Source: Spirochaetia bacterium (GTDB taxonomy: Bacteria; Spirochaetota; Spirochaetia; DSM-16054; Sediminispirochaetaceae). From it: a DNA stretch of 64,000 bases. Positions within the stretch are counted from its first letter, which is position 1, and each line of letters begins with the position of its first letter. The notes beneath the pieces are model-generated. The model was not told where the DNA came from and made no database searches. It saw only the letters and a program-made list of their open reading frames with translations. The DNA is taken from NCBI GenBank assembly GCA_034520965.1, contig JAXHMY010000002.1:512001-576000 (forward strand). The letters are read 5' to 3'. The position numbers and the translations under genes are program-made. Below, in pieces: positions 1-64,000 of the stretch.

Positions 1-237
1 GAAGGCGGCAGTGAGGGCCAGTACCCGGCCTCCGGTTGCGTACTTCCACTCCAAGGCCATTTGTTGCGTGCCGGGGGGCAGTTCTTCGGAAGTGGCTGAA
101 AACGGCTGAGCTGGGAGAGGCGCTGCAGCTGAATAGAGCCCCGAGAAATATAGTAAGAGCATTATCCCCCAAAAATATGATCCGGAAAAAGAGAGGCAGC
201 TGCGGGATATTTTCTTGCTATTATTGACTTTTCCCAT
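1..237 (-). CDS. Partial CDS (N-terminus) of a probably exported protein, possible PQQ-type beta-propeller repeat
   Basis: Manual translation from CAT at 235-237 is open to the window edge: MGKVNNSKKISR...FWGIMLLLYFSGLYSAAAPLPAQ...LEWKYATGGRV. Hydrophobic signal-like stretch plus a WKYxTGG motif. Confidence 0.5.
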   Translation of the reverse strand, partial: MGKVNNSKKISRSCLSFSGSYFWGIMLLLYFSGLYSAAAPLPAQPFSATSEELPPGTQQMALEWKYATGGRVLALTAAF

Positions 238-262
238 TTTCTTAAGTACCGTTATTGCGAAT

Positions 263-1213
263 ATGGACAGTATAGCCGCATACGCTCCCGGCCATGTGAC
301 CGGGATATTTTTTATTGACGACCTCGATACGGACCCTCTGAAACGCGGCTCCCTGGGGGCCGGATTCTCAATAGATTTTGGAGCGACTACCCGAATCTCT
401 GCTGAGGACAGCATACCCGAAACCGGGCTATCGAAGGCCGTCCCACGCTTTCTTTTAAATGGAAAGCCGAGCGAGCTGGATGTGTCGGCTGCCGTTTATA
501 CCCATTTTATAGAATCACAGCCGAATTTACCATACACAGGGCTGACAATTTCGCACAAGATCGATTTGCCCCAGGGCAGCGGTTTTGGTACCAGCGGGGC
601 TGGGGCCTTGAGTCTGGCGCTGGCTTTGAATAAGTGGTACGGCGAACCTTTTTCCAATGAAGAGGCTGCTCAGTTTGCCCATCGCGCCGAGGTTGAGTGT
701 AAAACAGGGCTGGGTACAGTGATCGGTGAGTACTATGGGGGGGTTGAGATACGAACAAGGACCGGAGCCCCGGGAATTGGCAAGGTCACTCAGATTCCCT
801 ATCCGAAGGACCTGCGGGCGGTGTGTGCCGTGCGCGGCCCCTATTCTACCAGCAAGGCTCTCTCTTCACCAGCGGTCCGGGACGTGGTGAACCTCCATGG
901 AAAGAATGCCCTCGACGGTCTCCAGCACGAACCGAGTGTGGGCAATTTTCTGCGATACTCCCGGCAATTTGCCGAGGGAACCGGTTTATTTACTCCCTGG
1001 ATAACGGATATTATAGAAGTACTTGACGCACACCATAGTATCGGCAGTATGTTAATGTTTGGGGAGGGAGTGTTTACACTGGCTCCGGCCGACAAGGCAG
1101 TCGAAATAGAAGCGGAGTTACGAAGCTACTGCGAAAGAACCGACAGCAGGGATAATCATAAGCCTGTAGTTTTTTCAGCAGGAATTAATAGTTCTGGAGG
1201 AACTTTACTTTAA
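263..1213 (+). CDS. Archaeal-type pantoate kinase (GHMP kinase family)
   Basis: Motifs AYAPGHVTGIF, GSLGAGF, LPQGSGFGTSGAGAL (GHMP ATP loop), AHRAEVECKTGLG. ATG at 263 preferred over TTG at 215. Coupled to the next gene by TAATG overlap. Confidence 0.88.
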   Translation: MDSIAAYAPGHVTGIFFIDDLDTDPLKRGSLGAGFSIDFGATTRISAEDSIPETGLSKAVPRFLLNGKPSELDVSAAVYTHFIESQPNLPYTGLTISHKIDLPQGSGFGTSGAGALSLALALNKWYGEPFSNEEAAQFAHRAEVECKTGLGTVIGEYYGGVEIRTRTGAPGIGKVTQIPYPKDLRAVCAVRGPYSTSKALSSPAVRDVVNLHGKNALDGLQHEPSVGNFLRYSRQFAEGTGLFTPWITDIIEVLDAHHSIGSMLMFGEGVFTLAPADKAVEIEAELRSYCERTDSRDNHKPVVFSAGINSSGGTLL

Positions 1214-1983
1214 TGGATATACATGTACCAAAAGATCATCCCCGTTACCAGTCTATAACCATCCGCGAAATGCTGGTAGAAATGGCCAATGCTTCCGTGG
1301 TTGCACCGGCCGGGCTGATTGCCCACGGCCGGGGAGAGGCGTTTGACTATCTGTTCGGAGAGGATACTCCACCGCCTGCCTATGAGGCCATTGAGGCATC
1401 CGCTGCGAGTCTACTGACCGCCGCCCATCCGGTGCTTTCGATTAATGGGAATGCCGCCGCCCTCTGCCCTCATCAGCTGGTGAAGCTTTCCGAAGTAAGC
1501 GGCGCTCCCCTCGAGATAAACCTGTTTTACCGTACCCTGGAGAGGGAACAGGCGATTGCCGAGGTGCTGTACGAATCCGGAGCTCAGGAGGTGCTTGGCG
1601 TCGGAGATGATGCATCCGAAACTATTTCCGAGGTCGGCAGCGAGCGCCGAAGGGTCGATCCGCGGGGTATCGGACGCGCCGATGTGGTATTTGTACCCCT
1701 GGAGGACGGGGACCGAACCGAGGGTTTACGGGGAATGGGTAAGACCGTGCTTACGGTCGATTTGAACCCCCTGTCACGTACCTCCCGCAAGGCCAATATC
1801 AGTATAGTTGATAATTTAATGCGAGCGGTTCCGCTTTTGACCGAAGCGGTAGAGAGGCTGAAGGGTCGGGACGAGAGGGAGCTAAAGAAGATAGTCAACA
1901 ATTTTAACAACAAGCGAAATTTGAAGGCGTGCCTCGATTTTATTGCCGATCGTCTGTACTCTTTCAGCTTTGAAGGAGAGTAG
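1213..1983 (+). CDS. Archaeal-type phosphopantothenate synthetase (4-phosphopantoate--beta-alanine ligase)
   Basis: Hallmark motifs HPRYQS..IRE, GLIAHGRGEAFDYL.GE, PVLSINGNAAAL, EINLFYRT, ADVVFVPLEDGDR, DLNPLSRT. Confidence 0.93.
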   Translation: MDIHVPKDHPRYQSITIREMLVEMANASVVAPAGLIAHGRGEAFDYLFGEDTPPPAYEAIEASAASLLTAAHPVLSINGNAAALCPHQLVKLSEVSGAPLEINLFYRTLEREQAIAEVLYESGAQEVLGVGDDASETISEVGSERRRVDPRGIGRADVVFVPLEDGDRTEGLRGMGKTVLTVDLNPLSRTSRKANISIVDNLMRAVPLLTEAVERLKGRDERELKKIVNNFNNKRNLKACLDFIADRLYSFSFEGE

Positions 1984-1985
1984 AG

Positions 1986-2801
1986 ATGGCTCCGAATAAA
2001 GTAAATGAAGTACCTCCGAATAAAGTAATTGACAGGCAAGAGTGGATAGATAAAAAAGCGGCGGGAGAGCGAATAACCATGTTAACCGCCTACGATGCGG
2101 CTTTTGCATCCCTTCTTTCTCAGGTAGACGGTCTGGATATGATTTTGGTTGGCGATAGCCTGGGGATGGTTATCCAGGGCCACGACACTACCAGAGCGGT
2201 TACTATGGAAGCGATGATCTATCATACCGAAATTGTTGCGCGGTCAAGCCGCGGGATTACGGTTATCGGCGATATGCCCTACCACAGCTTCGACACGGCG
2301 GATGAAGCCCTTATTAACGCCCGACGCTTGATGGAGGCTGGAGCCGCTGCGGTGAAGATCGAGGGCAACAAACCGGAGGTGGTCAGCCGTCTGGTTCAAT
2401 CCGGAATCCCGGTGATGGGACATTTGGGTCTGCTGCCGCAAACTGCCGAAGATTTTAAGGTCCAGGGAAAAGATACCGAGGCCGCCGACACCATTTTTAA
2501 AGATTCCCGGGAATTAGAAGCACAAGGAGCTTTTGCAATAGTGCTCGAGTGTGTGCCCCGCAGTCTGGCCCAAAAAATTACCGGGGCCCTTAAAATTCCC
2601 AGTATCGGGATCGGTGCCGGCCCCGATTGTGACGGGCAGGTGCTGGTTCTGCACGATATGTTAGGTTTGTCCCAGGGCTACTCGCCGAAGTTTGTGAAAC
2701 GCTTTGCCCAATTAGATTCCGCAGTGATTAAGGCGGTGCAAAGTTACAGCGACGAAGTAAAATCCGGCAGCTTTCCCACCGACCCTTATTCGTACCACTA
2801 G
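1986..2801 (+). CDS. panB: 3-methyl-2-oxobutanoate hydroxymethyltransferase
   Basis: MLTAYDA, ILVGDSLGMV, GDMPY, VKIEG, PVMGHLGLLPQ, IGIGAGPDCDGQVLV. Confidence 0.97.
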   Translation: MAPNKVNEVPPNKVIDRQEWIDKKAAGERITMLTAYDAAFASLLSQVDGLDMILVGDSLGMVIQGHDTTRAVTMEAMIYHTEIVARSSRGITVIGDMPYHSFDTADEALINARRLMEAGAAAVKIEGNKPEVVSRLVQSGIPVMGHLGLLPQTAEDFKVQGKDTEAADTIFKDSRELEAQGAFAIVLECVPRSLAQKITGALKIPSIGIGAGPDCDGQVLVLHDMLGLSQGYSPKFVKRFAQLDSAVIKAVQSYSDEVKSGSFPTDPYSYH

Positions 2802-2859
2802 GGTGGTACCATTGGGTTTTGTTAGTTTTGTGGGCGTAGGAGAGCAGGAGGGCAGATAA

Positions 2860-4197
2860 TTGACTGAAGAGATACAAGGATTTCAAGCTGAAGGCTCTGC
2901 GGCTCAGAGGCCTCAGAACAAGAGCCTGCCATCAAAGGGTCGTCCGGCGGATGAAGTATCCGCGTTGGTAGCACAGCGCCTCTCCGGCGACCTTACATTT
3001 ACCTCCGGAAATATCCTCGGCTCAATGTGCAGTCAGCCCCACCCCTTTGGAGCCGACATTTTTCAGCAAGAGTTAGCAAAGAATATAGGCGACCCCGGGC
3101 TTCATCCGGCTTTGGCGGAGATGGAGGCGGAGACAATACACATACTGGGCAGCCTGTGTGCAAACCCCGAGGCTGTCGGCAGTATCGTCACCGGCGGGAC
3201 CGAAGCAAACCTGTTGGCTATGTGGACCGCCAAAAACAGTGCCCCAAAAGAGCGTCGAGAGGTGGTGCTGCCGGAGACGGCTCACTTTTCCTTCGACAAA
3301 GCCGCCAGTTTGATGGACCTGACCCTAGTAAAAATTCCAGTAGACCCACACAACCGTGTTAAATTAGATGAGTATCGTCAGGCGGTGGGACCTCGGACTA
3401 TGGCTCTGGTGGCAATTGCCGGAACCACCGGGCTCGGGGCGGTTGATCCGATTGCTGAGATTGCCAACGTCGCCGAAGAGCATAACTTGTACCTGCATGT
3501 GGATGCGGCCTTCGGCGGGTTTGTCCTGCCCTTTTTAGAGGCTGCAGGATATCAGGCAGATAGTGCGCCGGATCAGGGAGCCTTCGATTTTAGCCTTGCA
3601 GGTGTCAGTTCAATTACCCTCGATCCCCACAAGATGGGCAGAACTCCAATTCCGGCCGGCTGCATACTCTACCGCAACGAAAAGATTGCAGGCTCAAGCA
3701 CTACCCGAGTCTCCTACCTGGCTGGAGGCAAAACCCGGCAAAGAACCATTGTAGGTACCCGCTCCGGCGCGGCGGTAGCGGCGGTATGGGCCAGTCTGCA
3801 GCATATCGGCTTTGACGGATACCGCGATACGGTGCGCTGGTGTATGGAGAACACCTATTTTCTGAAAAAAAGAATTGATGCAATGGCAGGCATAGAAACA
3901 GTAATGCCTCCGGTGATGAACGTACTGGGAATTCGCCCTAGCCAAGGTACCGCAGAGAAGTTATCCGAGGCCCTGCGCGCCCGCGGTTTTGCGCTATCCC
4001 TTTTTCCGGGCTTTTTGCGAGTTACCCTGATGCCGCACTTGAATCAAAGCCATCTGGAGAACTTTTTAATGGTGCTGGAAGCGACATTAAATGAGATGCA
4101 AAAGGAAGAGTCCGGCCCCGGAGAAACTGGCCCCGAGTCCAGTCGCGGGCACAACAGCCGCTTACACAGGAACCAAGGAGAAAATAATGCAGGGTGA
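2860..4197 (+). CDS. mfnA: Group II PLP-dependent decarboxylase, MfnA (tyrosine/aspartate decarboxylase) type; probable beta-alanine source
   Basis: ILGSMCSQPHP, NIGDPGL.P, GGTEAN, AHFSFDKA, HVDAAFGGF, ITLDPHKMG..PIPAG (PLP lysine), GTRSGA. SD AGGAGG upstream of the TTG start. Confidence 0.85.
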   Translation: MTEEIQGFQAEGSAAQRPQNKSLPSKGRPADEVSALVAQRLSGDLTFTSGNILGSMCSQPHPFGADIFQQELAKNIGDPGLHPALAEMEAETIHILGSLCANPEAVGSIVTGGTEANLLAMWTAKNSAPKERREVVLPETAHFSFDKAASLMDLTLVKIPVDPHNRVKLDEYRQAVGPRTMALVAIAGTTGLGAVDPIAEIANVAEEHNLYLHVDAAFGGFVLPFLEAAGYQADSAPDQGAFDFSLAGVSSITLDPHKMGRTPIPAGCILYRNEKIAGSSTTRVSYLAGGKTRQRTIVGTRSGAAVAAVWASLQHIGFDGYRDTVRWCMENTYFLKKRIDAMAGIETVMPPVMNVLGIRPSQGTAEKLSEALRARGFALSLFPGFLRVTLMPHLNQSHLENFLMVLEATLNEMQKEESGPGETGPESSRGHNSRLHRNQGENNAG

Positions 4198-5527
4198 TCA
4201 ATCTCATTCAAATCAGCCTTTTTTTACTTACCCTGAACAGGCGGTCGCCCCTCCTAATGGGGCGGCCTCCCCGTTGGGGAAGCATCCGTCAAAAGATATT
4301 CTCGGTTCTATCTCGAGTGCTCTAGGTGGAAAGAAAGTTGCCCTTGGAATTACCGGCAGTGTGGCGGCCGTGCGCAGCAGTGAGGTAGCCCGGATGCTGA
4401 TGCGCTACGGAGTGGAAGTGTTTCCGGTGATGAGTCCAGAGGCGACCCGTATCATTCACCCGAACTTGATGGAGTGGGCAACCGGGAACCCTGTGATAAC
4501 CAGCCTCAGTGGTTCTATAGAGCATGTAGCCTTAGCGGGGAATGTTGAAAATCGGGTAGATGCAGTGCTAATAGCACCATCTACCGCCAACACCCTGGGA
4601 AAAATTGCTGCCGGAATTGACGATACGCCGGTTACCACTTTGGCAACCACCGCAATCGGCCAGGGAATACCAATGCTGATTGTCCCTGCGATGCATGAAC
4701 CTATGTATTACCATCCGGCGGTAAAACGAAACATTGAGGTGCTAAAAAGCGACGGTATCCATGTGCTTATGCCTAATGTCTCAGAAGGAAAGGCTAAAAT
4801 TCCGGAAACCGAAGAGATTGTTTTTCGAACGATTGATTTGCTGCGCGGCGACGGCCCCCTGGCCGGCAGCAATTGGGTGGTGACGGCCGGACGCACGGTA
4901 GAATACCTCGATCCCATCCGGGTGCTTACCAATAACAGCAGCGGAAAAATGGGGATAGAAATTGTAAGAGCCCTTTATCTGGCCGGGGCAGGCGTGCAGT
5001 TAGTCTACGGTAAGGGTAACGCTGAACCGGTGCCAAATGTTCCCACACACTATGTAGAGACAGCCGCACAAATGCTGGATACAGTGAAAAAACTGTTACA
5101 GGACCAAAAGACCGACTGCCTGGTAGCGGCAGCGGCGGTCGGTGATTGGCAGTCCTCGGACCGGGCTGCCGATAAAATCAGCACCCACGGTACCGACAAG
5201 CTTAAAGTAGAATTAGTTCCTACTCCAAAGATCATCGACCAGGTAAAGGAGATATCTCCCCACACCTTTTTAGTTGCCTTTCGGGCCCTTTTTCAGAAAA
5301 CGAAGGAAGAGATGGCGTCGGATGGACTGGCCCGCATGAAAAAAGCCAAAGCGGATATGATAGCAGTAAACGATGTCGGGGCGAAAGGCTCGGGTTTTGA
5401 AACCGCCACCAACGAGCTGCATCTGTTTGACTCCGCCGGCGGACGGACGCACATTAAACTATCCACAAAGTTTCAGGCGGCGGAACAGTTAATAAAGGTG
5501 GTTGCGGCTCAGTTAGGGCGCGTTTAA
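4187..5527 (+). CDS. coaBC: Bifunctional phosphopantothenoylcysteine decarboxylase/synthetase
   Basis: GITGSVAA, APSTANTLGKIAAGIDD, PAMHEPM, TAGRT.E.LDPIR.LTNNSSGKMG, AAAVGD. ATG at 4187 with SD AAGGAG. Confidence 0.96.
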   Translation: MQGDQSHSNQPFFTYPEQAVAPPNGAASPLGKHPSKDILGSISSALGGKKVALGITGSVAAVRSSEVARMLMRYGVEVFPVMSPEATRIIHPNLMEWATGNPVITSLSGSIEHVALAGNVENRVDAVLIAPSTANTLGKIAAGIDDTPVTTLATTAIGQGIPMLIVPAMHEPMYYHPAVKRNIEVLKSDGIHVLMPNVSEGKAKIPETEEIVFRTIDLLRGDGPLAGSNWVVTAGRTVEYLDPIRVLTNNSSGKMGIEIVRALYLAGAGVQLVYGKGNAEPVPNVPTHYVETAAQMLDTVKKLLQDQKTDCLVAAAAVGDWQSSDRAADKISTHGTDKLKVELVPTPKIIDQVKEISPHTFLVAFRALFQKTKEEMASDGLARMKKAKADMIAVNDVGAKGSGFETATNELHLFDSAGGRTHIKLSTKFQAAEQLIKVVAAQLGRV

Positions 5528-5545
5528 GTACGCCTAGGAGTACGC

Positions 5546-6070
5546 TTAGGCCCGGAGAAACTCATCGACAATAGAGTCGACATCATCCTGTTCAATATCA
5601 AACTGCCTTTCGAAGGCCAGTTCCTGGTTCGCTTCACGAAGCTTCTTTAGCAGACTATACACGGTTACCATTAAGATCTTATTACCGGTGGTAGGATACT
5701 TTTTAATAAATTGCATAAAATTGCCGCGTGTAATATGCAGCAATGCGGTGCTTGTTAAACTGTTTACATTGGCTGTGCGTTTTACCTTCATAAACATACC
5801 GGCCTCGCCGAATACTTCCCCGCTGCCGATGGTGCAAATATAGACGTTTTTACGCCGCCCTTCCCCTACAGCTACTTCAACGGAACCGCTAATTACTCCA
5901 TAAAAGGCCTGCTCCACCTCGCCCTGCTGTACGATGCGCTCACCCTCTTCAAAGACTTGTATTTCGCACATCCTGAGCAAATCTTCAACTTCCCGTTCGC
6001 TTAGAAACTTGAACAGCAAGATATCCCTAATACTGGCCCGATATTGATCGGTATTATTATCAACGTACAT
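5546..6070 (-). CDS. Cyclic nucleotide-binding domain protein (no HTH seen)
   Basis: GERIVQQGE, FYGVISGSVEV, GEVFGEAG, RTANV. Start chosen at ATG 6070 with SD GAGGGG. Confidence 0.85.
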   Translation of the reverse strand: MYVDNNTDQYRASIRDILLFKFLSEREVEDLLRMCEIQVFEEGERIVQQGEVEQAFYGVISGSVEVAVGEGRRKNVYICTIGSGEVFGEAGMFMKVKRTANVNSLTSTALLHITRGNFMQFIKKYPTTGNKILMVTVYSLLKKLREANQELAFERQFDIEQDDVDSIVDEFLRA

Positions 6071-6144
6071 AAAACGTCCCCTCTTGTACAAAATGCCTCA
6101 CAAAATGCCTCATAAACGCCTAAAGTGTAGCGTATTCAGCTGTT

Positions 6145-6867
6145 CTACGCAAGAAAGCGACACTCTGTTTTTAATGGACATTTAGAACATTTTTGATTTT
6201 TAGCGGTGCAATACCTTTTTCCATGTTCTACCAACAGGGCATGGAACTCGTTGTATACTTCGGCATCGACCGGTAATTCCGCCTGGAACTTAGCCTGCAA
6301 CCCCATGTAGGTCCACTCACCCTCCTCTGATCCGCTCCGGTACTCGAGGCGATTAAAAATTCTCATACTGTACGCATCTACCACACAAACCGGATAATTA
6401 AAGGCATATAGAAGAATGGAATCAGCCGTTTCCGGGCCTATGCCCCAGATTGCTAAAAGTTCCTTCCGACCAGGGGGCGTCTCATTGGCCGCACCTCGCG
6501 CCAGAAAAAAATCGGCAGTAGTTTTTAACTTTTTCGCCTTTTGGTTGTAATACCCGCTCGAACGTATCAAAGCGGCCAGGTCAGTGTGCTCGGCTGCACG
6601 GAAAAACTCCGGGCCGAAGGGACAATTCTCCAGCAGGGTCGTTAAACTACTACGTACATTGGCCCAGTTTGTATTTTGTGTGAGAATAGCTCCGGTAATA
6701 ATTTCAAAGCGCTCATTCGAGCTCAGTTCAAGGGAGTACACGCCGGGGTGGTAGCCCTCTTGGGTATAGCCGGGTCGGGAGTTACGCTGCAGCAGCGGCC
6801 ACCATCCCTGAGCTCCATATGCATTTAGCAGGCGTTGGTATACATTGTAACTGTTCATTTTTTCCAT
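6145..6867 (-). CDS. Endonuclease III-related HhH-GPD protein
   Basis: YG.QGWWP, GAILTQNTNW, SGYYNQKA, WGIGPETADSILLYA, C-terminal CTAK..KCSKCPL..EC Fe-S motif. Confidence 0.88.
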   Translation of the reverse strand: MEKMNSYNVYQRLLNAYGAQGWWPLLQRNSRPGYTQEGYHPGVYSLELSSNERFEIITGAILTQNTNWANVRSSLTTLLENCPFGPEFFRAAEHTDLAALIRSSGYYNQKAKKLKTTADFFLARGAANETPPGRKELLAIWGIGPETADSILLYAFNYPVCVVDAYSMRIFNRLEYRSGSEEGEWTYMGLQAKFQAELPVDAEVYNEFHALLVEHGKRYCTAKNQKCSKCPLKTECRFLA

Positions 6868-6886
6868 CTTTAAAGGTTTGTATTTT

Positions 6887-6910
6887 AAAAAAGAGGCCCT
6901 TGCAGGCCTC
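6887..6910 (-). terminator. Rho-independent terminator downstream of ppdK
   Basis: Minus strand GAGGCC-TGCAAG-GGCCTC followed by TTTTTT. Confidence 0.65.
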
Positions 6911-7000
6911 CTGTTAAGTAATTCTCTTTATAAAAACCTTTTACATTTTTACACAATGCTGAAATTGTGTCTTAAACTGTGGACCACAGAGCCCCTGCTG

Positions 7001-9670
7001 CTAATCGTTCAGCAAATCCTCTGCTACCGCTTGCGCTGCGGCCAAACGGGCAATCGGAACCCGGTAGGGGGAGCAGGAGACATAGTTGAGTCCATTGCGG
7101 TAACAGAACTCGATGGACGAAGGATCTCCTCCGTGCTCACCACAGATACCCATTTTTAGGTCTTTCTTTGTGGCCCGGCCCTTCTCAACCGCCATCGTAA
7201 TCAGCTGGCCGACTCCAGCCTGATCTATACTCTGGAAGGGGTCGTAGGGCAAAATGTTCTGATCCAGGTATTCGGCTATAAAACTGCCGATATCGTCACG
7301 GGAGTATCCAAGGGTCATCTGAGTCAGGTCGTTGGTACCAAAGGAGAAAAAGTCCGCATCTTCGGCAACTTCATTCGCTGTCAGAGCGGCCCGGGGAATC
7401 TCGATCATGGTTCCGATCTTATAGGCCAGGCTGCTGTTGTTTTTCTTCAACACATTCTGCACAACCGTCTCTGCATTCTCACGCAGCACCTTCAGCTCCA
7501 TTTTGGTACCCACCAGGGGAATCATAATTTCCGGAAGAACCTTTACGCCCGCTTTCTCAACCTCACAAGCAGCTTCCATAATTGCCTCAACCTGCATATC
7601 GTAGATCTCAGGATACGTTATTCCCAGGCGGCAGCCGCGGTGACCGAGCATAGGATTCATCTCTTTGAGGTCTTCCGCCATATTCTTGATAGATTCCGGC
7701 TTCAAGCCCACCTTATCGGCAAGCTCTTTAATGTCCTCATCTGTTTTCGGTACAAACTCGTGGAGCGGCGGATCCAGCAGCCGCACGGTAACCGGTAACC
7801 CTTCCATTGCGTTAAAAATACCCACAAAATCTTTTTGCTGCAAAGGCAGCAGCTTATCCAGGGCTTTCTGTCGGGCCTCTTTACTTTCGGCCACAATCAT
7901 CTCCTGAAAGATTTCCAGTTTCCCCACGTCAAAGAACATATGCTCGGTCCGGCACAGGCCGATACCTTCAGCGCCTAATTCCCGGGCCTTCTTTGCATCT
8001 CCGGGAGTATCGGCATTGGTGCGTACACCAAAACCTTTCTCCTTCACGCTCTTACGTTTATCCTTGTATCTGACATCATCCGCCCACAGCAGGAACTTCT
8101 CCAGGTCGGTGGTAATCTGCGGATCGACCAGATCGATCTGCCCTTCGTACACCTCGCCGTCGGTTCCGTCGATGGTCATCCAGTCGCCCTCATTGTAGGT
8201 CTTACCTTCAATTTGCAGTGTACCGCTGCTTACCACAGCTGCTTTACAGCCGGCTACACAAGGTTTACCCATTCCGCGGGCAACAACCGCTGCGTGGCTG
8301 GTCATTCCACCGGTCGAGGTAAGAATTCCTTCGGCTGCATGCATGCCTCCGATATCTTCGGGGGAGGTTTCTTTGCGGACCAACAGCACTTTCTTGCCCT
8401 GTTTTACCCATTCCTCCGCCTCATCGGCGGTAAATACGATTTGCCCGGTAGCTGCACCCGGGGAAGCGTTCAGCCCTTTGGCCAAAACATTAAGTTTTCC
8501 CTTTGAGGATGGTTCGATCCGGGGGTGAAAAAGCTGATCAAGCTGCTTTGGGGTAACCCGGCCAACCGATTCTTCTTCAGTGATCATTTTCTCTTCGACC
8601 ATGTCTACTGCAACCTTAATGGCCGCCGCACCGGTTCGCTTTCCGTTACGGGTCTGCAGCAGGAAGAGATTTCCCTGTTGAATAGTAAACTCAATGTCCT
8701 GCATATCCCGATAATGCTGTTCCAACCGGTCTTTAATTGTAAACAGTTGTTCATAGATTTCTGGGTTAATTTCTTTCAAATAGGAAAGGTTTTTAGGAGT
8801 CCGGATACCTGCAACAACATCCTCACCCTGGGCGTTCTCAAGGAACTCGCCAAAAAAGACTTTCTCACCAGTAGAGGGGTCGCGGGTAAAGGCAACGCCG
8901 GTACCGGAATTCTCGCCGAAGTTACCGAATACCATGGACTGGACGTTAACCGCGGTTCCCAACAGTCCAGTAATATCGTTGATTTTTCGGTATTTAATGG
9001 CCTTTTCGTTCATCCAGCTGCCGAGGACCGCATTGATCGATTTATACATCTGGTCCTTCGGATCCTGGGGAAAATCCTCGCCCTGCTGCTCTTTGTAAAC
9101 CCGTTTGTACACTTCAACCAGTTTTTTCAAATCCTCTGCATCCAAATCGGTATCCAGTTCGACACCCTTGGCTTTCTTCGCTTTTTCCAGTTCACCCTCG
9201 AACAGCTGCAGGTCCAAACCCATAGCGACATCAGAGAACATTTGGATAAAGCGACGGTAGGCATCCCAGCCAAAACGCTCGTTTCCCGTCTTTTTGGCCA
9301 GGCCGGCTACCGCATTGTCGTTAATGCCGAGGTTGAGAATAGTATCCATCATACCGGGCATAGATTGAGCAGCACCTGAACGTACGGACACCAACAGGGG
9401 ATCATCATGATCACCGAGCTTTTTGCCCATCATCTTCTCTAGCTTTTCCAGGTTTGCATCAATCTCAGCCTCTAATCCTTCCGGATACTGCTGGTTTTTT
9501 TCATAATAAATTTTACACACCTCTGCTGAGATGGTGAAGCCCGGCGGCACCGGCACCCCAAGATTCGTCATTTCAGCTAAGTTGGCGCCCTTGCCGCCGA
9601 GAAACTCCTTCATTCCGGAGTTGCCCTCAGCTTTTCCTTCGCCAAAAAAATACACTAACTTCTTTCCCAT
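7001..9670 (-). CDS. ppdK: Pyruvate, phosphate dikinase
   Basis: LGGKGANLAEM, PLLVSVRSGA..SMPGMMDT, GGMTSHAAVVARG (phospho-His), GIGLCRTEHMF, FSFGTNDLTQ; 889 aa. Confidence 0.98.
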   Translation of the reverse strand: MGKKLVYFFGEGKAEGNSGMKEFLGGKGANLAEMTNLGVPVPPGFTISAEVCKIYYEKNQQYPEGLEAEIDANLEKLEKMMGKKLGDHDDPLLVSVRSGAAQSMPGMMDTILNLGINDNAVAGLAKKTGNERFGWDAYRRFIQMFSDVAMGLDLQLFEGELEKAKKAKGVELDTDLDAEDLKKLVEVYKRVYKEQQGEDFPQDPKDQMYKSINAVLGSWMNEKAIKYRKINDITGLLGTAVNVQSMVFGNFGENSGTGVAFTRDPSTGEKVFFGEFLENAQGEDVVAGIRTPKNLSYLKEINPEIYEQLFTIKDRLEQHYRDMQDIEFTIQQGNLFLLQTRNGKRTGAAAIKVAVDMVEEKMITEEESVGRVTPKQLDQLFHPRIEPSSKGKLNVLAKGLNASPGAATGQIVFTADEAEEWVKQGKKVLLVRKETSPEDIGGMHAAEGILTSTGGMTSHAAVVARGMGKPCVAGCKAAVVSSGTLQIEGKTYNEGDWMTIDGTDGEVYEGQIDLVDPQITTDLEKFLLWADDVRYKDKRKSVKEKGFGVRTNADTPGDAKKARELGAEGIGLCRTEHMFFDVGKLEIFQEMIVAESKEARQKALDKLLPLQQKDFVGIFNAMEGLPVTVRLLDPPLHEFVPKTDEDIKELADKVGLKPESIKNMAEDLKEMNPMLGHRGCRLGITYPEIYDMQVEAIMEAACEVEKAGVKVLPEIMIPLVGTKMELKVLRENAETVVQNVLKKNNSSLAYKIGTMIEIPRAALTANEVAEDADFFSFGTNDLTQMTLGYSRDDIGSFIAEYLDQNILPYDPFQSIDQAGVGQLITMAVEKGRATKKDLKMGICGEHGGDPSSIEFCYRNGLNYVSCSPYRVPIARLAAAQAVAEDLLND

Positions 9671-9725
9671 AGTTACTTATAACCTCCATAATTTTGGGTA
9701 TATTAATTTCATATCTCTATCTCTG

Positions 9726-9754
9726 ATGGTAAGATAATTACATCGCCCTGTCAA
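9726..9754 (-). promoter_or_regulatory. Putative sigma70 promoter of ppdK
   Basis: TTGACA-17 bp-TACCAT on the minus strand. Confidence 0.55.
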
Positions 9755-9790
9755 CAAACTATACATTTTTGAATATTCATAGTTCCATAC

Positions 9791-9823
9791 AAAAAAAAAG
9801 GAGGCACCCTAAAGATACCCCCT
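9791..9823 (-). terminator. Rho-independent terminator after the sigma factor gene
   Basis: Minus strand hairpin GGGGGTATC...GGTGCCTCC followed by a T9 run. Confidence 0.6.
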
Positions 9824-9836
9824 GATTACTCTTACA

Positions 9837-10718
9837 TTATGCGGTGTAAGACTCCAAGTGCATGCTTCGGGAAGGATGCTGAAGCCGCTTGATTGCTTTT
9901 TTCTCAATCTGTCGAATACGCTCTTTCGTCAAACTGTATTTGTCACCGATATCCTTCAAGGAGAGCGGTGTGCGCCCATTCAAACCGTAACGGTACTGAA
10001 TAATTTCGGCCTCTTTTTCGCTGAGTGTCTTAAGGACCTTATTGATATCATCCTTCAACGAATTTTCAAGTGCAACTTCCTCAGGAGCACGATAATCACG
10101 ATCCTCGATAAAATCACCAAGCTGGCTGGCTCCTTTGTCGGCGTACACCGGCGTTTCCAGGGACACCAGATCCTGGGAGATGTTAATAAGATTGGCCACA
10201 TGGTCTTTGTCCATCATGGTAGCTTGGGCAATCTCCTCAACCTCAGGTTCCTCAGCCTTGCCCGACTGCAGCTCCTTACGAGCTTTGTCAATCTGCACCA
10301 GTTCATTCGCCCGATTGAGGGGCAATCGAATCATGCGTGCTTTTTCACTAATCGCCTTCAGAATTGCCTGACGTATCCACCATACAGCATAAGAAATGAA
10401 GTGAAAGCCCTTATCAACATCGAAACGCTCGATTGCATTCATAAGGCCGATATTGCCCTCATTTATTAGGTCGGACAGGGGCAAACCCTGGTTCTGATAT
10501 TTTTTGGATACATTCACCACAAATCGCAAGTTAGCGTTTACTAATTTTTCCTTGGCCGCCTGATCGCCCTGGGCTGCCAGCCGTGCGTAATGGTTCTCTT
10601 CTTCACGGGTGAGAAGAGGTATTTTATTGATCTCTTTAAGGTAAAGAGAGATAATATTCTCATCATCAAAAGATGCGGCTGCCGTTGTAACTCTTTTCTG
10701 CTTTGTTTTAGTTTCCAT
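9837..10718 (-). CDS. Sigma70-family sigma factor lacking region 1.1 (RpoS/SigA-like)
   Basis: Region 1.2 LYLKEINKIPLLT.EEE, region 2 NLRFVV..DLINEGNIGLM.A.ERFD..KGFHFISYAVWWIRQAI, region 4 LTKERIRQIE; 293 aa. Confidence 0.93.
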   Translation of the reverse strand: METKTKQKRVTTAAASFDDENIISLYLKEINKIPLLTREEENHYARLAAQGDQAAKEKLVNANLRFVVNVSKKYQNQGLPLSDLINEGNIGLMNAIERFDVDKGFHFISYAVWWIRQAILKAISEKARMIRLPLNRANELVQIDKARKELQSGKAEEPEVEEIAQATMMDKDHVANLINISQDLVSLETPVYADKGASQLGDFIEDRDYRAPEEVALENSLKDDINKVLKTLSEKEAEIIQYRYGLNGRTPLSLKDIGDKYSLTKERIRQIEKKAIKRLQHPSRSMHLESYTA

Positions 10719-10739
10719 CCTCGCCTCCTACCCTATATA

Positions 10740-10755
10740 TGCAAGAAGCGTGCCA
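10740..10755 (-). promoter_or_regulatory. Sigma54 (-24/-12) promoter of the sigma factor gene
   Basis: Minus strand TGGCACGCTTCTTGCA matches TGGCACG-N4-TTGC(A/T) and ends ~21 nt before the ATG, with SD AGGAGG between. Confidence 0.85.
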
Positions 10756-11022
10756 TTTTTTTGTAATGATTTTATAATTTTTATTTTTATATAATGCAAT
10801 GATTTAGGTAAACTTTATTTATTTAATAATACTAACCCATTTGTTCTGTGGGTCATAATTACTCATCTACTGCGATATCACCAAAATACCTAGTAAAAAT
10901 GTCACACTTGCCCCGCAATACCCGCAAAAGCTGGGCCATAGGATAAGCTCATGCCTATTTTTGTCCGTAAACAGATGATTTTACTAAGCCCCTCGCCTGT
11001 CTTAAGCACATTTTTTGGCGTT

Positions 11023-11517
11023 TTAGGGTGCAAACAGCGCGGCGAAGTCAATTTGAAACTCAAAAAATAGCATACGTTTCTCCTGGGATTCCATGCCCTC
11101 TAAAATACCGGCCGCTTTTATCTCCTGCCAGTAGGCGTCAATTATCCGTATCACATTCTTTCGTTCCGCTTCTGAATAAAACAGATCCGCCTTTTTTGTA
11201 GAAAAATAGCGATATAGCTGAATCGACTTAAAGCTATGCCAATCGGCCTCATCCTGACTGGTCTGCCGTTTCAGCATCCCTCCAGCGGGACCATTCGGAT
11301 TAATTGTGGAGGCGGAGAACCAGCATTCCCGCGCATTATCATGGTACCCTAGCTTGTTCAAAGCCACACCGCAAAGGTAAAAGATCTCGCCCATTGCCCG
11401 CATATCTTTTGTCGGACAGGCCTGCAGGGCTTTTTCGAAACAATAGGCCGCATCCTTCGGGTTGTGCCGGGCTAAAAAAGTCTTTCCACGATTGGTGAAC
11501 ATAATCCATTGCTGCAT
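11023..11517 (-). CDS. Hypothetical protein with N-terminal TPR-like helices
   Basis: RGKTFL...DAAYCFEKALQ and YLCGVALNKLG...ARECW resemble TPR units; SD AGAGG. Confidence 0.6.
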   Translation of the reverse strand: MQQWIMFTNRGKTFLARHNPKDAAYCFEKALQACPTKDMRAMGEIFYLCGVALNKLGYHDNARECWFSASTINPNGPAGGMLKRQTSQDEADWHSFKSIQLYRYFSTKKADLFYSEAERKNVIRIIDAYWQEIKAAGILEGMESQEKRMLFFEFQIDFAALFAP

Positions 11518-11591
11518 ACTACTTCCTCTTCTGTGTTAAAAATACACATAATACTGGACACCGGCAAGCATACATTTTTTTAAGTTTCTGC

Positions 11592-11620
11592 TTGACCCGT
11601 CCCCCTTTCATTCGTATATT
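11592..11620 (+). promoter_or_regulatory. Putative sigma70 promoter of groES
   Basis: TTGACC-17 bp-TATATT. Confidence 0.6.
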
Positions 11621-11685
11621 TTGATCGAAGTCCCTACACATGTTTTAATGTGCAAATTATTTAATTACTAATTCAGGAGGAAGGT

Positions 11686-11949
11686 ATGAAGATAAAGCCG
11701 CTTGGTGATCGAGTGCTTATCAAACTGGAGGAAGTCGAAGAGAAAACGGCCGGAGGTATTTTCATACCGCAAACGGCCCAGGAAAAAACGCAAACTGGTA
11801 CGGTAGTCGCGGTTGGTGATGACGAAACGATCAATGTGAAAGCAGGACAGAAGGTTATGTACGATAAGTACGCTGGAACCACTGTCAGCTCCGACAACGA
11901 AGATCATCTGCTCATCCGCTATGCTGATATTTTGGCGGTTATCGAGTAA
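11686..11949 (+). CDS. groES: Co-chaperonin GroES (no adjacent groEL)
   Basis: MKIKPLGDRVLI, KTAGGIFIP.TAQEK, VVAVG, DKYAGT, DILAVI; SD AGGAGG. Confidence 0.98.
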   Translation: MKIKPLGDRVLIKLEEVEEKTAGGIFIPQTAQEKTQTGTVVAVGDDETINVKAGQKVMYDKYAGTTVSSDNEDHLLIRYADILAVIE

Positions 11950-11981
11950 ACTTACTTCAGAGTAATTGAAAGCTACAAAGC

Positions 11982-12008
11982 AGCTGCTCCTTAGGGGCAG
12001 CTTTTTTT
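11982..12008 (+). terminator. Rho-independent terminator of groES
   Basis: AGCTGCTCC-TTA-GGGGCAGCT followed by a T run. Confidence 0.8.
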
Positions 12009-12070
12009 ATGCCAATGGGTTCTATGGGAAGGTGCGTTGCACAGCCCCAGACTTAGGCATAGGAAAAACT

Positions 12071-14536
12071 TTAAGTTTTAAAAGTCTCGCCGGAAGCGCC
12101 CGCCGGGTAAAAAAAATCTTCCATGCCCTGCAGTACCTGGGCGCCGCTCTCTATTTTCTGTCCGGTCGGCGGCAGTGATCCCAGCAATATTTTTCCATAG
12201 CTCTTATGGACAATCCGCGAATCTAAGATGCATACCACTCCGCGATCAGTTTTACGACGCATCAACCGTCCGAAGCCCTGCCGCAGCTTCATTGCCGCTT
12301 GGGGCAAAGAATAGTTCATAAACGAGTTGCCCCCCCTCTTCTCAACCGCCTCCATCCGGGCCTGCACCACAGGGTCGGTGGGCACCGCAAAGGGCAGCCG
12401 GCAAATTATTACCAGCCGCAGCGCCTCTCCGGGGGCATCTACCCCTTCCCAGAAGGAGTCGGTTGCAAATAGCACGCTGGAGATATCCGAATGAAAATGG
12501 GCCATCAGTTTGGAACGCTCCTCTCCGCCCTGCTTTAGAACCGAGATCCCCTTCTCCTCAAGCCCCGGAGCTACCTGCGCATGGGTCTCCTGGAGCATCC
12601 GGTAGGAGGTAAACAATACCAGCGCGCTTCCTTCGGAAATTGCAAGACTTTTCGCTACAAAGGCGCCGACATACTCCTGATAGCCCGGTTGGCTTGGCTG
12701 GGGAGCGTCGTTGGGAATGGCCAGCAATACCTGTTTTCGATAGTGAAAGGGTGACTCCAGCTGCACCGTAGACAGGCGGTCCTGATACATTCCGTTCAAT
12801 CCAACCCGGCTCAACCAATACTGAAACTGTTTTCGCACAGTCAGAGTTGCCGAGGTAGCGATAACGGTTTTATGCGGCTCATAGACCGCCTCCTGCATAA
12901 GCTCGGAGATCTGCAGCGGGGTGCGAATTAAATTGCAGAAGGGCTCCCGCTTCGAGGTAAAGCCCTTCTCGATCCAGCAAATTGCATCTTCCTGTTCATC
13001 GTACCGCTCTATGGCACCCAGCACCTTTGCCTGCGAGGCCAGCCGTTCAATCACAATACCTGTTTCAAAGACCTCCGACTCCTGGGCATATTTCTCATCC
13101 ACCATCTCCATTCCTCGCTCAAGGGCGGAGAGCAGCTTATTCAGGGCGGTGTGCATATGCCGAATCGGATCAAGGGCTTCTGCCAACTGCTGCGGATCGG
13201 TACTCTGTTTGATCCAGAAATTACCGGCAGTATCCAGGAAAGAGAGCAGCTGGTCATCAAGTTTATCAGCCTCGCTGTGCAGCTCCTGCACCAGTGTGGG
13301 AATAGACTGGTATACCTCCTGCTCATCCGAGTACTTTTGAAGCTGCAGGGCAAGTCCGAAAGCCCGGTTATGTCTGCGGCTGTAGATGCGCCGCAGTTGT
13401 TTAAAAAGAGCAAACTTGTTGTAACGGTCCGAAAAAAAGCTGGTCGCACTTCTTTCAAGGGAGTGGGCTTCATCAAAAATTATATGAGCGGTCGGCGGCA
13501 GTACCGCCGTACTGTCAAATCCGGCCCCGTCCACTCGGGCAGCCAAATCGGAGAACAGCAGGTGGTGGTTTACTACAAGAAGGTTGGATGCGGCGGCTTC
13601 CCGACGGGACCGCAACACAAAACATCTATCACGATGGGGACAGCGCAGTCCCATACAGGCATCGGACTCCGAACATACCCGGCTCCAGATATCCTGGGAG
13701 GGAAAGAAGGAGAGATCATCTCGGCTGCCGCTGTCGGTTACTTCGGCCCACTTCTTGATGGCCTCCAGCTCGCTCTCCTCCTGGCTGAACAGGGCCATCT
13801 CTTCGATGGTATCTTCCAGCCGACGCAGACATACATAATTGCCGCGTCCCTTTACCAGCTTCGCATCGACCTGCTTTCCAAGCAGCTTTTCGGCCAGGGG
13901 AATATCCTTATCCAGCAGCTGCTGCTGAAGGTTGATGGTAGCGGTTGAAATAATTACCCGCTCGCGGTTTTGCAGTGCCCATGAGGCCGCCGGAAGCAGA
14001 TAGGCAAGGGATTTACCGACACCGGTTCCGGCCTCAATCACAGCCAGTTTATGTTCGTTAAAAGCGGTGCCCACCGCTTCAAGCATTTCTATCTGGGGCT
14101 CCCGCGATTCGTAAGAGGGAAATTGGGTGCTCATTACCCCGCCGGGGCGGAGAATATCGGACAAACTGCCCACAGCCAGGGGGGTTTTCGGCGCTTGAAG
14201 CAATGGTTCGCTGACACAGTACACACTTTTAAGCCGGTTATCGATAATGTAGAAACCGATTCCCTGATTTCCAAGCCGCGAGGCCACCTGCAGGTCGGCA
14301 TCGCTGGGACGCAAAACTCCGGAAGGGTGATTGTGAATTACCACATCTCCGCTCTCCATATATGGGAACAGCGCCGGTGCGGCGGCTTCATTACCGCGGC
14401 CGGCTGCATCTATCTCATCAACCAAACCTTCACTGTTCACCTTGCCGTAAAACAGTACTTCCTGCCCCTCTGCATCCTCAATAGCTGCTTTAATTGTTGT
14501 CATTACTTCCGGTGTAAACCGTTCTGCACTTTTCAT
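12071..14536 (-). CDS. DinG-family SF2 helicase with N-terminal JAB/MPN-like domain
   Basis: EAGTGVGKS, STATINLQQQL, KGRGNYVC, Fe-S cysteines, FDEAH, SATL, FWEGVD, QGFGRLMR; N-terminal IHNHPSG.LRPSDAD. Start at MKSAE inferred. Confidence 0.9.
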   Translation of the reverse strand: MKSAERFTPEVMTTIKAAIEDAEGQEVLFYGKVNSEGLVDEIDAAGRGNEAAAPALFPYMESGDVVIHNHPSGVLRPSDADLQVASRLGNQGIGFYIIDNRLKSVYCVSEPLLQAPKTPLAVGSLSDILRPGGVMSTQFPSYESREPQIEMLEAVGTAFNEHKLAVIEAGTGVGKSLAYLLPAASWALQNRERVIISTATINLQQQLLDKDIPLAEKLLGKQVDAKLVKGRGNYVCLRRLEDTIEEMALFSQEESELEAIKKWAEVTDSGSRDDLSFFPSQDIWSRVCSESDACMGLRCPHRDRCFVLRSRREAAASNLLVVNHHLLFSDLAARVDGAGFDSTAVLPPTAHIIFDEAHSLERSATSFFSDRYNKFALFKQLRRIYSRRHNRAFGLALQLQKYSDEQEVYQSIPTLVQELHSEADKLDDQLLSFLDTAGNFWIKQSTDPQQLAEALDPIRHMHTALNKLLSALERGMEMVDEKYAQESEVFETGIVIERLASQAKVLGAIERYDEQEDAICWIEKGFTSKREPFCNLIRTPLQISELMQEAVYEPHKTVIATSATLTVRKQFQYWLSRVGLNGMYQDRLSTVQLESPFHYRKQVLLAIPNDAPQPSQPGYQEYVGAFVAKSLAISEGSALVLFTSYRMLQETHAQVAPGLEEKGISVLKQGGEERSKLMAHFHSDISSVLFATDSFWEGVDAPGEALRLVIICRLPFAVPTDPVVQARMEAVEKRGGNSFMNYSLPQAAMKLRQGFGRLMRRKTDRGVVCILDSRIVHKSYGKILLGSLPPTGQKIESGAQVLQGMEDFFYPAGASGETFKT

Positions 14537-14644
14537 TCCGTGATTATAGCTTAGCAATTCTAACTTTGAATAGTGCATTGAACTATTCAAAATTTAGAAT
14601 TGCTCTTATAGCTTCTTATTGATTTTTTTTGTATGATGTGAGGC

Positions 14645-15529
14645 ATGGAATTTGGATTCTACAAGTTATTTATTGCCAACCACGACTACATCCTTATTAA
14701 CGCGTTTAATAATGAGATGCCCGAAGAGCAGCATACCGCCCCCCTGGTCCATCGTGTGTGCAACCGCCACGAAGGTATCGGCGGTATGGGGGTAATTTTT
14801 ATAAGCCCCTCAAATGAACAGAGTGCCTCCCTCTACTATTATTCGGCCGATGGGAACGAACAGACCCCGCCGATTGAGGTGTTGATGTGTGCCGCTCGTT
14901 ACGCTTTCGATTTTGGCCTGGTACAGCAGGAGGAGCTGATATTTGATACTAGTAGAGGATCCGAGCGGCTGCATTGCATTGACAGCTCACACTTCAGCTA
15001 CCGGGTAGGCATTCCCTTTTCAAAACCGGAGAGTCAAATTGTCCCAGGCAGCTCAATTGATTTCCAAGTAGGTCTGCAAACCCAGGGCCGCAGCATTCAA
15101 TCGACACCGGTGCTGTTCAGCCGGCCCTATGCGGCCATCTACTCCAGTAATTTTTCTACCCAGGACAGCGACAAGGTGCCCCGCAGTGTGCCGATAGCAG
15201 GCCAGGACCATACCCTGGTGTTGTATCAGGTACGCAGCAGTGAGGAGATCGTTTTCTCAGTACCGGTGACCATTACGGTGCTGCCCGATATTGTAGAGGC
15301 GGCGGCCGCCGCTGGGGTTGCCGCAGTGGCCAACGGGTTCTGCGATCGTGACCTCATTATCCAGCTCTCCACCGGGGGAAGGTTTTTCTTTGAATGGAAC
15401 GAGCGCAGTAAGAGCGTATATCTTGCGGGCACCCCCCATTACGCCTTCAGCGGCACCTATTCGTCCGATGATGATCAAAAGTTTTTTGACGGAGATTTTG
15501 ACGGAGAAGAGTATGGACCCTCTATTTGA
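14645..15529 (+). CDS. Diaminopimelate epimerase (DapF)-fold protein lacking the catalytic motifs
   Basis: FYKL...HDYILI, CNRHEGIGGMG and YSADG align with the DapF N-terminus, but MCGNG and ACGTG are absent. Confidence 0.6.
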   Translation: MEFGFYKLFIANHDYILINAFNNEMPEEQHTAPLVHRVCNRHEGIGGMGVIFISPSNEQSASLYYYSADGNEQTPPIEVLMCAARYAFDFGLVQQEELIFDTSRGSERLHCIDSSHFSYRVGIPFSKPESQIVPGSSIDFQVGLQTQGRSIQSTPVLFSRPYAAIYSSNFSTQDSDKVPRSVPIAGQDHTLVLYQVRSSEEIVFSVPVTITVLPDIVEAAAAAGVAAVANGFCDRDLIIQLSTGGRFFFEWNERSKSVYLAGTPHYAFSGTYSSDDDQKFFDGDFDGEEYGPSI

Positions 15530-15962
15530 ACGATTTCAACGCCTCCTGCGCTCCTACATTCGTTTCGGAGCGCCCTCGGATGAGTGGTTTGAACAATCGC
15601 ATGGCGATACTGATTATGGCGATACTGATTATCAGGAAGCCTGGAACGAGTTAGATGAATTTTTGCGAAACGGGAGTACTGCCAAGCAGACCGGCCGCGC
15701 CGGCCATACCGGACGAACTGCCGGCACCACAGAGCGACTGCCTCCCGAAGAGCTCCGTAAAGACTACTCCCTCCTGGGGGTTGCCTTCGGAGCCACATTT
15801 ACGGAGGTACGTAACGCCTACCGTAAACTGATACGCACCCATCATCCGGATCTGCATGCCTCCGATAGTAATAAACAGCGGGAAGCTACCCACACGTCGC
15901 AGCAGCTGAACACCGCCTACCAGCGCATAAAAGCATGGGAAGCGGCTAAACGCGGCGCCTGA
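15513..15962 (+). CDS. J-domain protein (C-terminal DnaJ domain)
   Basis: YSLLGV...EVRNAYRKLIRTHHPDL...LNTAYQRI; ATG 15513 overlaps the end of the upstream gene. Confidence 0.85.
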   Translation: MDPLFERFQRLLRSYIRFGAPSDEWFEQSHGDTDYGDTDYQEAWNELDEFLRNGSTAKQTGRAGHTGRTAGTTERLPPEELRKDYSLLGVAFGATFTEVRNAYRKLIRTHHPDLHASDSNKQREATHTSQQLNTAYQRIKAWEAAKRGA

Positions 15963-15969
15963 GCAGTTC

Positions 15970-17328
15970 CTACTCCTCCAGCTTATACTCCTGGATTTTT
16001 CGATGAAGCGTCTTGCGACCTATCCCCAGCACATCGGCGGTACGTGACTTGTTGCCGTTTTCCCGGTGAAGAGTTGCGCGGATCATCTCCCGCTCGGCAT
16101 CCTCCATCGAACTGCCGACCTCGATTTTTATATAATCGGTGTCGGAACCGGAGGTCACCGTCGGTGGAAGGTCATCGTAACTGATGATATTGCCCTTTGA
16201 CATTACCACCGCGCTTTCAATACAGTTGCGCAGTTCGCGAATATTTCCCGGCCAGTGGTAATTATACAGGGCCAGCCGTGCCCGCGGATCAATACCCTCA
16301 ATATTCTTTTGGTTCTCTTCGCTGAACTCCTGCAGAAAGGCGGAAATGAGCAGGGGAATATCTTCTTTACGATCTCTGAGCGGGGGTACGTGAATATTGA
16401 CGACATTCAAGCGGTAAAACAGGTCCTCCCGAAAGCGACCCTCCTCGATTTCACTTTTCAAGTCGCGGTTGGTTGCTGAGACCACCCGGACATCAACTTC
16501 TTGAGTATGTTCGCCGCCGACCCGTTCAAACTTTTTATCTTGCAGAACCCGCAGGATTTTTATCTGCACCTGCTGATTGATCTCTCCAATTTCATCAAGG
16601 AATATTGTACCGGTGTGGGCTAATTCGAAACGGCCGCGCTTCATTGAAACGGCACCGGTAAAGGCCCCCTTTTCATGGCCGAAGAGTTCGCTTTCAAGCA
16701 GACTCTCCGCCAAAGCAGCACAATGGACCTTGATATAGGGGTTATCCCTGCGATTCGAAAGGGTATGCACCGCATCGGCTACCAGCTCTTTCCCTACCCC
16801 GCTCTCCCCGGTAATCAGCACACTGGCCTTGGTAGCGGCTACCTGTTCGACCATCTGCATAATCTTCTGCATCTGAGTGCTTTTGCCGATTATTGCTCCG
16901 GCGGTACGACGGCTCTTCAGCCGTTCAACCTCTTCTTTTAGGTTACGGTGCTGCAGAACCAGTTCCCGGTTAGACAGAGCCCGCTTGGCCAGCAGCGACA
17001 GGCGATCGAGATTGACCGGTTTTGTGACAAAGTCAAAGGCCCCGTTGCGCATCGCCTCAACAGCCGATTCAATAGTTCCATGGCCGGTGAGGATAATCAC
17101 TGGAATAGTAGGGTATGCCGAGCTAATCCGTTTCAGCAGCTCTTCTCCGGACATCTCCGGCATCTTAAGATCGGCAATAACCAGATCGACATGCTCCTCG
17201 TTTACCAGAGACCAGCCCTGCTTTCCATCTTCCGCCAGCAGCACCTCATAGCCGTCCATTTCAAGGGAACGGCCAAGACCCTCGCGGATATTTTTCTCGT
17301 CATCTACAATTAGAATAGAAAACTTCAT
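15970..17328 (-). CDS. Sigma54-dependent response regulator, NtrC family (Rrp2-like)
   Basis: Receiver ILIVDDE..DLKMP; AAA+ [36 protein letters not shown]; Fis-type HTH. Confidence 0.96.
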
Positions 17329-18494
17329 TCCTCTTCACCTTTCCAATCAAGCAGTCGTTTCTCGCTGTCGGGTATCGGCAAGCTAATAGTAAAGGTAGTG
17401 CCTTGATTTTCCCGGGAGTGCACAGATACCTCTCCGTTATGTTCCCGAACTACCTTATACACCACCGTTAATCCTAAACCGGAACCGAACTCTTTAGTAG
17501 TGTAATAGGGCTCAAAGATTTTGGACAGCTGCTCTTCGGACATACCAATTCCGCTGTCGCTGATATCGATATGCACGTAACCTTGGTCCTCCCGGGTTAC
17601 GATTTTGAGGGTTCCCCCCTGGTTCATAGCAGCTACACCATTTTTTATTATATTTATCAAAGCCTGCTTCATGTACTTCTCGTCCAAATCAACCTTCGGC
17701 AAGTTCCGCTGCAGTTTGGTATCCAGCTTCACCTGGTTCTCTTCCAATTCGTACTTGATAAACTCAATTAGCTCTTCCACCACCCCGTTGACGGTGCTGC
17801 GCTTCATACTGGTATCCATCGGCCGTACCGCAAACAGAAAATCCACCACAATTCCATTCAGCCGCTCTATCTCTTCGGTAATTATTTCAAGGTATCGCCC
17901 GGCAGTCTCCTCATCCAGACACTGGTTCTGTTTAAGGGCTTTTTGAATCAGCTGTATGTGGATTCCAATTGAACCGAGGGGATTTTTTATTTCATGGGCT
18001 ACCCCCGCAGCCAGGGTTGTCAGTGAAGCCAGGCTCTCGGCCCGGCGCAGACGGGCCTCCCGTTTACGCCTATCGGTAATGTCGGAGACCAAAATGAGGT
18101 TTCCGTGGGGCTCATCATCCCGGTTAACCGGCACTACCGAAAAGGAGAGGGTTCGGTCCGGTCCACTTCCATCCAGGGTAAACTCCTCGTCTTCTTTTAG
18201 AGAATCCCCTTTTACGCTCTCCCTCAGAAACGAGGCGATTTCGTCATCCGCCACCGCTTCCCACAGCAGATGCTCCTCCGGTTCACTCCGCAGCATTGGC
18301 AGCAGCGAGTGAACACCCTGGTTAGTGAAAATGATTTTATGCTCCAGGTCGGTCACTAGCACTCCGTCGGTCATTGAGTTGAGCACCATTTCAAGGGTCT
18401 CGTTTTCAGAGGCTAAATCGCACAGCAGCGCGCGTATTTGTTCTTGATCCAGTTTAGAAAGCTTGTTGAGGGCTCGCTGGATAAATTTTCTCAT
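17325..18494 (-). CDS. PAS-domain sensor histidine kinase (Hk2-like, cytoplasmic)
   Basis: PAS-like LNSMTDGVLVTD, H-box VAHEIKNPL, N box INIIKNG, DSGIG, YTTK..GSGLGL. Confidence 0.94.
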   Translation of the reverse strand: MRKFIQRALNKLSKLDQEQIRALLCDLASENETLEMVLNSMTDGVLVTDLEHKIIFTNQGVHSLLPMLRSEPEEHLLWEAVADDEIASFLRESVKGDSLKEDEEFTLDGSGPDRTLSFSVVPVNRDDEPHGNLILVSDITDRRKREARLRRAESLASLTTLAAGVAHEIKNPLGSIGIHIQLIQKALKQNQCLDEETAGRYLEIITEEIERLNGIVVDFLFAVRPMDTSMKRSTVNGVVEELIEFIKYELEENQVKLDTKLQRNLPKVDLDEKYMKQALINIIKNGVAAMNQGGTLKIVTREDQGYVHIDISDSGIGMSEEQLSKIFEPYYTTKEFGSGLGLTVVYKVVREHNGEVSVHSRENQGTTFTISLPIPDSEKRLLDWKGEEE

Positions 18495-19684
18495 ACCATC
18501 TCCTTCATTGAGTACAGCAGCCCCTCCAGCAGAAGATCAGGGGCCTGGTTGTAATGCTCAAAATTAATGAGGGCAGCCTTAATTTTTCGATTCCAGCTTT
18601 CCAACACTCCATAAGAGACCGGTAGGCTGTTCTGTGAATCCGTCATATATTCTCCCAGGGTCTCACTGAGCTCTTTTAAAAACGGAATAAAATACAGCTT
18701 GAGCTGTGAATCCTGAAGAAACTCATCCAGCTTCTCCGGTTCCCACTCGGCATTCCCCCAGACATAACTAAAAAAATGCTCCGACTGGGCACGCAGCTTT
18801 TCCAGGGGTACCCCGCGCCAGGCGAGAAAGAAGGATCGCAGATCGGGATACTCAGGTGAAGAGATGCGGAAAATCTTCTGCAGCACCTGGGCGGCTAAGT
18901 CCGAAGAACGCTGCGGAAAGTAGTAGTGCCTAACCCTTGAAAGAATTGTAGGCAAAATACGCCCTTTACGAGCTGAGAGCAGTATAAAATAGGTATCCCC
19001 GGGGGGCTCCTCCAGGGTCTTCAGCAGAGCATTTCGGGAGGCATCGCCCATCTTATCGGCATTTTCCAGAATCACAACCTTGGACTGGTCGGAGCTGCTG
19101 GTATGCACCCATAGGTTTACCGCCCGAATTTGATCAATTGGAATGGTATCCCGGGGAACTACCTTTTCAAGCTCCATACAGAGTGAACTTATTTTCTTCA
19201 GAGACTTCTCAAGTTTCCTCTCCTCCGGCAGTTCTACCTCGGGATAGAAGTTCTCCAGTTCCTCTTCAAGTTTTGTTATGGAGTCTTGAATCTTCTTCAG
19301 CTTCGATTCGTTTCCCTCCCACAACATCGGGTCAAAACGTCGGGTCAGTTTTCTAACTGCCCGGATAAACAGAAACCGTGCACCTTCGCTGCGATTATGC
19401 TGTAGCGTGTCGGCGGCAGCAGCTATCTCTTCATTGAAATAGCGTGTGCCGAGCATCAAGAGGTAAGGATGATCGAGGACACGGTGTTGCCGGCAGGAGC
19501 TGCAGCTGCAGCTCCACTTTCCATTCTGTTTACAGGTAAGCACCCGTGCCAGTTCTAAAGCAGTTGAAAGTTTCCCGCTGTAGGGATCACCGTAGAACAG
19601 CAATCCCCCCGGAAGCATTCTATGTTCAACCTCTTGTGTAAGCTGAGAAACTATTCGCTGATGACCAATAATATTTTCAAACAC
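18491..19684 (-). CDS. holB: DNA polymerase III delta-prime-like subunit
   Basis: FENIIGH, LLFYGD...GK, Cys cluster, IDQIR, NALLKTLEEPP, ILPTILSR. Confidence 0.8.
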   Translation of the reverse strand: MFENIIGHQRIVSQLTQEVEHRMLPGGLLFYGDPYSGKLSTALELARVLTCKQNGKWSCSCSSCRQHRVLDHPYLLMLGTRYFNEEIAAAADTLQHNRSEGARFLFIRAVRKLTRRFDPMLWEGNESKLKKIQDSITKLEEELENFYPEVELPEERKLEKSLKKISSLCMELEKVVPRDTIPIDQIRAVNLWVHTSSSDQSKVVILENADKMGDASRNALLKTLEEPPGDTYFILLSARKGRILPTILSRVRHYYFPQRSSDLAAQVLQKIFRISSPEYPDLRSFFLAWRGVPLEKLRAQSEHFFSYVWGNAEWEPEKLDEFLQDSQLKLYFIPFLKELSETLGEYMTDSQNSLPVSYGVLESWNRKIKAALINFEHYNQAPDLLLEGLLYSMKEMV

Positions 19685-20171
19685 TGTAATTCTGCAACCT
19701 TTCTTCTAAAAATCGAGCCCCTACCGGTATGATCTGCTGAAGAAACCGTGCCAGAAAACTCTCCTCCAGAAAGGGGCGTACTTCAACAACCGTTTGCAGC
19801 TGCAATACAAATACCAGCAGCGCCAGCACAAGAAACCCCTCAATCAGCCCCAGAAAAAAGCCCAAGGCCTGGTCGAGTTTCTCAAGTTCCACTCGCTCAA
19901 TCACGCGATGGAAGGTCGACTCTATTATTTTGATGAATGCGTAACCGACTAAAAAAATCAGCAGAAAAGAGATAATCGGAGTCCACAGATTATTACCGAT
20001 ATAAGGAGCTAACACGGGAGAGAGGGTTGCCGTAAAAACCACTGCCGCCGCCACACCGGTAATTAGTGCCAAGGCAGAGAGAAACTCCGCTACAAAACCG
20101 CGAAAAGTACAGCGTATCCCCGCGGCCAGTAGAATCAGGATACCAATTACATCGAATACGGCTAAACTCAT
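19677..20171 (-). CDS. cvpA: CvpA family membrane protein
   Basis: D..GILI, RGFVAEFLS, LDQALGFFLGLIEG; four hydrophobic segments. Confidence 0.85.
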   Translation of the reverse strand: MSLAVFDVIGILILLAAGIRCTFRGFVAEFLSALALITGVAAAVVFTATLSPVLAPYIGNNLWTPIISFLLIFLVGYAFIKIIESTFHRVIERVELEKLDQALGFFLGLIEGFLVLALLVFVLQLQTVVEVRPFLEESFLARFLQQIIPVGARFLEERLQNYSV

Positions 20172-21304
20172 TGTGAGCCTCTCTCTGAGAGTGCATGGGA
20201 ATAAATTAACTCAGCCATCCGGCGGGCCGCATCTGCCGGGCAAAGTTCAGCGGCCGCCTGCCCCATTGCCCTGCGTTCACCTTCATTCTGCAGCAGACGA
20301 TGTATATGCTCAAGCAGGGCCTCCGAACTAAGGGAATCGCCCTCCAGCATCACCGCCGCTCCCCGCTCTGCAAACAGCCTGGCATTTCGGACCTGGTCTC
20401 CCCTTGAACTCTCCCCGCCCAGGGGAATAAGGATCGATGCTTTCCCCAAGGTCCCCAACTCCCAGAGAGTGCCGGCTCCGGCCCTGGAGATAATCACATC
20501 GGCTGCAGCCAAAATATGCGAAAACTCCCCATGAAACAGCGCCGCGGTAATATAACGCGGATCTGAAGAGGGTTCATAATCGAGCTCTCCCATCTGATGC
20601 ACTACCAGCGCCTGCTCTAAAAGTTGAGGCAGAATCGCTTTCAGCATACGGTTTACCTGGCGCGCCCCCTGGCTGCCGCCCAACACCAACACAAGAGGCT
20701 CGGCTTCAGGCAGCCCAAGCAGTTCCCTACCCCGGGCCGCATCCCCGGAAAACAGCTCTTCCCGCACCGGATTACCGGTTACTACTACCCGGCGTTGCTT
20801 CGTACTGTGACCCTCCCCGGAGGCTTTGGAAAAGTGTTCAACCCGGGTGGCCTCATAGGGAAGTAGAATTAAATCGGCAAAGCGGGCTGCAATCCGGGTT
20901 GCTAAACCGGGGTCGCGGTCCGATTCATGGGTAAGAATAGGAATGCCCAGGATACGCGCAGCTATCACCGGGGCTACCGCCACGTAGCCTCCCTTCGGAG
21001 AACAGAACTCCCGGCCTTTAGCTTTTTCAGTAGGCGGATAGAGACAATGACTCCGGCGGCAAGCTTAAAAATATCCAGAAAAATTCTGCAAAGAAAAATA
21101 GCGCCTCAGTTTTCCGGAGGGCACCGCATAGTAAGGAACATCGAAACGACGAGTGATGTCCCTCTCTATCTGTTTGCCTGAACCAATCCATACAAGCTCC
21201 AGTTCAGTTGAACCGCCGATTTTTTTCAGCTGATCGATTACTGCTATTCCGGGAAACACATGCCCGCCGGTTCCCCCGCCGGTACATGCTATTGTTACTG
21301 CCAC
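20168..21304 (-). CDS. murG: Undecaprenyl-PP-MurNAc-pentapeptide GlcNAc transferase (frame broken by about three single-base insertions near 20997-21085)
   Basis: N-term TGGGTGGHVFPG and SGKLRRY; C-term HESD..PGLA, TGNPVR, GGSQGA, SRAGAGT, DQVRNA. Removing three extra bases restores FSKGGYV. Confidence 0.92.
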
Positions 21305-21408
21305 AGTCGCTTACCCTCTATTGTTTTGACATCAGCATACCACATGCAATGGGGCTGTTCAATCTTAGCTTTGAAAAGCTGCCCCCATTGCTGTTATTCC
21401 CCCTATCC

Positions 21409-21437
21409 TTGACACAGGCAGCTTTGCTTAGTATTTT
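21409..21437 (+). promoter_or_regulatory. Putative sigma70 promoter of the riboswitch/thiBPQ transcript
   Basis: TTGACA-17 bp-TATTTT immediately before the aptamer. Confidence 0.5.
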
Positions 21438-21443
21438 ATAGGT

Positions 21444-21535
21444 GCTGTTGTGGGGTGGTTCGTAAAAAGTGCGAGCCTGAGAACATACCCGTCGAACCTG
21501 AATCTGGATAATACCAGCGCAGGGATCAGGACAGA
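21444..21535 (+). promoter_or_regulatory. TPP riboswitch
   Basis: GGGGTG...CTGAGA..ATACCC..GAACCTGAATCTGGATAATACCAGCGCAGGGA upstream of a thiamine ABC transporter. Confidence 0.93.
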
Positions 21536-21605
21536 CCAGGCTGTTCCCCCTCAAACAGAAAAAACATTTTTTCGTTACTATTTTTCTCGTTAGAAGGAGC
21601 ATGCC

Positions 21606-22661
21606 ATGAAAAAAATTCTTATCGGTGCAATAGTAATTGTTGCACTCGCAACTGCAGCGGCCATTCTCTTCACTCCTGGTACAAGTGAAGCAGAGAGCCA
21701 GGACGAAGGCCGGACAACTGAAGCGGAAGAGCTGCTTGTGTACGCCTACGATTCATTTGCCTCAGACTGGGGGCCGGGCCCCGAAATAAGCGACCGCTTC
21801 GAACAAAAACATGGAATCCCGGTGCGCCTGCAATCGGTTGGTGATGCCGGACAGGTGTTGCAGAAGGCCATCCTGGAGAAGGATGACCCACAGGCGGATA
21901 TTTTAATCGGGATTGACAACAACCTCATCACCCGGGCCAAAAGCGAGGATGTGCTGGAAGCCTACACCTCGCCCAATCTGGAAAAGGTACCTCAAGACCT
22001 GGTATTTGATCCACAGCATTACGTAACCCCCTATGATTACGGCTATTTTTCCATCATCTACGATACGGAGAAAATTGATAATCCTCCCACGAGTCTGGAA
22101 GACCTCACGGACCCACGTTTTGAGGATAAACTCATTTTGATGGATCCCCGAACCTCCAGTCCCGGACTGGGTTTCCTGATGTGGACCATTTATGCCTATG
22201 GCGATGAGTTTACCGAGTATTGGGAGCAACTTCAGAGTTCAATCCTTACCATTTCCGAGGGCTGGGATTCCGGATACGGCCTGTTTACCAGCGGCGAAGC
22301 TCCGCTCGTGCTAAGTTATACCTCCAGCCCCGCTTACCATGTTGAGTATGAAGACTCTCAGCGTTATCAGGCCGCACTGTTCGAAGAGGGACATTACATG
22401 CAGATTGAAGGTGTGGGCGTGGTAAAAGGCGCTCCCCATCCTGAAGCTGCTAAAAAGTTCATCGATTTCGTGCTTACCCAAGAATTCCAAGAAGTAATTC
22501 CACTTACCAACTGGATGTACCCGGTACTGCCGGAGATTGAGCTGCCCGAATCGTACGATTTTGCCCCGCAACCGGTAAATCGGTTCTATTTTGAAGCCGA
22601 GCAGATCGATGCCAACCGTGACCAGTGGATCGATAGCTGGTCACGGGCAGTAACCCGCTGA
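21606..22661 (+). CDS. thiB: Thiamine ABC transporter substrate-binding protein
   Basis: VYAYDSF.SDWGPGP, ADILIGIDNN, PYDYGYF, DPRTSSPGLGFL, VLSYTSSPAYH, YMQIEG, NWMYPV. Confidence 0.93.
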   Translation: MKKILIGAIVIVALATAAAILFTPGTSEAESQDEGRTTEAEELLVYAYDSFASDWGPGPEISDRFEQKHGIPVRLQSVGDAGQVLQKAILEKDDPQADILIGIDNNLITRAKSEDVLEAYTSPNLEKVPQDLVFDPQHYVTPYDYGYFSIIYDTEKIDNPPTSLEDLTDPRFEDKLILMDPRTSSPGLGFLMWTIYAYGDEFTEYWEQLQSSILTISEGWDSGYGLFTSGEAPLVLSYTSSPAYHVEYEDSQRYQAALFEEGHYMQIEGVGVVKGAPHPEAAKKFIDFVLTQEFQEVIPLTNWMYPVLPEIELPESYDFAPQPVNRFYFEAEQIDANRDQWIDSWSRAVTR

Positions 22662-24347
22662 TGCACCTGCCGTCAGCCCGTTCGTGGGAAAGGCCGCATC
22701 CGGCCTTTCTCACTCTGCTTCTGTTTTTAGCCTTATTCTTCTATCTGCCGATTGGAAGTGTCCTGTTAAAAGGGTTTTTCCCTAAGGGCAGTTTCGACCC
22801 CTCGGTATTTATAGATACAGTCACTTCCCCCTACACCCTGCGTATTCTATGGTTTACCTTCTTCCAGGCAATTCTGAGTACCATATTTTCACTTATGCTG
22901 GGATTACCCGGTGCATATTTACTGTCTATGTATACCTTTCCCGGCCGCAGATTGGTGAGGGCCGCCTCGGGTGTCCCCTTTGTGCTTCCTCCGATTTTAG
23001 TGGTACTGGGATTTGTGATTTTCTTCGGGAACAGCGGGCTGCTCAATTCTGTACTGATGCGGGTATTTGACCTTTCCGAGCCCCCCCTCCGGGTGCTCTA
23101 CAGCTTAAAGGCGATTATTCTTGCCCACGGATTTTATAACTTTCCAATTGCATTGCGGCTAATTGCATCCCTCTGGCAGCAGCTTCCACCCTCCCAGGAG
23201 TGGGCCGCCCAAACCTTGGGAGCCCCCCGACGCCGTTTGTTTTTCACTATTATTTTGCCGCAGCTGATGCCGGCCATCCTCGCCGCTTCGGCACTTATTT
23301 TTATGTTCTGCTTTACCAGTTTTGCTATTATACTTGTACTTGGCGGGGGACCGCAATTCACCACTGTTGAGGTAGAAATCTACCGACTGGCTAAAACCTC
23401 ATTCGACATACCCGCCGCCGGTGCCCTATCGATTATAGCCCTGGTGCTTACCCTCGGTATTATGGGGATATATGTGAAGCTGCAGAATAAAATGGCCTTT
23501 CACCAGGAACTCGCCTCCGGTCCGGTGCGGCCCCGCAGTTATAATCGCCCATCCAAAACCGGTTTTATTGGTATTGCAGCCTATATTGCCGCGATGCTGC
23601 TGATAGTCGCCGGACCGCTGATAGCAGTAGTGGTCCGGTCATTGCAAAAACCGGTAACCCGGGCCGGTGAACTGCGCTTTACCCTGGAATGGTATCAGCA
23701 GCTGTTTAGCTCCGGGGCAGGTCAGTTTGGCCGGATTGCCCTGCCGGCTATCCGTAACAGTGTCCTCATCGGAATTATAGCTGCAGCGGCGGCAGTTGTA
23801 GTGGGGACAGCTTTGAGCTATCTAACTGTTCGGTACCGGCTCAAGCTCGGCAGGTTAATCGATACGCTTTCGATGGCCCCATTGGCTATTTCTTCCGTCA
23901 TTTTAGGACTCGGCTATTTTCTCATTTCCCGAAGCATCCCCGATTTAGGACGTGCCAGAATCTTCATGATTGTTGCCGCCCATGCCGTAATTGCCTATCC
24001 CTTTGTAGCCCGAACCGTAAGCTCAGTACTAAAGAAAATCCCCCCCAGCCAGTTGCAGGCTGCAATGCTGTTGGGTGCCTCGCCGGGAAAGGTGTTTCGC
24101 ACAATTGAGCTTCCCATAATGCTGCCGGCCCTTGCAGCGGCGGCAGCATTTGCCTTTGCAATATCATTACGGAGAGATAAACGCTACCTTGGTGTTTTCA
24201 TCCTCAACAGTGACAATACCATTAGCTATTTATCGCATGATCGGCTCGTATAATTTTTTTGGCGCCTGTGCTTTAGGCACTATTCTCGTGGCGGTATGCG
24301 CCCTTGCATTTACCCTGTTCGATGTCTCGGGTAATACGGAAATTTAA
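22661..24347 (+). CDS. thiP: Thiamine ABC transporter permease (apparent extra base near 24170)
   Basis: FTFFQAILST, PFVLPP, ILAHGFYNFP, two EAA-like loops; C-terminus GEINAT..TIPLAIYRMIGSY continues in another frame. Confidence 0.88.
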
Positions 24348-24376
24348 AAAAAGAGAATTATTAAGGAGTAGCTTTG

Positions 24377-25388
24377 ATGGAACTGACAACCCGGAATCTG
24401 AAGCGCAGTTTTGCCGATTTTACCTTTGATGCCGATATTCATGCGGCAGAGGGCGAGCTGGTGTGCCTGTTCAGGCCCCTCCGGCTGCGGTAAAACCACC
24501 GGACTACAGCTAATTGCCGGCATTATGGCACCTGACCATGGCAGCATATATTTAGGACAGCGGGAGATCACCACTCTTCCACCATGGAAGCGAAACATCG
24601 GACTGGTGTTTCAAGACTACGCCCTTTTTCCACATATGACCGTGTATGAGAATATTGCCTATGGGCTAAGACAGCAGGGTGCCTCCAAGCACTCCATCAC
24701 TTCGCGGGTTGAAGAGCTGTTGGATCTGGTGGAATTACCCGGTTATGCCCAACGCCGCCCAGAACAGCTTTCAGGCGGGGAGAAACAGCGGGTTGCCCTG
24801 GCGCGGGCAGTGGCGCCGTCTCCGGCCCTGCTGCTGCTGGATGAACCCTTATCGGCCCTTGATGCGCGGCTGCGCACCCAGCTGCGCCGTGAGATCAGAA
24901 ATATTCAAAAAAGAATCGGTTTGACCACCATTTATGTAACCCACGATCAGGAAGAGGCCCTCAGTCTAAGCGACCGGATTATTGTAATGCAGAACGGTAC
25001 TATCCAGCAAAGCGGAACTCCACAGGAGCTGTACAACAGCCCGCTAAATGAGTTTGTTGCCCGCTTTATCGGAAACTCCAATTTGGTACCCTGCGACGAA
25101 CAAGGGGGTAGCGGCCGGGAGTACTACTTTTTCCGCCCCGAGGACACCGGTATACGTAATTGTTCGACAGAGAGTTCCGATACACTCTCTTTTCCGCTTA
25201 GCCTTAATTCCCTGGAATACGTAGGCCCTTATTACATACTAGAAGGGGTAAAACGGGAGTACAGTGTACGCGCCCATGCCAATGAGGAGGACCTCAATGC
25301 ACTGAATATATCGGACTTCTCTCCTGAGAACCCGCCGCAGCTGTGGTTCTGCATTGAGCGGAGTAAGACAAAGGTAATCCCGAAATGA
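24377..25388 (+). CDS. thiQ: Thiamine ABC transporter ATP-binding protein (frameshift near 24470)
   Basis: ATG 24377 with SD AAGGAG (MELTTRNLKRSFADF); GPSGCGKTT, LSGGEKQRVALARA, LLLDEP, VTHDQEEA. Confidence 0.85.
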
Positions 25389-25391
25389 AGC

Positions 25392-27002
25392 TTAAAGGTA
25401 ATTTATTAACACCACTTGTACCGCGCCTATAAAAAATCCGAGCAGCGCTCCAAACAGTATTATCCATCGCAGATGTGTTTTTATTACAATTAAAATAAGC
25501 CCTTCTACTTTCTCTATATCCAGGCTGTTTACCTTATCGACAACCAAAGTCTGGACGTCCACGCTCTCTAAAATAGAGGGAGCCTGTTCATCGAGGAGCT
25601 GCAGGATAAAACTCTCTAAAGCTGTATCGATGCGCTGTTTGTGCACCTCCTCAAGCTGGAGAATTTCACTAAAACTCTTGCGTCCTGTATTAGAGAGAGT
25701 GTTAAACATGGTCCGAAAAAAGTCCATGGTTGAGGCATCTTTTCTTTCCACCTCACGTACGAGCTTGGCAATCCAATCTGCAATGCGGCCGCTAAGGTCT
25801 GAAGTGGAATGGCCGGTAAACTCCTCCAGTACCGCCCCAATTTCTTGCTCGCCGTACTTCTGTACCAGCCGCTGCACCAGCCCCTGCATCCATTGAACCG
25901 TAGTTGGAGAAGAGCTTATTTTAAACAGAGCATCTACGGCAAGACGTATATCATTCGGCAGACTCTCGCCCCACACGCCTGCAATATCCGCCAGGGTATG
26001 AGTGCGCATGCGCTGCAGCCAACTCTCCAGGGCATCCAAGAGTTTCCCGCGAGTCTCCTCATCTGCTATTGCCGTTTCCAACTGTTCCAACAAATCATCA
26101 ACTATCTCATCCATCTGCTGCTCTATATTGCGATTGTACTGCCCGGCTGCCAAAAAGAGTCGCTGCAGACTGCTGAGACGGGAAATCATCTTTCTAAGTA
26201 TAGTTTTGCCCTTCAGCTCTATGGTCTTGTGGATGTGAGGAGTACGAAGAAAATACAGAACCTCCCGGGCAAAAGAAGGATACACACGGTTAAGGGCTTT
26301 CACAATTCCCTCAATAGCTTGAGGAGTGAGAAAACGCTCTAGTGAGGCATTCCGCCGGATTCCATCTTCCACCAGCTCTCCGGCTAACTGCCGCAGGGGC
26401 TCGCGCACACTGCTGATACGCAAGTTTTGGCTAAAAAACATGCTAATCCTCTCGCCGTCGCTTCCGCAAAGTATACGCAGCTTCAGATGAAAAAACTTAT
26501 CCAATGCCAAGGCAATCGATTTTTGAAGGGCAATAATGAAACTCTCGGAGCGAAAGAATGCGGTAAGGATCGATTGAATTAGAAGTGTATCCGCAGGCTT
26601 ATCCCGGTCCGACTCTCGGTACTCTTCTACTTCCTTTGGCCGGCCTTTTCGAAACTTTTGCTGTAATTGGATAAAGGGTGTATGCATCACGAATCCGGTA
26701 AATTCACTCACCCTTATCCTGAGAGTATCTTTAAAAGTGGGTGATGATATCTGCCGTCGAATTGCATCCTCGGTAATCAGCTCTCGGGACACCATCAGCC
26801 CTATACTTTCGGCTAATTTCTCGCGCTGACGGGGTATAATTCCGGGAGTAAAGGGAAGCTTTATAGGCCCGATATATTTGGCCCGCAAAGGCCGAAACAG
26901 CATTTTAATGGCGATATCATTGGTGATATAGCCGATCATCGCACCGACCACCGGAGGTAATATCCAGGCAGAGTAGCTCAGTATGATTTCCAGGTTGATC
27001 AT
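25392..27002 (-). CDS. DUF445 family membrane-anchored protein
   Basis: GAMIGYITNDIAIKMLFRP, TPGIIPR, C-terminal LRWIILFGALLGFFIG. Confidence 0.85.
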   Translation of the reverse strand: MINLEIILSYSAWILPPVVGAMIGYITNDIAIKMLFRPLRAKYIGPIKLPFTPGIIPRQREKLAESIGLMVSRELITEDAIRRQISSPTFKDTLRIRVSEFTGFVMHTPFIQLQQKFRKGRPKEVEEYRESDRDKPADTLLIQSILTAFFRSESFIIALQKSIALALDKFFHLKLRILCGSDGERISMFFSQNLRISSVREPLRQLAGELVEDGIRRNASLERFLTPQAIEGIVKALNRVYPSFAREVLYFLRTPHIHKTIELKGKTILRKMISRLSSLQRLFLAAGQYNRNIEQQMDEIVDDLLEQLETAIADEETRGKLLDALESWLQRMRTHTLADIAGVWGESLPNDIRLAVDALFKISSSPTTVQWMQGLVQRLVQKYGEQEIGAVLEEFTGHSTSDLSGRIADWIAKLVREVERKDASTMDFFRTMFNTLSNTGRKSFSEILQLEEVHKQRIDTALESFILQLLDEQAPSILESVDVQTLVVDKVNSLDIEKVEGLILIVIKTHLRWIILFGALLGFFIGAVQVVLINYL

Positions 27003-27020
27003 TTACAGCTCCACCAAAAA

Positions 27021-27422
27021 TTAATCTTCGGGGGCATTCTGGGAGGCTCGACGAGCCCCGTTTTCAGAGTCGAACATTTCCAAATAGGCTCCAAAGACCC
27101 AGCCCTGCAGACCGTCATAGGCAACTTTATACCAATAACCAAGCTTCCCTTCCACCTCTTGTTGTACTTCATCCCGCGATATTATCTCTATCACGTTATT
27201 CCGCCATAAGGTGGTAATAGCACTACTTTGGATTGTGGGCCTCTCACGCAGGCGAAGATGGCTTGATGCCACGACCGCCCATTTTGAGCGTACAGTCAAT
27301 ACCGGGGTGGAGGGTAGTTCAATCGTAAACTCTTTTACTGTTTCCCGGCGGCACCCTGTGGTCCCGGCAAGTACAGTTAACAATGTTATTAAGCACATAA
27401 TAAAGTAAAATATTTTTTTCAT
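27021..27422 (-). CDS. SH3-domain lipoprotein
   Basis: Lipoprotein-like signal ending TGC; LRLRERPT, WYKVAYDGLQGWVFG (bacterial SH3). Confidence 0.8.
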   Translation of the reverse strand: MKKIFYFIMCLITLLTVLAGTTGCRRETVKEFTIELPSTPVLTVRSKWAVVASSHLRLRERPTIQSSAITTLWRNNVIEIISRDEVQQEVEGKLGYWYKVAYDGLQGWVFGAYLEMFDSENGARRASQNAPED

Positions 27423-27462
27423 CTCTGTTGCAAAACACCTCAAAACAGTTCAGCATTGTCGT

Positions 27463-28041
27463 ATGGGCACTGCAAAAACTATAACACTTTTTATCCTGTT
27501 TGTCACAACCCTCAGTTTGTTTCCCCTTGCTGCAGATGCGTTTTCTTTTTCCTTCGGAATTGCCCCCCAGGTCGCTGTGAAAAAAACAACCGATGTCACT
27601 ACCAAAGCACAAGCCGGCATAAGCACCGGCACAAGCCTTTCAGTCGGCGTGTACGGGAACTATTTTTTTGAGCTGCGGGGCCGTTACCTTTATTATCGAG
27701 CTTCCAGCCCCGGGGAAGATTGGATTCTCTACCGCGCCTTTTCTGCATTGGGGGCATCGATTGGAGGAGGTGTTATTCTCCCCGACTACAAAATTTTCAG
27801 TGAGTTTTCCGTTACTCCATCAGTAACTCTTCGCGGGTACGGTAATTTTGCATCTTACAGTTATACGGAAATTTACTTTTTTTATCCTTCCCTGCAGATA
27901 GAACCGGGCTTTACCTTTGCCCGTTATTACAACGACCAACTGCAGCTTAAACTCAGTATTCCGGTTGAATGGAGTTTTCAGCGCGACCTGGATCTGTTTG
28001 TTTCAGGGGGCATTTCGTTCACTACTTCACTTTATTTTTAA
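27463..28041 (+). CDS. Hypothetical exported protein, probable outer-membrane beta-barrel
   Basis: Signal peptide (..LFPLAA), alternating aromatic/glycine strands, C-terminal Phe. Confidence 0.55.
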   Translation: MGTAKTITLFILFVTTLSLFPLAADAFSFSFGIAPQVAVKKTTDVTTKAQAGISTGTSLSVGVYGNYFFELRGRYLYYRASSPGEDWILYRAFSALGASIGGGVILPDYKIFSEFSVTPSVTLRGYGNFASYSYTEIYFFYPSLQIEPGFTFARYYNDQLQLKLSIPVEWSFQRDLDLFVSGGISFTTSLYF

Positions 28042-28066
28042 CACTCTATTATGTAGTATGTGAGTA

Positions 28067-28927
28067 ATGGTAGCACTTATATCCTTTTTTGTCATTTTAC
28101 TAGTCTCGCTTGCGATTGTGCGGGTTGCTGAAGTTATGCTTGAGCTAACCGGTATCTCCAAGGACAGCGCCCGGTTTCAAGCCCGCTCCGCCTTTACCGG
28201 AACCGGATTTACCACCCACGAAGCAGAGATGCTCATAAATCATCCGGTACGGCGGTGGATTGTATCCAGCCTGATGATTGTTGGAAATATCGGCTTTGTA
28301 ACTTTTGTCTCTTCCCTGGTCATCTCTTTTGTGAGCATCAGAAACCAGGAACGGGCGTTATATACCTTCGTAATTTTAATCGGAGGTCTGCTGCTGATTT
28401 ACTTGATCAGCAGGTCCCGTTTAGTGAACCGCTTACTTGAAAAGATAATTGAACATTTTCTAAAGAAGGTCACAAAAATTCATACCCACGATTATGAAAG
28501 CTTACTCAACCTTGTCGGAGACTTTGAGGTCATCACCATAAAAATCAAACCGGAAAGCTGGTTAGCCGATCAATACCTTTCGGAACTAAAATTATCCGAA
28601 GAAGGGGTGCTGGTGCTTGGAGTCCGTCGAAGTGACGGCTATTTTATTGGTTCACCCAGAGGAGAGACCACTGTATATATGGAGGACGAGCTGATTATGT
28701 ACGGACGCGAGGATGCCCTAAAAAATCTAAGCGAACGACGACACGGACCTGAGGGGGACTTGCAGCATAAACTGAGCATAGAACAACAATTGCGTCTCGA
28801 GGGAAAACGCCCCAAGCATCCCCGGAAAAAGACTGTCAAAGGATCTGCTAGGCCTGGAACTGCGGCCGAAATTCCCCAAAAAGTAGCCGGCAGGCTTGGC
28901 AAAATTTTTAAGAAAAAGGGACACTAG
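28067..28927 (+). CDS. Membrane protein with TrkA-C (RCK-C) domain
   Basis: LELTGIS..SARFQARSAFTGTGFTT.EAE...HPVRR; C-terminal SWLAD..LSELKL..EGVLVLGVRR.DG. Confidence 0.85.
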   Translation: MVALISFFVILLVSLAIVRVAEVMLELTGISKDSARFQARSAFTGTGFTTHEAEMLINHPVRRWIVSSLMIVGNIGFVTFVSSLVISFVSIRNQERALYTFVILIGGLLLIYLISRSRLVNRLLEKIIEHFLKKVTKIHTHDYESLLNLVGDFEVITIKIKPESWLADQYLSELKLSEEGVLVLGVRRSDGYFIGSPRGETTVYMEDELIMYGREDALKNLSERRHGPEGDLQHKLSIEQQLRLEGKRPKHPRKKTVKGSARPGTAAEIPQKVAGRLGKIFKKKGH

Positions 28928-29066
28928 CTTTAAAAACAAATTTTCAAGACAGCCGGAAGAGGCCTGAGCCGGCTTCATTCATTTACAGGCATGAACAATT
29001 GTTTTTTACATGCTGCTGCGGTATATTAACACTATGCTAATCAAATTCCCTCTGCCTAAGACCTTT

Positions 29067-30041
29067 ATGCTGCGACGCCTCACATATTCCGCTCTGCTAC
29101 TAAGCACCGTTATACTTATCCTTGCCGCCACAGCCTGCAAGCTAAACCCCACCCCCCCAGACCGCTACGCGCTGGTGTATGGGGTAGGAACATACGAACA
29201 GGTGGGTTTTGGTAATTTGGGATCAACAATCGATGATGCAGAGAGTGTTGCCCAAGTCTTAGAAAACAAAGGGTATACCGTACATCTAAGGTTGGATGAT
29301 GGAGCAGACAGCGACAATAAAGCAGCAACAATTGAACAGTTTAAATTGGATATACAAAACATTGCTTCGGGGCTCGGCAAAAACGACGTTCTTATTATCT
29401 ATTTCTCCGGTCATGGAGGCCAGGGGGGTAATTACTTGCCTTATTCCGGTGATGAGGATCAATTCTCCGAACCCGAAGATGAGTTCATCGTGTTTTATCC
29501 TACTAGCGGTGATGCATATTCAGATTATATTTTTTCTGATACCGACTTTTACTCAGAGCTAAAAAAACTACCTGCAAAGAAGAAAGTAGTATTGTTGGAC
29601 TCGTGTAATTCCGGGGGATTTATAGGACAGGAGTACAGTTTTGACAGACTGTCGCCAGAATATGTAGATACCGATGAGTACCGAGATAATATAATCAGCT
29701 CCACTCTCAACGCCTTTTTCAATCCGAAAACCGGAGATATTCCACCTACAGACGCAATTGTCATTACAGCCGCCGGAGAAACTGAAGTATCCTGGGAAGC
29801 CTTTGGACATGGTTTTCTCACACACGGTTTTTTAAATGCTGTAAAATATGGTGATTATGATAACAATGATTACATAGACACTGGAGAACTCTACCGATAT
29901 ACCAAGTACTTTATAGAAAAACAGTGGAATAATCTTTGGTCTGATCCAGAAATTTATTCAGAAGATTTCAGATATGAACGCCAATTCATGCCCCACATCT
30001 CTGGGGGGCCGGTGGATTACATTCTTTTTAAGGCCGATTAA
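29067..30041 (+). CDS. Caspase-like (peptidase C14) lipoprotein
   Basis: Lipobox LAATAC; YALVYGV..Y, DDA, YFSGHG (His), LLDSCNSGGF (Cys), HGFLT..FL. Confidence 0.85.
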   Translation: MLRRLTYSALLLSTVILILAATACKLNPTPPDRYALVYGVGTYEQVGFGNLGSTIDDAESVAQVLENKGYTVHLRLDDGADSDNKAATIEQFKLDIQNIASGLGKNDVLIIYFSGHGGQGGNYLPYSGDEDQFSEPEDEFIVFYPTSGDAYSDYIFSDTDFYSELKKLPAKKKVVLLDSCNSGGFIGQEYSFDRLSPEYVDTDEYRDNIISSTLNAFFNPKTGDIPPTDAIVITAAGETEVSWEAFGHGFLTHGFLNAVKYGDYDNNDYIDTGELYRYTKYFIEKQWNNLWSDPEIYSEDFRYERQFMPHISGGPVDYILFKAD

Positions 30042-30193
30042 CACCTGCATAGTGCACACGTAGGATAAAAGCCTCACCGAGAGATCACCGAGAACAGATT
30101 GTCTTACTTCTAGTCCATTTCCCATAAATCGCCTTCAAGGCTATTATCGCAAAATAGAATAAATAATTCAAAGAGCTTTTTGGGAACACAGCA

Positions 30194-30326
30194 ATTCGCA
30201 ATTTGAAAATTTTTCTAAAATTTTCAAATTGCGAATGCTTACATTTTGTTTAAGATAAGTAGTTTATCTTAAAGATGTTGTGGATATTCTCATTTTGGAA
30301 GTCATAAGACTTCCAAAATGAGAATA
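30194..30326. repeat. Three tandem perfect inverted repeats (20-, 10- and 19-bp arms)
   Basis: 30194-30213/30217-30236; 30249-30258/30264-30273; 30285-30303/30308-30326, each checked base by base. Confidence 0.9.
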
Positions 30327-30530
30327 CCTGTTGGGAACAGGGTTTTTGCGTATGGTTAAGTTTATTGATGATGACTGATGATGACACCTTATTCAGTGGC
30401 TTCATGCAATATGCCGGTTTTGTAGAAAACGCCGGAAAAATAGTAGAGTCGTATGGGCTGATATTTGGGGAGCTTTACCTTGTGGGCAGGATCGATGCTT
30501 TTATAAAGGGTATCTCAGGGTGTTCATAGG

Positions 30531-31072
30531 TCAATCGATCTCTGACAAACACGCAGAAGAATTCTTGAGTCCGTTGAAGATAGTTTCGGCGAGCTCTTCC
30601 GGAAAGTCCCCGGGCAGCTGCGCGGAAACGGTATCAATTACCCCACTCGTGTTCTCTGCGAGTTCTCTTATTATCTCTCTCGCCGCATTGGTATCCAGGC
30701 CGGAAAGCTCGGCGGTGCGTATCCAATGGCGTACACAGATAGGCCGACAGCACGTCATAGGCAGGAGTCAAAGTAAAGCGGCCTTCAGGCTCTATAAAGA
30801 TGCTGAAGTTTTTCGCATGTCCATCGATAGCGGTCAACATCCAGAACAAAATTTGCATCTTGAAAAACTCTATTTGATCATTGAGCGCAGTCCTGGAACC
30901 GAGCAGCAACCTTCTGCATCTGTAAGCGGTTCTCCATTAATTGTTTTCACAGATGAGGGAGAAACATCCGTGGGTAAGAGCTGTACGGCACCTACACAAT
31001 CCCTGCCAATTTCTTCAAGCAGTTCAAAGGCCCGGGTACTGGAAGACGTTTTTCCTTTACTCTACGACCCAT
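30531..31072 (-). pseudogene. hipA: HipA toxin remnant with several internal deletions
   Basis: Pieces in different frames: MGRRVKEKRL / AFELLEEIGRDCVGAVQLLP / FWMLTAIDGHAKNFSI..LTPAYDVLS / RHW..TA. About 540 bp in total, far shorter than a full HipA gene. Confidence 0.82.
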
Positions 31073-31076
31073 ACTG

Positions 31077-31331
31077 CTACCACTCTGTTTTCTCTGCCGC
31101 CTCTTGGGGTAACTCTTTCGGCAGCAAACGCATCTCCAGATCGAGTGCAGAGAGGCATTTGAAAAGAGTCTCTATACTGCTGCTCTTGGCTCTGTTTTCC
31201 AGCGCTGATAGGGTCTTTGGCAGCAGACCGACCAGTTTGGCAACTTCCTGCTGGGTAAGTTCAAGACTTCCACGCCGAGCCCGCAGTATTTTTGAGAGTT
31301 GCTCGGGAGTATTTGCAAAGTATTCCATCAT
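31077..31331 (-). CDS. hipB: HipB-like XRE antitoxin
   Basis: TPEQLSKILRARR..LELTQQEVAKLVGL..KTLSALEN...SIETLFK.LSALDLE; directly upstream of the hipA remnant. Confidence 0.8.
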   Translation of the reverse strand: MMEYFANTPEQLSKILRARRGSLELTQQEVAKLVGLLPKTLSALENRAKSSSIETLFKCLSALDLEMRLLPKELPQEAAEKTEW

Positions 31332-31332
31332 T

Positions 31333-31377
31333 TATCCCCCATAAGGTATAAGTTGTAAATATCCCCTGGAGGGTAAA
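31333..31377. promoter_or_regulatory. Two HipB-type operator-like sites
   Basis: TATCC-N8-GTATA (31333-31350) and TATCC-N8-GTAAA (31360-31377) resemble TATCC-N8-GGATA. Confidence 0.55.
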
Positions 31378-31571
31378 TTTTTTTATTTAAAAGATTCACA
31401 TCCTGTAGACGGCCGGCGCCGCCCGGGCGGCTCGCTCCGCTCCCCGCCCGCCCTTGGGCTATAGCCAGTAGCCGGCCGGAGTTCCTTTGGGTCGGCGTGT
31501 AAAAAAAATTGGCTATTCTTGAAGCCGAGCCGCCTCTCACCCTGTCTATATAGATGAAACCATAGTATACT

Positions 31572-32108
31572 ATGAGTATGAACATGAAAGATCTGGCTGA
31601 AATCCTGGAAGAAGAACTCTCCGAAGCAGTTGAAGTAAAAAACCCAAAATCTCTGCACCGCTACATATCGCTGCTGACCGGCAATTACGTTGAACAGAAC
31701 ATTCACGAGCGCCAGTACAACGAGCTGAGCAGCAGCAACAAAGAGATGCTGGCCTCGATCAAGGAGGGATTCCGCCGCATGGACGAGCGGTTTGCTGCTC
31801 AGGACAAACGATTCGAGGCCCAGCAGAAACAGATGGACGAACGGTTCACTGCTCTGCAGAAACAAATGGATGAACGTTTCACCGCCCAAGAGACACATTT
31901 CATCTCGCTGCAAAAACAGATAGACGTCCGTTTTGAAGCCACCCAAAAGCAGATGCACGAACAGTTCACCGCCCTACAGAAGCAAATGGACGAACGCTTT
32001 ACCTCGCAGGAACGCCAAATTGACCGCCAGTACAAACTCATCAGCCTTGGCTTTACCGCCATGGTCCTGGTCATCGCCGCCTTTAATCTGACGATTATCC
32101 TGAGCTGA
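31572..32108 (+). CDS. Coiled-coil repeat protein with C-terminal membrane anchor
   Basis: Imperfect 11-aa repeats (QKQMDERFTAL) mixed with 7-aa units; hydrophobic C-terminus LISLGFTAMVLVIAAFNLTIILS. Confidence 0.8.
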   Translation: MSMNMKDLAEILEEELSEAVEVKNPKSLHRYISLLTGNYVEQNIHERQYNELSSSNKEMLASIKEGFRRMDERFAAQDKRFEAQQKQMDERFTALQKQMDERFTAQETHFISLQKQIDVRFEATQKQMHEQFTALQKQMDERFTSQERQIDRQYKLISLGFTAMVLVIAAFNLTIILS

Positions 32109-32477
32109 GGACGAAACAGATATTGGGCTTACCTCTCCGGCGGGCCAGGGAATTGCCGGTCTACACATAGCCGAGGCCGTCGTCTAAAGAGATATAATCG
32201 AATCTTTGTAAATCCAAAGGGGGGATAAACTGCCACATCCTACTACTCCTTCTTCAAAGCCGCCTTTGCAGACTCTCAGTCGGCCGCGGACCTCAGCCGC
32301 CGGCTCGACGGGGAGGCGGCCCGGAAACTTGTCGAATCGATGTACAGGGAAGGTCCGGCTCCGCTTTATTTGAGAGAGTTTTACCAAAAGTGCTACTTTT
32401 TAAAAAAATCGGGCGTCTATCGTAATATATCTGATAATAGTCATTTGCCAATCGCTTATTATCTGATATTATAACTT

Positions 32478-33695
32478 ATGGTACAGAGAAATGTCTGGAA
32501 AAGGTGCATCAACTGGCTTGAACGGAAGGAAATTCTGCTGATTATCGGCGCCAGGCAGGCGGGGAAGTCCACTTTGATGCGAGAAATGGTATCCCACGTA
32601 AAGAAATTCACCCCTCATGTACATTTTTTTTCCTTGGAAAATCCGCTCATCCTTTCAGCCTTTGACGAGAACCCCGAAAACCTTTTTAACTACATTCCAC
32701 GGAACGGTACAAATAGATATGTATTTCTTGATGAGATACAGTATCTGAAGGACCCAACAAGATTTCTGAAGTATCTGTATGACGAATATACTCCGACCCT
32801 GAAGCTTGTGGTGAGCGGTTCTTCGGCTTTTTATATCGACAAAAAATTTCGGGACTCATTAGCGGGGCGCAAGCGCATTGTGGAACTCCGGCCTTTTTCT
32901 TTTTCAGAATTTCTGGTGGGCAGGAAGCAGGAAGCCCTTGCGGAGCGGGTGCGAGAAGAATCTACTTCCCCGGACACTGGAAAAAAAAGCTATCTCGTCC
33001 CGGAAAAGGAAAAGCTGCAGCATCTTTTGAATGAATACATTCTGTACGGCGGCTACCCCGCGGTGGTCACCGAGGAGGACCCCGAAGAGAAGCTATTCAC
33101 TCTGAAGGACCTGCATGAGAGTTTTCTGCGCAAGGATATTCACGAAGCCGGTGTTCTTGAAGAATATAAATTTTTTCTTCTCCTGAAAATAATCGCTTCC
33201 GGGACGGGGGCTCTCTTGAATGCCAATGAACTGGCAAACACCGTCGGTCTCTCAGGGGATACGGTGAGGGAATATATCCATATAATGAGAAAATCCTTTA
33301 TCATTGCCCTGGTGACGCCTTTTCACCGCAATCTCAGAAAAGAACTGACCAAAATGCCGAAGGCCTACCTGCTGGACAGCGGCCTCAGGAACATTATTCT
33401 CAATGACTTCAGAGCTCCCTTTGAGAAACCCGATCGGGGCTGCCTCCTGGAAAATCTGGTTTTCATTGCTCTCAAGCAGGCAGGTGTTGAGAAAATCAAC
33501 TACTGGCGGACCCAGGATAAAAAAGAGGTGGATTTCATCGTCGATGGCAGCAGGGCTTTCGAAGTAAAATGGCGGAGCGAAGCCTTCAATCCTGGGAAAT
33601 ACCGCCGCTTCACGGAACACTACCCCGACATTCCCCTGAACCCAGTCTGTTGGCAGGACGACAACTCGCCGGACCTTCTTGATTTTTTGAGTTGA
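32478..33695 (+). CDS. AAA+ ATPase (AAA_14 plus DUF4143-type C-terminal domain)
   Basis: GARQAGKST, FLDEIQY, SGSS, SLAGR, YGGYP, KMPK.YLLDSGL, LENLV, YWRT..KKEVDF, EVK. Confidence 0.9.
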   Translation: MVQRNVWKRCINWLERKEILLIIGARQAGKSTLMREMVSHVKKFTPHVHFFSLENPLILSAFDENPENLFNYIPRNGTNRYVFLDEIQYLKDPTRFLKYLYDEYTPTLKLVVSGSSAFYIDKKFRDSLAGRKRIVELRPFSFSEFLVGRKQEALAERVREESTSPDTGKKSYLVPEKEKLQHLLNEYILYGGYPAVVTEEDPEEKLFTLKDLHESFLRKDIHEAGVLEEYKFFLLLKIIASGTGALLNANELANTVGLSGDTVREYIHIMRKSFIIALVTPFHRNLRKELTKMPKAYLLDSGLRNIILNDFRAPFEKPDRGCLLENLVFIALKQAGVEKINYWRTQDKKEVDFIVDGSRAFEVKWRSEAFNPGKYRRFTEHYPDIPLNPVCWQDDNSPDLLDFLS

Positions 33696-33889
33696 AACCC
33701 CAAATAAAATTAGATGGTTTTATTTGGGGAATAATGAGAGAACAAACAACGTAGAGGTTTAACTGAGTTTTGAAACCGAGGGGTAGAATGGATAGAGGAA
33801 TACGAAGAAGCGAAGGAGAATCCTCGAGCTATTCTGAAGGCCCTCTTTTTGGTAGGAGGAATCACTTGAGAACATGGAGGGAGAGCCTC

Positions 33890-33975
33890 GATGTAACAAT
33901 GCACCAACATCATGAGCCTGGCGACAAAGCTTTTCTCGACTACACCGGTACGAGGTTCCCCTACTGGGATCGTAA
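33890..33975 (+). mobile_element. Short IS21-family (IstA) transposase fragment
   Basis: TMHQHHEPGDKAFLDYTG resembles the IstA MxQxHxPGEKxxVDYAG motif. Confidence 0.55.
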
Positions 33976-34198
33976 AAGATCCACGATCAATTCCAGATGG
34001 CTGTATGAGAGGCGATATACGAGTTTTCCGGTGGGATTTGCAATTGCTTACGTTGATGCCTGTCAGCCGCTTTGCCAGTTCTGAAAGGAGCTTATCACCT
34101 TAATCCGCCCGTCCGTCCTGAGCGGCCATGTTCTCGTCTACCTGGTGAATAGCAGTGACCAGGGTACTGAAGTTGAAGCCTTCCTGGTTATTCGCCAT
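33975..34198 (-). pseudogene. YhcG/DUF1016 N-terminal remnant
   Basis: Manual translation: MANNQEGFNFSTLVTAIHQVDE.. / GRAD*GDKLLSELAKRL / LVYRLSYSHLELI; SD GGAG before the ATG. Confidence 0.6.
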
Positions 34199-34297
34199 AG
34201 CCCATCTCCAAATATCTTTTAATGGTGGCAGATAAATGGGGAATAGAAAAAATCGGATTGTGAGAGGTAAGACTTTTTGCCCATTGAGCTTTCCCCT

Positions 34298-35003
34298 TCA
34301 TTTCTCCTCTCCAAGTTTCTTCAGCATATCCAACGCGCCTGTTGTAAATTTTGAAAAGGCAAACCACTTCTTACCAAGGTCCTTCAGAGACTCTTTGGCT
34401 TTACGAATCAGGTCACAGGCAAAAGTGTAGGCATCGTATACCTGGCCTTCGTAAAAAATACCCTGTTTGGGCGGTTCTCCCGCTTCCAATGCCCGAAACA
34501 CTTTTTCAAAGTTTTTTTCCGTCTTCGATTCAAAGGTAATTTGTCGACGTTCAACAGAATCCAGCCGGGCAAATACATTGGCGTTGTTCTGGATAAATTT
34601 ACGCATTTCCACAAAGCACGCATGTCTTCACATGTATCTCTGCAGCTTCGAACTTGAACACGCTGCTTCGACCTCGCAACACCATGCTCGGTGAGAGCAT
34701 AAGGACGAGGCCACCAAGGTGTTTTCGTGAGAAGTATCGCATTTTGCGATTACCATGCAGTCGAACCTCCGCTTCAGTCAGTTGAAACATGAAATCTTCA
34801 GGGAAACGCTCGATGTTGCGACCGAGTTGCTCACGTAATCGAATCGGCTTAACCTCGTAAAGCGCCGCAATAACTTTATCTAACATGACCTGCTGGCCAC
34901 GAATCAGAAATATTTTGGTTCTAATAGCATCCGTTTCCAGAGGAATGAATTGTTTTGTGTCGCTGCTCACGTTGAGCCTGCCACAAAGTGTTTCCTGGCT
35001 CAC
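34298..35003 (-). pseudogene. ORF6N-domain protein, frameshifted and apparently internally deleted
   Basis: IRGQQVMLD...LYEV...RNIERFPEDFMFQLT; C-term GIFYEGQVYDAY.F..DLIRKAKE joined directly to SLKDLGKKWFAFSK. Confidence 0.8.
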
Positions 35004-35148
35004 TATATGCCTCCTTTGGCTTTAGTAGTTCCTACTAGTCGTTTATCTGCTTACTCATGAGTATCACCGGCGGTTTGAGGTCACAATTTGTGACCAGTTC
35101 ATCTTTATATGCACTACAGGCACAATAATGTCTGTTGCTTTTGACTCT

Positions 35149-35355
35149 TTATTTCCCATACCCCAGGACCTCTAAATTCCTTTTAATAGTGGCTTCGAGC
35201 CGGTCGGCTTCGGCGAACTGTTCGTAGAGCGTGGCTGAAAGTTCGGACATCTTCTCCTCAAAAGGAACCCCGGTACATCCTGATACTCACCGGCATCCTT
35301 CTCTCCACGCCAGGCATGATAGGTAGCGGCGACATAGCCGATCTTGAGGAGGAAC
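35149..35355 (-). pseudogene. hsdM: Type I restriction-modification HsdM C-terminal remnant
   Basis: [21 protein letters not shown] and, in another frame, [26 protein letters not shown]. Confidence 0.7.
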
Positions 35356-35455
35356 TCACGAGCCAGCAGCGGCCCCTCGCCGAAGAAGCTGAGCCGCTTC
35401 AATTCAGAGAAGAAACCTTTATCCACTACCAACGGATAAGAATAAAGGCGGGAGC

Positions 35456-37441
35456 TTAGCCCATCTGCTTCAGCTCTTCAATTTCATCACGGACAAGGGC
35501 GGCTTTTTCGAATTCGAGTTTTTTCGCGTGTTCCAGCATCATATCTTCAAGGCGTTTAATGAGCTTTTTGCGTTCCTTCGGCACGACTAAATTATAGCCC
35601 TTTTTCACCAAGTCAATCGACTCGGACTCATCCTGCCGGTCTTCTACCTTCTTGCGTATGAGAATGTCCTGAATCGCCTTCTTGATGCTCCGCGGAGTGA
35701 TGCCGTGAAGCCGGTTGTACTCCAACTGGATGCTGCGGCGACGGTTGGTCTCTTCTATTGCCTCGTCCATCGCTTTGGAGTGACGGTCGGCGTACATAAT
35801 CACCTTTCCGTGCTCGTTGCGGGCTGCCCGGCCTATAATCTGAATTAGACTGGTGGCGGACCGTAAAAAGCCGATTTTATCGGCATCTAAGATGGCAATC
35901 AGCGAGACCTCCGGCAAATCCAGCCCCTCCCGCAGCAGATTGATTCCCACCAGCACATCGAAGGTTCCGCTGCGCAGGTCCCGCAGCAGCTCTACCCGCT
36001 CAATGGTTTCAATTTCTGAATGCAGGTACCGCACCTGCAGGCCCAAACCGCTGAGGTAATCGGTCAGGTCTTCGGCCATTTTCTTGGTCAGGGTGGTTAT
36101 CAGCACGCGCTCTTTCGAGGCAATCCGCTGTTTAATCTCGCCGTACAGGTCTTCGATCTGCCCCTCGGTGGGCCGCACTTCCAGTTCGGGGTCAAGCAGA
36201 CCGGTGGGACGAATAATCTGCTCTACCAACTGCTCACTTTTATTCATTTCCTTCGGTCCGGGGGTTGCCGACACAAACACAACCCGGCTGAGCATCTCTT
36301 CAAACTCGGCCAGGATCAATGGACGGTTATCCAGGGCCGAGGGCAAGCGGAAGCCGAACTCCACCAGGTTCATTTTTCGTGAGCGGTCCCCCTCGTACAT
36401 CGCCCCCACCTGGGGCAGGGTCACATGGGATTCATCGATAAACGCCAGAAAATCATCGGGAAAGTAGTCCAGAAGCACCGCCGGACGCTCTCCGGGTTTC
36501 CGACCGCTGAGGGGGCGCGAATAGTTCTCGATACCCGAGCAGTAGCCCATCTCCTCCATCATCTCGAGGTCGTATTCGGTACGGGTTTTCAGGCGCTGGG
36601 CCTCAACTATTTTCCCCTTGGCCAGCAGTTCTTCGTGGCGCTCTTCAAGCTCGGTTTTAATTTCAGACAGAGCCTGCTGCACCTGCTCCTCGGGAAGCAC
36701 AAAGTGCTTAGCCGGATACACGGTCACCGTACTGAGCTCTTCAAGGGTCTCGCCGGTCACCGTGTGAATGCGGCGAATCCGTTCGATCTCATCCCAGTCA
36801 AACTCTATCCGGTAGGCCTCCTGCAGATAGGCCGGCTGTACCTCCAGGACATCTCCCCTAATGCGCAGGGAACCGCGCTGCAGCACCGCATCGTTACGCT
36901 CGTACTGCAGCGCCACCAACTCGCGGGCTACTGTAGAAATATCAATCTGCTGTCCAATCTCCAGGCGTACCCGCATTTCATGGAAGGCCTTCGGGCTTCC
37001 CAGTCCATAAATACAGGAAACCGTGGCAACCACAATTACATCGTCCCGGTCCATCAGGGCACTGGTAGCCGACAGACGCAGCCGGTCAATTTCGTCGTTG
37101 ATGGACGAGTCTTTCTCGATGTACAAGTCTTTGGAGGGAACATAGGCTTCCGGTTGATAGTAATCGTAATAGCTTACGAAGTACTCCACCGCATTATCCG
37201 GAAAGTAACCCTTGAACTCGCGGTACAGCTGGGCGGCCAGGGTTTTATTATGGCTCATAACCAGGGTCGGCCGCTGTACCTGTTCGATGAGCTTGGCCAT
37301 GGTGTAGGTTTTTCCGGAGCCGGTTACCCCCTTCAGGGTCTGATGCTGCATCCCGGCCTTCACACCCCGGGTCAGTTTTTCAATAGCCTGGCCCTGGTCG
37401 CCGGCAGGATCGTATTCCGAAACTACCTTGAACTTCGGCAT
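35456..37441 (-). CDS. uvrB: Excinuclease ABC subunit B
   Basis: [61 protein letters not shown]-terminus. Confidence 0.98.
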
Positions 37442-37446
37442 ACCCC

Positions 37447-38733
37447 TTAATCCCACTCCAGTTCGCTGGGACGCTCTACTAATTCAACCTGGAAGCTCTT
37501 GCGCCGCCCATCGCGCAGCGCAACTACCTCTATAATCTCTTCCGGCTCGTTATCTTCCAGGGCACTGAACAAATCGGACAGGGTGGCTACCTTCATCCCG
37601 TCGACTTCAACAATAATGTCGCCACCAAAATAGATAATCGACCGCCCGTAACGAACCGGATTATTTTGGTCACCCCCACGAAGACCGGCCTGCTCGGCAT
37701 TTCCGCCGCGACTCACCTTTGAAATCATAATTCCCTTTTTTACCGACAAATTCCCATACCGCACAATGCTTGGCTCAAGTTGCACCGGTACCATTTCAAT
37801 CCAACCTCGCAGCACTTTACCGTACTCGATTAATTGCGGGACCACCCGACGGGCGGTATTTACCGGTACGGCAAAGCCAATTCCCACACTTCCGCCGCTG
37901 GGGCTGTAGATCATCGTATTGATGCCTATCATCTCGCCGTTGGTATTCAGCAGCGGCCCTCCGGAATTCCCCGGATTTATGGAAGCGTCGGTTTGAATCA
38001 TTCCGCGAATTACCAAATTACGTGATGTTTTTACCGGCCGTCCAAGCCCCGATACTATTCCGGAGGTCAGTGTGCGGTCGTAGCCAAAGGGGTTTCCGAT
38101 GGCCAGAATAAGTTGACCCACCCGCAGGCTTGAAGAGTCTCCAAAGGGAATTACCACCAGCTCTTTGTCGCCCGGATCGAATTTGACTACCGCCAAATCG
38201 TTCTCTGAATCTTTCCCGATAACCTTGCCCTCATACTGGGTACCGTCGTATAAATTCGATCTCGACTGCTTGCAGGCACTCCTTTACCACATGGTAGTTA
38301 GTCAGAATGTAGCCGCGGGTATCAATGATGGAACCGGACCCGGTACCACCCTCCTGGGGAAACTCTGAGCTTTTAGGAAGCCGAATTCAGGCTAAGGGTT
38401 TCAGTGGTAATATTTTCCGCCCCATGGTTATCGCGTCACTGATACACGCTCGATGTTGTTCCGCTCGTCGGCTGGCGGTCAAGAGCTGTGCTCCCGGTTC
38501 ATCACCCGGCGCAACTGCTGATCGGAGTTTGTCCGCGGCTCAAAGTCGGCATCTCCGATTGTTCCAACCTCGGCACTCTTTTCCTTACCGATCTCCGCAT
38601 CCATCCGCGCATCGTTCTGCAGCCACGGCAGCTCAAGCATGCCAAAGCCGATCAACGGCGGCGGCGGCGTACCGACAGCCCGGCTTACGCCGTAAAAAAT
38701 CAAGCTGCCCTCCGCCGGGAAGTTCCCGTCCAC
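37447..38733 (-). CDS. htrA: HtrA/DegP-like serine protease with PDZ domain; N-terminal third broken by many indels
   Basis: [33 protein letters not shown]; upstream GSGS-like piece and LTNYHVV in other frames; SD AGAGGAGG before GTG 38733. Confidence 0.85.
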
Positions 38734-38826
38734 GAGACCTCCTCTTTATGAGTATAGGCAGTTGTAGTTACTTTGCCAAGCGTCATTTGAAGACCCGGAC
38801 GCGATGCATAATCAATGCAGGCTCCA

Positions 38827-40409
38827 TTAGGCCGCCTTCCAATAGTAGTCACTTTCACCGTAGCGTCGGTATTGGACCGCCTCCATAATATGATCGCTTT
38901 TTATGTGTGGGCTCTGTTCCAGATCTGCAATTGTGCGGCTAATTTTTAATACCGAATGGGCCGCCCGGGTCGAGAGGCCCAGACTCCGGACAGCTTTATT
39001 TAGAATACCAACACTCCCCTCCTCGAGCCGGCAATACTTCAACAGCTGTGTGGGGCCAAGATCGCCATTACGCAGGCTCCCCCGCTGCTGTTGGATTTGA
39101 ATGGTCTCAGCCACTTTGCGTTCCATTTGTGCGGTGGTAAGTCCATTTTCGGTGCGTAGTGTGACGGATTGGGACAGTTCCACGGGCAGTCGCATGTCAA
39201 TCCGGTCGCAGAATGCGGCACCTATCTTTTTCCAGTAACGATGCAGCTCTATGGGGCTGCACACTACAGAGAATCCACCTGACCGAGTTTACCGCAGGGG
39301 CAGGGGTTGGTGGCCATCAACAGTTGAAACTGGGCCGGAAACCAGTAATGGCAGCCCGAGCGGGCTATCTGGACAATTCCCCGTTCAATCGGCTCACGCA
39401 GGGATTGCAGCAGGCGGTTCCCGAACTCCAGCGCTTCATCGAGAAACAGCAGACCGTGATGGGCGTAGGAGATCTCACCGGGCTGAACATTCATCCCGCC
39501 GCCAATCAACCCTTCCCTGGAGGCGGTGTGATGGGGGGCTCGAAAGGGAGGCCGGGTGATTAATCCGGAGCCCGCCGGCAGTGCACCGCCTATGGAATAT
39601 ATCCTGGTTACCGCAATCGATGCCTCCCGGTCCAAATTGGGAAGCAGACGTCCAAACCGGAGGGCCGCCATGGTTTTGCCGCCCCCCGGGGGGCCGAATA
39701 AAAGCAGATGGTGCCGTCCAGCTGCGGCTACCATACAGGCTCGCTTAAGTTGCTCCTGCCCTATCAGCTCGGCAAAATCGAGCCCGTTACTTAACTGGCT
39801 GCCGAATCCGCCGGAGGTTTCAGAGCTGTCCCCGGCAGCCCCCTCATCACCCCCGGTTACAGATTCTACACAATCGGCAATATAGCTCTCCTGAAATCCG
39901 TGCTGCAAGAGGGTAAACAGATGAGGCATTTCTGCCAGATGGGAAAGAGCAACCGCCTTGGTTCCGGCTACTGTTCGGGCTTCATTCAAATTTTCCCGGG
40001 GTACCACACAGATGTGGGCGCCGCTCTGCAGCGCCGCATGGACAGCAGCCAAAACTCCGGGCACAGGCCGCACTCGTCCCGAAAGCTCAAGCTCACCGAC
40101 AATAAGCATGGTATAAGCCCCCGGTGAAGGCACCTGGGAATCGACCATTAAGAGGGCAGCCGCCATAGGCAGGTCGAAGGCCGCCCCCTGTTTCCTCACC
40201 CCCGCCGGGGCAAGGTTGATCAATATCCGCTGCCTGGGTACCCGGAAGCCGGAGTTCCGTACTGCCGCACGTACCCGCTCCCGGGCCTCCTTTACCGCAC
40301 TATCAGGCAAACCAACCACATCCATTCCGGGAATTCCCCGCCGCAGATCAACCTCGACCGTAACAATATCTCCGGAATAGCCCCGATTTACAAAACTTAC
40401 AATTTGCAT
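38827..40409 (-). CDS. comM: YifB/ComM Mg-chelatase-like AAA ATPase (frameshift near 39264)
   Basis: VGLPDSAVKEARERV, INLAPA, GPPGGGKTM, PFRAPHHTAS, LFLDE, NPCPCG; C-term DRIDM..SRTIADL. Confidence 0.88.
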
Positions 40410-40496
40410 ATCTCCTCCTATATAGAAAGAGGGTACACATGTCCATTTGATTTAAATAAGATTAAATTGAAGAAAGCTTGAAGTAGCCTGATTAGA

Positions 40497-40964
40497 TTAG
40501 CCGAGCTGTTGGATTTGGGCGTCCATCTCTCTGCGAACCATTTGGTCGCATTTTTCATTCAGGTCATTCCCCGAGTGGCCCTTTACCCAGTGCCAGCTGA
40601 TCGGAAGAGTATCGGCTAAGGCTTTAAGCTGCTGCCAATACTCCTTGTTTTTCACCGGTTTCTTAGCGGATGTCTGCCAGCCGTTTCTCTCCCAGTTGTG
40701 AATCCAACTTGAAATTCCATTTTTTACATACTGGCTGTCGGTATACAACTCGATGGTACGATTCGACTCCTTCAGCTCCTGCTGCACGGTTTTTAGCGCC
40801 TCAATTACAGCGGTCAGCTCCATGCGGTTATTGGTGCTATCCGGCGACCCACCCGAGCGCTCCCGCTGCAGTTTGCCGTCGTTCAGTACAAAGGCCCAGC
40901 CACCGGGACCCGGATTCCCGCTGCAGCCGCCATCGGTATATATAGTTATCGGTTCTTGTTCCAT
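40497..40964 (-). CDS. rnhA: Ribonuclease HI
   Basis: YTDGGCSGNPGPGGW, TNNRMEL, TDSQYV, WVKGHSG..NEKCD. Confidence 0.97.
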   Translation of the reverse strand: MEQEPITIYTDGGCSGNPGPGGWAFVLNDGKLQRERSGGSPDSTNNRMELTAVIEALKTVQQELKESNRTIELYTDSQYVKNGISSWIHNWERNGWQTSAKKPVKNKEYWQQLKALADTLPISWHWVKGHSGNDLNEKCDQMVRREMDAQIQQLG

Positions 40965-41069
40965 ACGCAGTACTCCTGGCGCTTACCCTATGCCGAACCG
41001 GCCTTTTTTATCAAGCCCTTTTAAAAGCGGGTTGCATTACAGGCCGATTTCGCACTACACTCATTTTAA

Positions 41070-41747
41070 ATGGAAGAGTTGAGTAATAAACAGAGCCTCA
41101 GCGATGAGGTTTATTCTTATCTTGAATCTAAACTCATTTCCGGAGAGCTAAAGTACGGGGACATCCTTAATATCAAGCAGCTGGCCCTTCAGCTAGGGGT
41201 AAGCACAATACCGATTCGGGATGCCCTCAAGCGGCTTGAACATGAGGGAGTGGTGGTTATCCAGCCGCGCAGCAGCTGTTATGTGGCCGAACCTTCCCAG
41301 AAGGATGTTCTGGATGCATTTGAACTGCGGGAGATGATTGAAATGCAGGCGATCCGTTCAATCTACAGAACCATCGATACTAAACAGCTGTCCGAGTTAG
41401 ATGAGGTTGTCTCTAAAATGAAAGCGATAGTCACGCATCCGCCGGAGGAGCATCTGTCCGAATATATCCAGCTTGATAGCGCGTTTCATAACAAGTTGTG
41501 CAACCTGGCAGGAAATCGGTTTCTCAGTAAATTTTACCATGAGCTCTATTTGCATCTGAATATGACGGAAATATATGGTATCGGGGGGCCTCCCGACATT
41601 CAATCAACCTATGAGCTTCACCGTAGAATACTTTCATATTTAAAACAAAATTCCGCTGAGGCGGTTGAACTGCTGCAGCGTCACCTCGATCGGGGACGTA
41701 AGAACCTCACAGAGGGAGCCGGTTTTCAGAAGCTTCGAAAAGAATAA
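41070..41747 (+). CDS. GntR family transcriptional regulator (FCD domain)
   Basis: LALQLGVSTIPIRDALKRLE.EG.V, ELREMIE, D.AFH..L...AGN. Confidence 0.9.
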   Translation: MEELSNKQSLSDEVYSYLESKLISGELKYGDILNIKQLALQLGVSTIPIRDALKRLEHEGVVVIQPRSSCYVAEPSQKDVLDAFELREMIEMQAIRSIYRTIDTKQLSELDEVVSKMKAIVTHPPEEHLSEYIQLDSAFHNKLCNLAGNRFLSKFYHELYLHLNMTEIYGIGGPPDIQSTYELHRRILSYLKQNSAEAVELLQRHLDRGRKNLTEGAGFQKLRKE

Positions 41748-41775
41748 CTTTACGAAGCGATAAGCGGGAGGAAAA

Positions 41776-43528
41776 ATGCCGGAACAGTTAATATTAAAAA
41801 ATTTAGAGTTTATTAAGGTCTTGCCCTACTGGGCGCAAGATTTATCTTACAAATATTGTTCTAAAACTACCAATCTTTATATTGTACATGGAAATATTCG
41901 CGATTTCCTGCCCAATAAAATGGTCGAAGGGGAGTTTATTTTTGTAAGAATTCAGGAGTTTATCTCTGAGGTTCTGTTTGGAAACAAAGACATCATTGTC
42001 TACTATGACCGCTCCTCTGGAATCAACTTCTGCGATGGAGAAATGCGTAAAAACTATCTGGCGGAGATGCGACGTCTTTTTCCGGAAGAGGATCCGGAGG
42101 ACCTGGTTTCGAAAAACCCCAGTAAGGCCTTTGATTATCTTGAGAAGTATTTCCTGATGAACATTCCCCACAAAAAGCGGATTGTTCTGATAATCGATTA
42201 TGCCGAGACGATTGTGCCGAATGTTGACCTTTCTCATATGGATGAAGAAGACCGCTACTGCATGGTAACCCTTAACCGATGGGCCCACGACCCAATTTTC
42301 ACACAGGGGGATGTATCTATCCTCCTGCTTACCGAAAACCTGGCGGACTTGAGTCCCCGTCTGGTTCGTTCACCCCACACGGTAAAAGTAAACATACCCC
42401 TGCCCGATGAAACCGTGCGTGAGAGCTTTTAGAGTACCTCAACCGTAAGGAAGAACTGATTATAGAGTATCGCCTGAATTGCCGGCGAATTGCCAAAGTA
42501 ACCAGTGGACTCAATTTGATGAATTTGAACCAAATCGCCGCCGAATCGTATCAGGAGAACCGTCCGGTTTCGATGGAGTATCTGCGAGAGAGAAAAAAGG
42601 AGATCATCGAAAACGAGGCATCGGGACTGCTGGAGTTTATTGAATCCGAGCACGACCTCTCCTATGTATCGGGCCACGATTTTGTAAAAAAGCGCTTCAA
42701 AAACGCAGCCAAGGCTATTAAACAGGGGCGCACCGACGTGCTTCCAGTGGGCTACCCTTCTGTCAGGGCCGGTGGGCACCGGAAAAAGCTTTATGGTTAC
42801 CGCCTTCGCCGGTGAAATCGGAATACCTATAGTCAGGTTCCGCAATTTCCGCTCAAAGTGGCAGGGTGTCACCGAGTCCAACATGGAAAAAGCCCTGAAT
42901 ATCCTTAAGGCGATGTCCCCGGTGGGCGTTATGATCGACGAGGCGGATGCCTTCCTGGGCGATCGTAACCAGGACGGTGATTCGGGCACCCGTAGCCGGG
43001 TGTTTGCACGAATTTCTTCGTTTAGGGAAACGCCGAATATCGTGGGAAATTTCTCTGGTTCTTAAATTACCTGTCGCCCGGACATTCTGCCGATCGATAT
43101 TAAGCGTCAGGGGCGGGCGGAGGAGCATTTAGCCCTCTTTTATCCCGAAACCCAAAGTGAGCGGGAAGACCTTATCCAGACACTTATCCGGAAGCTTAAA
43201 ATCAAGATACAGAAGTTCAGCATCTACGATATGCTGAAAAAACACCACTTTGAATCATCCGGGGGCGGATCTGGAGGCCATCCTCATCCGGGCTAAGTTC
43301 AATGCGGCCATGCAGAACCATATCATCATTACCAAGGAAGATATGGAAGAGGCGATCCGCGACTTTATACCGCCGGCTTATCCCCACGAAATCGAACTGC
43401 AGAACCTGGTGGCAGTGCTTGAGTGTACCAGCCGCGAAATGGTACCCAAGCGCTACCGCAATTACGATCGCAGTAAAATAGTACCCCAGATCCGTGAGCT
43501 CAAAGAGCTTTTAGGTGAGCGGGATTAA
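41776..43528 (+). CDS. AAA+ ATPase (SpoVK/Ycf46-like), split by several indels
   Basis: Consecutive fragments: IVHGNIRD, LIIDYAE, GP.GTGKS, IDEADA, DIKRQGRAE, GADLEA. Confidence 0.75.
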
Positions 43529-43551
43529 AAACTAAAAATTGGAGCACTGAT

Positions 43552-44586
43552 ATGCAACTTACACGTACACCCTACGGAACAAGCAAAGCTGGAGAGGCGG
43601 TGGACGAGTTCTTAGTAGAAAACTCCCACGGAGTCTCTTTTAAGCTGATAACCTACGGCGCAAGCATTACATCGGTAAAAACACCGGATAGTTCGGGTAA
43701 GATTGAAGAGATCACCCTTGGTTTTGATTCCCTGGAAGGCTATGAAGGCCCTCACCCCTACTTTGGAGCCACCGTCGGCCGGGTTGCCAATCGCATCGGC
43801 CATGGCCGGTTTGTATTAGGCGACACTGAATATCAACTTGACACAAATAACAAGGGTAAACACCATATCCACGGCGGCCTGCAGGGGTTCAGCCGCAGGG
43901 TCTGGGAAGCCTTTCCGGTAAAGAAGGAGAATGAGGCGGGAGTAAGCCTTTCGCTGACCAGTGAACACATGGATCAGGGCTACCCCGGTACTCTGGATGT
44001 AAAACTGACGGTGATGCTCTCGGAGCAGAACGAACTGAGTTTTTCCTACGATGCGGCCACCGACAGGGCCACCCCGGTAAGCCTTACCAACCATACCTAC
44101 TGGAACCTGAGCGGAGAGTGCAGCGGCAGCATCACCTCGCATCTGCTGCATCTGAACTCCGAAAGATTCGTGGAGGTTGACGAAGAACTGATTCCAACCG
44201 GCCACATTGCTCCGGTTAAAGACAGCCCCTTCGATTTTCGAACTCCCAAACCAATCGGCAAAGATTTAGAGGCAGCCGGAGGCTATGACCACTGTTATAC
44301 CCTCTCCCAAGAAAACGCCCTTTCTATTCCGGTAGCCCGGGTCTCCGACCCGAACAGCGGGAGAGTGATGACGGTATTTACAATATCCCCGGGAATTCAG
44401 TTTTACTCAGGCAATTTCCTCAATAATCTGGCTACCCGCTGCGGCAAGGTGGATGCCCATGCAGCCCTGTGCCTTGAGCCGGAGGAGTACCCGGATGCAG
44501 TGAACCGGCCGGAGTTCCCCGATGCGGTGCTTAGCCCGGGGGATCGCTATTTTAGAAAATCAGTGTACCAATTCAGCATTAGCTGA
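43552..44586 (+). CDS. galM: Aldose 1-epimerase
   Basis: YFGATVGRVANRI, HGG, GYPG, LTNHTYWNL, GYDHCY, PGIQFYSGN, CLE. Confidence 0.94.
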   Translation: MQLTRTPYGTSKAGEAVDEFLVENSHGVSFKLITYGASITSVKTPDSSGKIEEITLGFDSLEGYEGPHPYFGATVGRVANRIGHGRFVLGDTEYQLDTNNKGKHHIHGGLQGFSRRVWEAFPVKKENEAGVSLSLTSEHMDQGYPGTLDVKLTVMLSEQNELSFSYDAATDRATPVSLTNHTYWNLSGECSGSITSHLLHLNSERFVEVDEELIPTGHIAPVKDSPFDFRTPKPIGKDLEAAGGYDHCYTLSQENALSIPVARVSDPNSGRVMTVFTISPGIQFYSGNFLNNLATRCGKVDAHAALCLEPEEYPDAVNRPEFPDAVLSPGDRYFRKSVYQFSIS

Positions 44587-44625
44587 TGCATATAGTTTTA
44601 TTTTAATTTAAACAAGGGGAGCTTT

Positions 44626-45441
44626 ATGAGTTCAGCACACACTCCTTTACATGTAGATTTCATCCTCACCGATGTAGAACCCACTGATAAACAGCAGGTA
44701 CTGGAAGTACTTGCAGAACAAGCGGCAAAAACAGATGTGCTGTCAAAGTACAAGGCCAAGGATCTGTATAAACGCCTTGATCAGCGAGAGTCTCTGGGCA
44801 GTACCGGCTTTGGCGACGGCGTGGCAATTCCTCACTGCGCTATCGATAATTTAGATGATTTTGTATTGGGACTAATGGTCACTTCACAGGGTGTTGATTT
44901 TAACTCTATAGACGGCAACCCGGTACAGCTGTTTTTTCTGATTATTGGCCCCACCGAGCAGCGCAACCGGCACATCAAAATTTTGTCGGCCATTAGCAAG
45001 ATGGTAAAAACCCCCGGTGCGGTTGATAACCTGCTGGGATTAAAAGATCGGAACAAGATTGAACAGCTCCTGAAGGAGCACCTCACCATCCGCGAAGAGA
45101 AACCGGACACCGAAGGATACTCTCTAATCAATACGTATATCCAGAAAGAGGAAATTTTCGATGAGATCCTCGAGCTGCTCTCCGCCGAAGTGGAGGGCTC
45201 ACTTACGGTAATTGAAACTCAAAACGCCGGGGAATACCTCAACCGTTTGCCCCTCTTCTCATCGTACTGGAGCGAAGGCAGCTCTACCTTCAACCGCCTG
45301 ATCCAGGCGGTGGTACCCAAATCCCGCTGTAACGACCTGATCCGCCAGATCAACTTAATTGAAGATACCTACGCCGATAATCCCGGTATACTTATCACCG
45401 CCCAAGAGTTAATGTACGCCTCCGGTTCGATAGATTTTTAA
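44626..45441 (+). CDS. PTS EIIA (Ntr/Fru-type) domain protein with C-terminal PII-like domain
   Basis: RESLGSTGFGDGVAIPH, GVDFNSIDG.PV, HIKILSAIS; ~110-aa C-terminal extension with PLFSS..FNRLI.AVV. Confidence 0.8.
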   Translation: MSSAHTPLHVDFILTDVEPTDKQQVLEVLAEQAAKTDVLSKYKAKDLYKRLDQRESLGSTGFGDGVAIPHCAIDNLDDFVLGLMVTSQGVDFNSIDGNPVQLFFLIIGPTEQRNRHIKILSAISKMVKTPGAVDNLLGLKDRNKIEQLLKEHLTIREEKPDTEGYSLINTYIQKEEIFDEILELLSAEVEGSLTVIETQNAGEYLNRLPLFSSYWSEGSSTFNRLIQAVVPKSRCNDLIRQINLIEDTYADNPGILITAQELMYASGSIDF

Positions 45442-45445
45442 GCAT

Positions 45446-46708
45446 ATGAATACACTTCAAGCTTTACAACAGACTATTGGGGCGATGAACCTCCCCGCAT
45501 TGTTAACAGTTGGAATCATGACCCTGGCGGGCCTCTACTTCGGCAAGATCACCAAGTACATAAAGCTGCCTTCGATAATCGGTTTCATGCTGGTCGGGGT
45601 CCTGCTGGGCCCCAGCCTGTTTAACCTTATTAGCGAACATATGCAGAGCAAGCTCAGTTTTATCACTGAAGTCGCCCTAAGCTTTGTAGCCATCAGCATC
45701 GGCCTTGAACTGAAGATGACCACACTCAAGCAGCAGGGAATCGGGATTGTCATTATTATCATTACCGAATCGCTGCTGGCCTTCACCCTCGTAAGCCTGG
45801 CAGTCTACTGGTTTACCGCAGATCTTCCGCTCAGCCTTATCTTTGGAGCTATTGCCCCGGCCAGTGCACCTGCGGGAACGGTGGCTATCATTCAGGAATA
45901 CAAAGCCCGCGGAAGTCTGACCAAGGCCCTTTACTCGGTGGTCGGTTTTGATGATGGACTGGGCATCATTATTTTCGGCTTTGCAGCTGCAATCGCAAAA
46001 AGCTTGTTGGGACAGGCCGCAGGGGACGCTCCCGAGAGTTTTTTGACTCTGCTTACCCCGCCGCTGTTGGAAGTGGCACTGAGCCTGTTGGTCGGGGTGT
46101 TGTTGTCCCTGCTGTTTGTGTTTCTTGCACGTCGGCTTTCCAGCAAGCGCGACTTGTTTATTCTGCTGGTTGCCTCGGTATTTATTATCGCCGGCCTTAG
46201 TTCTGTAATGCACCTCTCCCTCATTCTGACCAACATGATAGTGGGCTTTATAATTGTAAATACCCAAGCCAATAGTCTACTGAAAAAAATTGAGGGCGAG
46301 CTTTCAAATGTCATGCCCCTGCTGTTTGTCCTGTTCTTTGTTCTGGCCGGAGCAAACCTGCATGTGGCGGCCCTGCCTTCGTTGGGCTTATTGGGAGTAA
46401 TCTATATTATAAGTCGTTCCGTCGGTTTAGCCGGCGGAGCTTCCCTTGGAGCTATTATCGGCAGAGCTGAGCCTAAAATCCGCAAATATCTCGGCCTTGG
46501 CATTCTCAGTCAGGCCGGAGTGGCCATCGGGCTGGCATTGATTGTGAAGCAGGATTTTTCCGAACTGGGGCAATGGGGAGCTGAAATCGGGAGTACGGTA
46601 ATTACCACCGTCACCGCAACGAGCATCTTCTTTGAGCTGATCGGGCCAATTTTAACTAAGTTCGGCCTCCAAAAGGCCGGCGAGATCACCCTTAGCCAGG
46701 AAAAATAG
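45446..46708 (+). CDS. Cation:proton antiporter (CPA2-like)
   Basis: LPSIIGFMLVGVLLGP, ASAPAGT, VGFDD, FFVLAGA, QAGVAIGLA; about 12 TM segments. Confidence 0.88.
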   Translation: MNTLQALQQTIGAMNLPALLTVGIMTLAGLYFGKITKYIKLPSIIGFMLVGVLLGPSLFNLISEHMQSKLSFITEVALSFVAISIGLELKMTTLKQQGIGIVIIIITESLLAFTLVSLAVYWFTADLPLSLIFGAIAPASAPAGTVAIIQEYKARGSLTKALYSVVGFDDGLGIIIFGFAAAIAKSLLGQAAGDAPESFLTLLTPPLLEVALSLLVGVLLSLLFVFLARRLSSKRDLFILLVASVFIIAGLSSVMHLSLILTNMIVGFIIVNTQANSLLKKIEGELSNVMPLLFVLFFVLAGANLHVAALPSLGLLGVIYIISRSVGLAGGASLGAIIGRAEPKIRKYLGLGILSQAGVAIGLALIVKQDFSELGQWGAEIGSTVITTVTATSIFFELIGPILTKFGLQKAGEITLSQEK

Positions 46709-46723
46709 CACCGGAATAGCCAA

Positions 46724-46762
46724 CAGCCCATGGCCTGCAGTATAAACTGTGGGCATGGGCTG
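46724..46762. terminator. Hairpin between convergent genes (possible bidirectional terminator)
   Basis: CAGCCCAT-G-GCCTGCAG / CTGTGGGC-ATGGGCTG stem with a 6-nt loop; no U tract. Confidence 0.45.
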
Positions 46763-46786
46763 GAAAGGACCGAAGGTTGCAGCGCG

Positions 46787-47734
46787 CTACTTGCGCAGCA
46801 GGCCCTGGATTATCATCTCCACCGCTTCATCCTCCGACAGGCCCCGGGACATCAGGGTTTGCAGCTGCTTCGAATCGACCGAGCCGATAGCCGCCTCATG
46901 GGTCACATGGGCTTTGGGATGACGCACATCGACCATCGGGATGGCCTTCGCCTGAGCCTCATCCTGTACAATTTCATTGCAATCCACATGACCGACAGCA
47001 CCTTCCGCGGTAGCGGTAAGTTCATTATAAATTACGGCCTGAGCCCGGTTGCGAACGGCAATATTACTGGTCAGAACACCCCTGGAGTATTCGCCGGAGA
47101 GGTGCCCGGCTTCTCGAATTTTTATTACATCGTCCTGACGACCGCTGATCCGCGAAAGGAGTTCCAGAACAGAATGAGGACCGCATTCAGCCTCGTAATC
47201 GATATCAATCAGCCCTACCCGACCCTTGATAAGCTCAAATTCGGTCGCAAAGCGGCTGGACTCCTCCAGCTGCACCTTGGCCTTCGGGATTACTTTAATG
47301 CCGCTGTCCATACTATGCACATGCCGCTCAAAGTACCTATACTCCGCTCCCGGCTCCAAATGAATATTAGCATCCATAATGTGTTCTACTTCAGTTGCAT
47401 TTGAAAAGCTGCAGTGCGAGATAAAGTGAGCCTTGGCTTTTGCACCAAAACGCACGTTCATCCGGATGTGCTGCAGTCCGTTCTCCAGCATACCGAAGCA
47501 GAAGTATACCGGCTGTTCAATTACAGTTCCAGCCTCAACCAGAATATCGACATCTACTCCACGGCTGGTCTCCTGCGATTCTACCTTCAAACCCTCAACC
47601 AGGGTGGTGTTCAGCACCTGGTTTCCATGGATCTCAACATGGGCAGTTCCATCATCGAAGGAGTGGCTGTGCATGTTAATAGTCGACAGTAGACGATCGA
47701 TTGCAGTTTGTGTCTGTGCGGATTGCTTACTCAT
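46787..47734 (-). CDS. sufB: SufB/SufD-family Fe-S scaffold (short SmsB type)
   Basis: PVYFCFG, HCSFSNA, GHVDCNEIV, A.AIP.V.V.HPKAHVTHEAAIGSVD..QLQTLMSRGL. Confidence 0.88.
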   Translation of the reverse strand: MSKQSAQTQTAIDRLLSTINMHSHSFDDGTAHVEIHGNQVLNTTLVEGLKVESQETSRGVDVDILVEAGTVIEQPVYFCFGMLENGLQHIRMNVRFGAKAKAHFISHCSFSNATEVEHIMDANIHLEPGAEYRYFERHVHSMDSGIKVIPKAKVQLEESSRFATEFELIKGRVGLIDIDYEAECGPHSVLELLSRISGRQDDVIKIREAGHLSGEYSRGVLTSNIAVRNRAQAVIYNELTATAEGAVGHVDCNEIVQDEAQAKAIPMVDVRHPKAHVTHEAAIGSVDSKQLQTLMSRGLSEDEAVEMIIQGLLRK

Positions 47735-48468
47735 ACCAGAGCCCCTTCATCGGGAACATTTTTGTGGGGACAGGGCACGCATTTGCGCTCAAAATAGGAA
47801 CTCAGCTGTTCAACAGTACCCTTATCCACCAGGGCACCGTTACACAACAAAAATGCATGGTCGGCGTGTTTCAGTACCTCACCGGAGTGGGTGATCATAA
47901 TAACGGTAGTTCCATGGTCCTTCAGCCATTCCAGTACATGAAAGATTGACTGAATAGCATCGATGTCTACACCGGAATCCGGTTCGTCCATCAAGACCAC
48001 CCTTGGATGCATGGCCACGATCGAGGCCAGTTCTATCCGCTTGCGTTCGCCCCCGCTGAGTGTCGTATCTACGTCCCGGTCCAAATAACGGCCGGGGTCA
48101 AGGCCAAGCATATGCATGACCTCCTCAGGGCTCTTCGCGCCTCTGCTTTTGTCTGCTGCCCGCCGAATAAACTCCCGCACCTTAATACCGTTGAAACGGG
48201 CCGGCTCCTGCCAGGCGAGGGTAATTCCCAGTTTTGCACGCTCATCGATAGAGAGCTCTTTGATCGATTTCCCGTCAAACAGAATATCACCTGTGTGTGA
48301 GCGGTAGTCCGGAAGCCCCATAATGGTGTGAGCCAGGGTAGACTTTCCGGCACCGTTCGGACCTACTACCGCATGGATATGTCCTTCCCAGAAATCCATT
48401 GTCAGTTCAAATAGTATTTGCTGCTCATCAAAAGAGAGAGAGACATTCTGTAATTCAATAATTCCCAT
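47731..48468 (-). CDS. sufC: SufC-like ABC ATPase (SmsC type) with C-terminal cysteines
   Basis: GPNGAGKST, ERAKLGITLAWQEPARF, LSGGERKRIEL, DEPDSGVD; C-terminal C-X20-C-X2-C. Confidence 0.88.
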   Translation of the reverse strand: MGIIELQNVSLSFDEQQILFELTMDFWEGHIHAVVGPNGAGKSTLAHTIMGLPDYRSHTGDILFDGKSIKELSIDERAKLGITLAWQEPARFNGIKVREFIRRAADKSRGAKSPEEVMHMLGLDPGRYLDRDVDTTLSGGERKRIELASIVAMHPRVVLMDEPDSGVDIDAIQSIFHVLEWLKDHGTTVIMITHSGEVLKHADHAFLLCNGALVDKGTVEQLSSYFERKCVPCPHKNVPDEGALV

Positions 48469-48473
48469 CACTA

Positions 48474-48542
48474 TTCCTCATCATTGTTCCTCATCATTGT
48501 TCCTCATCATTGTTCCTCATCATTGTTCCTCATCATTGTTCC
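48474..48542. repeat. 13-bp tandem repeat, 5 full copies plus 4 bp
   Basis: (TTCCTCATCATTG)x5, read on the coding strand as CAATGATGAGGAA. Confidence 0.95.
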
Positions 48543-49066
48543 CCATGTTTTTTTTCTTCCAGCAGTTCGTAGTAATAGCGCGGTTCAATCTTATCGTTCG
48601 GCACACTCAGTGCCTGCAGCACCTCGCGCAGCTTCTCGCGTGCCGGGCTAACTTCCGACTGATGGTTTACTAGTATTTCAATTTCAATAAACCAACCCAA
48701 GCCCTCTACAAAGCTTAATTCAATTCCCACATTCTCGAAAGCGTACAACTGTCCCTGTTTGTGTTTCTCTATATACACTTCATACTCAAGGTACTCACAG
48801 AAATTGATGAATGCTTCAGCGTCATCCACCTGAAACTCATGTTCCCGGTTTACCTCTATCCCCTCGGCCCGCTCTTTCTGCTTATAGTTCACCGTATTTG
48901 TCCCAGCCTCCCGACGAATACGAAATAGCGGTTTTTCCTGCTGGGGCCATGAAAAATAGGTATCCCGTTTCTCATAGGAGTTTTGAAACTCGGCAATTGC
49001 CAGGATTTTCTCGCGGAGGTGGTCGACCTCCTGCACCCAGGCTTTTATTTCTACTTCAATCGCCAT
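48533..49066 (-). CDS. cyaB: CYTH-domain protein (class IV adenylate cyclase-like)
   Basis: EVEIKA, DTYF, FRIR, YK, EHE, K.K, VEGLGWFIEIE. Confidence 0.85.
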   Translation of the reverse strand: MAIEVEIKAWVQEVDHLREKILAIAEFQNSYEKRDTYFSWPQQEKPLFRIRREAGTNTVNYKQKERAEGIEVNREHEFQVDDAEAFINFCEYLEYEVYIEKHKQGQLYAFENVGIELSFVEGLGWFIEIEILVNHQSEVSPAREKLREVLQALSVPNDKIEPRYYYELLEEKKHGEQ

Positions 49067-49067
49067 C

Positions 49068-49842
49068 TTAGTCCTTCCAGGGAAAGATCATCCCCTTCAG
49101 TGACCGCGGTCCGACTTTCTCTTTCTCGTTCATCAGCAGGGCTCCCCAGGGGATCTCCTTTGGATTCGTGTCCGGATGCTCTTCGATATAATCATACTTA
49201 TACATCAACAGTTTCAAGGCTATCTGATGGGAATAGAGAATTGAACTTATACCGGGTACCAAAAAAGCGGTCGCCACGGATATTAAAAAGTTTACCAGAG
49301 AATATGCTCCCATAAACACCGAAAAACCCGGGTTATCGAAAAACAAAATCAAACTCTTTTTTAATACTTTCTTTACCTCGGTATTCAACTGACGCCGTAC
49401 AGGAAAAATCCACAGAGAAATCAACCACCAGAGCACGGAGACCCAAAACAGAATTGCCAGGGCAGCCAGTCCAAAGACCCCGCCTAAAGAGATGTAGAAG
49501 GGAAAGCCGATCATTAAAATGAGTACATGGAGAGCGGTAATGGTTCCAAAGACGGCGGAGAGCTTCCAGGTAGCGGTAATATAACTTGGAAACTCTCTAA
49601 ACTCCGGGGCACGATCGAATACAAGATCGCCTAAAAAGAGTGAAACACCCCCTGCGTAAAAATGAAACAAGTATATAACCAGCACCAACATAAAAATGGT
49701 AAGTGCCACTTTTCCGGAGGCGATCATTGGAATTGCCAGGAACAAAATAATAAGCAGAATGAAGCCCACATTCAAAGCAATCAATGTAAGGAGGTTGTCC
49801 CATCCATCAAAGAACGCCTTTTTTAATAAAAAAACCTGTCAT
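49068..49842 (-). CDS. Conserved hypothetical membrane protein (extra A in a homopolymer near 49820)
   Basis: Removing one A restores MTGFFIKKAFFDGWDNLL in frame with the 49068-49784 ORF; multiple TM segments. Confidence 0.7.
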
Positions 49843-49941
49843 CTCTATTTACACCTCTATTCAATCGCCAAGATTCTATTAAGAAAACAGCCGTATCCGG
49901 CTATTTTCGTCGTTTCGGTTGCCGCTACGTGGCATGCGAAA

Positions 49942-51240
49942 CTATTTTTGAACCCGCAGAAAAGGATATGCGGCCAGAGGCAGTACAGCTAAGGCACACA
50001 TTGCCCACCCAAGACCGACTGAATCAACTAATGCCCCGAAAATAGGCGAGGCAACGGCCACTACAACCGTCTTTAGCTGACTTTCGGCGGACAGACCGGT
50101 AGCCATTACCGTTCCTTTTATCTTTTCGCTGACATAGCCAACCGTCATGGGGCGGCGGAGGTTTTGCAGCACGTAAAAACCTATAAACAACACCACCGCA
50201 ATTAGGATGCATTCGTAACGCATACTTACCCCTACGGCAACCACAGTTATAATCGATACCAGGTACGTAAGGTTGAGTCCCTTCTCGGTGTACTGAACCG
50301 ACTGGAACTTCCCGGCCCGCTGTGAGACGGTTGCGGTGAGCATATACAGAATAAAATAGAGCCCCCCGACTACCAGGGCCACCCTCTTTTCCTCGCCCAG
50401 GGCAAGCAGAACCGGGAGTCCCAAGGCAAGGTTACGCATAATAGGCTGAATATAGTCCTTGGAAGTCTTAAACACGCCGTCGTACAGGCTCGAATTCAGC
50501 ATCAAACGGCGTAACTTTCGGTATTTCAGCAGATCTCGAAAATCGTGCAGGGTTGCCTGCACAGAATCGCGTAAACTTCGTTTTATTTTTTGGCCGACAG
50601 CATCATCCGATAACGAGGCATCCGCACTCGGCTGGGGGCCGCCTTCGGCACCGACAGTATCGCCGCTGAAATCAAGATATTTGGGATAGCTCTTGAGAAG
50701 CAGAAAGCCGATTATATACGGGATAATACTGTAAAGAAACACTTGGTGGTACTGACCATGGACAAACACAATGAGACCGGCCAGCAAAGCCGAAAGGGCC
50801 GATCCGCGCTGTGACCAGCTGCGGGTATGCCCGTAGTAGTGAACCTTTTGGTCGGCGATTCCCTGACGAGTTATGTAATCGAGAATCATCGCTTTATGGG
50901 TACCGGTTCTAAAGGCCTCGCCAAGAGCAAACAGCAGCATTGCTCCTATATAGGGAACAAAGGCGGGAAAGAAATAGAACACCAGGAAAGAGAAGATGTA
51001 GGCCACGAAAGCGGCCATCATCGACCTGCGCCGACCATATGAATCGGCAATAATACCGGAGGGAATCTCTAATATATTGGTGGCAATTTCACGAATGCCG
51101 AATAGTATACCTATTTCAAAATAGCTTATTCCTACTTCTCTGAAAAAAAGGATCAGATAAGGATCAAAGAAACGCAGGTTTTTAACAAACCCGTAGAAAG
51201 AAAATTTCCAAAACTGAATATCCTTGTTAAACTTTTCCAT
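49942..51240 (-). CDS. MFS transporter
   Basis: FSFYGFVKNLRFF, LEIPSGIIADSYGRR, GEAFRTGTHKA; about 12 TM segments. Start moved to MEKF to avoid overlapping the tRNA. Confidence 0.9.
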   Translation of the reverse strand: MEKFNKDIQFWKFSFYGFVKNLRFFDPYLILFFREVGISYFEIGILFGIREIATNILEIPSGIIADSYGRRRSMMAAFVAYIFSFLVFYFFPAFVPYIGAMLLFALGEAFRTGTHKAMILDYITRQGIADQKVHYYGHTRSWSQRGSALSALLAGLIVFVHGQYHQVFLYSIIPYIIGFLLLKSYPKYLDFSGDTVGAEGGPQPSADASLSDDAVGQKIKRSLRDSVQATLHDFRDLLKYRKLRRLMLNSSLYDGVFKTSKDYIQPIMRNLALGLPVLLALGEEKRVALVVGGLYFILYMLTATVSQRAGKFQSVQYTEKGLNLTYLVSIITVVAVGVSMRYECILIAVVLFIGFYVLQNLRRPMTVGYVSEKIKGTVMATGLSAESQLKTVVVAVASPIFGALVDSVGLGWAMCALAVLPLAAYPFLRVQK

Positions 51241-51297
51241 GAGACGAGTATACAAAAAAAAGCTGTCCCTGAGAAGCAGGAACAGCTTGATACATAC

Positions 51298-51370
51298 TAG
51301 TGGCGAAGGGATTTGAACCCCTGACAAAACGGATATGAGCCGTTTGCTCTACCAACTGAGCTACGCCACC
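51298..51370 (-). tRNA. tRNA with CAT anticodon (most likely elongator tRNA-Met; Ile2 not excluded)
   Basis: GGTGGCG acceptor, D arm GCTC/GAGC, anticodon arm AACGG-CTCATAT-CCGTT, T arm AGGGG-TTCAAAT-CCCTT; CCA not encoded. Confidence 0.93.
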
Positions 51371-51453
51371 GTAGTCTCCAAGAATATACCAATGGATTGC
51401 ATTTTATGTCAATATGCATGACCATATGAAAAAATATTTTAAGGAGAACCCAA

Positions 51454-51867
51454 GTGACCCATACATGGACAACACAAGTTCGAAGCTATGAGCTGGACAT
51501 GCACCGGCATGTGAACAACGCTACGTACCTTAACTATTTTGAAGCGGCCAGAATGAATTTTTTAGCTTCCATAGGCTTCGATTATGCAAGGCTTCTTGAG
51601 AAAGGTTTCAGCCTGTTTGTAGCCAAAATAGAGGCTCACTACAAAGCCCCGGCTCTTTTGAATGATGAAATTTACGTCACCACCGAATCCACTAAGAGGA
51701 AACGCTACAGCGGGGTTTTTCGTCAGATAGTCTACCGTGGGGGAACAGAACTCTGCAGTGCCGATATCACATGGGCATGCGTAAATTCTGAGGGTAAACC
51801 GATGCCCCTGCCGGAGGAGTTCGAATTGCCGGAACTTCAACCGGGTGACAAGGACATCACCATTTAG
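51454..51867 (+). CDS. Acyl-CoA thioesterase (4HBT/YbgC family)
   Basis: VRSYELD..RHVNNATYLNYFEAAR; SD AAGGAG. Confidence 0.9.
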   Translation: MTHTWTTQVRSYELDMHRHVNNATYLNYFEAARMNFLASIGFDYARLLEKGFSLFVAKIEAHYKAPALLNDEIYVTTESTKRKRYSGVFRQIVYRGGTELCSADITWACVNSEGKPMPLPEEFELPELQPGDKDITI

Positions 51868-54698
51868 ATAAGCTTATACCGCTTGCTGAGGGCGTACAAG
51901 CGTGAGTTCCAATAGTTCATAGTTACATAACTCCGCCGATCGGAGGGATCGGATATCCGGCCGGCGATTCTCTGAAGGCTTTGAAAGGCCTTACTCAGCA
52001 TGGTAGTCATGTTGAGCTCTTCCTTTTCACTGCTCACGGGTAAGGTGATGGTACGGAAGTAATAATAGAGATGACGGTACGGATCCTGACGAGTGAGTCG
52101 CTCCTGAGAAAATAAGCGTTCAAACGCAGCTAAGGACTCCTCTGCTTTCCCTAATTCATGCAACAAGAAACCTTCCAGAGCGTACAGCATCTGCAGCGGG
52201 ACATCGTACACCCCGGGTATTTTAAGGCCGAAGTTTTCAAAGGGTTCATACCCGTCACCCGGCAAGTGCACAATCGGCACGATGTCATTCTGCTCATTGA
52301 ACTGCCGCCGGCTTATTGCGGCAACAACATAGCGATACGCTTCTGCAATATTACGGTTCAGCAAGTGCCCCTCGGCCTGAAAGTGGAGAGTCTCGCTTGT
52401 TTCGGGAAGTTTTTGCAGTAAAGCTTGGGCAGAATGGATGAAGCCCTGGTACATATGCGAGCGCAGCATCCATGCGGTAATCAGATTTTTCCTTTCACCG
52501 CTAAAATAGAGACGATCATGGGTGAGCAGCGACTGAAACAGTACATAAGCTTCGCCGTAACGACCAAGTTCAAACTGGATGCGAGCCTGCAGCATCATAG
52601 TATACCGCTCCCAGCGACGGCGACCGGTGTTCTGCGCTTTCTGTAGGGCCGCCTTGGCGTGGGAGGATGAGAGTGAATAGTCTCCGGTAATAAAATGGCT
52701 TAAGGCGGTCAAAGCGGTGCTTTCACAGGCAGCTGCAGTGAGGAGGGTATCAAATGTTTTTTGTCGAGCCTGCCGAAAATACTCCGCTCCCTCCGTCATT
52801 CGACCATTTGTCAGCATCACCTTGCCCAGCAGCAGAGTCGCCCGTGCTTCCAGCTCGGGAAAATTCTGTTCCTGCACCTGCAGCAAGGCCTGTTTAGTCT
52901 TGGTCAAAACCAGGGACGAGTCACCCCTTCGACGCCACAGATAGGCGCCTTCCGCAAATAAAAACAGCACCTCCGGTATTCCACTCTCCCTTTCCACCTC
53001 ATTCTCTTCCCGGCTAAAAAGCTCATGGTATATCGCCGAAGCCGCATCAATTGAACCGTCCCAGAGGCAGGCTAAAAGCTCTATACACAGAGTGCGGGTT
53101 TATCCCGCCTCATGCCATGTCCGGATGGCTTTAATTAATGGCTGCAAAGGTACCTCAGAGTCTGACAGAAGCTCCTCCACTAGACGCAGGGCAATGCGGT
53201 TGACACTCTCAACAGAGAAATCAAGCTTTTTGGATAGCTGCAACACCTCGTAATAATTAAGCTCACTCAAATGAGATATGACATACTGTTCAATGAAATA
53301 GTTGGTACGGGTCTTATCGAGAGGAGGGGCTGGACCTTACATTCTTAGGCGAAGGGGGTCGGGTGGGCAGGAAAAATCGATCCTTCCCAGATATCCCAAC
53401 GCTTTCAGCTGGTAAAGACTCTGTTCGACTACTTCTCGACGCAGGCCTAACTGCTGAAAAAGCTCCAACAACTTATCCTTATCTAAAAGCCCCCTCAAGT
53501 TGAAACAGGTGTACAAAACAGTATGAAGCTCTTCCGGTGCCTTGCCGAAGCGATTTCTCCGGCGGGGCGGATCGCCACTGTATTCATACGCCTCATAGGG
53601 AGTAGTAAGATGTGCTCCAAATTGCTCTTGTAGTTTGGAGTGCCACTCTTCAATTTCAATTAAAACCGTCTCGGTTACTTTTTCCAGGGAGGCGCAAGTA
53701 GATTCCTTCCTTAAAGTTATCACGGGTATGCCCTCACCAGTTCTTACGAGCAGATCAATTTGCAGCGCCAAAAATTTGCGAACCTCCTCCGGATACTCAT
53801 CAAACCCATGAATCACTACTACCGGCGGCAGCAGCTCCCGACGCATTCGACTTGTGTATGCCTTTAAATACAGTTGGAAAAATAGTTTTATATCCGTATC
53901 CGACCAAGTAGTAACGGGCATGTTATTTAGACTCTGCAGTTCTTCCCACAGCACAGACTCCTGCGAACTAAGAAAATCCTGTGCCTCCGCAAGTACTTTT
54001 TCATCCAATCGGTGCAATAAAGCCGAATACACAGAACCCAAAGCGGGAAAATAATCTATTGCACACCACTCAATACCTCCCATTCCGGCCTCGAGAGCCT
54101 GTAATACTAAATGAATCAGCAGCCGCTTGCCGGTATACTGAGCGCCAAAGATTACGGGAAGCTTCCGACTACCTATATCAGCCTCCAATATCAAATCTAT
54201 CAGTCGATCGCATAAACTATCCTCTGCACAAAGCTTTGGACTGTCCTGGGGACTCAAGGTCTCACGTTCAAAATCTACAATCCGATAGTAACTTTCAACC
54301 TGCTCAAAATGAACAAAGTGGCTGATAATATCTGCAGTAACGGCGGTACACCAAATACCATTTTCCTCGGGCAGCAGAAAAACCTCGCTGCCGATCCGGT
54401 TTTTTGTCCTGCTCTTCTGCAGTAAACCGCCCTTCTGTAGGAGTACTGAAAAGCCGGGGATGTCATCGGCCCATTCATTCTGCAGATTATGCAATGAGCG
54501 CAGAATTTCGACAATTTTATAAAGCACATGTTCATCTTCATCGCAGCTGAAGTGATAAAAGGGAGACTTCTCCGTTTCGGCTTCAAACAGATGGGCCGGG
54601 AAAAGAGACTGTATTTCTTGTACAATTTTTTCGGCTGTATGTGCATCTGTTCTCATTAATTGATGCACACCATCAATTTCTATGGTAATATTAATCAT
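51864..54698 (-). CDS. Large hypothetical protein: degenerate P-loop region plus C-terminal TPR-like repeats, split by indels near 53000-53400
   Basis: ORFs 53337-54698 (IFGAQYTGKR, VVVIHGFDEY) and 51864-52997 (helical repeats) are collinear, with coding-like sequence between them. Confidence 0.55.
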
Positions 54699-54766
54699 TC
54701 GTATTTATTTTAACGTAGAATCAAACAATGTAAAGTAAAAGCAGTAGTAAAAAGATTGAGTTTACC

Positions 54767-55369
54767 ATGATAGAGCTAAAAACAGTACACAATAGTAGCA
54801 GGACGGACAAATACATTGAATACAGCGAAAAAAAGTGTCGAAAGCTTGTATTTCGCATTGCGCCGAATACCCCCTTTCAAGAAATTCTGGCCAAACTAAA
54901 TCGAATTCAATTCGTCGGATGCCCAATTTCTACCGAGCATATCACCTACTCTGTGCTTGAGTTGCTTAATAATTCTTTGCGTGCACAACGAGAACAGAAC
55001 AATGAAAATCCGATACTATTAAAGTTTCAGAAAACCCAGACGGGATTTAACATTTATTTACGCGACTGGGGCGGGGGGTTTGATATTTCAGAGCTTCCCT
55101 ATGATATCAATAGAAATATTGAGGAGATCGACATTCACAACCAGGAGTTTGAACAGTATCGTCAGGCCCATGAATATATGCGCTTCGGGCTGGGTCTTTA
55201 CCTGGCACGCAAAACCTTTCCCGTTTTTTCTTTTTTTATTGATCACCAGGAAAATCCAACAGATTGGAATCCTGAAAGAACGGCTGGAACGGTAATCGAG
55301 CTGCACACGGGAGGCTCTAAACTTCACACAAAAAAGAGGCAGAAATATGCAGAACCGACGGATATCTGA
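54767..55369 (+). CDS. HATPase_c-like domain protein
   Basis: ELLNNSLRA (N box), DWGGGFD (G1), GLGLYL (G2), GTVIEL; no H-box seen. Confidence 0.7.
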   Translation: MIELKTVHNSSRTDKYIEYSEKKCRKLVFRIAPNTPFQEILAKLNRIQFVGCPISTEHITYSVLELLNNSLRAQREQNNENPILLKFQKTQTGFNIYLRDWGGGFDISELPYDINRNIEEIDIHNQEFEQYRQAHEYMRFGLGLYLARKTFPVFSFFIDHQENPTDWNPERTAGTVIELHTGGSKLHTKKRQKYAEPTDI

Positions 55370-55694
55370 CCGGGCGATGTCATATGCGAAAACTGTTTTT
55401 CTTTTTTACGATATAATAGGATACGTACGCGATTTATCGTCAACCGGCCTGCGGGTTGATATATTTGCCGATTCATACCCGGCAATTGGAGAACAAGTGC
55501 ACACCACCGTCATATCCCACCCCGATCTTAATCTCGACCCATTTAACGTGCTGACTAAAGTTCGCTGGGGCAAACAAGACGGTCCAATGATTGCGGTGGG
55601 ACTGGAAATTGTCGGGTTTTCCTCCACACATGGTGACTACACATATCAGAAACTGGTACAGATATTTGAGGAGCTGAAGCTTGAGAAGGCTTAG
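55347..55694 (+). CDS. PilZ domain protein
   Basis: RRISDR (RxxxR) and DLSSTG (DxSxxG), VRW. Confidence 0.85.
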   Translation: MQNRRISDRAMSYAKTVFLFYDIIGYVRDLSSTGLRVDIFADSYPAIGEQVHTTVISHPDLNLDPFNVLTKVRWGKQDGPMIAVGLEIVGFSSTHGDYTYQKLVQIFEELKLEKA

Positions 55695-55695
55695 T

Positions 55696-56971
55696 TAATG
55701 GTTCAAACCATGGGGGATGCGAATTTCCACACGCTGGCTGCGAGTAAGGGAGGTTACATCCACACATATTTGGGCCAGTACATCCCGTCGAACTTATCCA
55801 GGGTTCCGGTCATCCGTGCCAATACCATCAGCTGCGACCAGTTGAGCTTTACATGCGTGTAGAACTTGCGCATGGTAAAGATGCCCCGCAGCCCTTCTTG
55901 CGATTTTACCCCGTGGCACACCGGCCACCTCGGCATGGGAGAAGTTCTGAAGAAATGGATCTCCGATGCGAAAAGGCTTAAAATAATTCTGATACAGCTG
56001 GTAGACCGCCATGCGCTCAAGGCAGTTATTCACATTCTGGGAAAAGCGCACCGTCTCGCGCACGTGGTTGGCATTATCCTTCCTAAATTGCCTGTCCAGA
56101 TAGTTGACAGAAAAAAGTGGATTGTCGATGGTGCGCGCCAAAAGGGAGGAGATTCTCACATGCTCAAACCTCCCCTCGCTTTTTAGGCTCTGGAGCACAT
56201 CCGTAACCCATGACCAATCTTTGATACTCTAACTTCTCATCGCTGTAGAGGCAGGTAATTCGCTGTTTCTGCGCATATTGCTCGACCAAATCAACAATCT
56301 GCAGGAAGGACTGACTATGGAGATCTCTTGCGGATGTAGTGCCTCTCCCGCTGGTCACGTTCGGCCTTCTGCAGCTCTGGTCATCTTTCCCTTGCGCCGC
56401 AAATGGGCATAGTCAAAGGTGATAAAGAACCGTGAACTCTTGCCGGCCAGGATGTGAATGTTATTCGGCTGGAACTGATCGCTGACAAAGCTCGAAGCCG
56501 TCGGTGACCAGGTCCTCGCAGGGAACATAGTCCTGGAGGATATCCGCCTGCAGGGCAATGGCCTGGCGGGCGAGGCGGCCCAAGCGGTTGATGATCGCTT
56601 GGTGGCTGACCTCCATTATACGGGCGGTTTTAATGCACTCCCCCGCAGTTGGTCATATGATCGAAAATCACCTGATAGTCGAGCTTTCTCTTTACATAGT
56701 AGTCCAGGCGGAAGGTTTGCTCGCTAAAGCCTTCTTCGCATCCGAGGCATTTGAATCGGGTGGACCGAAGCCATGGGCCAGGGTCTGTAGCTGCCATTGG
56801 TGTAGTACCAGCGCCCGTGGTCAGGTGGTTGGGTGTGATATTCACATTCGGAATGGGGACAAAATGGGGGGATAAGCATTGGTGGACCTCCTCTAAAATA
56901 AAGTGTGGGTACACTCTAATAGAGGGGCTAAGTCGCATCCCTGCTTCAATTCCCCATGGTTTGAACCATTA
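55696..56971 (-). mobile_element. Insertion sequence with terminal inverted repeats; frameshifted Zn-ribbon/HTH/putative DDE transposase at 55754-56879
   Basis: TAATGGTTCAAACCATGGGG at 55696-55715 and its exact reverse complement at 56952-56971; protein pieces PPFCPHSECEYH, FSEQTF.LDY, NRLGRLARQ, DGFE, LRRKGKMT, YSDEK, NPLFSVNYLDRQFRKD. Confidence 0.8.
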
Positions 56972-56974
56972 TTA

Positions 56975-58234
56975 TTACAGTTCGACCTTCGGTGGTTTCG
57001 CACCGCCCTCCCACAACTGGTCATCCTTCTCTGTAAAGGGACGACCATAGACATGGTCAAATAGAAACCGGAAGTCCTCCGGCTGGATCTCCATAAACTG
57101 CAAGCCAAAATAGGTCATCCCGTCAATCTCATACCGCCGCATCACCCGCCCGCTTACATGAATTGCCCGTTTCTCAATGTGCAGCAGCAGATCAAGATCG
57201 GTCAAAAGTCCTATCGCCCGGGTCAGTTCTCCTGAAGGATAAGAAAAAAGGATTCCCGAGGCACTGATATTGATAATCTCCGCATTAAAATGCTTTTTTT
57301 CCTGTTTTTCACTTTGGAAATAGCCGTTCTCTTTCAGTGCATAGGCAAGCACATAGGAAAACTCTAGGGCAAAATCAAGTGTATCCAAGGTAAACGGGCG
57401 TTTGCGCTTGTGGGTGTTGCTCAGATATACATAACCGATTACATACTGCAGGTACATAATAGGACTATAGATCTCGCAAAAGGTTCCGCTGCTGCTCTTT
57501 TCTTTGAAATACTCCTGTACCTGCTGTCGATTCATACCCATAAAGCTCCCTTCCTGCTGAGTGGGATCTGGAAACATACTCTGGGTGATAATGGGATGCT
57601 GCACAATCTGGCCCTTCCTGGGCAATCCGCGATCAAGCTGGGGTATAAACAAGCTCTTGCCTGTATCGGCAATTAACTGTTCCTCAAAACCGTTTGGCTG
57701 ACGGTTTCGAAACATCACTATGTTATTATGTTCCGACATTCCCTGGGCTTTCTCCCGGAACTGCGCGATAAGTGATTGGATTTCATCAGTGTCGAAATAC
57801 TCGGATATCAACGGTTCATCAACTTCGCGATACTCGCGGGAGCGCGGAAAACTAAGCTCGACGGTCACGTCCTTATACTCAAAGCTCATAGAAAGCCCTT
57901 CCGGACTTGGAATACGTTCAAATTTTCTTTCAAGATTTTTCACCAAGCCCGGGGGAACAGCCACCTGGAGAGTCCTTCCCGGTTGAAGCACTTTGGTCTC
58001 AAACATCATGGTATGGCCGAAGTAGGAAAAATACACCCGTACCTGCTCTTTCCGCTTAAACAACTTCCCTTCATCAGTCTCACAGCGGATAGACAGTGCA
58101 TCACCTTCACTTTCTACCGCAGTACCCTTCACCTGATGTTCCTGACCATGGACATCCATCGGCATGTTCTGATCGCAGAGTACCCCAATTACATATTGCT
58201 GCTCAATTCTTCCTACTTTTTCACCCATACTCAT
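56975..58234 (-). CDS. Multi-domain PilZ protein (N-terminal PilZN-like, GAF-like middle, C-terminal PilZ)
   Basis: ERKFERI (RxxxR), PIMYLQYVIGYV, NISASG, V.GRVMR..YFGLQF. Confidence 0.78.
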   Translation of the reverse strand: MSMGEKVGRIEQQYVIGVLCDQNMPMDVHGQEHQVKGTAVESEGDALSIRCETDEGKLFKRKEQVRVYFSYFGHTMMFETKVLQPGRTLQVAVPPGLVKNLERKFERIPSPEGLSMSFEYKDVTVELSFPRSREYREVDEPLISEYFDTDEIQSLIAQFREKAQGMSEHNNIVMFRNRQPNGFEEQLIADTGKSLFIPQLDRGLPRKGQIVQHPIITQSMFPDPTQQEGSFMGMNRQQVQEYFKEKSSSGTFCEIYSPIMYLQYVIGYVYLSNTHKRKRPFTLDTLDFALEFSYVLAYALKENGYFQSEKQEKKHFNAEIINISASGILFSYPSGELTRAIGLLTDLDLLLHIEKRAIHVSGRVMRRYEIDGMTYFGLQFMEIQPEDFRFLFDHVYGRPFTEKDDQLWEGGAKPPKVEL

Positions 58235-58312
58235 CGCCCCCTTTTTTTAATAGTTTCGCGTGCCGCTTCGCAACAACCGAAACGACGAAAATAGCCGGAT
58301 ACGGCCATTTTC

Positions 58313-59113
58313 TTAATAGTGAAAATAGCCGTAATTCTCCGGAAAATCGTTATATTCGGGTGGTACGTACTCTTCTTGCAAGCGACCTGCATCAAATTCA
58401 ATCGCCTGCATGGTCCATTTGTCCACGGCAAACACTGCAACCGCGTTTCCGGCCCCCCGTCCAAGCTGAGCAATTACCCGAAAATCAAAGCGGGCTGTGG
58501 CATCCTCCACATGAATCGTCCCAATGCGAAATTCCTCTATTTGGACATCTTCAGTCTCCCATGCCTTCACCTGTACAGGCAAGCTATCCTGAGCAGTGGA
58601 TGAACTCAACTGTTTCAGTATATCAACCTCGCCCTCAAAGGCAGCTCTTAGAAAGCGCTCAGCCAGAGCAGCCACTTTCTCATTATCGGTTTTAGCCTCG
58701 GAACCACCATCATAGCTCTCGTAAGATGCTAATTTCCCAATAATCAGATCGAAGGGGTAACGAGATTTCGAACCGAACCGCTCAAGAAAAGCTGCATTAC
58801 GCTGCAAGACAGCCGAGGGCTCGGCCACCCTTACCTCCGCATCGGATTCTGCAGGACCGCTTTCCCCTGCCCTTTCCTCTTCTGTTTCCTCTTCTCCGAA
58901 AATCAGCGTACGCTCGGGTTTATCGACCTTTTTAGTGCTGTCCCCCTGCACGCTTTCGGTGTTCACGCTGTTCTGTTGCTCTTTAGGGCGGGCAGTGCCG
59001 GTTTCCGGGAGGGACTCTTCACTTTTGCTGCAAGACAAAAAGGTCCAGGCAAAAACCACGGCCAGCAGCAGAAGCAGGAACATATCAAAAGACTTTATAA
59101 TAAACTGTTTCAT
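58313..59113 (-). CDS. Hypothetical lipoprotein
   Basis: Signal with FLSC lipobox followed by a charged low-complexity linker. Confidence 0.65.
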   Translation of the reverse strand: MKQFIIKSFDMFLLLLLAVVFAWTFLSCSKSEESLPETGTARPKEQQNSVNTESVQGDSTKKVDKPERTLIFGEEETEEERAGESGPAESDAEVRVAEPSAVLQRNAAFLERFGSKSRYPFDLIIGKLASYESYDGGSEAKTDNEKVAALAERFLRAAFEGEVDILKQLSSSTAQDSLPVQVKAWETEDVQIEEFRIGTIHVEDATARFDFRVIAQLGRGAGNAVAVFAVDKWTMQAIEFDAGRLQEEYVPPEYNDFPENYGYFHY

Positions 59114-59293
59114 ACTATGAATTACGCCCATCCCTTTATTACTTGGTATACGATGGATCGATTTTTGTCAAACGCTCACACAAAGCAGCAGCTCTCGGAA
59201 CTTCTTTCGACAGTTCCCAACGGCTCCTCCCGACGGCTATAGACAATCAAATTAAGAGTCGATAAACTGTTCAAACTTTTCTATGGGGATTAT

Positions 59294-60568
59294 ATGAGTC
59301 CGACTATACGCAATGCAATTTTCCGCCATTTGATCCACGACTATACAGAACCAATTCGTGATCCTCTGTGGCAGCACATCTATCTTTCCCCCGGGATCAA
59401 ACGGCTGGTTGCCCTTGATTCATTTCAGAAGCTCGGCCGGATTAAGCAACTGGGCCCGGCCTTTCACGTATATCCGGGGGCCGTACATACGCGACTCAAC
59501 CACAGTCTGGGCGTGTTTCACTTGTCACGACTGCTGCTGCTGGCCCTGCTGGAGCGAAGTGAAGAGCTGCCTCTTACCTTGGAAGGGGTTAAGGCTTTTT
59601 TAGCCGCTGCTTTGCTGCACGACCTTGGCCACTTTCCCTTTGCCCATTCGCTGAAAGAGCTCCCCTTAAAAGAACATGAACAGCTGACCGCGGAAGGGCT
59701 GCTCTCTGAACCGCTCGCCACCGCCCTTCGAGATTGGGTTGGCTGCAGTCCGGAGATGGTGGCTGCCATTGTTGATGAACATATGGACCTGCCCGAGGAG
59801 ACTGAGATACCCTTCTACCGCCGCCTGCTCTCCGGGGTACTGGATCCGGATAAGCTGGATTATCTGAACCGGGACGCCTTCTTCTGCGGAGTGCCCTACG
59901 GCATGCAGGATACGCAGTTTGTCCTGCACAAAATGCTGCCGCACCCGACGCTGGGAATTGCGGTGGAGGCGGACGGTGTGACCGCCGTAGAAAATGTGCT
60001 GTTCTCCAAATACCTCATGTACCGTACCGTATACTGGCACAGGGCAGTGCGAATCGCAACCGCGATGATTAAGCAGGCAGTCTATTCCGGAATGGTTGAT
60101 AAGAAATTTAAGGTCGAAGATCTCTACTGGCTGGATGACGAGGAGTTTTTCCGCAAATTTCCGGCCGATTCCTATGCCCCGTTTCAGCTGATAGAGCAGG
60201 TAGTCAACCGGCGGTTATATAAAACCGCCTTCGAGGCTCCATTTGACCCTCAAAACTTCACCCATACACGCCTTACTCAGCTTGAGGCCCGCAAGGTCGT
60301 TCAGGAGGAGATTGCCGGACGCCTGAGCTCGCAGCTAAAGAGAACTGTGCAGCCCTATGAGGTCCTAATCGATATACCCGAGCCGATTTCCTTTGAGGTT
60401 GATCTTCCCATCTACCAACAAGGAAGCTATGTACCCTTCACAGAATCCGGATCGGTGTTCAGCGGCCCGGTGGTCAAGGGCTTTACCGATTCCCTGCGGA
60501 AGCTGCGAATCTACCTTCCCTCCGAACTCACCCAGAAAGTACAGGAGCAGGATACAAAGCTGTTATGA
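59294..60568 (+). CDS. HD-domain phosphohydrolase (dNTP triphosphohydrolase-like)
   Basis: IRDPL, IKQLG..VYPGAVHTRLNHSLG, LLHDLGHFPFAH, LDPDKLDYL.RD, MYRTVYWH. Confidence 0.9.
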   Translation: MSPTIRNAIFRHLIHDYTEPIRDPLWQHIYLSPGIKRLVALDSFQKLGRIKQLGPAFHVYPGAVHTRLNHSLGVFHLSRLLLLALLERSEELPLTLEGVKAFLAAALLHDLGHFPFAHSLKELPLKEHEQLTAEGLLSEPLATALRDWVGCSPEMVAAIVDEHMDLPEETEIPFYRRLLSGVLDPDKLDYLNRDAFFCGVPYGMQDTQFVLHKMLPHPTLGIAVEADGVTAVENVLFSKYLMYRTVYWHRAVRIATAMIKQAVYSGMVDKKFKVEDLYWLDDEEFFRKFPADSYAPFQLIEQVVNRRLYKTAFEAPFDPQNFTHTRLTQLEARKVVQEEIAGRLSSQLKRTVQPYEVLIDIPEPISFEVDLPIYQQGSYVPFTESGSVFSGPVVKGFTDSLRKLRIYLPSELTQKVQEQDTKLL

Positions 60569-61314
60569 TTGAAGTCAGCGATTTAATGGAGGGGGCAATC
60601 CCTCCATGGGTCCGCCGTTTTGTGAAGTATACCGGCCGGGGAATCAACCACCACTCTATGATCAGGGAAAACGACTCGGTATTGATATCGGTCTCCGGTG
60701 GAAAGGATTCACTGGCCCTCAGTTTAGCCTTGGCCCTGCGAAAGCGCTGGCTGCCGATTGACTACCAGCTGCGGGCGCTGCACATTGACTGGGCCGAGTA
60801 CCCCATTCCTGATGATAAAATGGAGGCACTGCAGAAGTTTTTCCGGGAACTCAAAATTCCCTTTGAGACTAGCCGTTCTCACATGTTTGCCTCTGGATTT
60901 AAAGGAAAGTTTAACTGTTATCTCTGTTCGCGCAACCGCCGCAGGATTCTGTTTGAATATGCCCGCGACCACGATATATCGCTTATCGCGATGGGACATC
61001 ATATGGACGATATCGTTGAAACGACACTCATCAATTTGTGCTTCAGGGCTAAATTTGAATCGATGAAGCCGGTACAAGAATTTTTCGAGGGCAAACTGCA
61101 TGTAATTCGCCCAATGTGTGAGGTAAGGGAATCGAAAATCGAAAAAATTGCCCGGGAGGTTCGCATGCCGGTTGCCAAAGCCCCCTGCCCCTATGATAAA
61201 ACAAATATCCGTTCACAATTAAAACCAATTGTGTCAAAACTTTCTTCACTAGACCGTTATACCCGCGAACATATTTATGATGCTCTGAATTATACAAAAG
61301 ATGAGCCGAAATGA
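60565..61314 (+). CDS. ttcA: tRNA 2-thiocytidine biosynthesis TtcA-family protein
   Basis: PP-loop SGGKDS, CYLCSRNRR, GHHMDD, IRPM, PCP. Confidence 0.85.
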   Translation: MIEVSDLMEGAIPPWVRRFVKYTGRGINHHSMIRENDSVLISVSGGKDSLALSLALALRKRWLPIDYQLRALHIDWAEYPIPDDKMEALQKFFRELKIPFETSRSHMFASGFKGKFNCYLCSRNRRRILFEYARDHDISLIAMGHHMDDIVETTLINLCFRAKFESMKPVQEFFEGKLHVIRPMCEVRESKIEKIAREVRMPVAKAPCPYDKTNIRSQLKPIVSKLSSLDRYTREHIYDALNYTKDEPK

Positions 61315-61365
61315 CTTGCATCAAGCTGAATACTCACGTATTGTGAAATATAAGGACAGGACGAA

Positions 61366-61794
61366 ATGAAATACTCAAAAATAATGAAAGAGAGAATCAG
61401 GCGAGTACAAGTTTTGTTTAAGGAACTTGGCTATGACCTTTTCGACGAAGAGCGTCTAGAAGAGAGTTACAGTACCGCCTTCGTGCACTCCAATGGCCTG
61501 CAGGGTATGTTTTTTATAGAAAAAGAGAACCGCTTTTTAGAAGTGGTATATAATTTAACCTTCAGTTCACAGTTGGCAGAGTTTGTACAACACAAAATGC
61601 CGGAAGTGTTTGAAACCTGCTTTGAATACGGCTGTTATATGAGTACCTTTGCCGATGAGTACGCAATAAATATTTCTCTTTTCAGCAAAGTATACTTTTC
61701 CGGATTAAACTACTACAGTTTAAAGGACACAATGGCGGATTTTTACCGCTGCAGTACCGCGGTAAAAGAGTTAGTCAGTTTAACACACGGATAA
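61366..61794 (+). CDS. Hypothetical protein
   Basis: 142-aa ORF with SD-like AGGA, co-directional with its neighbours. Confidence 0.6.
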   Translation: MKYSKIMKERIRRVQVLFKELGYDLFDEERLEESYSTAFVHSNGLQGMFFIEKENRFLEVVYNLTFSSQLAEFVQHKMPEVFETCFEYGCYMSTFADEYAINISLFSKVYFSGLNYYSLKDTMADFYRCSTAVKELVSLTHG

Positions 61795-61805
61795 AGGGGC
61801 GGGCG

Positions 61806-62519
61806 ATGGATATTCACAACAGCATGGAAGAGTTTGTTTTTGAAACTGTAAATGATATATTCGAAGAAAAGGCTAAAAGTGGTTTCCCCCTGGCCCACTG
61901 TTATCAATGCCGACTCGATGTTGCCTGTTATGTGCTCAATCGTATCAAACCCGAATATATCATCTCCGGCCGCGGTTTAGCGCACTACGAAAGTGACTAT
62001 CAGGACCATCTGCAGACCAGTGCAGACATTGTTGCTCTGGTAAATGAGGGGCTGCGAAAAATAGACTCAAGACGGCGGCCCTACTACACAGACAGTCCGC
62101 AAGAGAAACCGGAGATTCCCGCAGGACCGGTGTATAACTTTCCGGCAATTATCGGCCGTATTCTGCACGGAACTACCTTTGAACCATTGATGAATATCAA
62201 TGTGGCGCTGCTGCGGGATAGCGGGGCGGTACCGATGATCGACTATACCTGGCAGAACCCCTATTTTATCGTCGAAAGTACCCGCGGCCACTTTACCTTT
62301 CTGCCCCATCCGGAAAAGGCGGAGAAGGCTGGAGAACAAAAGAGTTTTTCCTTTGAGGTGTATATTGATGTGGAAGGATTAAGTCCGCTGCAGCATTTTT
62401 TTGAAATGAAAATAACCGCTCAGGATGAGGTGCTGCATAACTTTTCGGCTCAGAATACCTACAAAATAGGAGAGCTGTACCTTTTTCCTGAGGATGTTCC
62501 CATGGAACAAAACGAGTAA
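61806..62519 (+). CDS. ComFB-domain protein with C-terminal extension
   Basis: IHNSMEE.V, HCYQCRLDVACYVLNRIKPEY. Confidence 0.82.
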   Translation: MDIHNSMEEFVFETVNDIFEEKAKSGFPLAHCYQCRLDVACYVLNRIKPEYIISGRGLAHYESDYQDHLQTSADIVALVNEGLRKIDSRRRPYYTDSPQEKPEIPAGPVYNFPAIIGRILHGTTFEPLMNINVALLRDSGAVPMIDYTWQNPYFIVESTRGHFTFLPHPEKAEKAGEQKSFSFEVYIDVEGLSPLQHFFEMKITAQDEVLHNFSAQNTYKIGELYLFPEDVPMEQNE

Positions 62520-62535
62520 GTAGCCTCGCGGAGGC

Positions 62536-62826
62536 TTATGAGTAGAACTCCGTATGAGTAACGATATCCTGCACCCGCCCCGGTACTTCCTGCTCAACAA
62601 ACAGAATCACCTTCTGAATTACCTCGTCACCGTATTTTTTAGAGTTACTGACAAGCCCCGCCCCTATCTGGGAAAAAGTGGTGGACTCATGCAAATCGAC
62701 CTCTGCGGCGGAGATTTTGAATTTGCTGTGGAGCCGCTGTTTAAGAGACTGAACTACTCTGCGTTTCTCCTTCAGATTGGTGGCATCGGGAAGGTATATA
62801 ATAAACTGTATTAAGCTTACAACCAT
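62536..62826 (-). CDS. DUF503 (YlxP-like) protein
   Basis: LKEKRRVVQSLKQRL..KF.ISAAEVD. Confidence 0.88.
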   Translation of the reverse strand: MVVSLIQFIIYLPDATNLKEKRRVVQSLKQRLHSKFKISAAEVDLHESTTFSQIGAGLVSNSKKYGDEVIQKVILFVEQEVPGRVQDIVTHTEFYS

Positions 62827-62828
62827 AC

Positions 62829-63947
62829 TTACTCTTCATCATTAAGGATATCTCCGATTGTATCGAGGCTCAGATCACTATGCAAGCGGTCTTCCTGGTG
62901 CTTCATTCGTTCTTTGAGGGGAAGATATTCCCGGTTGTACAACGCCGCGAGGCAATACACTTCATCATCCCTGTAACGGCTTGGTATTTCAACCTCCAGT
63001 TTGTAGCCGTTCTCGGCAAATCCGCGCCGCATAATATGCACCGGATCGCTGATGGTCAGGGCAAAGTGCGGACTGTAATACAGCAGTAACACCAGCACCA
63101 GCAGTACAATTAAGACAAAAAAGGCCAGACTTTGCTCGGCACGGTCAACTAACGTCGGTTTGAGTGAAAGAAAAAAGTCATAAGTGCCGATGTGCCGATA
63201 CTGATAATCGAAAGGCCCAAACATTGAACGGTAATAGCTGTTCTCATATCTGGAATACAGTGTCTCCTGCCCCTCTTTTATGATCAGCAGTGTGGGGAGT
63301 GCCTCTGCAAGCTGTCTACTGCCGGTACCCTGAAAGCGCTGCAGCACGCGGGTCTCGGTGGTTTCCAGTACTTCGGCTCTGCCCGGGGCAGCCGGAAGAG
63401 TAGGTTGAATCAGGCTGACCAGAAAGAGAGCGGCCACAGTTACCATTACGACTAAACTGGTGATTAGCGCTACATGTCGCTGTGCCATGACGGAACCGGT
63501 GTACTTTAACTTTTTGAACACCTTCAGAACCCTGAGCAGGCGCAGGATACGCGCCACTCGGATAGCCTTTGCAACTTTAAGCACATTAAACACCCCGCCC
63601 AGGCCGCTGAAGGTTCCGCCTCCCAGAAAAACTACCGCCATGAGGGGACCGCTGTGAAACAACAACAGCGGCACAGAGGCGAACAAGTCTATCCAGCCCT
63701 TTCGGTGCAGTAGATACTCGCCAGCTTCCCTGCGAAGGGCGGCGGAAAAGAACCGAATTAAAAACTCGAAGGTAAAAAACAGGTCGAAGCCGAAACCGCT
63801 GATCAAGAGGACTTTCCGGACATCCCAACTCCAGCCACCGATAAGAGCGGCATCCTCCAAAAAAGTCTGTATTAGTACCAGAAAGATTGCCAGGACTACT
63901 AGACCTTCGAAAAAACTGCGCATTTTCCCCTGTTCCACTGTTACCAT
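62829..63947 (-). CDS. Voltage-sensor-like (Ion_trans S1-S4) membrane protein with extracytoplasmic and HAMP-like regions
   Basis: S2 FDLFFTFEFLIRF, S3 GWIDLFASVP, S4 KAIRVARILRLLRVLKVFK; two further TMs, then TISDPV...DDEV..LA..YN. Confidence 0.75.
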   Translation of the reverse strand: MVTVEQGKMRSFFEGLVVLAIFLVLIQTFLEDAALIGGWSWDVRKVLLISGFGFDLFFTFEFLIRFFSAALRREAGEYLLHRKGWIDLFASVPLLLFHSGPLMAVVFLGGGTFSGLGGVFNVLKVAKAIRVARILRLLRVLKVFKKLKYTGSVMAQRHVALITSLVVMVTVAALFLVSLIQPTLPAAPGRAEVLETTETRVLQRFQGTGSRQLAEALPTLLIIKEGQETLYSRYENSYYRSMFGPFDYQYRHIGTYDFFLSLKPTLVDRAEQSLAFFVLIVLLVLVLLLYYSPHFALTISDPVHIMRRGFAENGYKLEVEIPSRYRDDEVYCLAALYNREYLPLKERMKHQEDRLHSDLSLDTIGDILNDEE

Positions 63948-64000
63948 CCCTGCTCGGCTGCAATTTTAAACAATTCATCGATCATTTTAATATCGTACCC
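63941..64000 (-). CDS. C-terminal end of an upstream gene (partial)
   Basis: Open frame GYDIKMIDELFKIAAEQGW* overlapping the next ATG (ATGGTAA). Confidence 0.45.
   Translation of the reverse strand, partial: GYDIKMIDELFKIAAEQGW

Follow-up and report, generated by a model that had tools for sequence, protein, structure and literature searches.

The 64,000-nucleotide stretch of a spirochaete chromosome analyzed here (the window) contains, at positions 263 to 5527, a cassette of five co-directional genes on the + strand in the order PoK-PPS-PanB-MfnA-type-CoaBC. Judging from their sequences, the products are predicted to lead from 2-oxoisovalerate and aspartate to 4'-phosphopantetheine by the archaeal order of steps, and the cassette probably entered Spirochaetota in one old transfer; we put the probability of this reading at roughly 0.8. 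Bacteria normally build coenzyme A (CoA) using PanC, CoaA or CoaX, and PanD, whereas most archaea phosphorylate pantoate first (PoK) and then ligate beta-alanine to it (PPS), and this order of the PoK and PPS steps has long been treated as a marker separating archaea from bacteria.

The tight packing claimed in the original prediction is confirmed to the base by the open reading frame listing and the reading of the junctions, which are, 5' to 3', a 1-nt overlap, a 2-nt gap, a 58-nt gap, and an 11-nt overlap, and all five of its gene calls stand in family scans (Table 1). The longest possible frames of two genes begin upstream of the starts adopted here, that of PoK at a TTG at 215 and that of CoaBC at 4091. 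The flanks are bacterial, as had been asserted from the sigma factor, murG, and NtrC-type regulator: family scans beside the cassette recovered an RpoD-family sigma factor, an NtrC-type regulator, MurG, and UvrB, as well as a cNMP-binding protein, an HhH-GPD glycosylase, and pyruvate phosphate dikinase. The five genes are presumably co-transcribed. A promoter scan of positions 1 to 6200 returned one promoter-like site against 4.6 expected and none 5' of PoK, and the intergenic stretch before that gene has no match to the sigma-70 consensus. Terminator-like matches over the same 6200 positions all lie inside genes, and the sole Rfam matches in the whole window are a tRNA and a TPP riboswitch, both distant from the cassette, with none 5' of PoK.

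Table 1. Features of the cassette and of the stretch preceding it, in window coordinates
Feature	Position	Strand	Basis
Intergenic stretch before PoK, presumed operon promoter region	180..262	.	Position only
PoK homolog, GHMP kinase superfamily, 316 aa	263..1213	+	Start ATG 263
PPS homolog (4-phosphopantoate--beta-alanine ligase / phosphopantothenate synthetase), 256 aa	1213..1983	+	Family match
PanB, ketopantoate hydroxymethyltransferase, 271 aa, "cassette" lineage	1986..2801	+	Family match, tree
MfnA-family PLP-dependent decarboxylase, 445 aa, predicted aspartate 1-decarboxylase	2860..4197	+	Start TTG after GGAGG
Fused CoaBC (phosphopantothenoylcysteine synthetase/decarboxylase), archaeal-type, 446 aa	4187..5527	+	Start ATG after AAGGAG

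The first product is a GHMP kinase that we predict to be an ATP-dependent pantoate kinase. It scores 44 bits against GHMP_kinases_N (PF00288; cut-off, 22.3), and its top NCBIfam matches are two pantoate kinase models, NF041122 at 149.3 bits and NF040725 at 123.6 bits, which miss the respective cut-offs of 500 and 380 by far; since these models (panto_kin_Thplsm and panto_kin_Meth) look lineage-specific by name, the low scores count against those equivalogs and not against the fold or the likely function. The concern that the protein might group with other GHMP kinases was not borne out: the nearest solved structure is the Thermococcus pantoate kinase 6jbc (E 9.3e-39, residues 20-296), followed only at E 7.6e-5 by a mevalonate kinase, and both the PDB comparison and the NCBIfam ranks place it, over its full length, nearer to characterized PoK than to other GHMP kinases. 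The Gly/Ser-rich phosphate-binding motif GSGFGTSGAG is kept throughout the 50 aligned PoK rows. We take the catalytic or pantoate-binding residues of the Thermococcus enzyme to be Ser104, Glu134, Asp143, and Arg155, with Asp143 presumably important. The columns of the Ser, Glu, and Arg are retained in the alignment; that of Asp143 holds Thr in the window's PoK, in 18 of 18 spirochaete rows, and in 3 of 3 Cloacimonadota rows, while the 29 archaeal rows divide into 14 with Thr, 14 with Asp, and 1 with Ser.

The PPS homolog, predicted from its sequence to ligate beta-alanine to 4-phosphopantoate, matches PF02006 (238.6 bits; cut-off, 26.4) and NF010324 (347.5; cut-off, 227), falls narrowly under the cut-off of 300 for the archaeal equivalog NF041123 (292.5), and aligns over residues 3-255 with its nearest solved structure, the Thermococcus ligase PDB 3wdk (E 4.5e-71). 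PanB scores 325 bits against PF02548 and 290.6 against TIGR00222 (cut-off, 207.55), and CoaBC 329.3 bits against TIGR00521 (cut-off, 219.7), with Flavoprotein (PF02441; 97 bits) and DFP (PF04127; 164.8 bits) domains. The MfnA-type enzyme, which matches TIGR03812 (409.8 bits; cut-off, 299.4) and carries a PLP decarboxylase domain (PF00282; 110 bits), is a predicted aspartate 1-decarboxylase that would feed CoA synthesis with beta-alanine. Aspartate is suggested as its substrate by the operon context, by the failure to find PanD, and by the precedent of Thermococcus: the available text of PMC10102598 cites TK1814/MfnA as the one aspartate decarboxylase that T. kodakarensis has. The gene occupies the same position in cassettes of Cloacimonadota and Heimdallarchaeota.

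Six-frame searches of the genome to which the window belongs gave no match to PanC (PF02569), PanD (PF02261), CoaA (TIGR00554), or CoaX (PF03309), the last two constituting the search for pantothenate kinase (PanK), with type II PanK (PF03630) outside it. As this metagenome-style assembly of 9 contigs is 85.9% complete, with 2.85% contamination and frame breaks in several genes, these negative results are not proof that the genes are lacking. Bacterial-type CoaD and CoaE are encoded elsewhere in the genome. The proposed search for panC, panD, coaA/coaX, and panE/ilvC thus came out empty for the first four and yielded a gene resembling ketopantoate reductase (KPR) together with IlvC. KPR is, as predicted, the only step absent from the cassette, and it is present inside the Cloacimonadota and Heimdallarchaeota versions. 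The sole KPR-like gene found, on contig 3, is broken into three frame pieces, the second break lacking read cover and run X2 contributing nothing there, and IlvC is broken into two. By tblastn, this genome has no ortholog of the type of KPR that its nearest relatives (G002 and G007) carry.

PPS was detected in 17 of 41 genomes, the present one included, and in 14 of the 16 other genomes of the family; PanC occurs in 5 of the 41 and in 0 of 17 in the family, never together with PPS, and CoaX in 5 of the 16 family relatives. In a sample of the phylum, 6 of 301 genomes, again counting this one, have PPS. The five-gene order is identical in G010 (a single 4.65-Mb contig), G011, G016, G186, G320, and named Sediminispirochaeta MAGs, and the arrangement recurs in at least three further spirochaete families. 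Being common in relatives, it is already present in public genome records; a literature search found no paper on PoK, PPS, or the cassette in spirochaetes. The arrangement thus appears, as supposed, not to have been described there, and of the contrary possibility, that the cluster is common and already described in Spirochaetia, the first half holds for the family and no paper was found for the second. PanC-bearing Spirochaetia (e.g., G022, contig 46) have instead a panB-panC-coaC-coaB-coaX cluster, which leads to the same end product and shares PanB but uses PanC and a type III PanK where the window has PoK and PPS. Its separate coaC and coaB are 28-37% identical to the window's fused CoaBC, and its PanB belongs to a clade other than that of the cassette PanB.

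An early acquisition from archaea, followed by retention throughout the family, is the likely history of the gene set, as far as trees can tell that are unrooted or rooted with small outgroups and that draw on the best 80 PPS loci (60 of them archaeal), Euryarchaeota and Poribacteria not being sampled. Deep nodes of the PPS-only tree are unresolved, with spirochaetes in several weakly placed groups and neither their monophyly nor a donor apparent, so a PoK+PPS concatenation was used instead; there the 18 spirochaete rows all fall into a single clade (SH-aLRT 95), neighbored by Cloacimonadota, Nitrososphaerota, and Bathyarchaeota. In the CoaBC tree, eight ordinary bacterial CoaBCs from four phyla are split with 100/99 support from archaea, spirochaetes, and Cloacimonadota together, and with these bacteria as the outgroup the spirochaete CoaBC is nested inside archaeal branches; archaea form one clade in 0 of the 200 bootstrap trees tallied. 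Forcing all bacteria into one clade lowers the log-likelihood by 19.4 (AU p 0.024, a modest value in a test framed after the tree), and a clade of Spirochaetota plus Cloacimonadota is not rejected (AU p 0.24). The cassette PanB shares a clade (SH-aLRT 99) with the PanBs of Cloacimonadota and Bathyarchaeota and a single one from Promethearchaeota; those of cassette-less spirochaetes lie elsewhere, as do six ordinary bacterial PanBs. In this tree, archaea and bacteria are so intermixed that the domain of origin is not told apart. The MfnA tree, to which three archaeal homologs and four bacterial decarboxylases were added, is unresolved, with branches of 4-5 changes per site and an outgroup that is not monophyletic. 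The trees agree with the original prediction of a transferred cassette for PoK, PPS, and CoaBC, which group with or within archaeal sequences, and give no origin for PanB and MfnA. The cassette has a GC content of 53.3%, the genome averages 48.4% (sd 4.2), and 9.8% of equal-sized windows are as high as the cassette; being no outlier, it appears to be of old residence.

We propose that PanB would form ketopantoate, to be reduced to pantoate by an enzyme encoded elsewhere, either IlvC or the product of the KPR-like gene on contig 3. PoK would phosphorylate the pantoate, and PPS would join the resulting 4-phosphopantoate and beta-alanine, the latter obtained from aspartate by the MfnA-type decarboxylase, into 4'-phosphopantothenate; CoaBC would then add cysteine and decarboxylate the product, and the bacterial-type CoaD and CoaE would complete CoA. 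The cassette probably entered Spirochaetota once, either from an archaeon or via a bacterium that had it from archaea, took over from the PanC/PanD/PanK route or substituted for it, and was inherited thereafter within the family.

One alternative retains the genes but places phosphorylation second: beta-alanine would be ligated to unphosphorylated pantoate by the PF02006 enzyme, and the resulting pantothenate would be the substrate of the GHMP kinase. In a variant, the kinase would take both substrates, giving a non-homologous PanC/PanK pair or a route that also serves salvage. Pfam's own name for PF02006, "Phosphopantothenate/pantothenate synthetase," accommodates this, and in G032, a small genome from this class, PoK adjoins CoaBC while PPS, PanC, and CoaX were not found, as would suit a kinase whose substrate is pantothenate taken up by the cell. 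We nonetheless consider it improbable, as the Thermococcus PoK and PPS have reportedly been characterized with the pantoate-first order, and as the two genes overlap by 1 base here and adjoin each other at every family locus, as expected for consecutive steps. The available text of PMC6650551 likewise puts pantoate phosphorylation before condensation in the PoK-PPS route, and describes the archaeal beta-alanine enzyme as distinct.

Other alternatives concern the origin of the cassette rather than its chemistry. The draft state of the assembly, with its contamination and frame breaks, could invite the suspicion that an archaeal fragment was misjoined to a spirochaete contig during assembly or binning, but this is exceedingly unlikely: some 512 kb of a 611,713-base contig precede the cassette, which has bacterial genes on either side, 14 of the 16 other family genomes have the same cassette, the one-contig genome included, and in the trees the spirochaete sequences group among themselves, with 35-60% identity to their archaeal counterparts. 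Moreover, a 2175-nt short-read contig from run X1 covers window positions 80-2254 with 6 differences, running from the upstream gene through PoK and PPS into PanB. The chimeric join raised as a danger by the original prediction is ruled against by the family-wide cassette and this contig; its expectation that reads would span the junction holds on the upstream side, with single bins left uncovered in each of runs X1 and X2. Pieces from runs X3 and X21 are only 90-95% alike and come from relatives; X21 is an RNA library, and its pieces are no sign of transcription of this cassette. A somewhat more serious contender, though still an unlikely one, is that the cassette or parts of it (such as PanB, MfnA, and CoaBC) originated in bacteria, or had long been resident there, before reaching Bathyarchaeia, Nitrososphaerota, or Asgard archaea, or that it was inherited vertically from a shared ancestor and then lost many times over. 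The weak rooting, the free mixing of bacteria and archaea in the PanB tree, the tolerated clade of Spirochaetota and Cloacimonadota, and the unexceptional GC content of a long-resident cassette are all compatible with it; the archaeal majority among the best PPS loci and the nesting of spirochaete CoaBC among archaea argue against it.

Full-length alignments join PoK and PPS to the same two enzyme families in Thermococcus kodakarensis (6jbc/6jbd and 3wdk-3wdm), whose route lacks PanC and PanK, neither of which was found in the present genome by the above searches. The window also shares with the archaeal pathway, as given in the available text of PMC6650551 and PMC10102598, a fused CoaBC and an MfnA-family enzyme for beta-alanine supply. 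In contrast to that archaeon, the host here is bacterial, the genes form one presumed operon, the last two CoA steps fall to bacterial-type CoaD and CoaE rather than archaeal enzymes, and PoK is distant from its Thermococcus counterpart (E 9e-39), with Thr in place of Asp143. Closer in gene order are six-gene cassettes of Cloacimonadota (PoK-PPS-KPR-PanB-MfnA-CoaBC; L023) and of some Heimdallarchaeota (PoK-PPS-PanB-KPR-MfnA-CoaBC; L079), which have the window's genes in the same order and strand plus the KPR that the spirochaete cassette lacks. Identity to the window is 36-58% for Cloacimonadota, whose PanB is in the same clade, and 33-53% for the MfnA-bearing Heimdallarchaeota loci (L079, L081, and L084).

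The notion that PoK/PPS is reported only sporadically in bacteria agrees with the literature, where it is in print only for Entoporibacteria, sponge symbionts of "Candidatus Poribacteria," in which, according to the available text of Thomes and Lescure 2020 (PMC7883664), PoK and PPS replace PanC and PanK, CoaE, CoaBC, and PanB are bacterial, no classical KPR is present, and horizontal transfer is argued. Shared with the present genome are PoK and PPS in a bacterium in which PanC, CoaA, and CoaX were not found. Entoporibacteria belong to a different phylum, that text reports neither an operon nor an MfnA-type decarboxylase, and their sequences are said there to be nearer to Euryarchaeota, whereas the window's are nearer to Nitrososphaerota, Bathyarchaeota, and Cloacimonadota. 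The two origins are likely separate, in trees without poribacterial sequences. With the same route already published for one other bacterial group, we regard the case as sound but incremental.

PoK and PPS are called unique to archaea in the available text of PMC6650551; the exception seen here appears to be a family-wide, stably inherited trait of free-living spirochaetes. The borrowed unit would exceed the two signature enzymes, taking in an archaeal-type fused CoaBC, a PLP-dependent source of beta-alanine, and a distinctive PanB, and the same unit recurs in Cloacimonadota and archaeal lineages. Genomes missing PanC and PanK should thus be scored as pantothenate auxotrophs only with caution. 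PanK being the usual bacterial feedback point (PMC6650551, available text), the question arises of how CoA synthesis is regulated here. As a speculation to which we give rather less than even odds, PoK-PPS-PanB-MfnA-CoaBC, with KPR in its fuller form, might be a self-contained, transferable "phosphopantetheine island" that crossed whole from archaea to bacteria, bringing with it the archaeal-type CoaBC and the means to make beta-alanine. It would have reached Spirochaetota a single time, and its arrival in Cloacimonadota would belong to that event or to one connected with it; pantothenate-dependent lineages might thereby have become prototrophs, and the bypass of PanK might have removed the usual feedback point. 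The complete single-contig genome G010, if it comes from a cultured isolate, would open the pathway to direct testing.

Five open frames on the forward strand (263-5527, listed in the table) point to a coenzyme A (CoA) operon of the archaeal route in a spirochaete. The finding is real, and sequence comparisons support the interpretation offered in the original prediction. Archaeal-route CoA genes are already known in bacteria, and the window cassette is another such case: Entoporibacteria are described, in PMC7883664, as having a pantoate kinase (PoK) as well as a phosphopantothenate synthetase (PPS) together with a bacterial CoaE and no classical ketopantoate reductase (KPR). Literature searches found no paper linking PoK/PPS with spirochaetes. 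What the analysis adds is a five-gene unit in common with Cloacimonadota and archaea, an apparently archaeal-type CoaBC, a probable single origin of the spirochaete PoK and PPS, and a route that complements a class in whose sampled genomes PanC is mostly missing.

The 1-nt overlap, 2-nt gap, 58-nt gap and 11-nt overlap originally described prove exact when the gene junctions are read, and the translational coupling implied by the two overlaps and the 2-nt gap suggests a single transcript; a scan yielded no assignable promoter or terminator for the cassette. Four of the identifications are supported by family scans: PPS (PF02006, 238.6 bits; NF010324, 347.5 versus a cut-off of 227), PanB (TIGR00222, 290.6 versus 207.55), the MfnA-type decarboxylase (TIGR03812, 409.8 versus 299.4) and CoaBC (TIGR00521, 329.3 versus 219.7). 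Further, the PPS aligns end to end with the solved Thermococcus kodakarensis PPS (3wdk, E 4.5e-71). The kinase is the least secure of the five. It possesses a GHMP domain, and its top NCBIfam matches are two pantoate kinase models, but it falls below the cut-offs of both (149 versus 500 and 124 versus 380 bits). Among solved structures it is by far closest to 6jbc, the pantoate kinase of Thermococcus (E 9.3e-39 over residues 20-296), followed by mevalonate kinase at E 7.6e-5. Of the residues that we take to matter in the Thermococcus enzyme (Ser104, Glu134, Asp143 and Arg155), the window PoK retains those at the Ser, Glu and Arg columns. The Asp143 column is occupied by Thr in this protein, in all 18 spirochaete rows and in all three Cloacimonadota rows, while the 29 archaeal rows hold 14 Thr, 14 Asp and one Ser. 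Given this sharing, the Thr appears to be a mark of a Nitrososphaerota/Bathyarchaeota-like branch rather than of decay.

Features of the cassette, its surroundings and related loci (window coordinates unless stated otherwise; cassette starts are the likely starts set by reading gene junctions)
Feature	Position	Strand	Remark
PoK	start 263	+	ATG; longest frame from TTG 215
PPS	start 1213	+	
PanB	start 1986	+	
MfnA-type decarboxylase	start 2860	+	TTG, preceded by GGAGG
CoaBC	start 4187	+	ATG, preceded by AAGGAG; longest frame from 4091
cNMP-binding protein	5546-6091	-	stand-alone
MurG	20168-20983	-	spans only model positions 106-353
TPP riboswitch	21441-21543	+	54.4 bits, at gathering score
Thiamine-type ABC transporter operon	21606-25388	+	
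Open-frame run	25392-35003		no NCBIfam match at E 1e-10
Caspase-like domain	29010-30041		weak
HtrA	37447-38196	-	begins at model position 109
YifB	38827-40409	-	two adjacent frames
CyaB	48533-49066	-	class IV adenylate cyclase
Open-frame run	51864-60568		no NCBIfam match at E 1e-10
KPR-like gene	contig 3, about 518,608-519,450		three frame pieces
IlvC	contig 8, 103853-104795		two frames
KPR in a Cloacimonadota cassette	locus L023, 5750-6643		
KPR in a Heimdallarchaeota cassette	locus L079, 6594-7529		
KPR in a Bathyarchaeia cassette	locus L028, 5773-6687		
PoK-CoaBC pair	locus L099 (G032 contig 2), 4588-6796		

In the predicted pathway, PanB would convert 2-oxoisovalerate to ketopantoate, which a KPR-like enzyme or IlvC, both encoded outside the cassette, would reduce to pantoate. 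PoK would then yield 4-phosphopantoate, which PPS would join to the beta-alanine that the MfnA-type enzyme is predicted to make from aspartate, giving 4'-phosphopantothenate. CoaBC would carry this to 4'-phosphopantetheine, leaving the remaining steps to CoaD and CoaE. The same order is described for archaea, where feedback control is aimed at KPR and not at PanK (PMC6650551), and in T. kodakarensis the MfnA-family protein TK1814 is cited as the sole aspartate decarboxylase (PMC10102598).

The whole genome (3.35 Mb in 9 contigs, 85.9% complete, 2.85% contamination) was covered by six-frame family searches, which found bacterial CoaD, CoaE and IlvC and none of PanC, PanD, CoaX (type III PanK) and CoaA (type I PanK). 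KPR is the step that had been noted as missing from the cassette, and the sole KPR-like gene lies elsewhere, on contig 3; IlvC can perform this reduction in some bacteria (PMC7883664). The two genes lie in three and two frame pieces, respectively. Intact KPR-like frames of 310-358 aa occur in all five relatives searched, and, in a short-read contig from sequencing run X1, a 2-nt insertion falls precisely where the KPR-like gene is first interrupted, the second break lying outside the coverage. YifB in the window is likewise split, and the frames of MurG and HtrA lack their N-terminal parts. Taking the insertion and these split or truncated genes together, we think that many of the frame breaks in this genome are assembly indels, which may also be the reason for a completeness of 86% in only 9 contigs.

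The cassette is not the product of a chimeric join to archaeal DNA. The window comprises bases 512,001-576,000 of a 611,713-base contig, and family scans show the genes around the cassette to be bacterial, including those for the cNMP-binding protein, an HhH-GPD glycosylase, pyruvate phosphate dikinase, an RpoD-family sigma factor, a DinG/YoaA helicase, an NtrC-type regulator with its kinase, HolB, MurG, UvrB, HtrA and RNase HI. At 53.3%, the GC content of the cassette is above the genome mean (48.4%, sd 4.2), and is no outlier, since 9.8% of equal-sized genome windows match or exceed it. The upstream junction is bridged by a 2175-nt contig from run X1, which covers window 80-2254 with 6 differences and so begins in the upstream gene, takes in PoK and PPS, and ends in PanB; as X1 may be the source sample of this genome, the contig is independent of the assembler and not of the sample. 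Moreover, PPS is found in 14 of the 16 other Sediminispirochaetaceae genomes (17 of 41 relatives, this genome included), and the five genes stand in the same order in G010, a single 4.65-Mb contig, in four further genomes (G011, G016, G186 and G320), and in MAGs that bear the names Sediminispirochaeta and Sediminispirochaetaceae, these cassettes being 54-95% identical to that of the window. Contigs of run X21, an RNA library labelled as a salt lake metatranscriptome, match window 1116-2304 and 4750-4989 at 90-95% identity, in parts of PoK, PPS, PanB and CoaBC; this library contains a relative's cassette, which is no proof of transcription.

The 80 best PPS loci of a species-level genome collection comprise 60 archaeal, 11 spirochaete and 8 Cloacimonadota loci, and one labelled Saccharibacteria. 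The five-gene unit as a whole is common to spirochaetes, Cloacimonadota and archaea. Cloacimonadota show the order PoK-PPS-KPR-PanB-MfnA-CoaBC and three Heimdallarchaeota loci PoK-PPS-PanB-KPR-MfnA-CoaBC (in one, CoaBC is past the locus end), whereas the window cassette has no KPR; Nitrososphaera has PoK-PPS-PanB-CoaBC and Bathyarchaeia PPS-KPR-PanB-PoK. The additional gene, KPR, of about 300 aa matched ApbA and ApbA_C in all three cases tested. The KPR-bearing version makes a unit of six genes that is predicted to lead through all steps between 2-oxoisovalerate plus aspartate and 4'-phosphopantetheine.

A tree of PPS alone left its deep nodes unsettled. In a quick search on concatenated PoK and PPS (50 rows, 571 columns), the 18 spirochaete rows group together without exception (SH-aLRT 95), making a single origin likely; next to their clade, Cloacimonadota, Nitrososphaerota and Bathyarchaeota make up a group (83), and the Asgard clade stands apart. 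Constraining Spirochaetota and Cloacimonadota to one clade lowers the log-likelihood by 4.2 units (AU p 0.24), so a single entry into bacteria may have occurred. The cassette CoaBC, too, appears to be archaeal-type: in a careful search on 48 rows, eight ordinary bacterial CoaBCs (Bacteroidota, Bacillota, Actinomycetota and Pseudomonadota) lie on one side (100/99), and spirochaetes (100/99) and Cloacimonadota (100/100) are placed among archaeal branches. Archaea form a single clade in none of the 200 bootstrap trees tallied, and forcing all bacteria together loses 19.4 log-likelihood units (AU p 0.024). Cassette PanBs from 12 spirochaetes, 4 Cloacimonadota, 5 Bathyarchaeota and 1 Promethearchaeota constitute a clade (99). 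Every other PanB lies outside it, among them the copies of cassette-less spirochaetes and of six ordinary bacteria; as the tree mixes bacteria and archaea, the origin of PanB is not assignable to either domain. The MfnA tree gave no resolution; the closest non-spirochaete relatives of the window protein are from Cloacimonadota and archaea (33-42% identity), and decarboxylases of a plasmid collection reach at most 31.5%. In the PPS tree, the locus labelled Candidatus Saccharibacteria (L072) sits on a long branch inside a Thermoproteota group, and is an archaeal contig placed in the wrong bin or else a further acquisition by a bacterium.

Across an even sample of the phylum, this genome included, PPS occurs in 6 of 301 genomes, spread over four families. 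The PoK/PPS route complements a class in which PanC is missing from most sampled genomes: PanC is found in 5 of 41 relatives, all without PPS, and in none of the 17 Sediminispirochaetaceae genomes. PanC-bearing spirochaetes show the order panB-panC-coaC-coaB-coaX, with separate coaC and coaB that are just 28-37% identical to the window CoaBC. Full-length fused CoaBC matches were detected for 15 of the 16 family relatives; among the genomes outside the family, G031 and G032 alone gave one, and each of these has PoK or PPS. CoaX was detected in 16 of the 24 genomes from other families. Within the family it occurs in 5 of 16 relatives, and PPS accompanies it in four. The family members G004, G005, G007 and G011, draft genomes in which contamination is possible, combine PPS and CoaX with no PanC found, suggesting a salvage kinase beside the archaeal de novo route; coexistence of both routes had not been described, according to PMC7883664. 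In G032, which belongs to the same class and measures 1.5 Mb, PoK is directly followed by CoaBC, and family searches of this genome found no PPS, PanC or CoaX; the pair would fit a kinase that also accepts pantothenate.

Elsewhere in the window, one of the two unmatched open-frame runs includes the weak caspase-like domain, and the thiamine-type transporter operon behind the TPP riboswitch is ordinary. Immediately downstream of the cassette, the opposite strand carries the cNMP-binding gene, and the class IV adenylate cyclase CyaB is encoded 43 kb from that gene.
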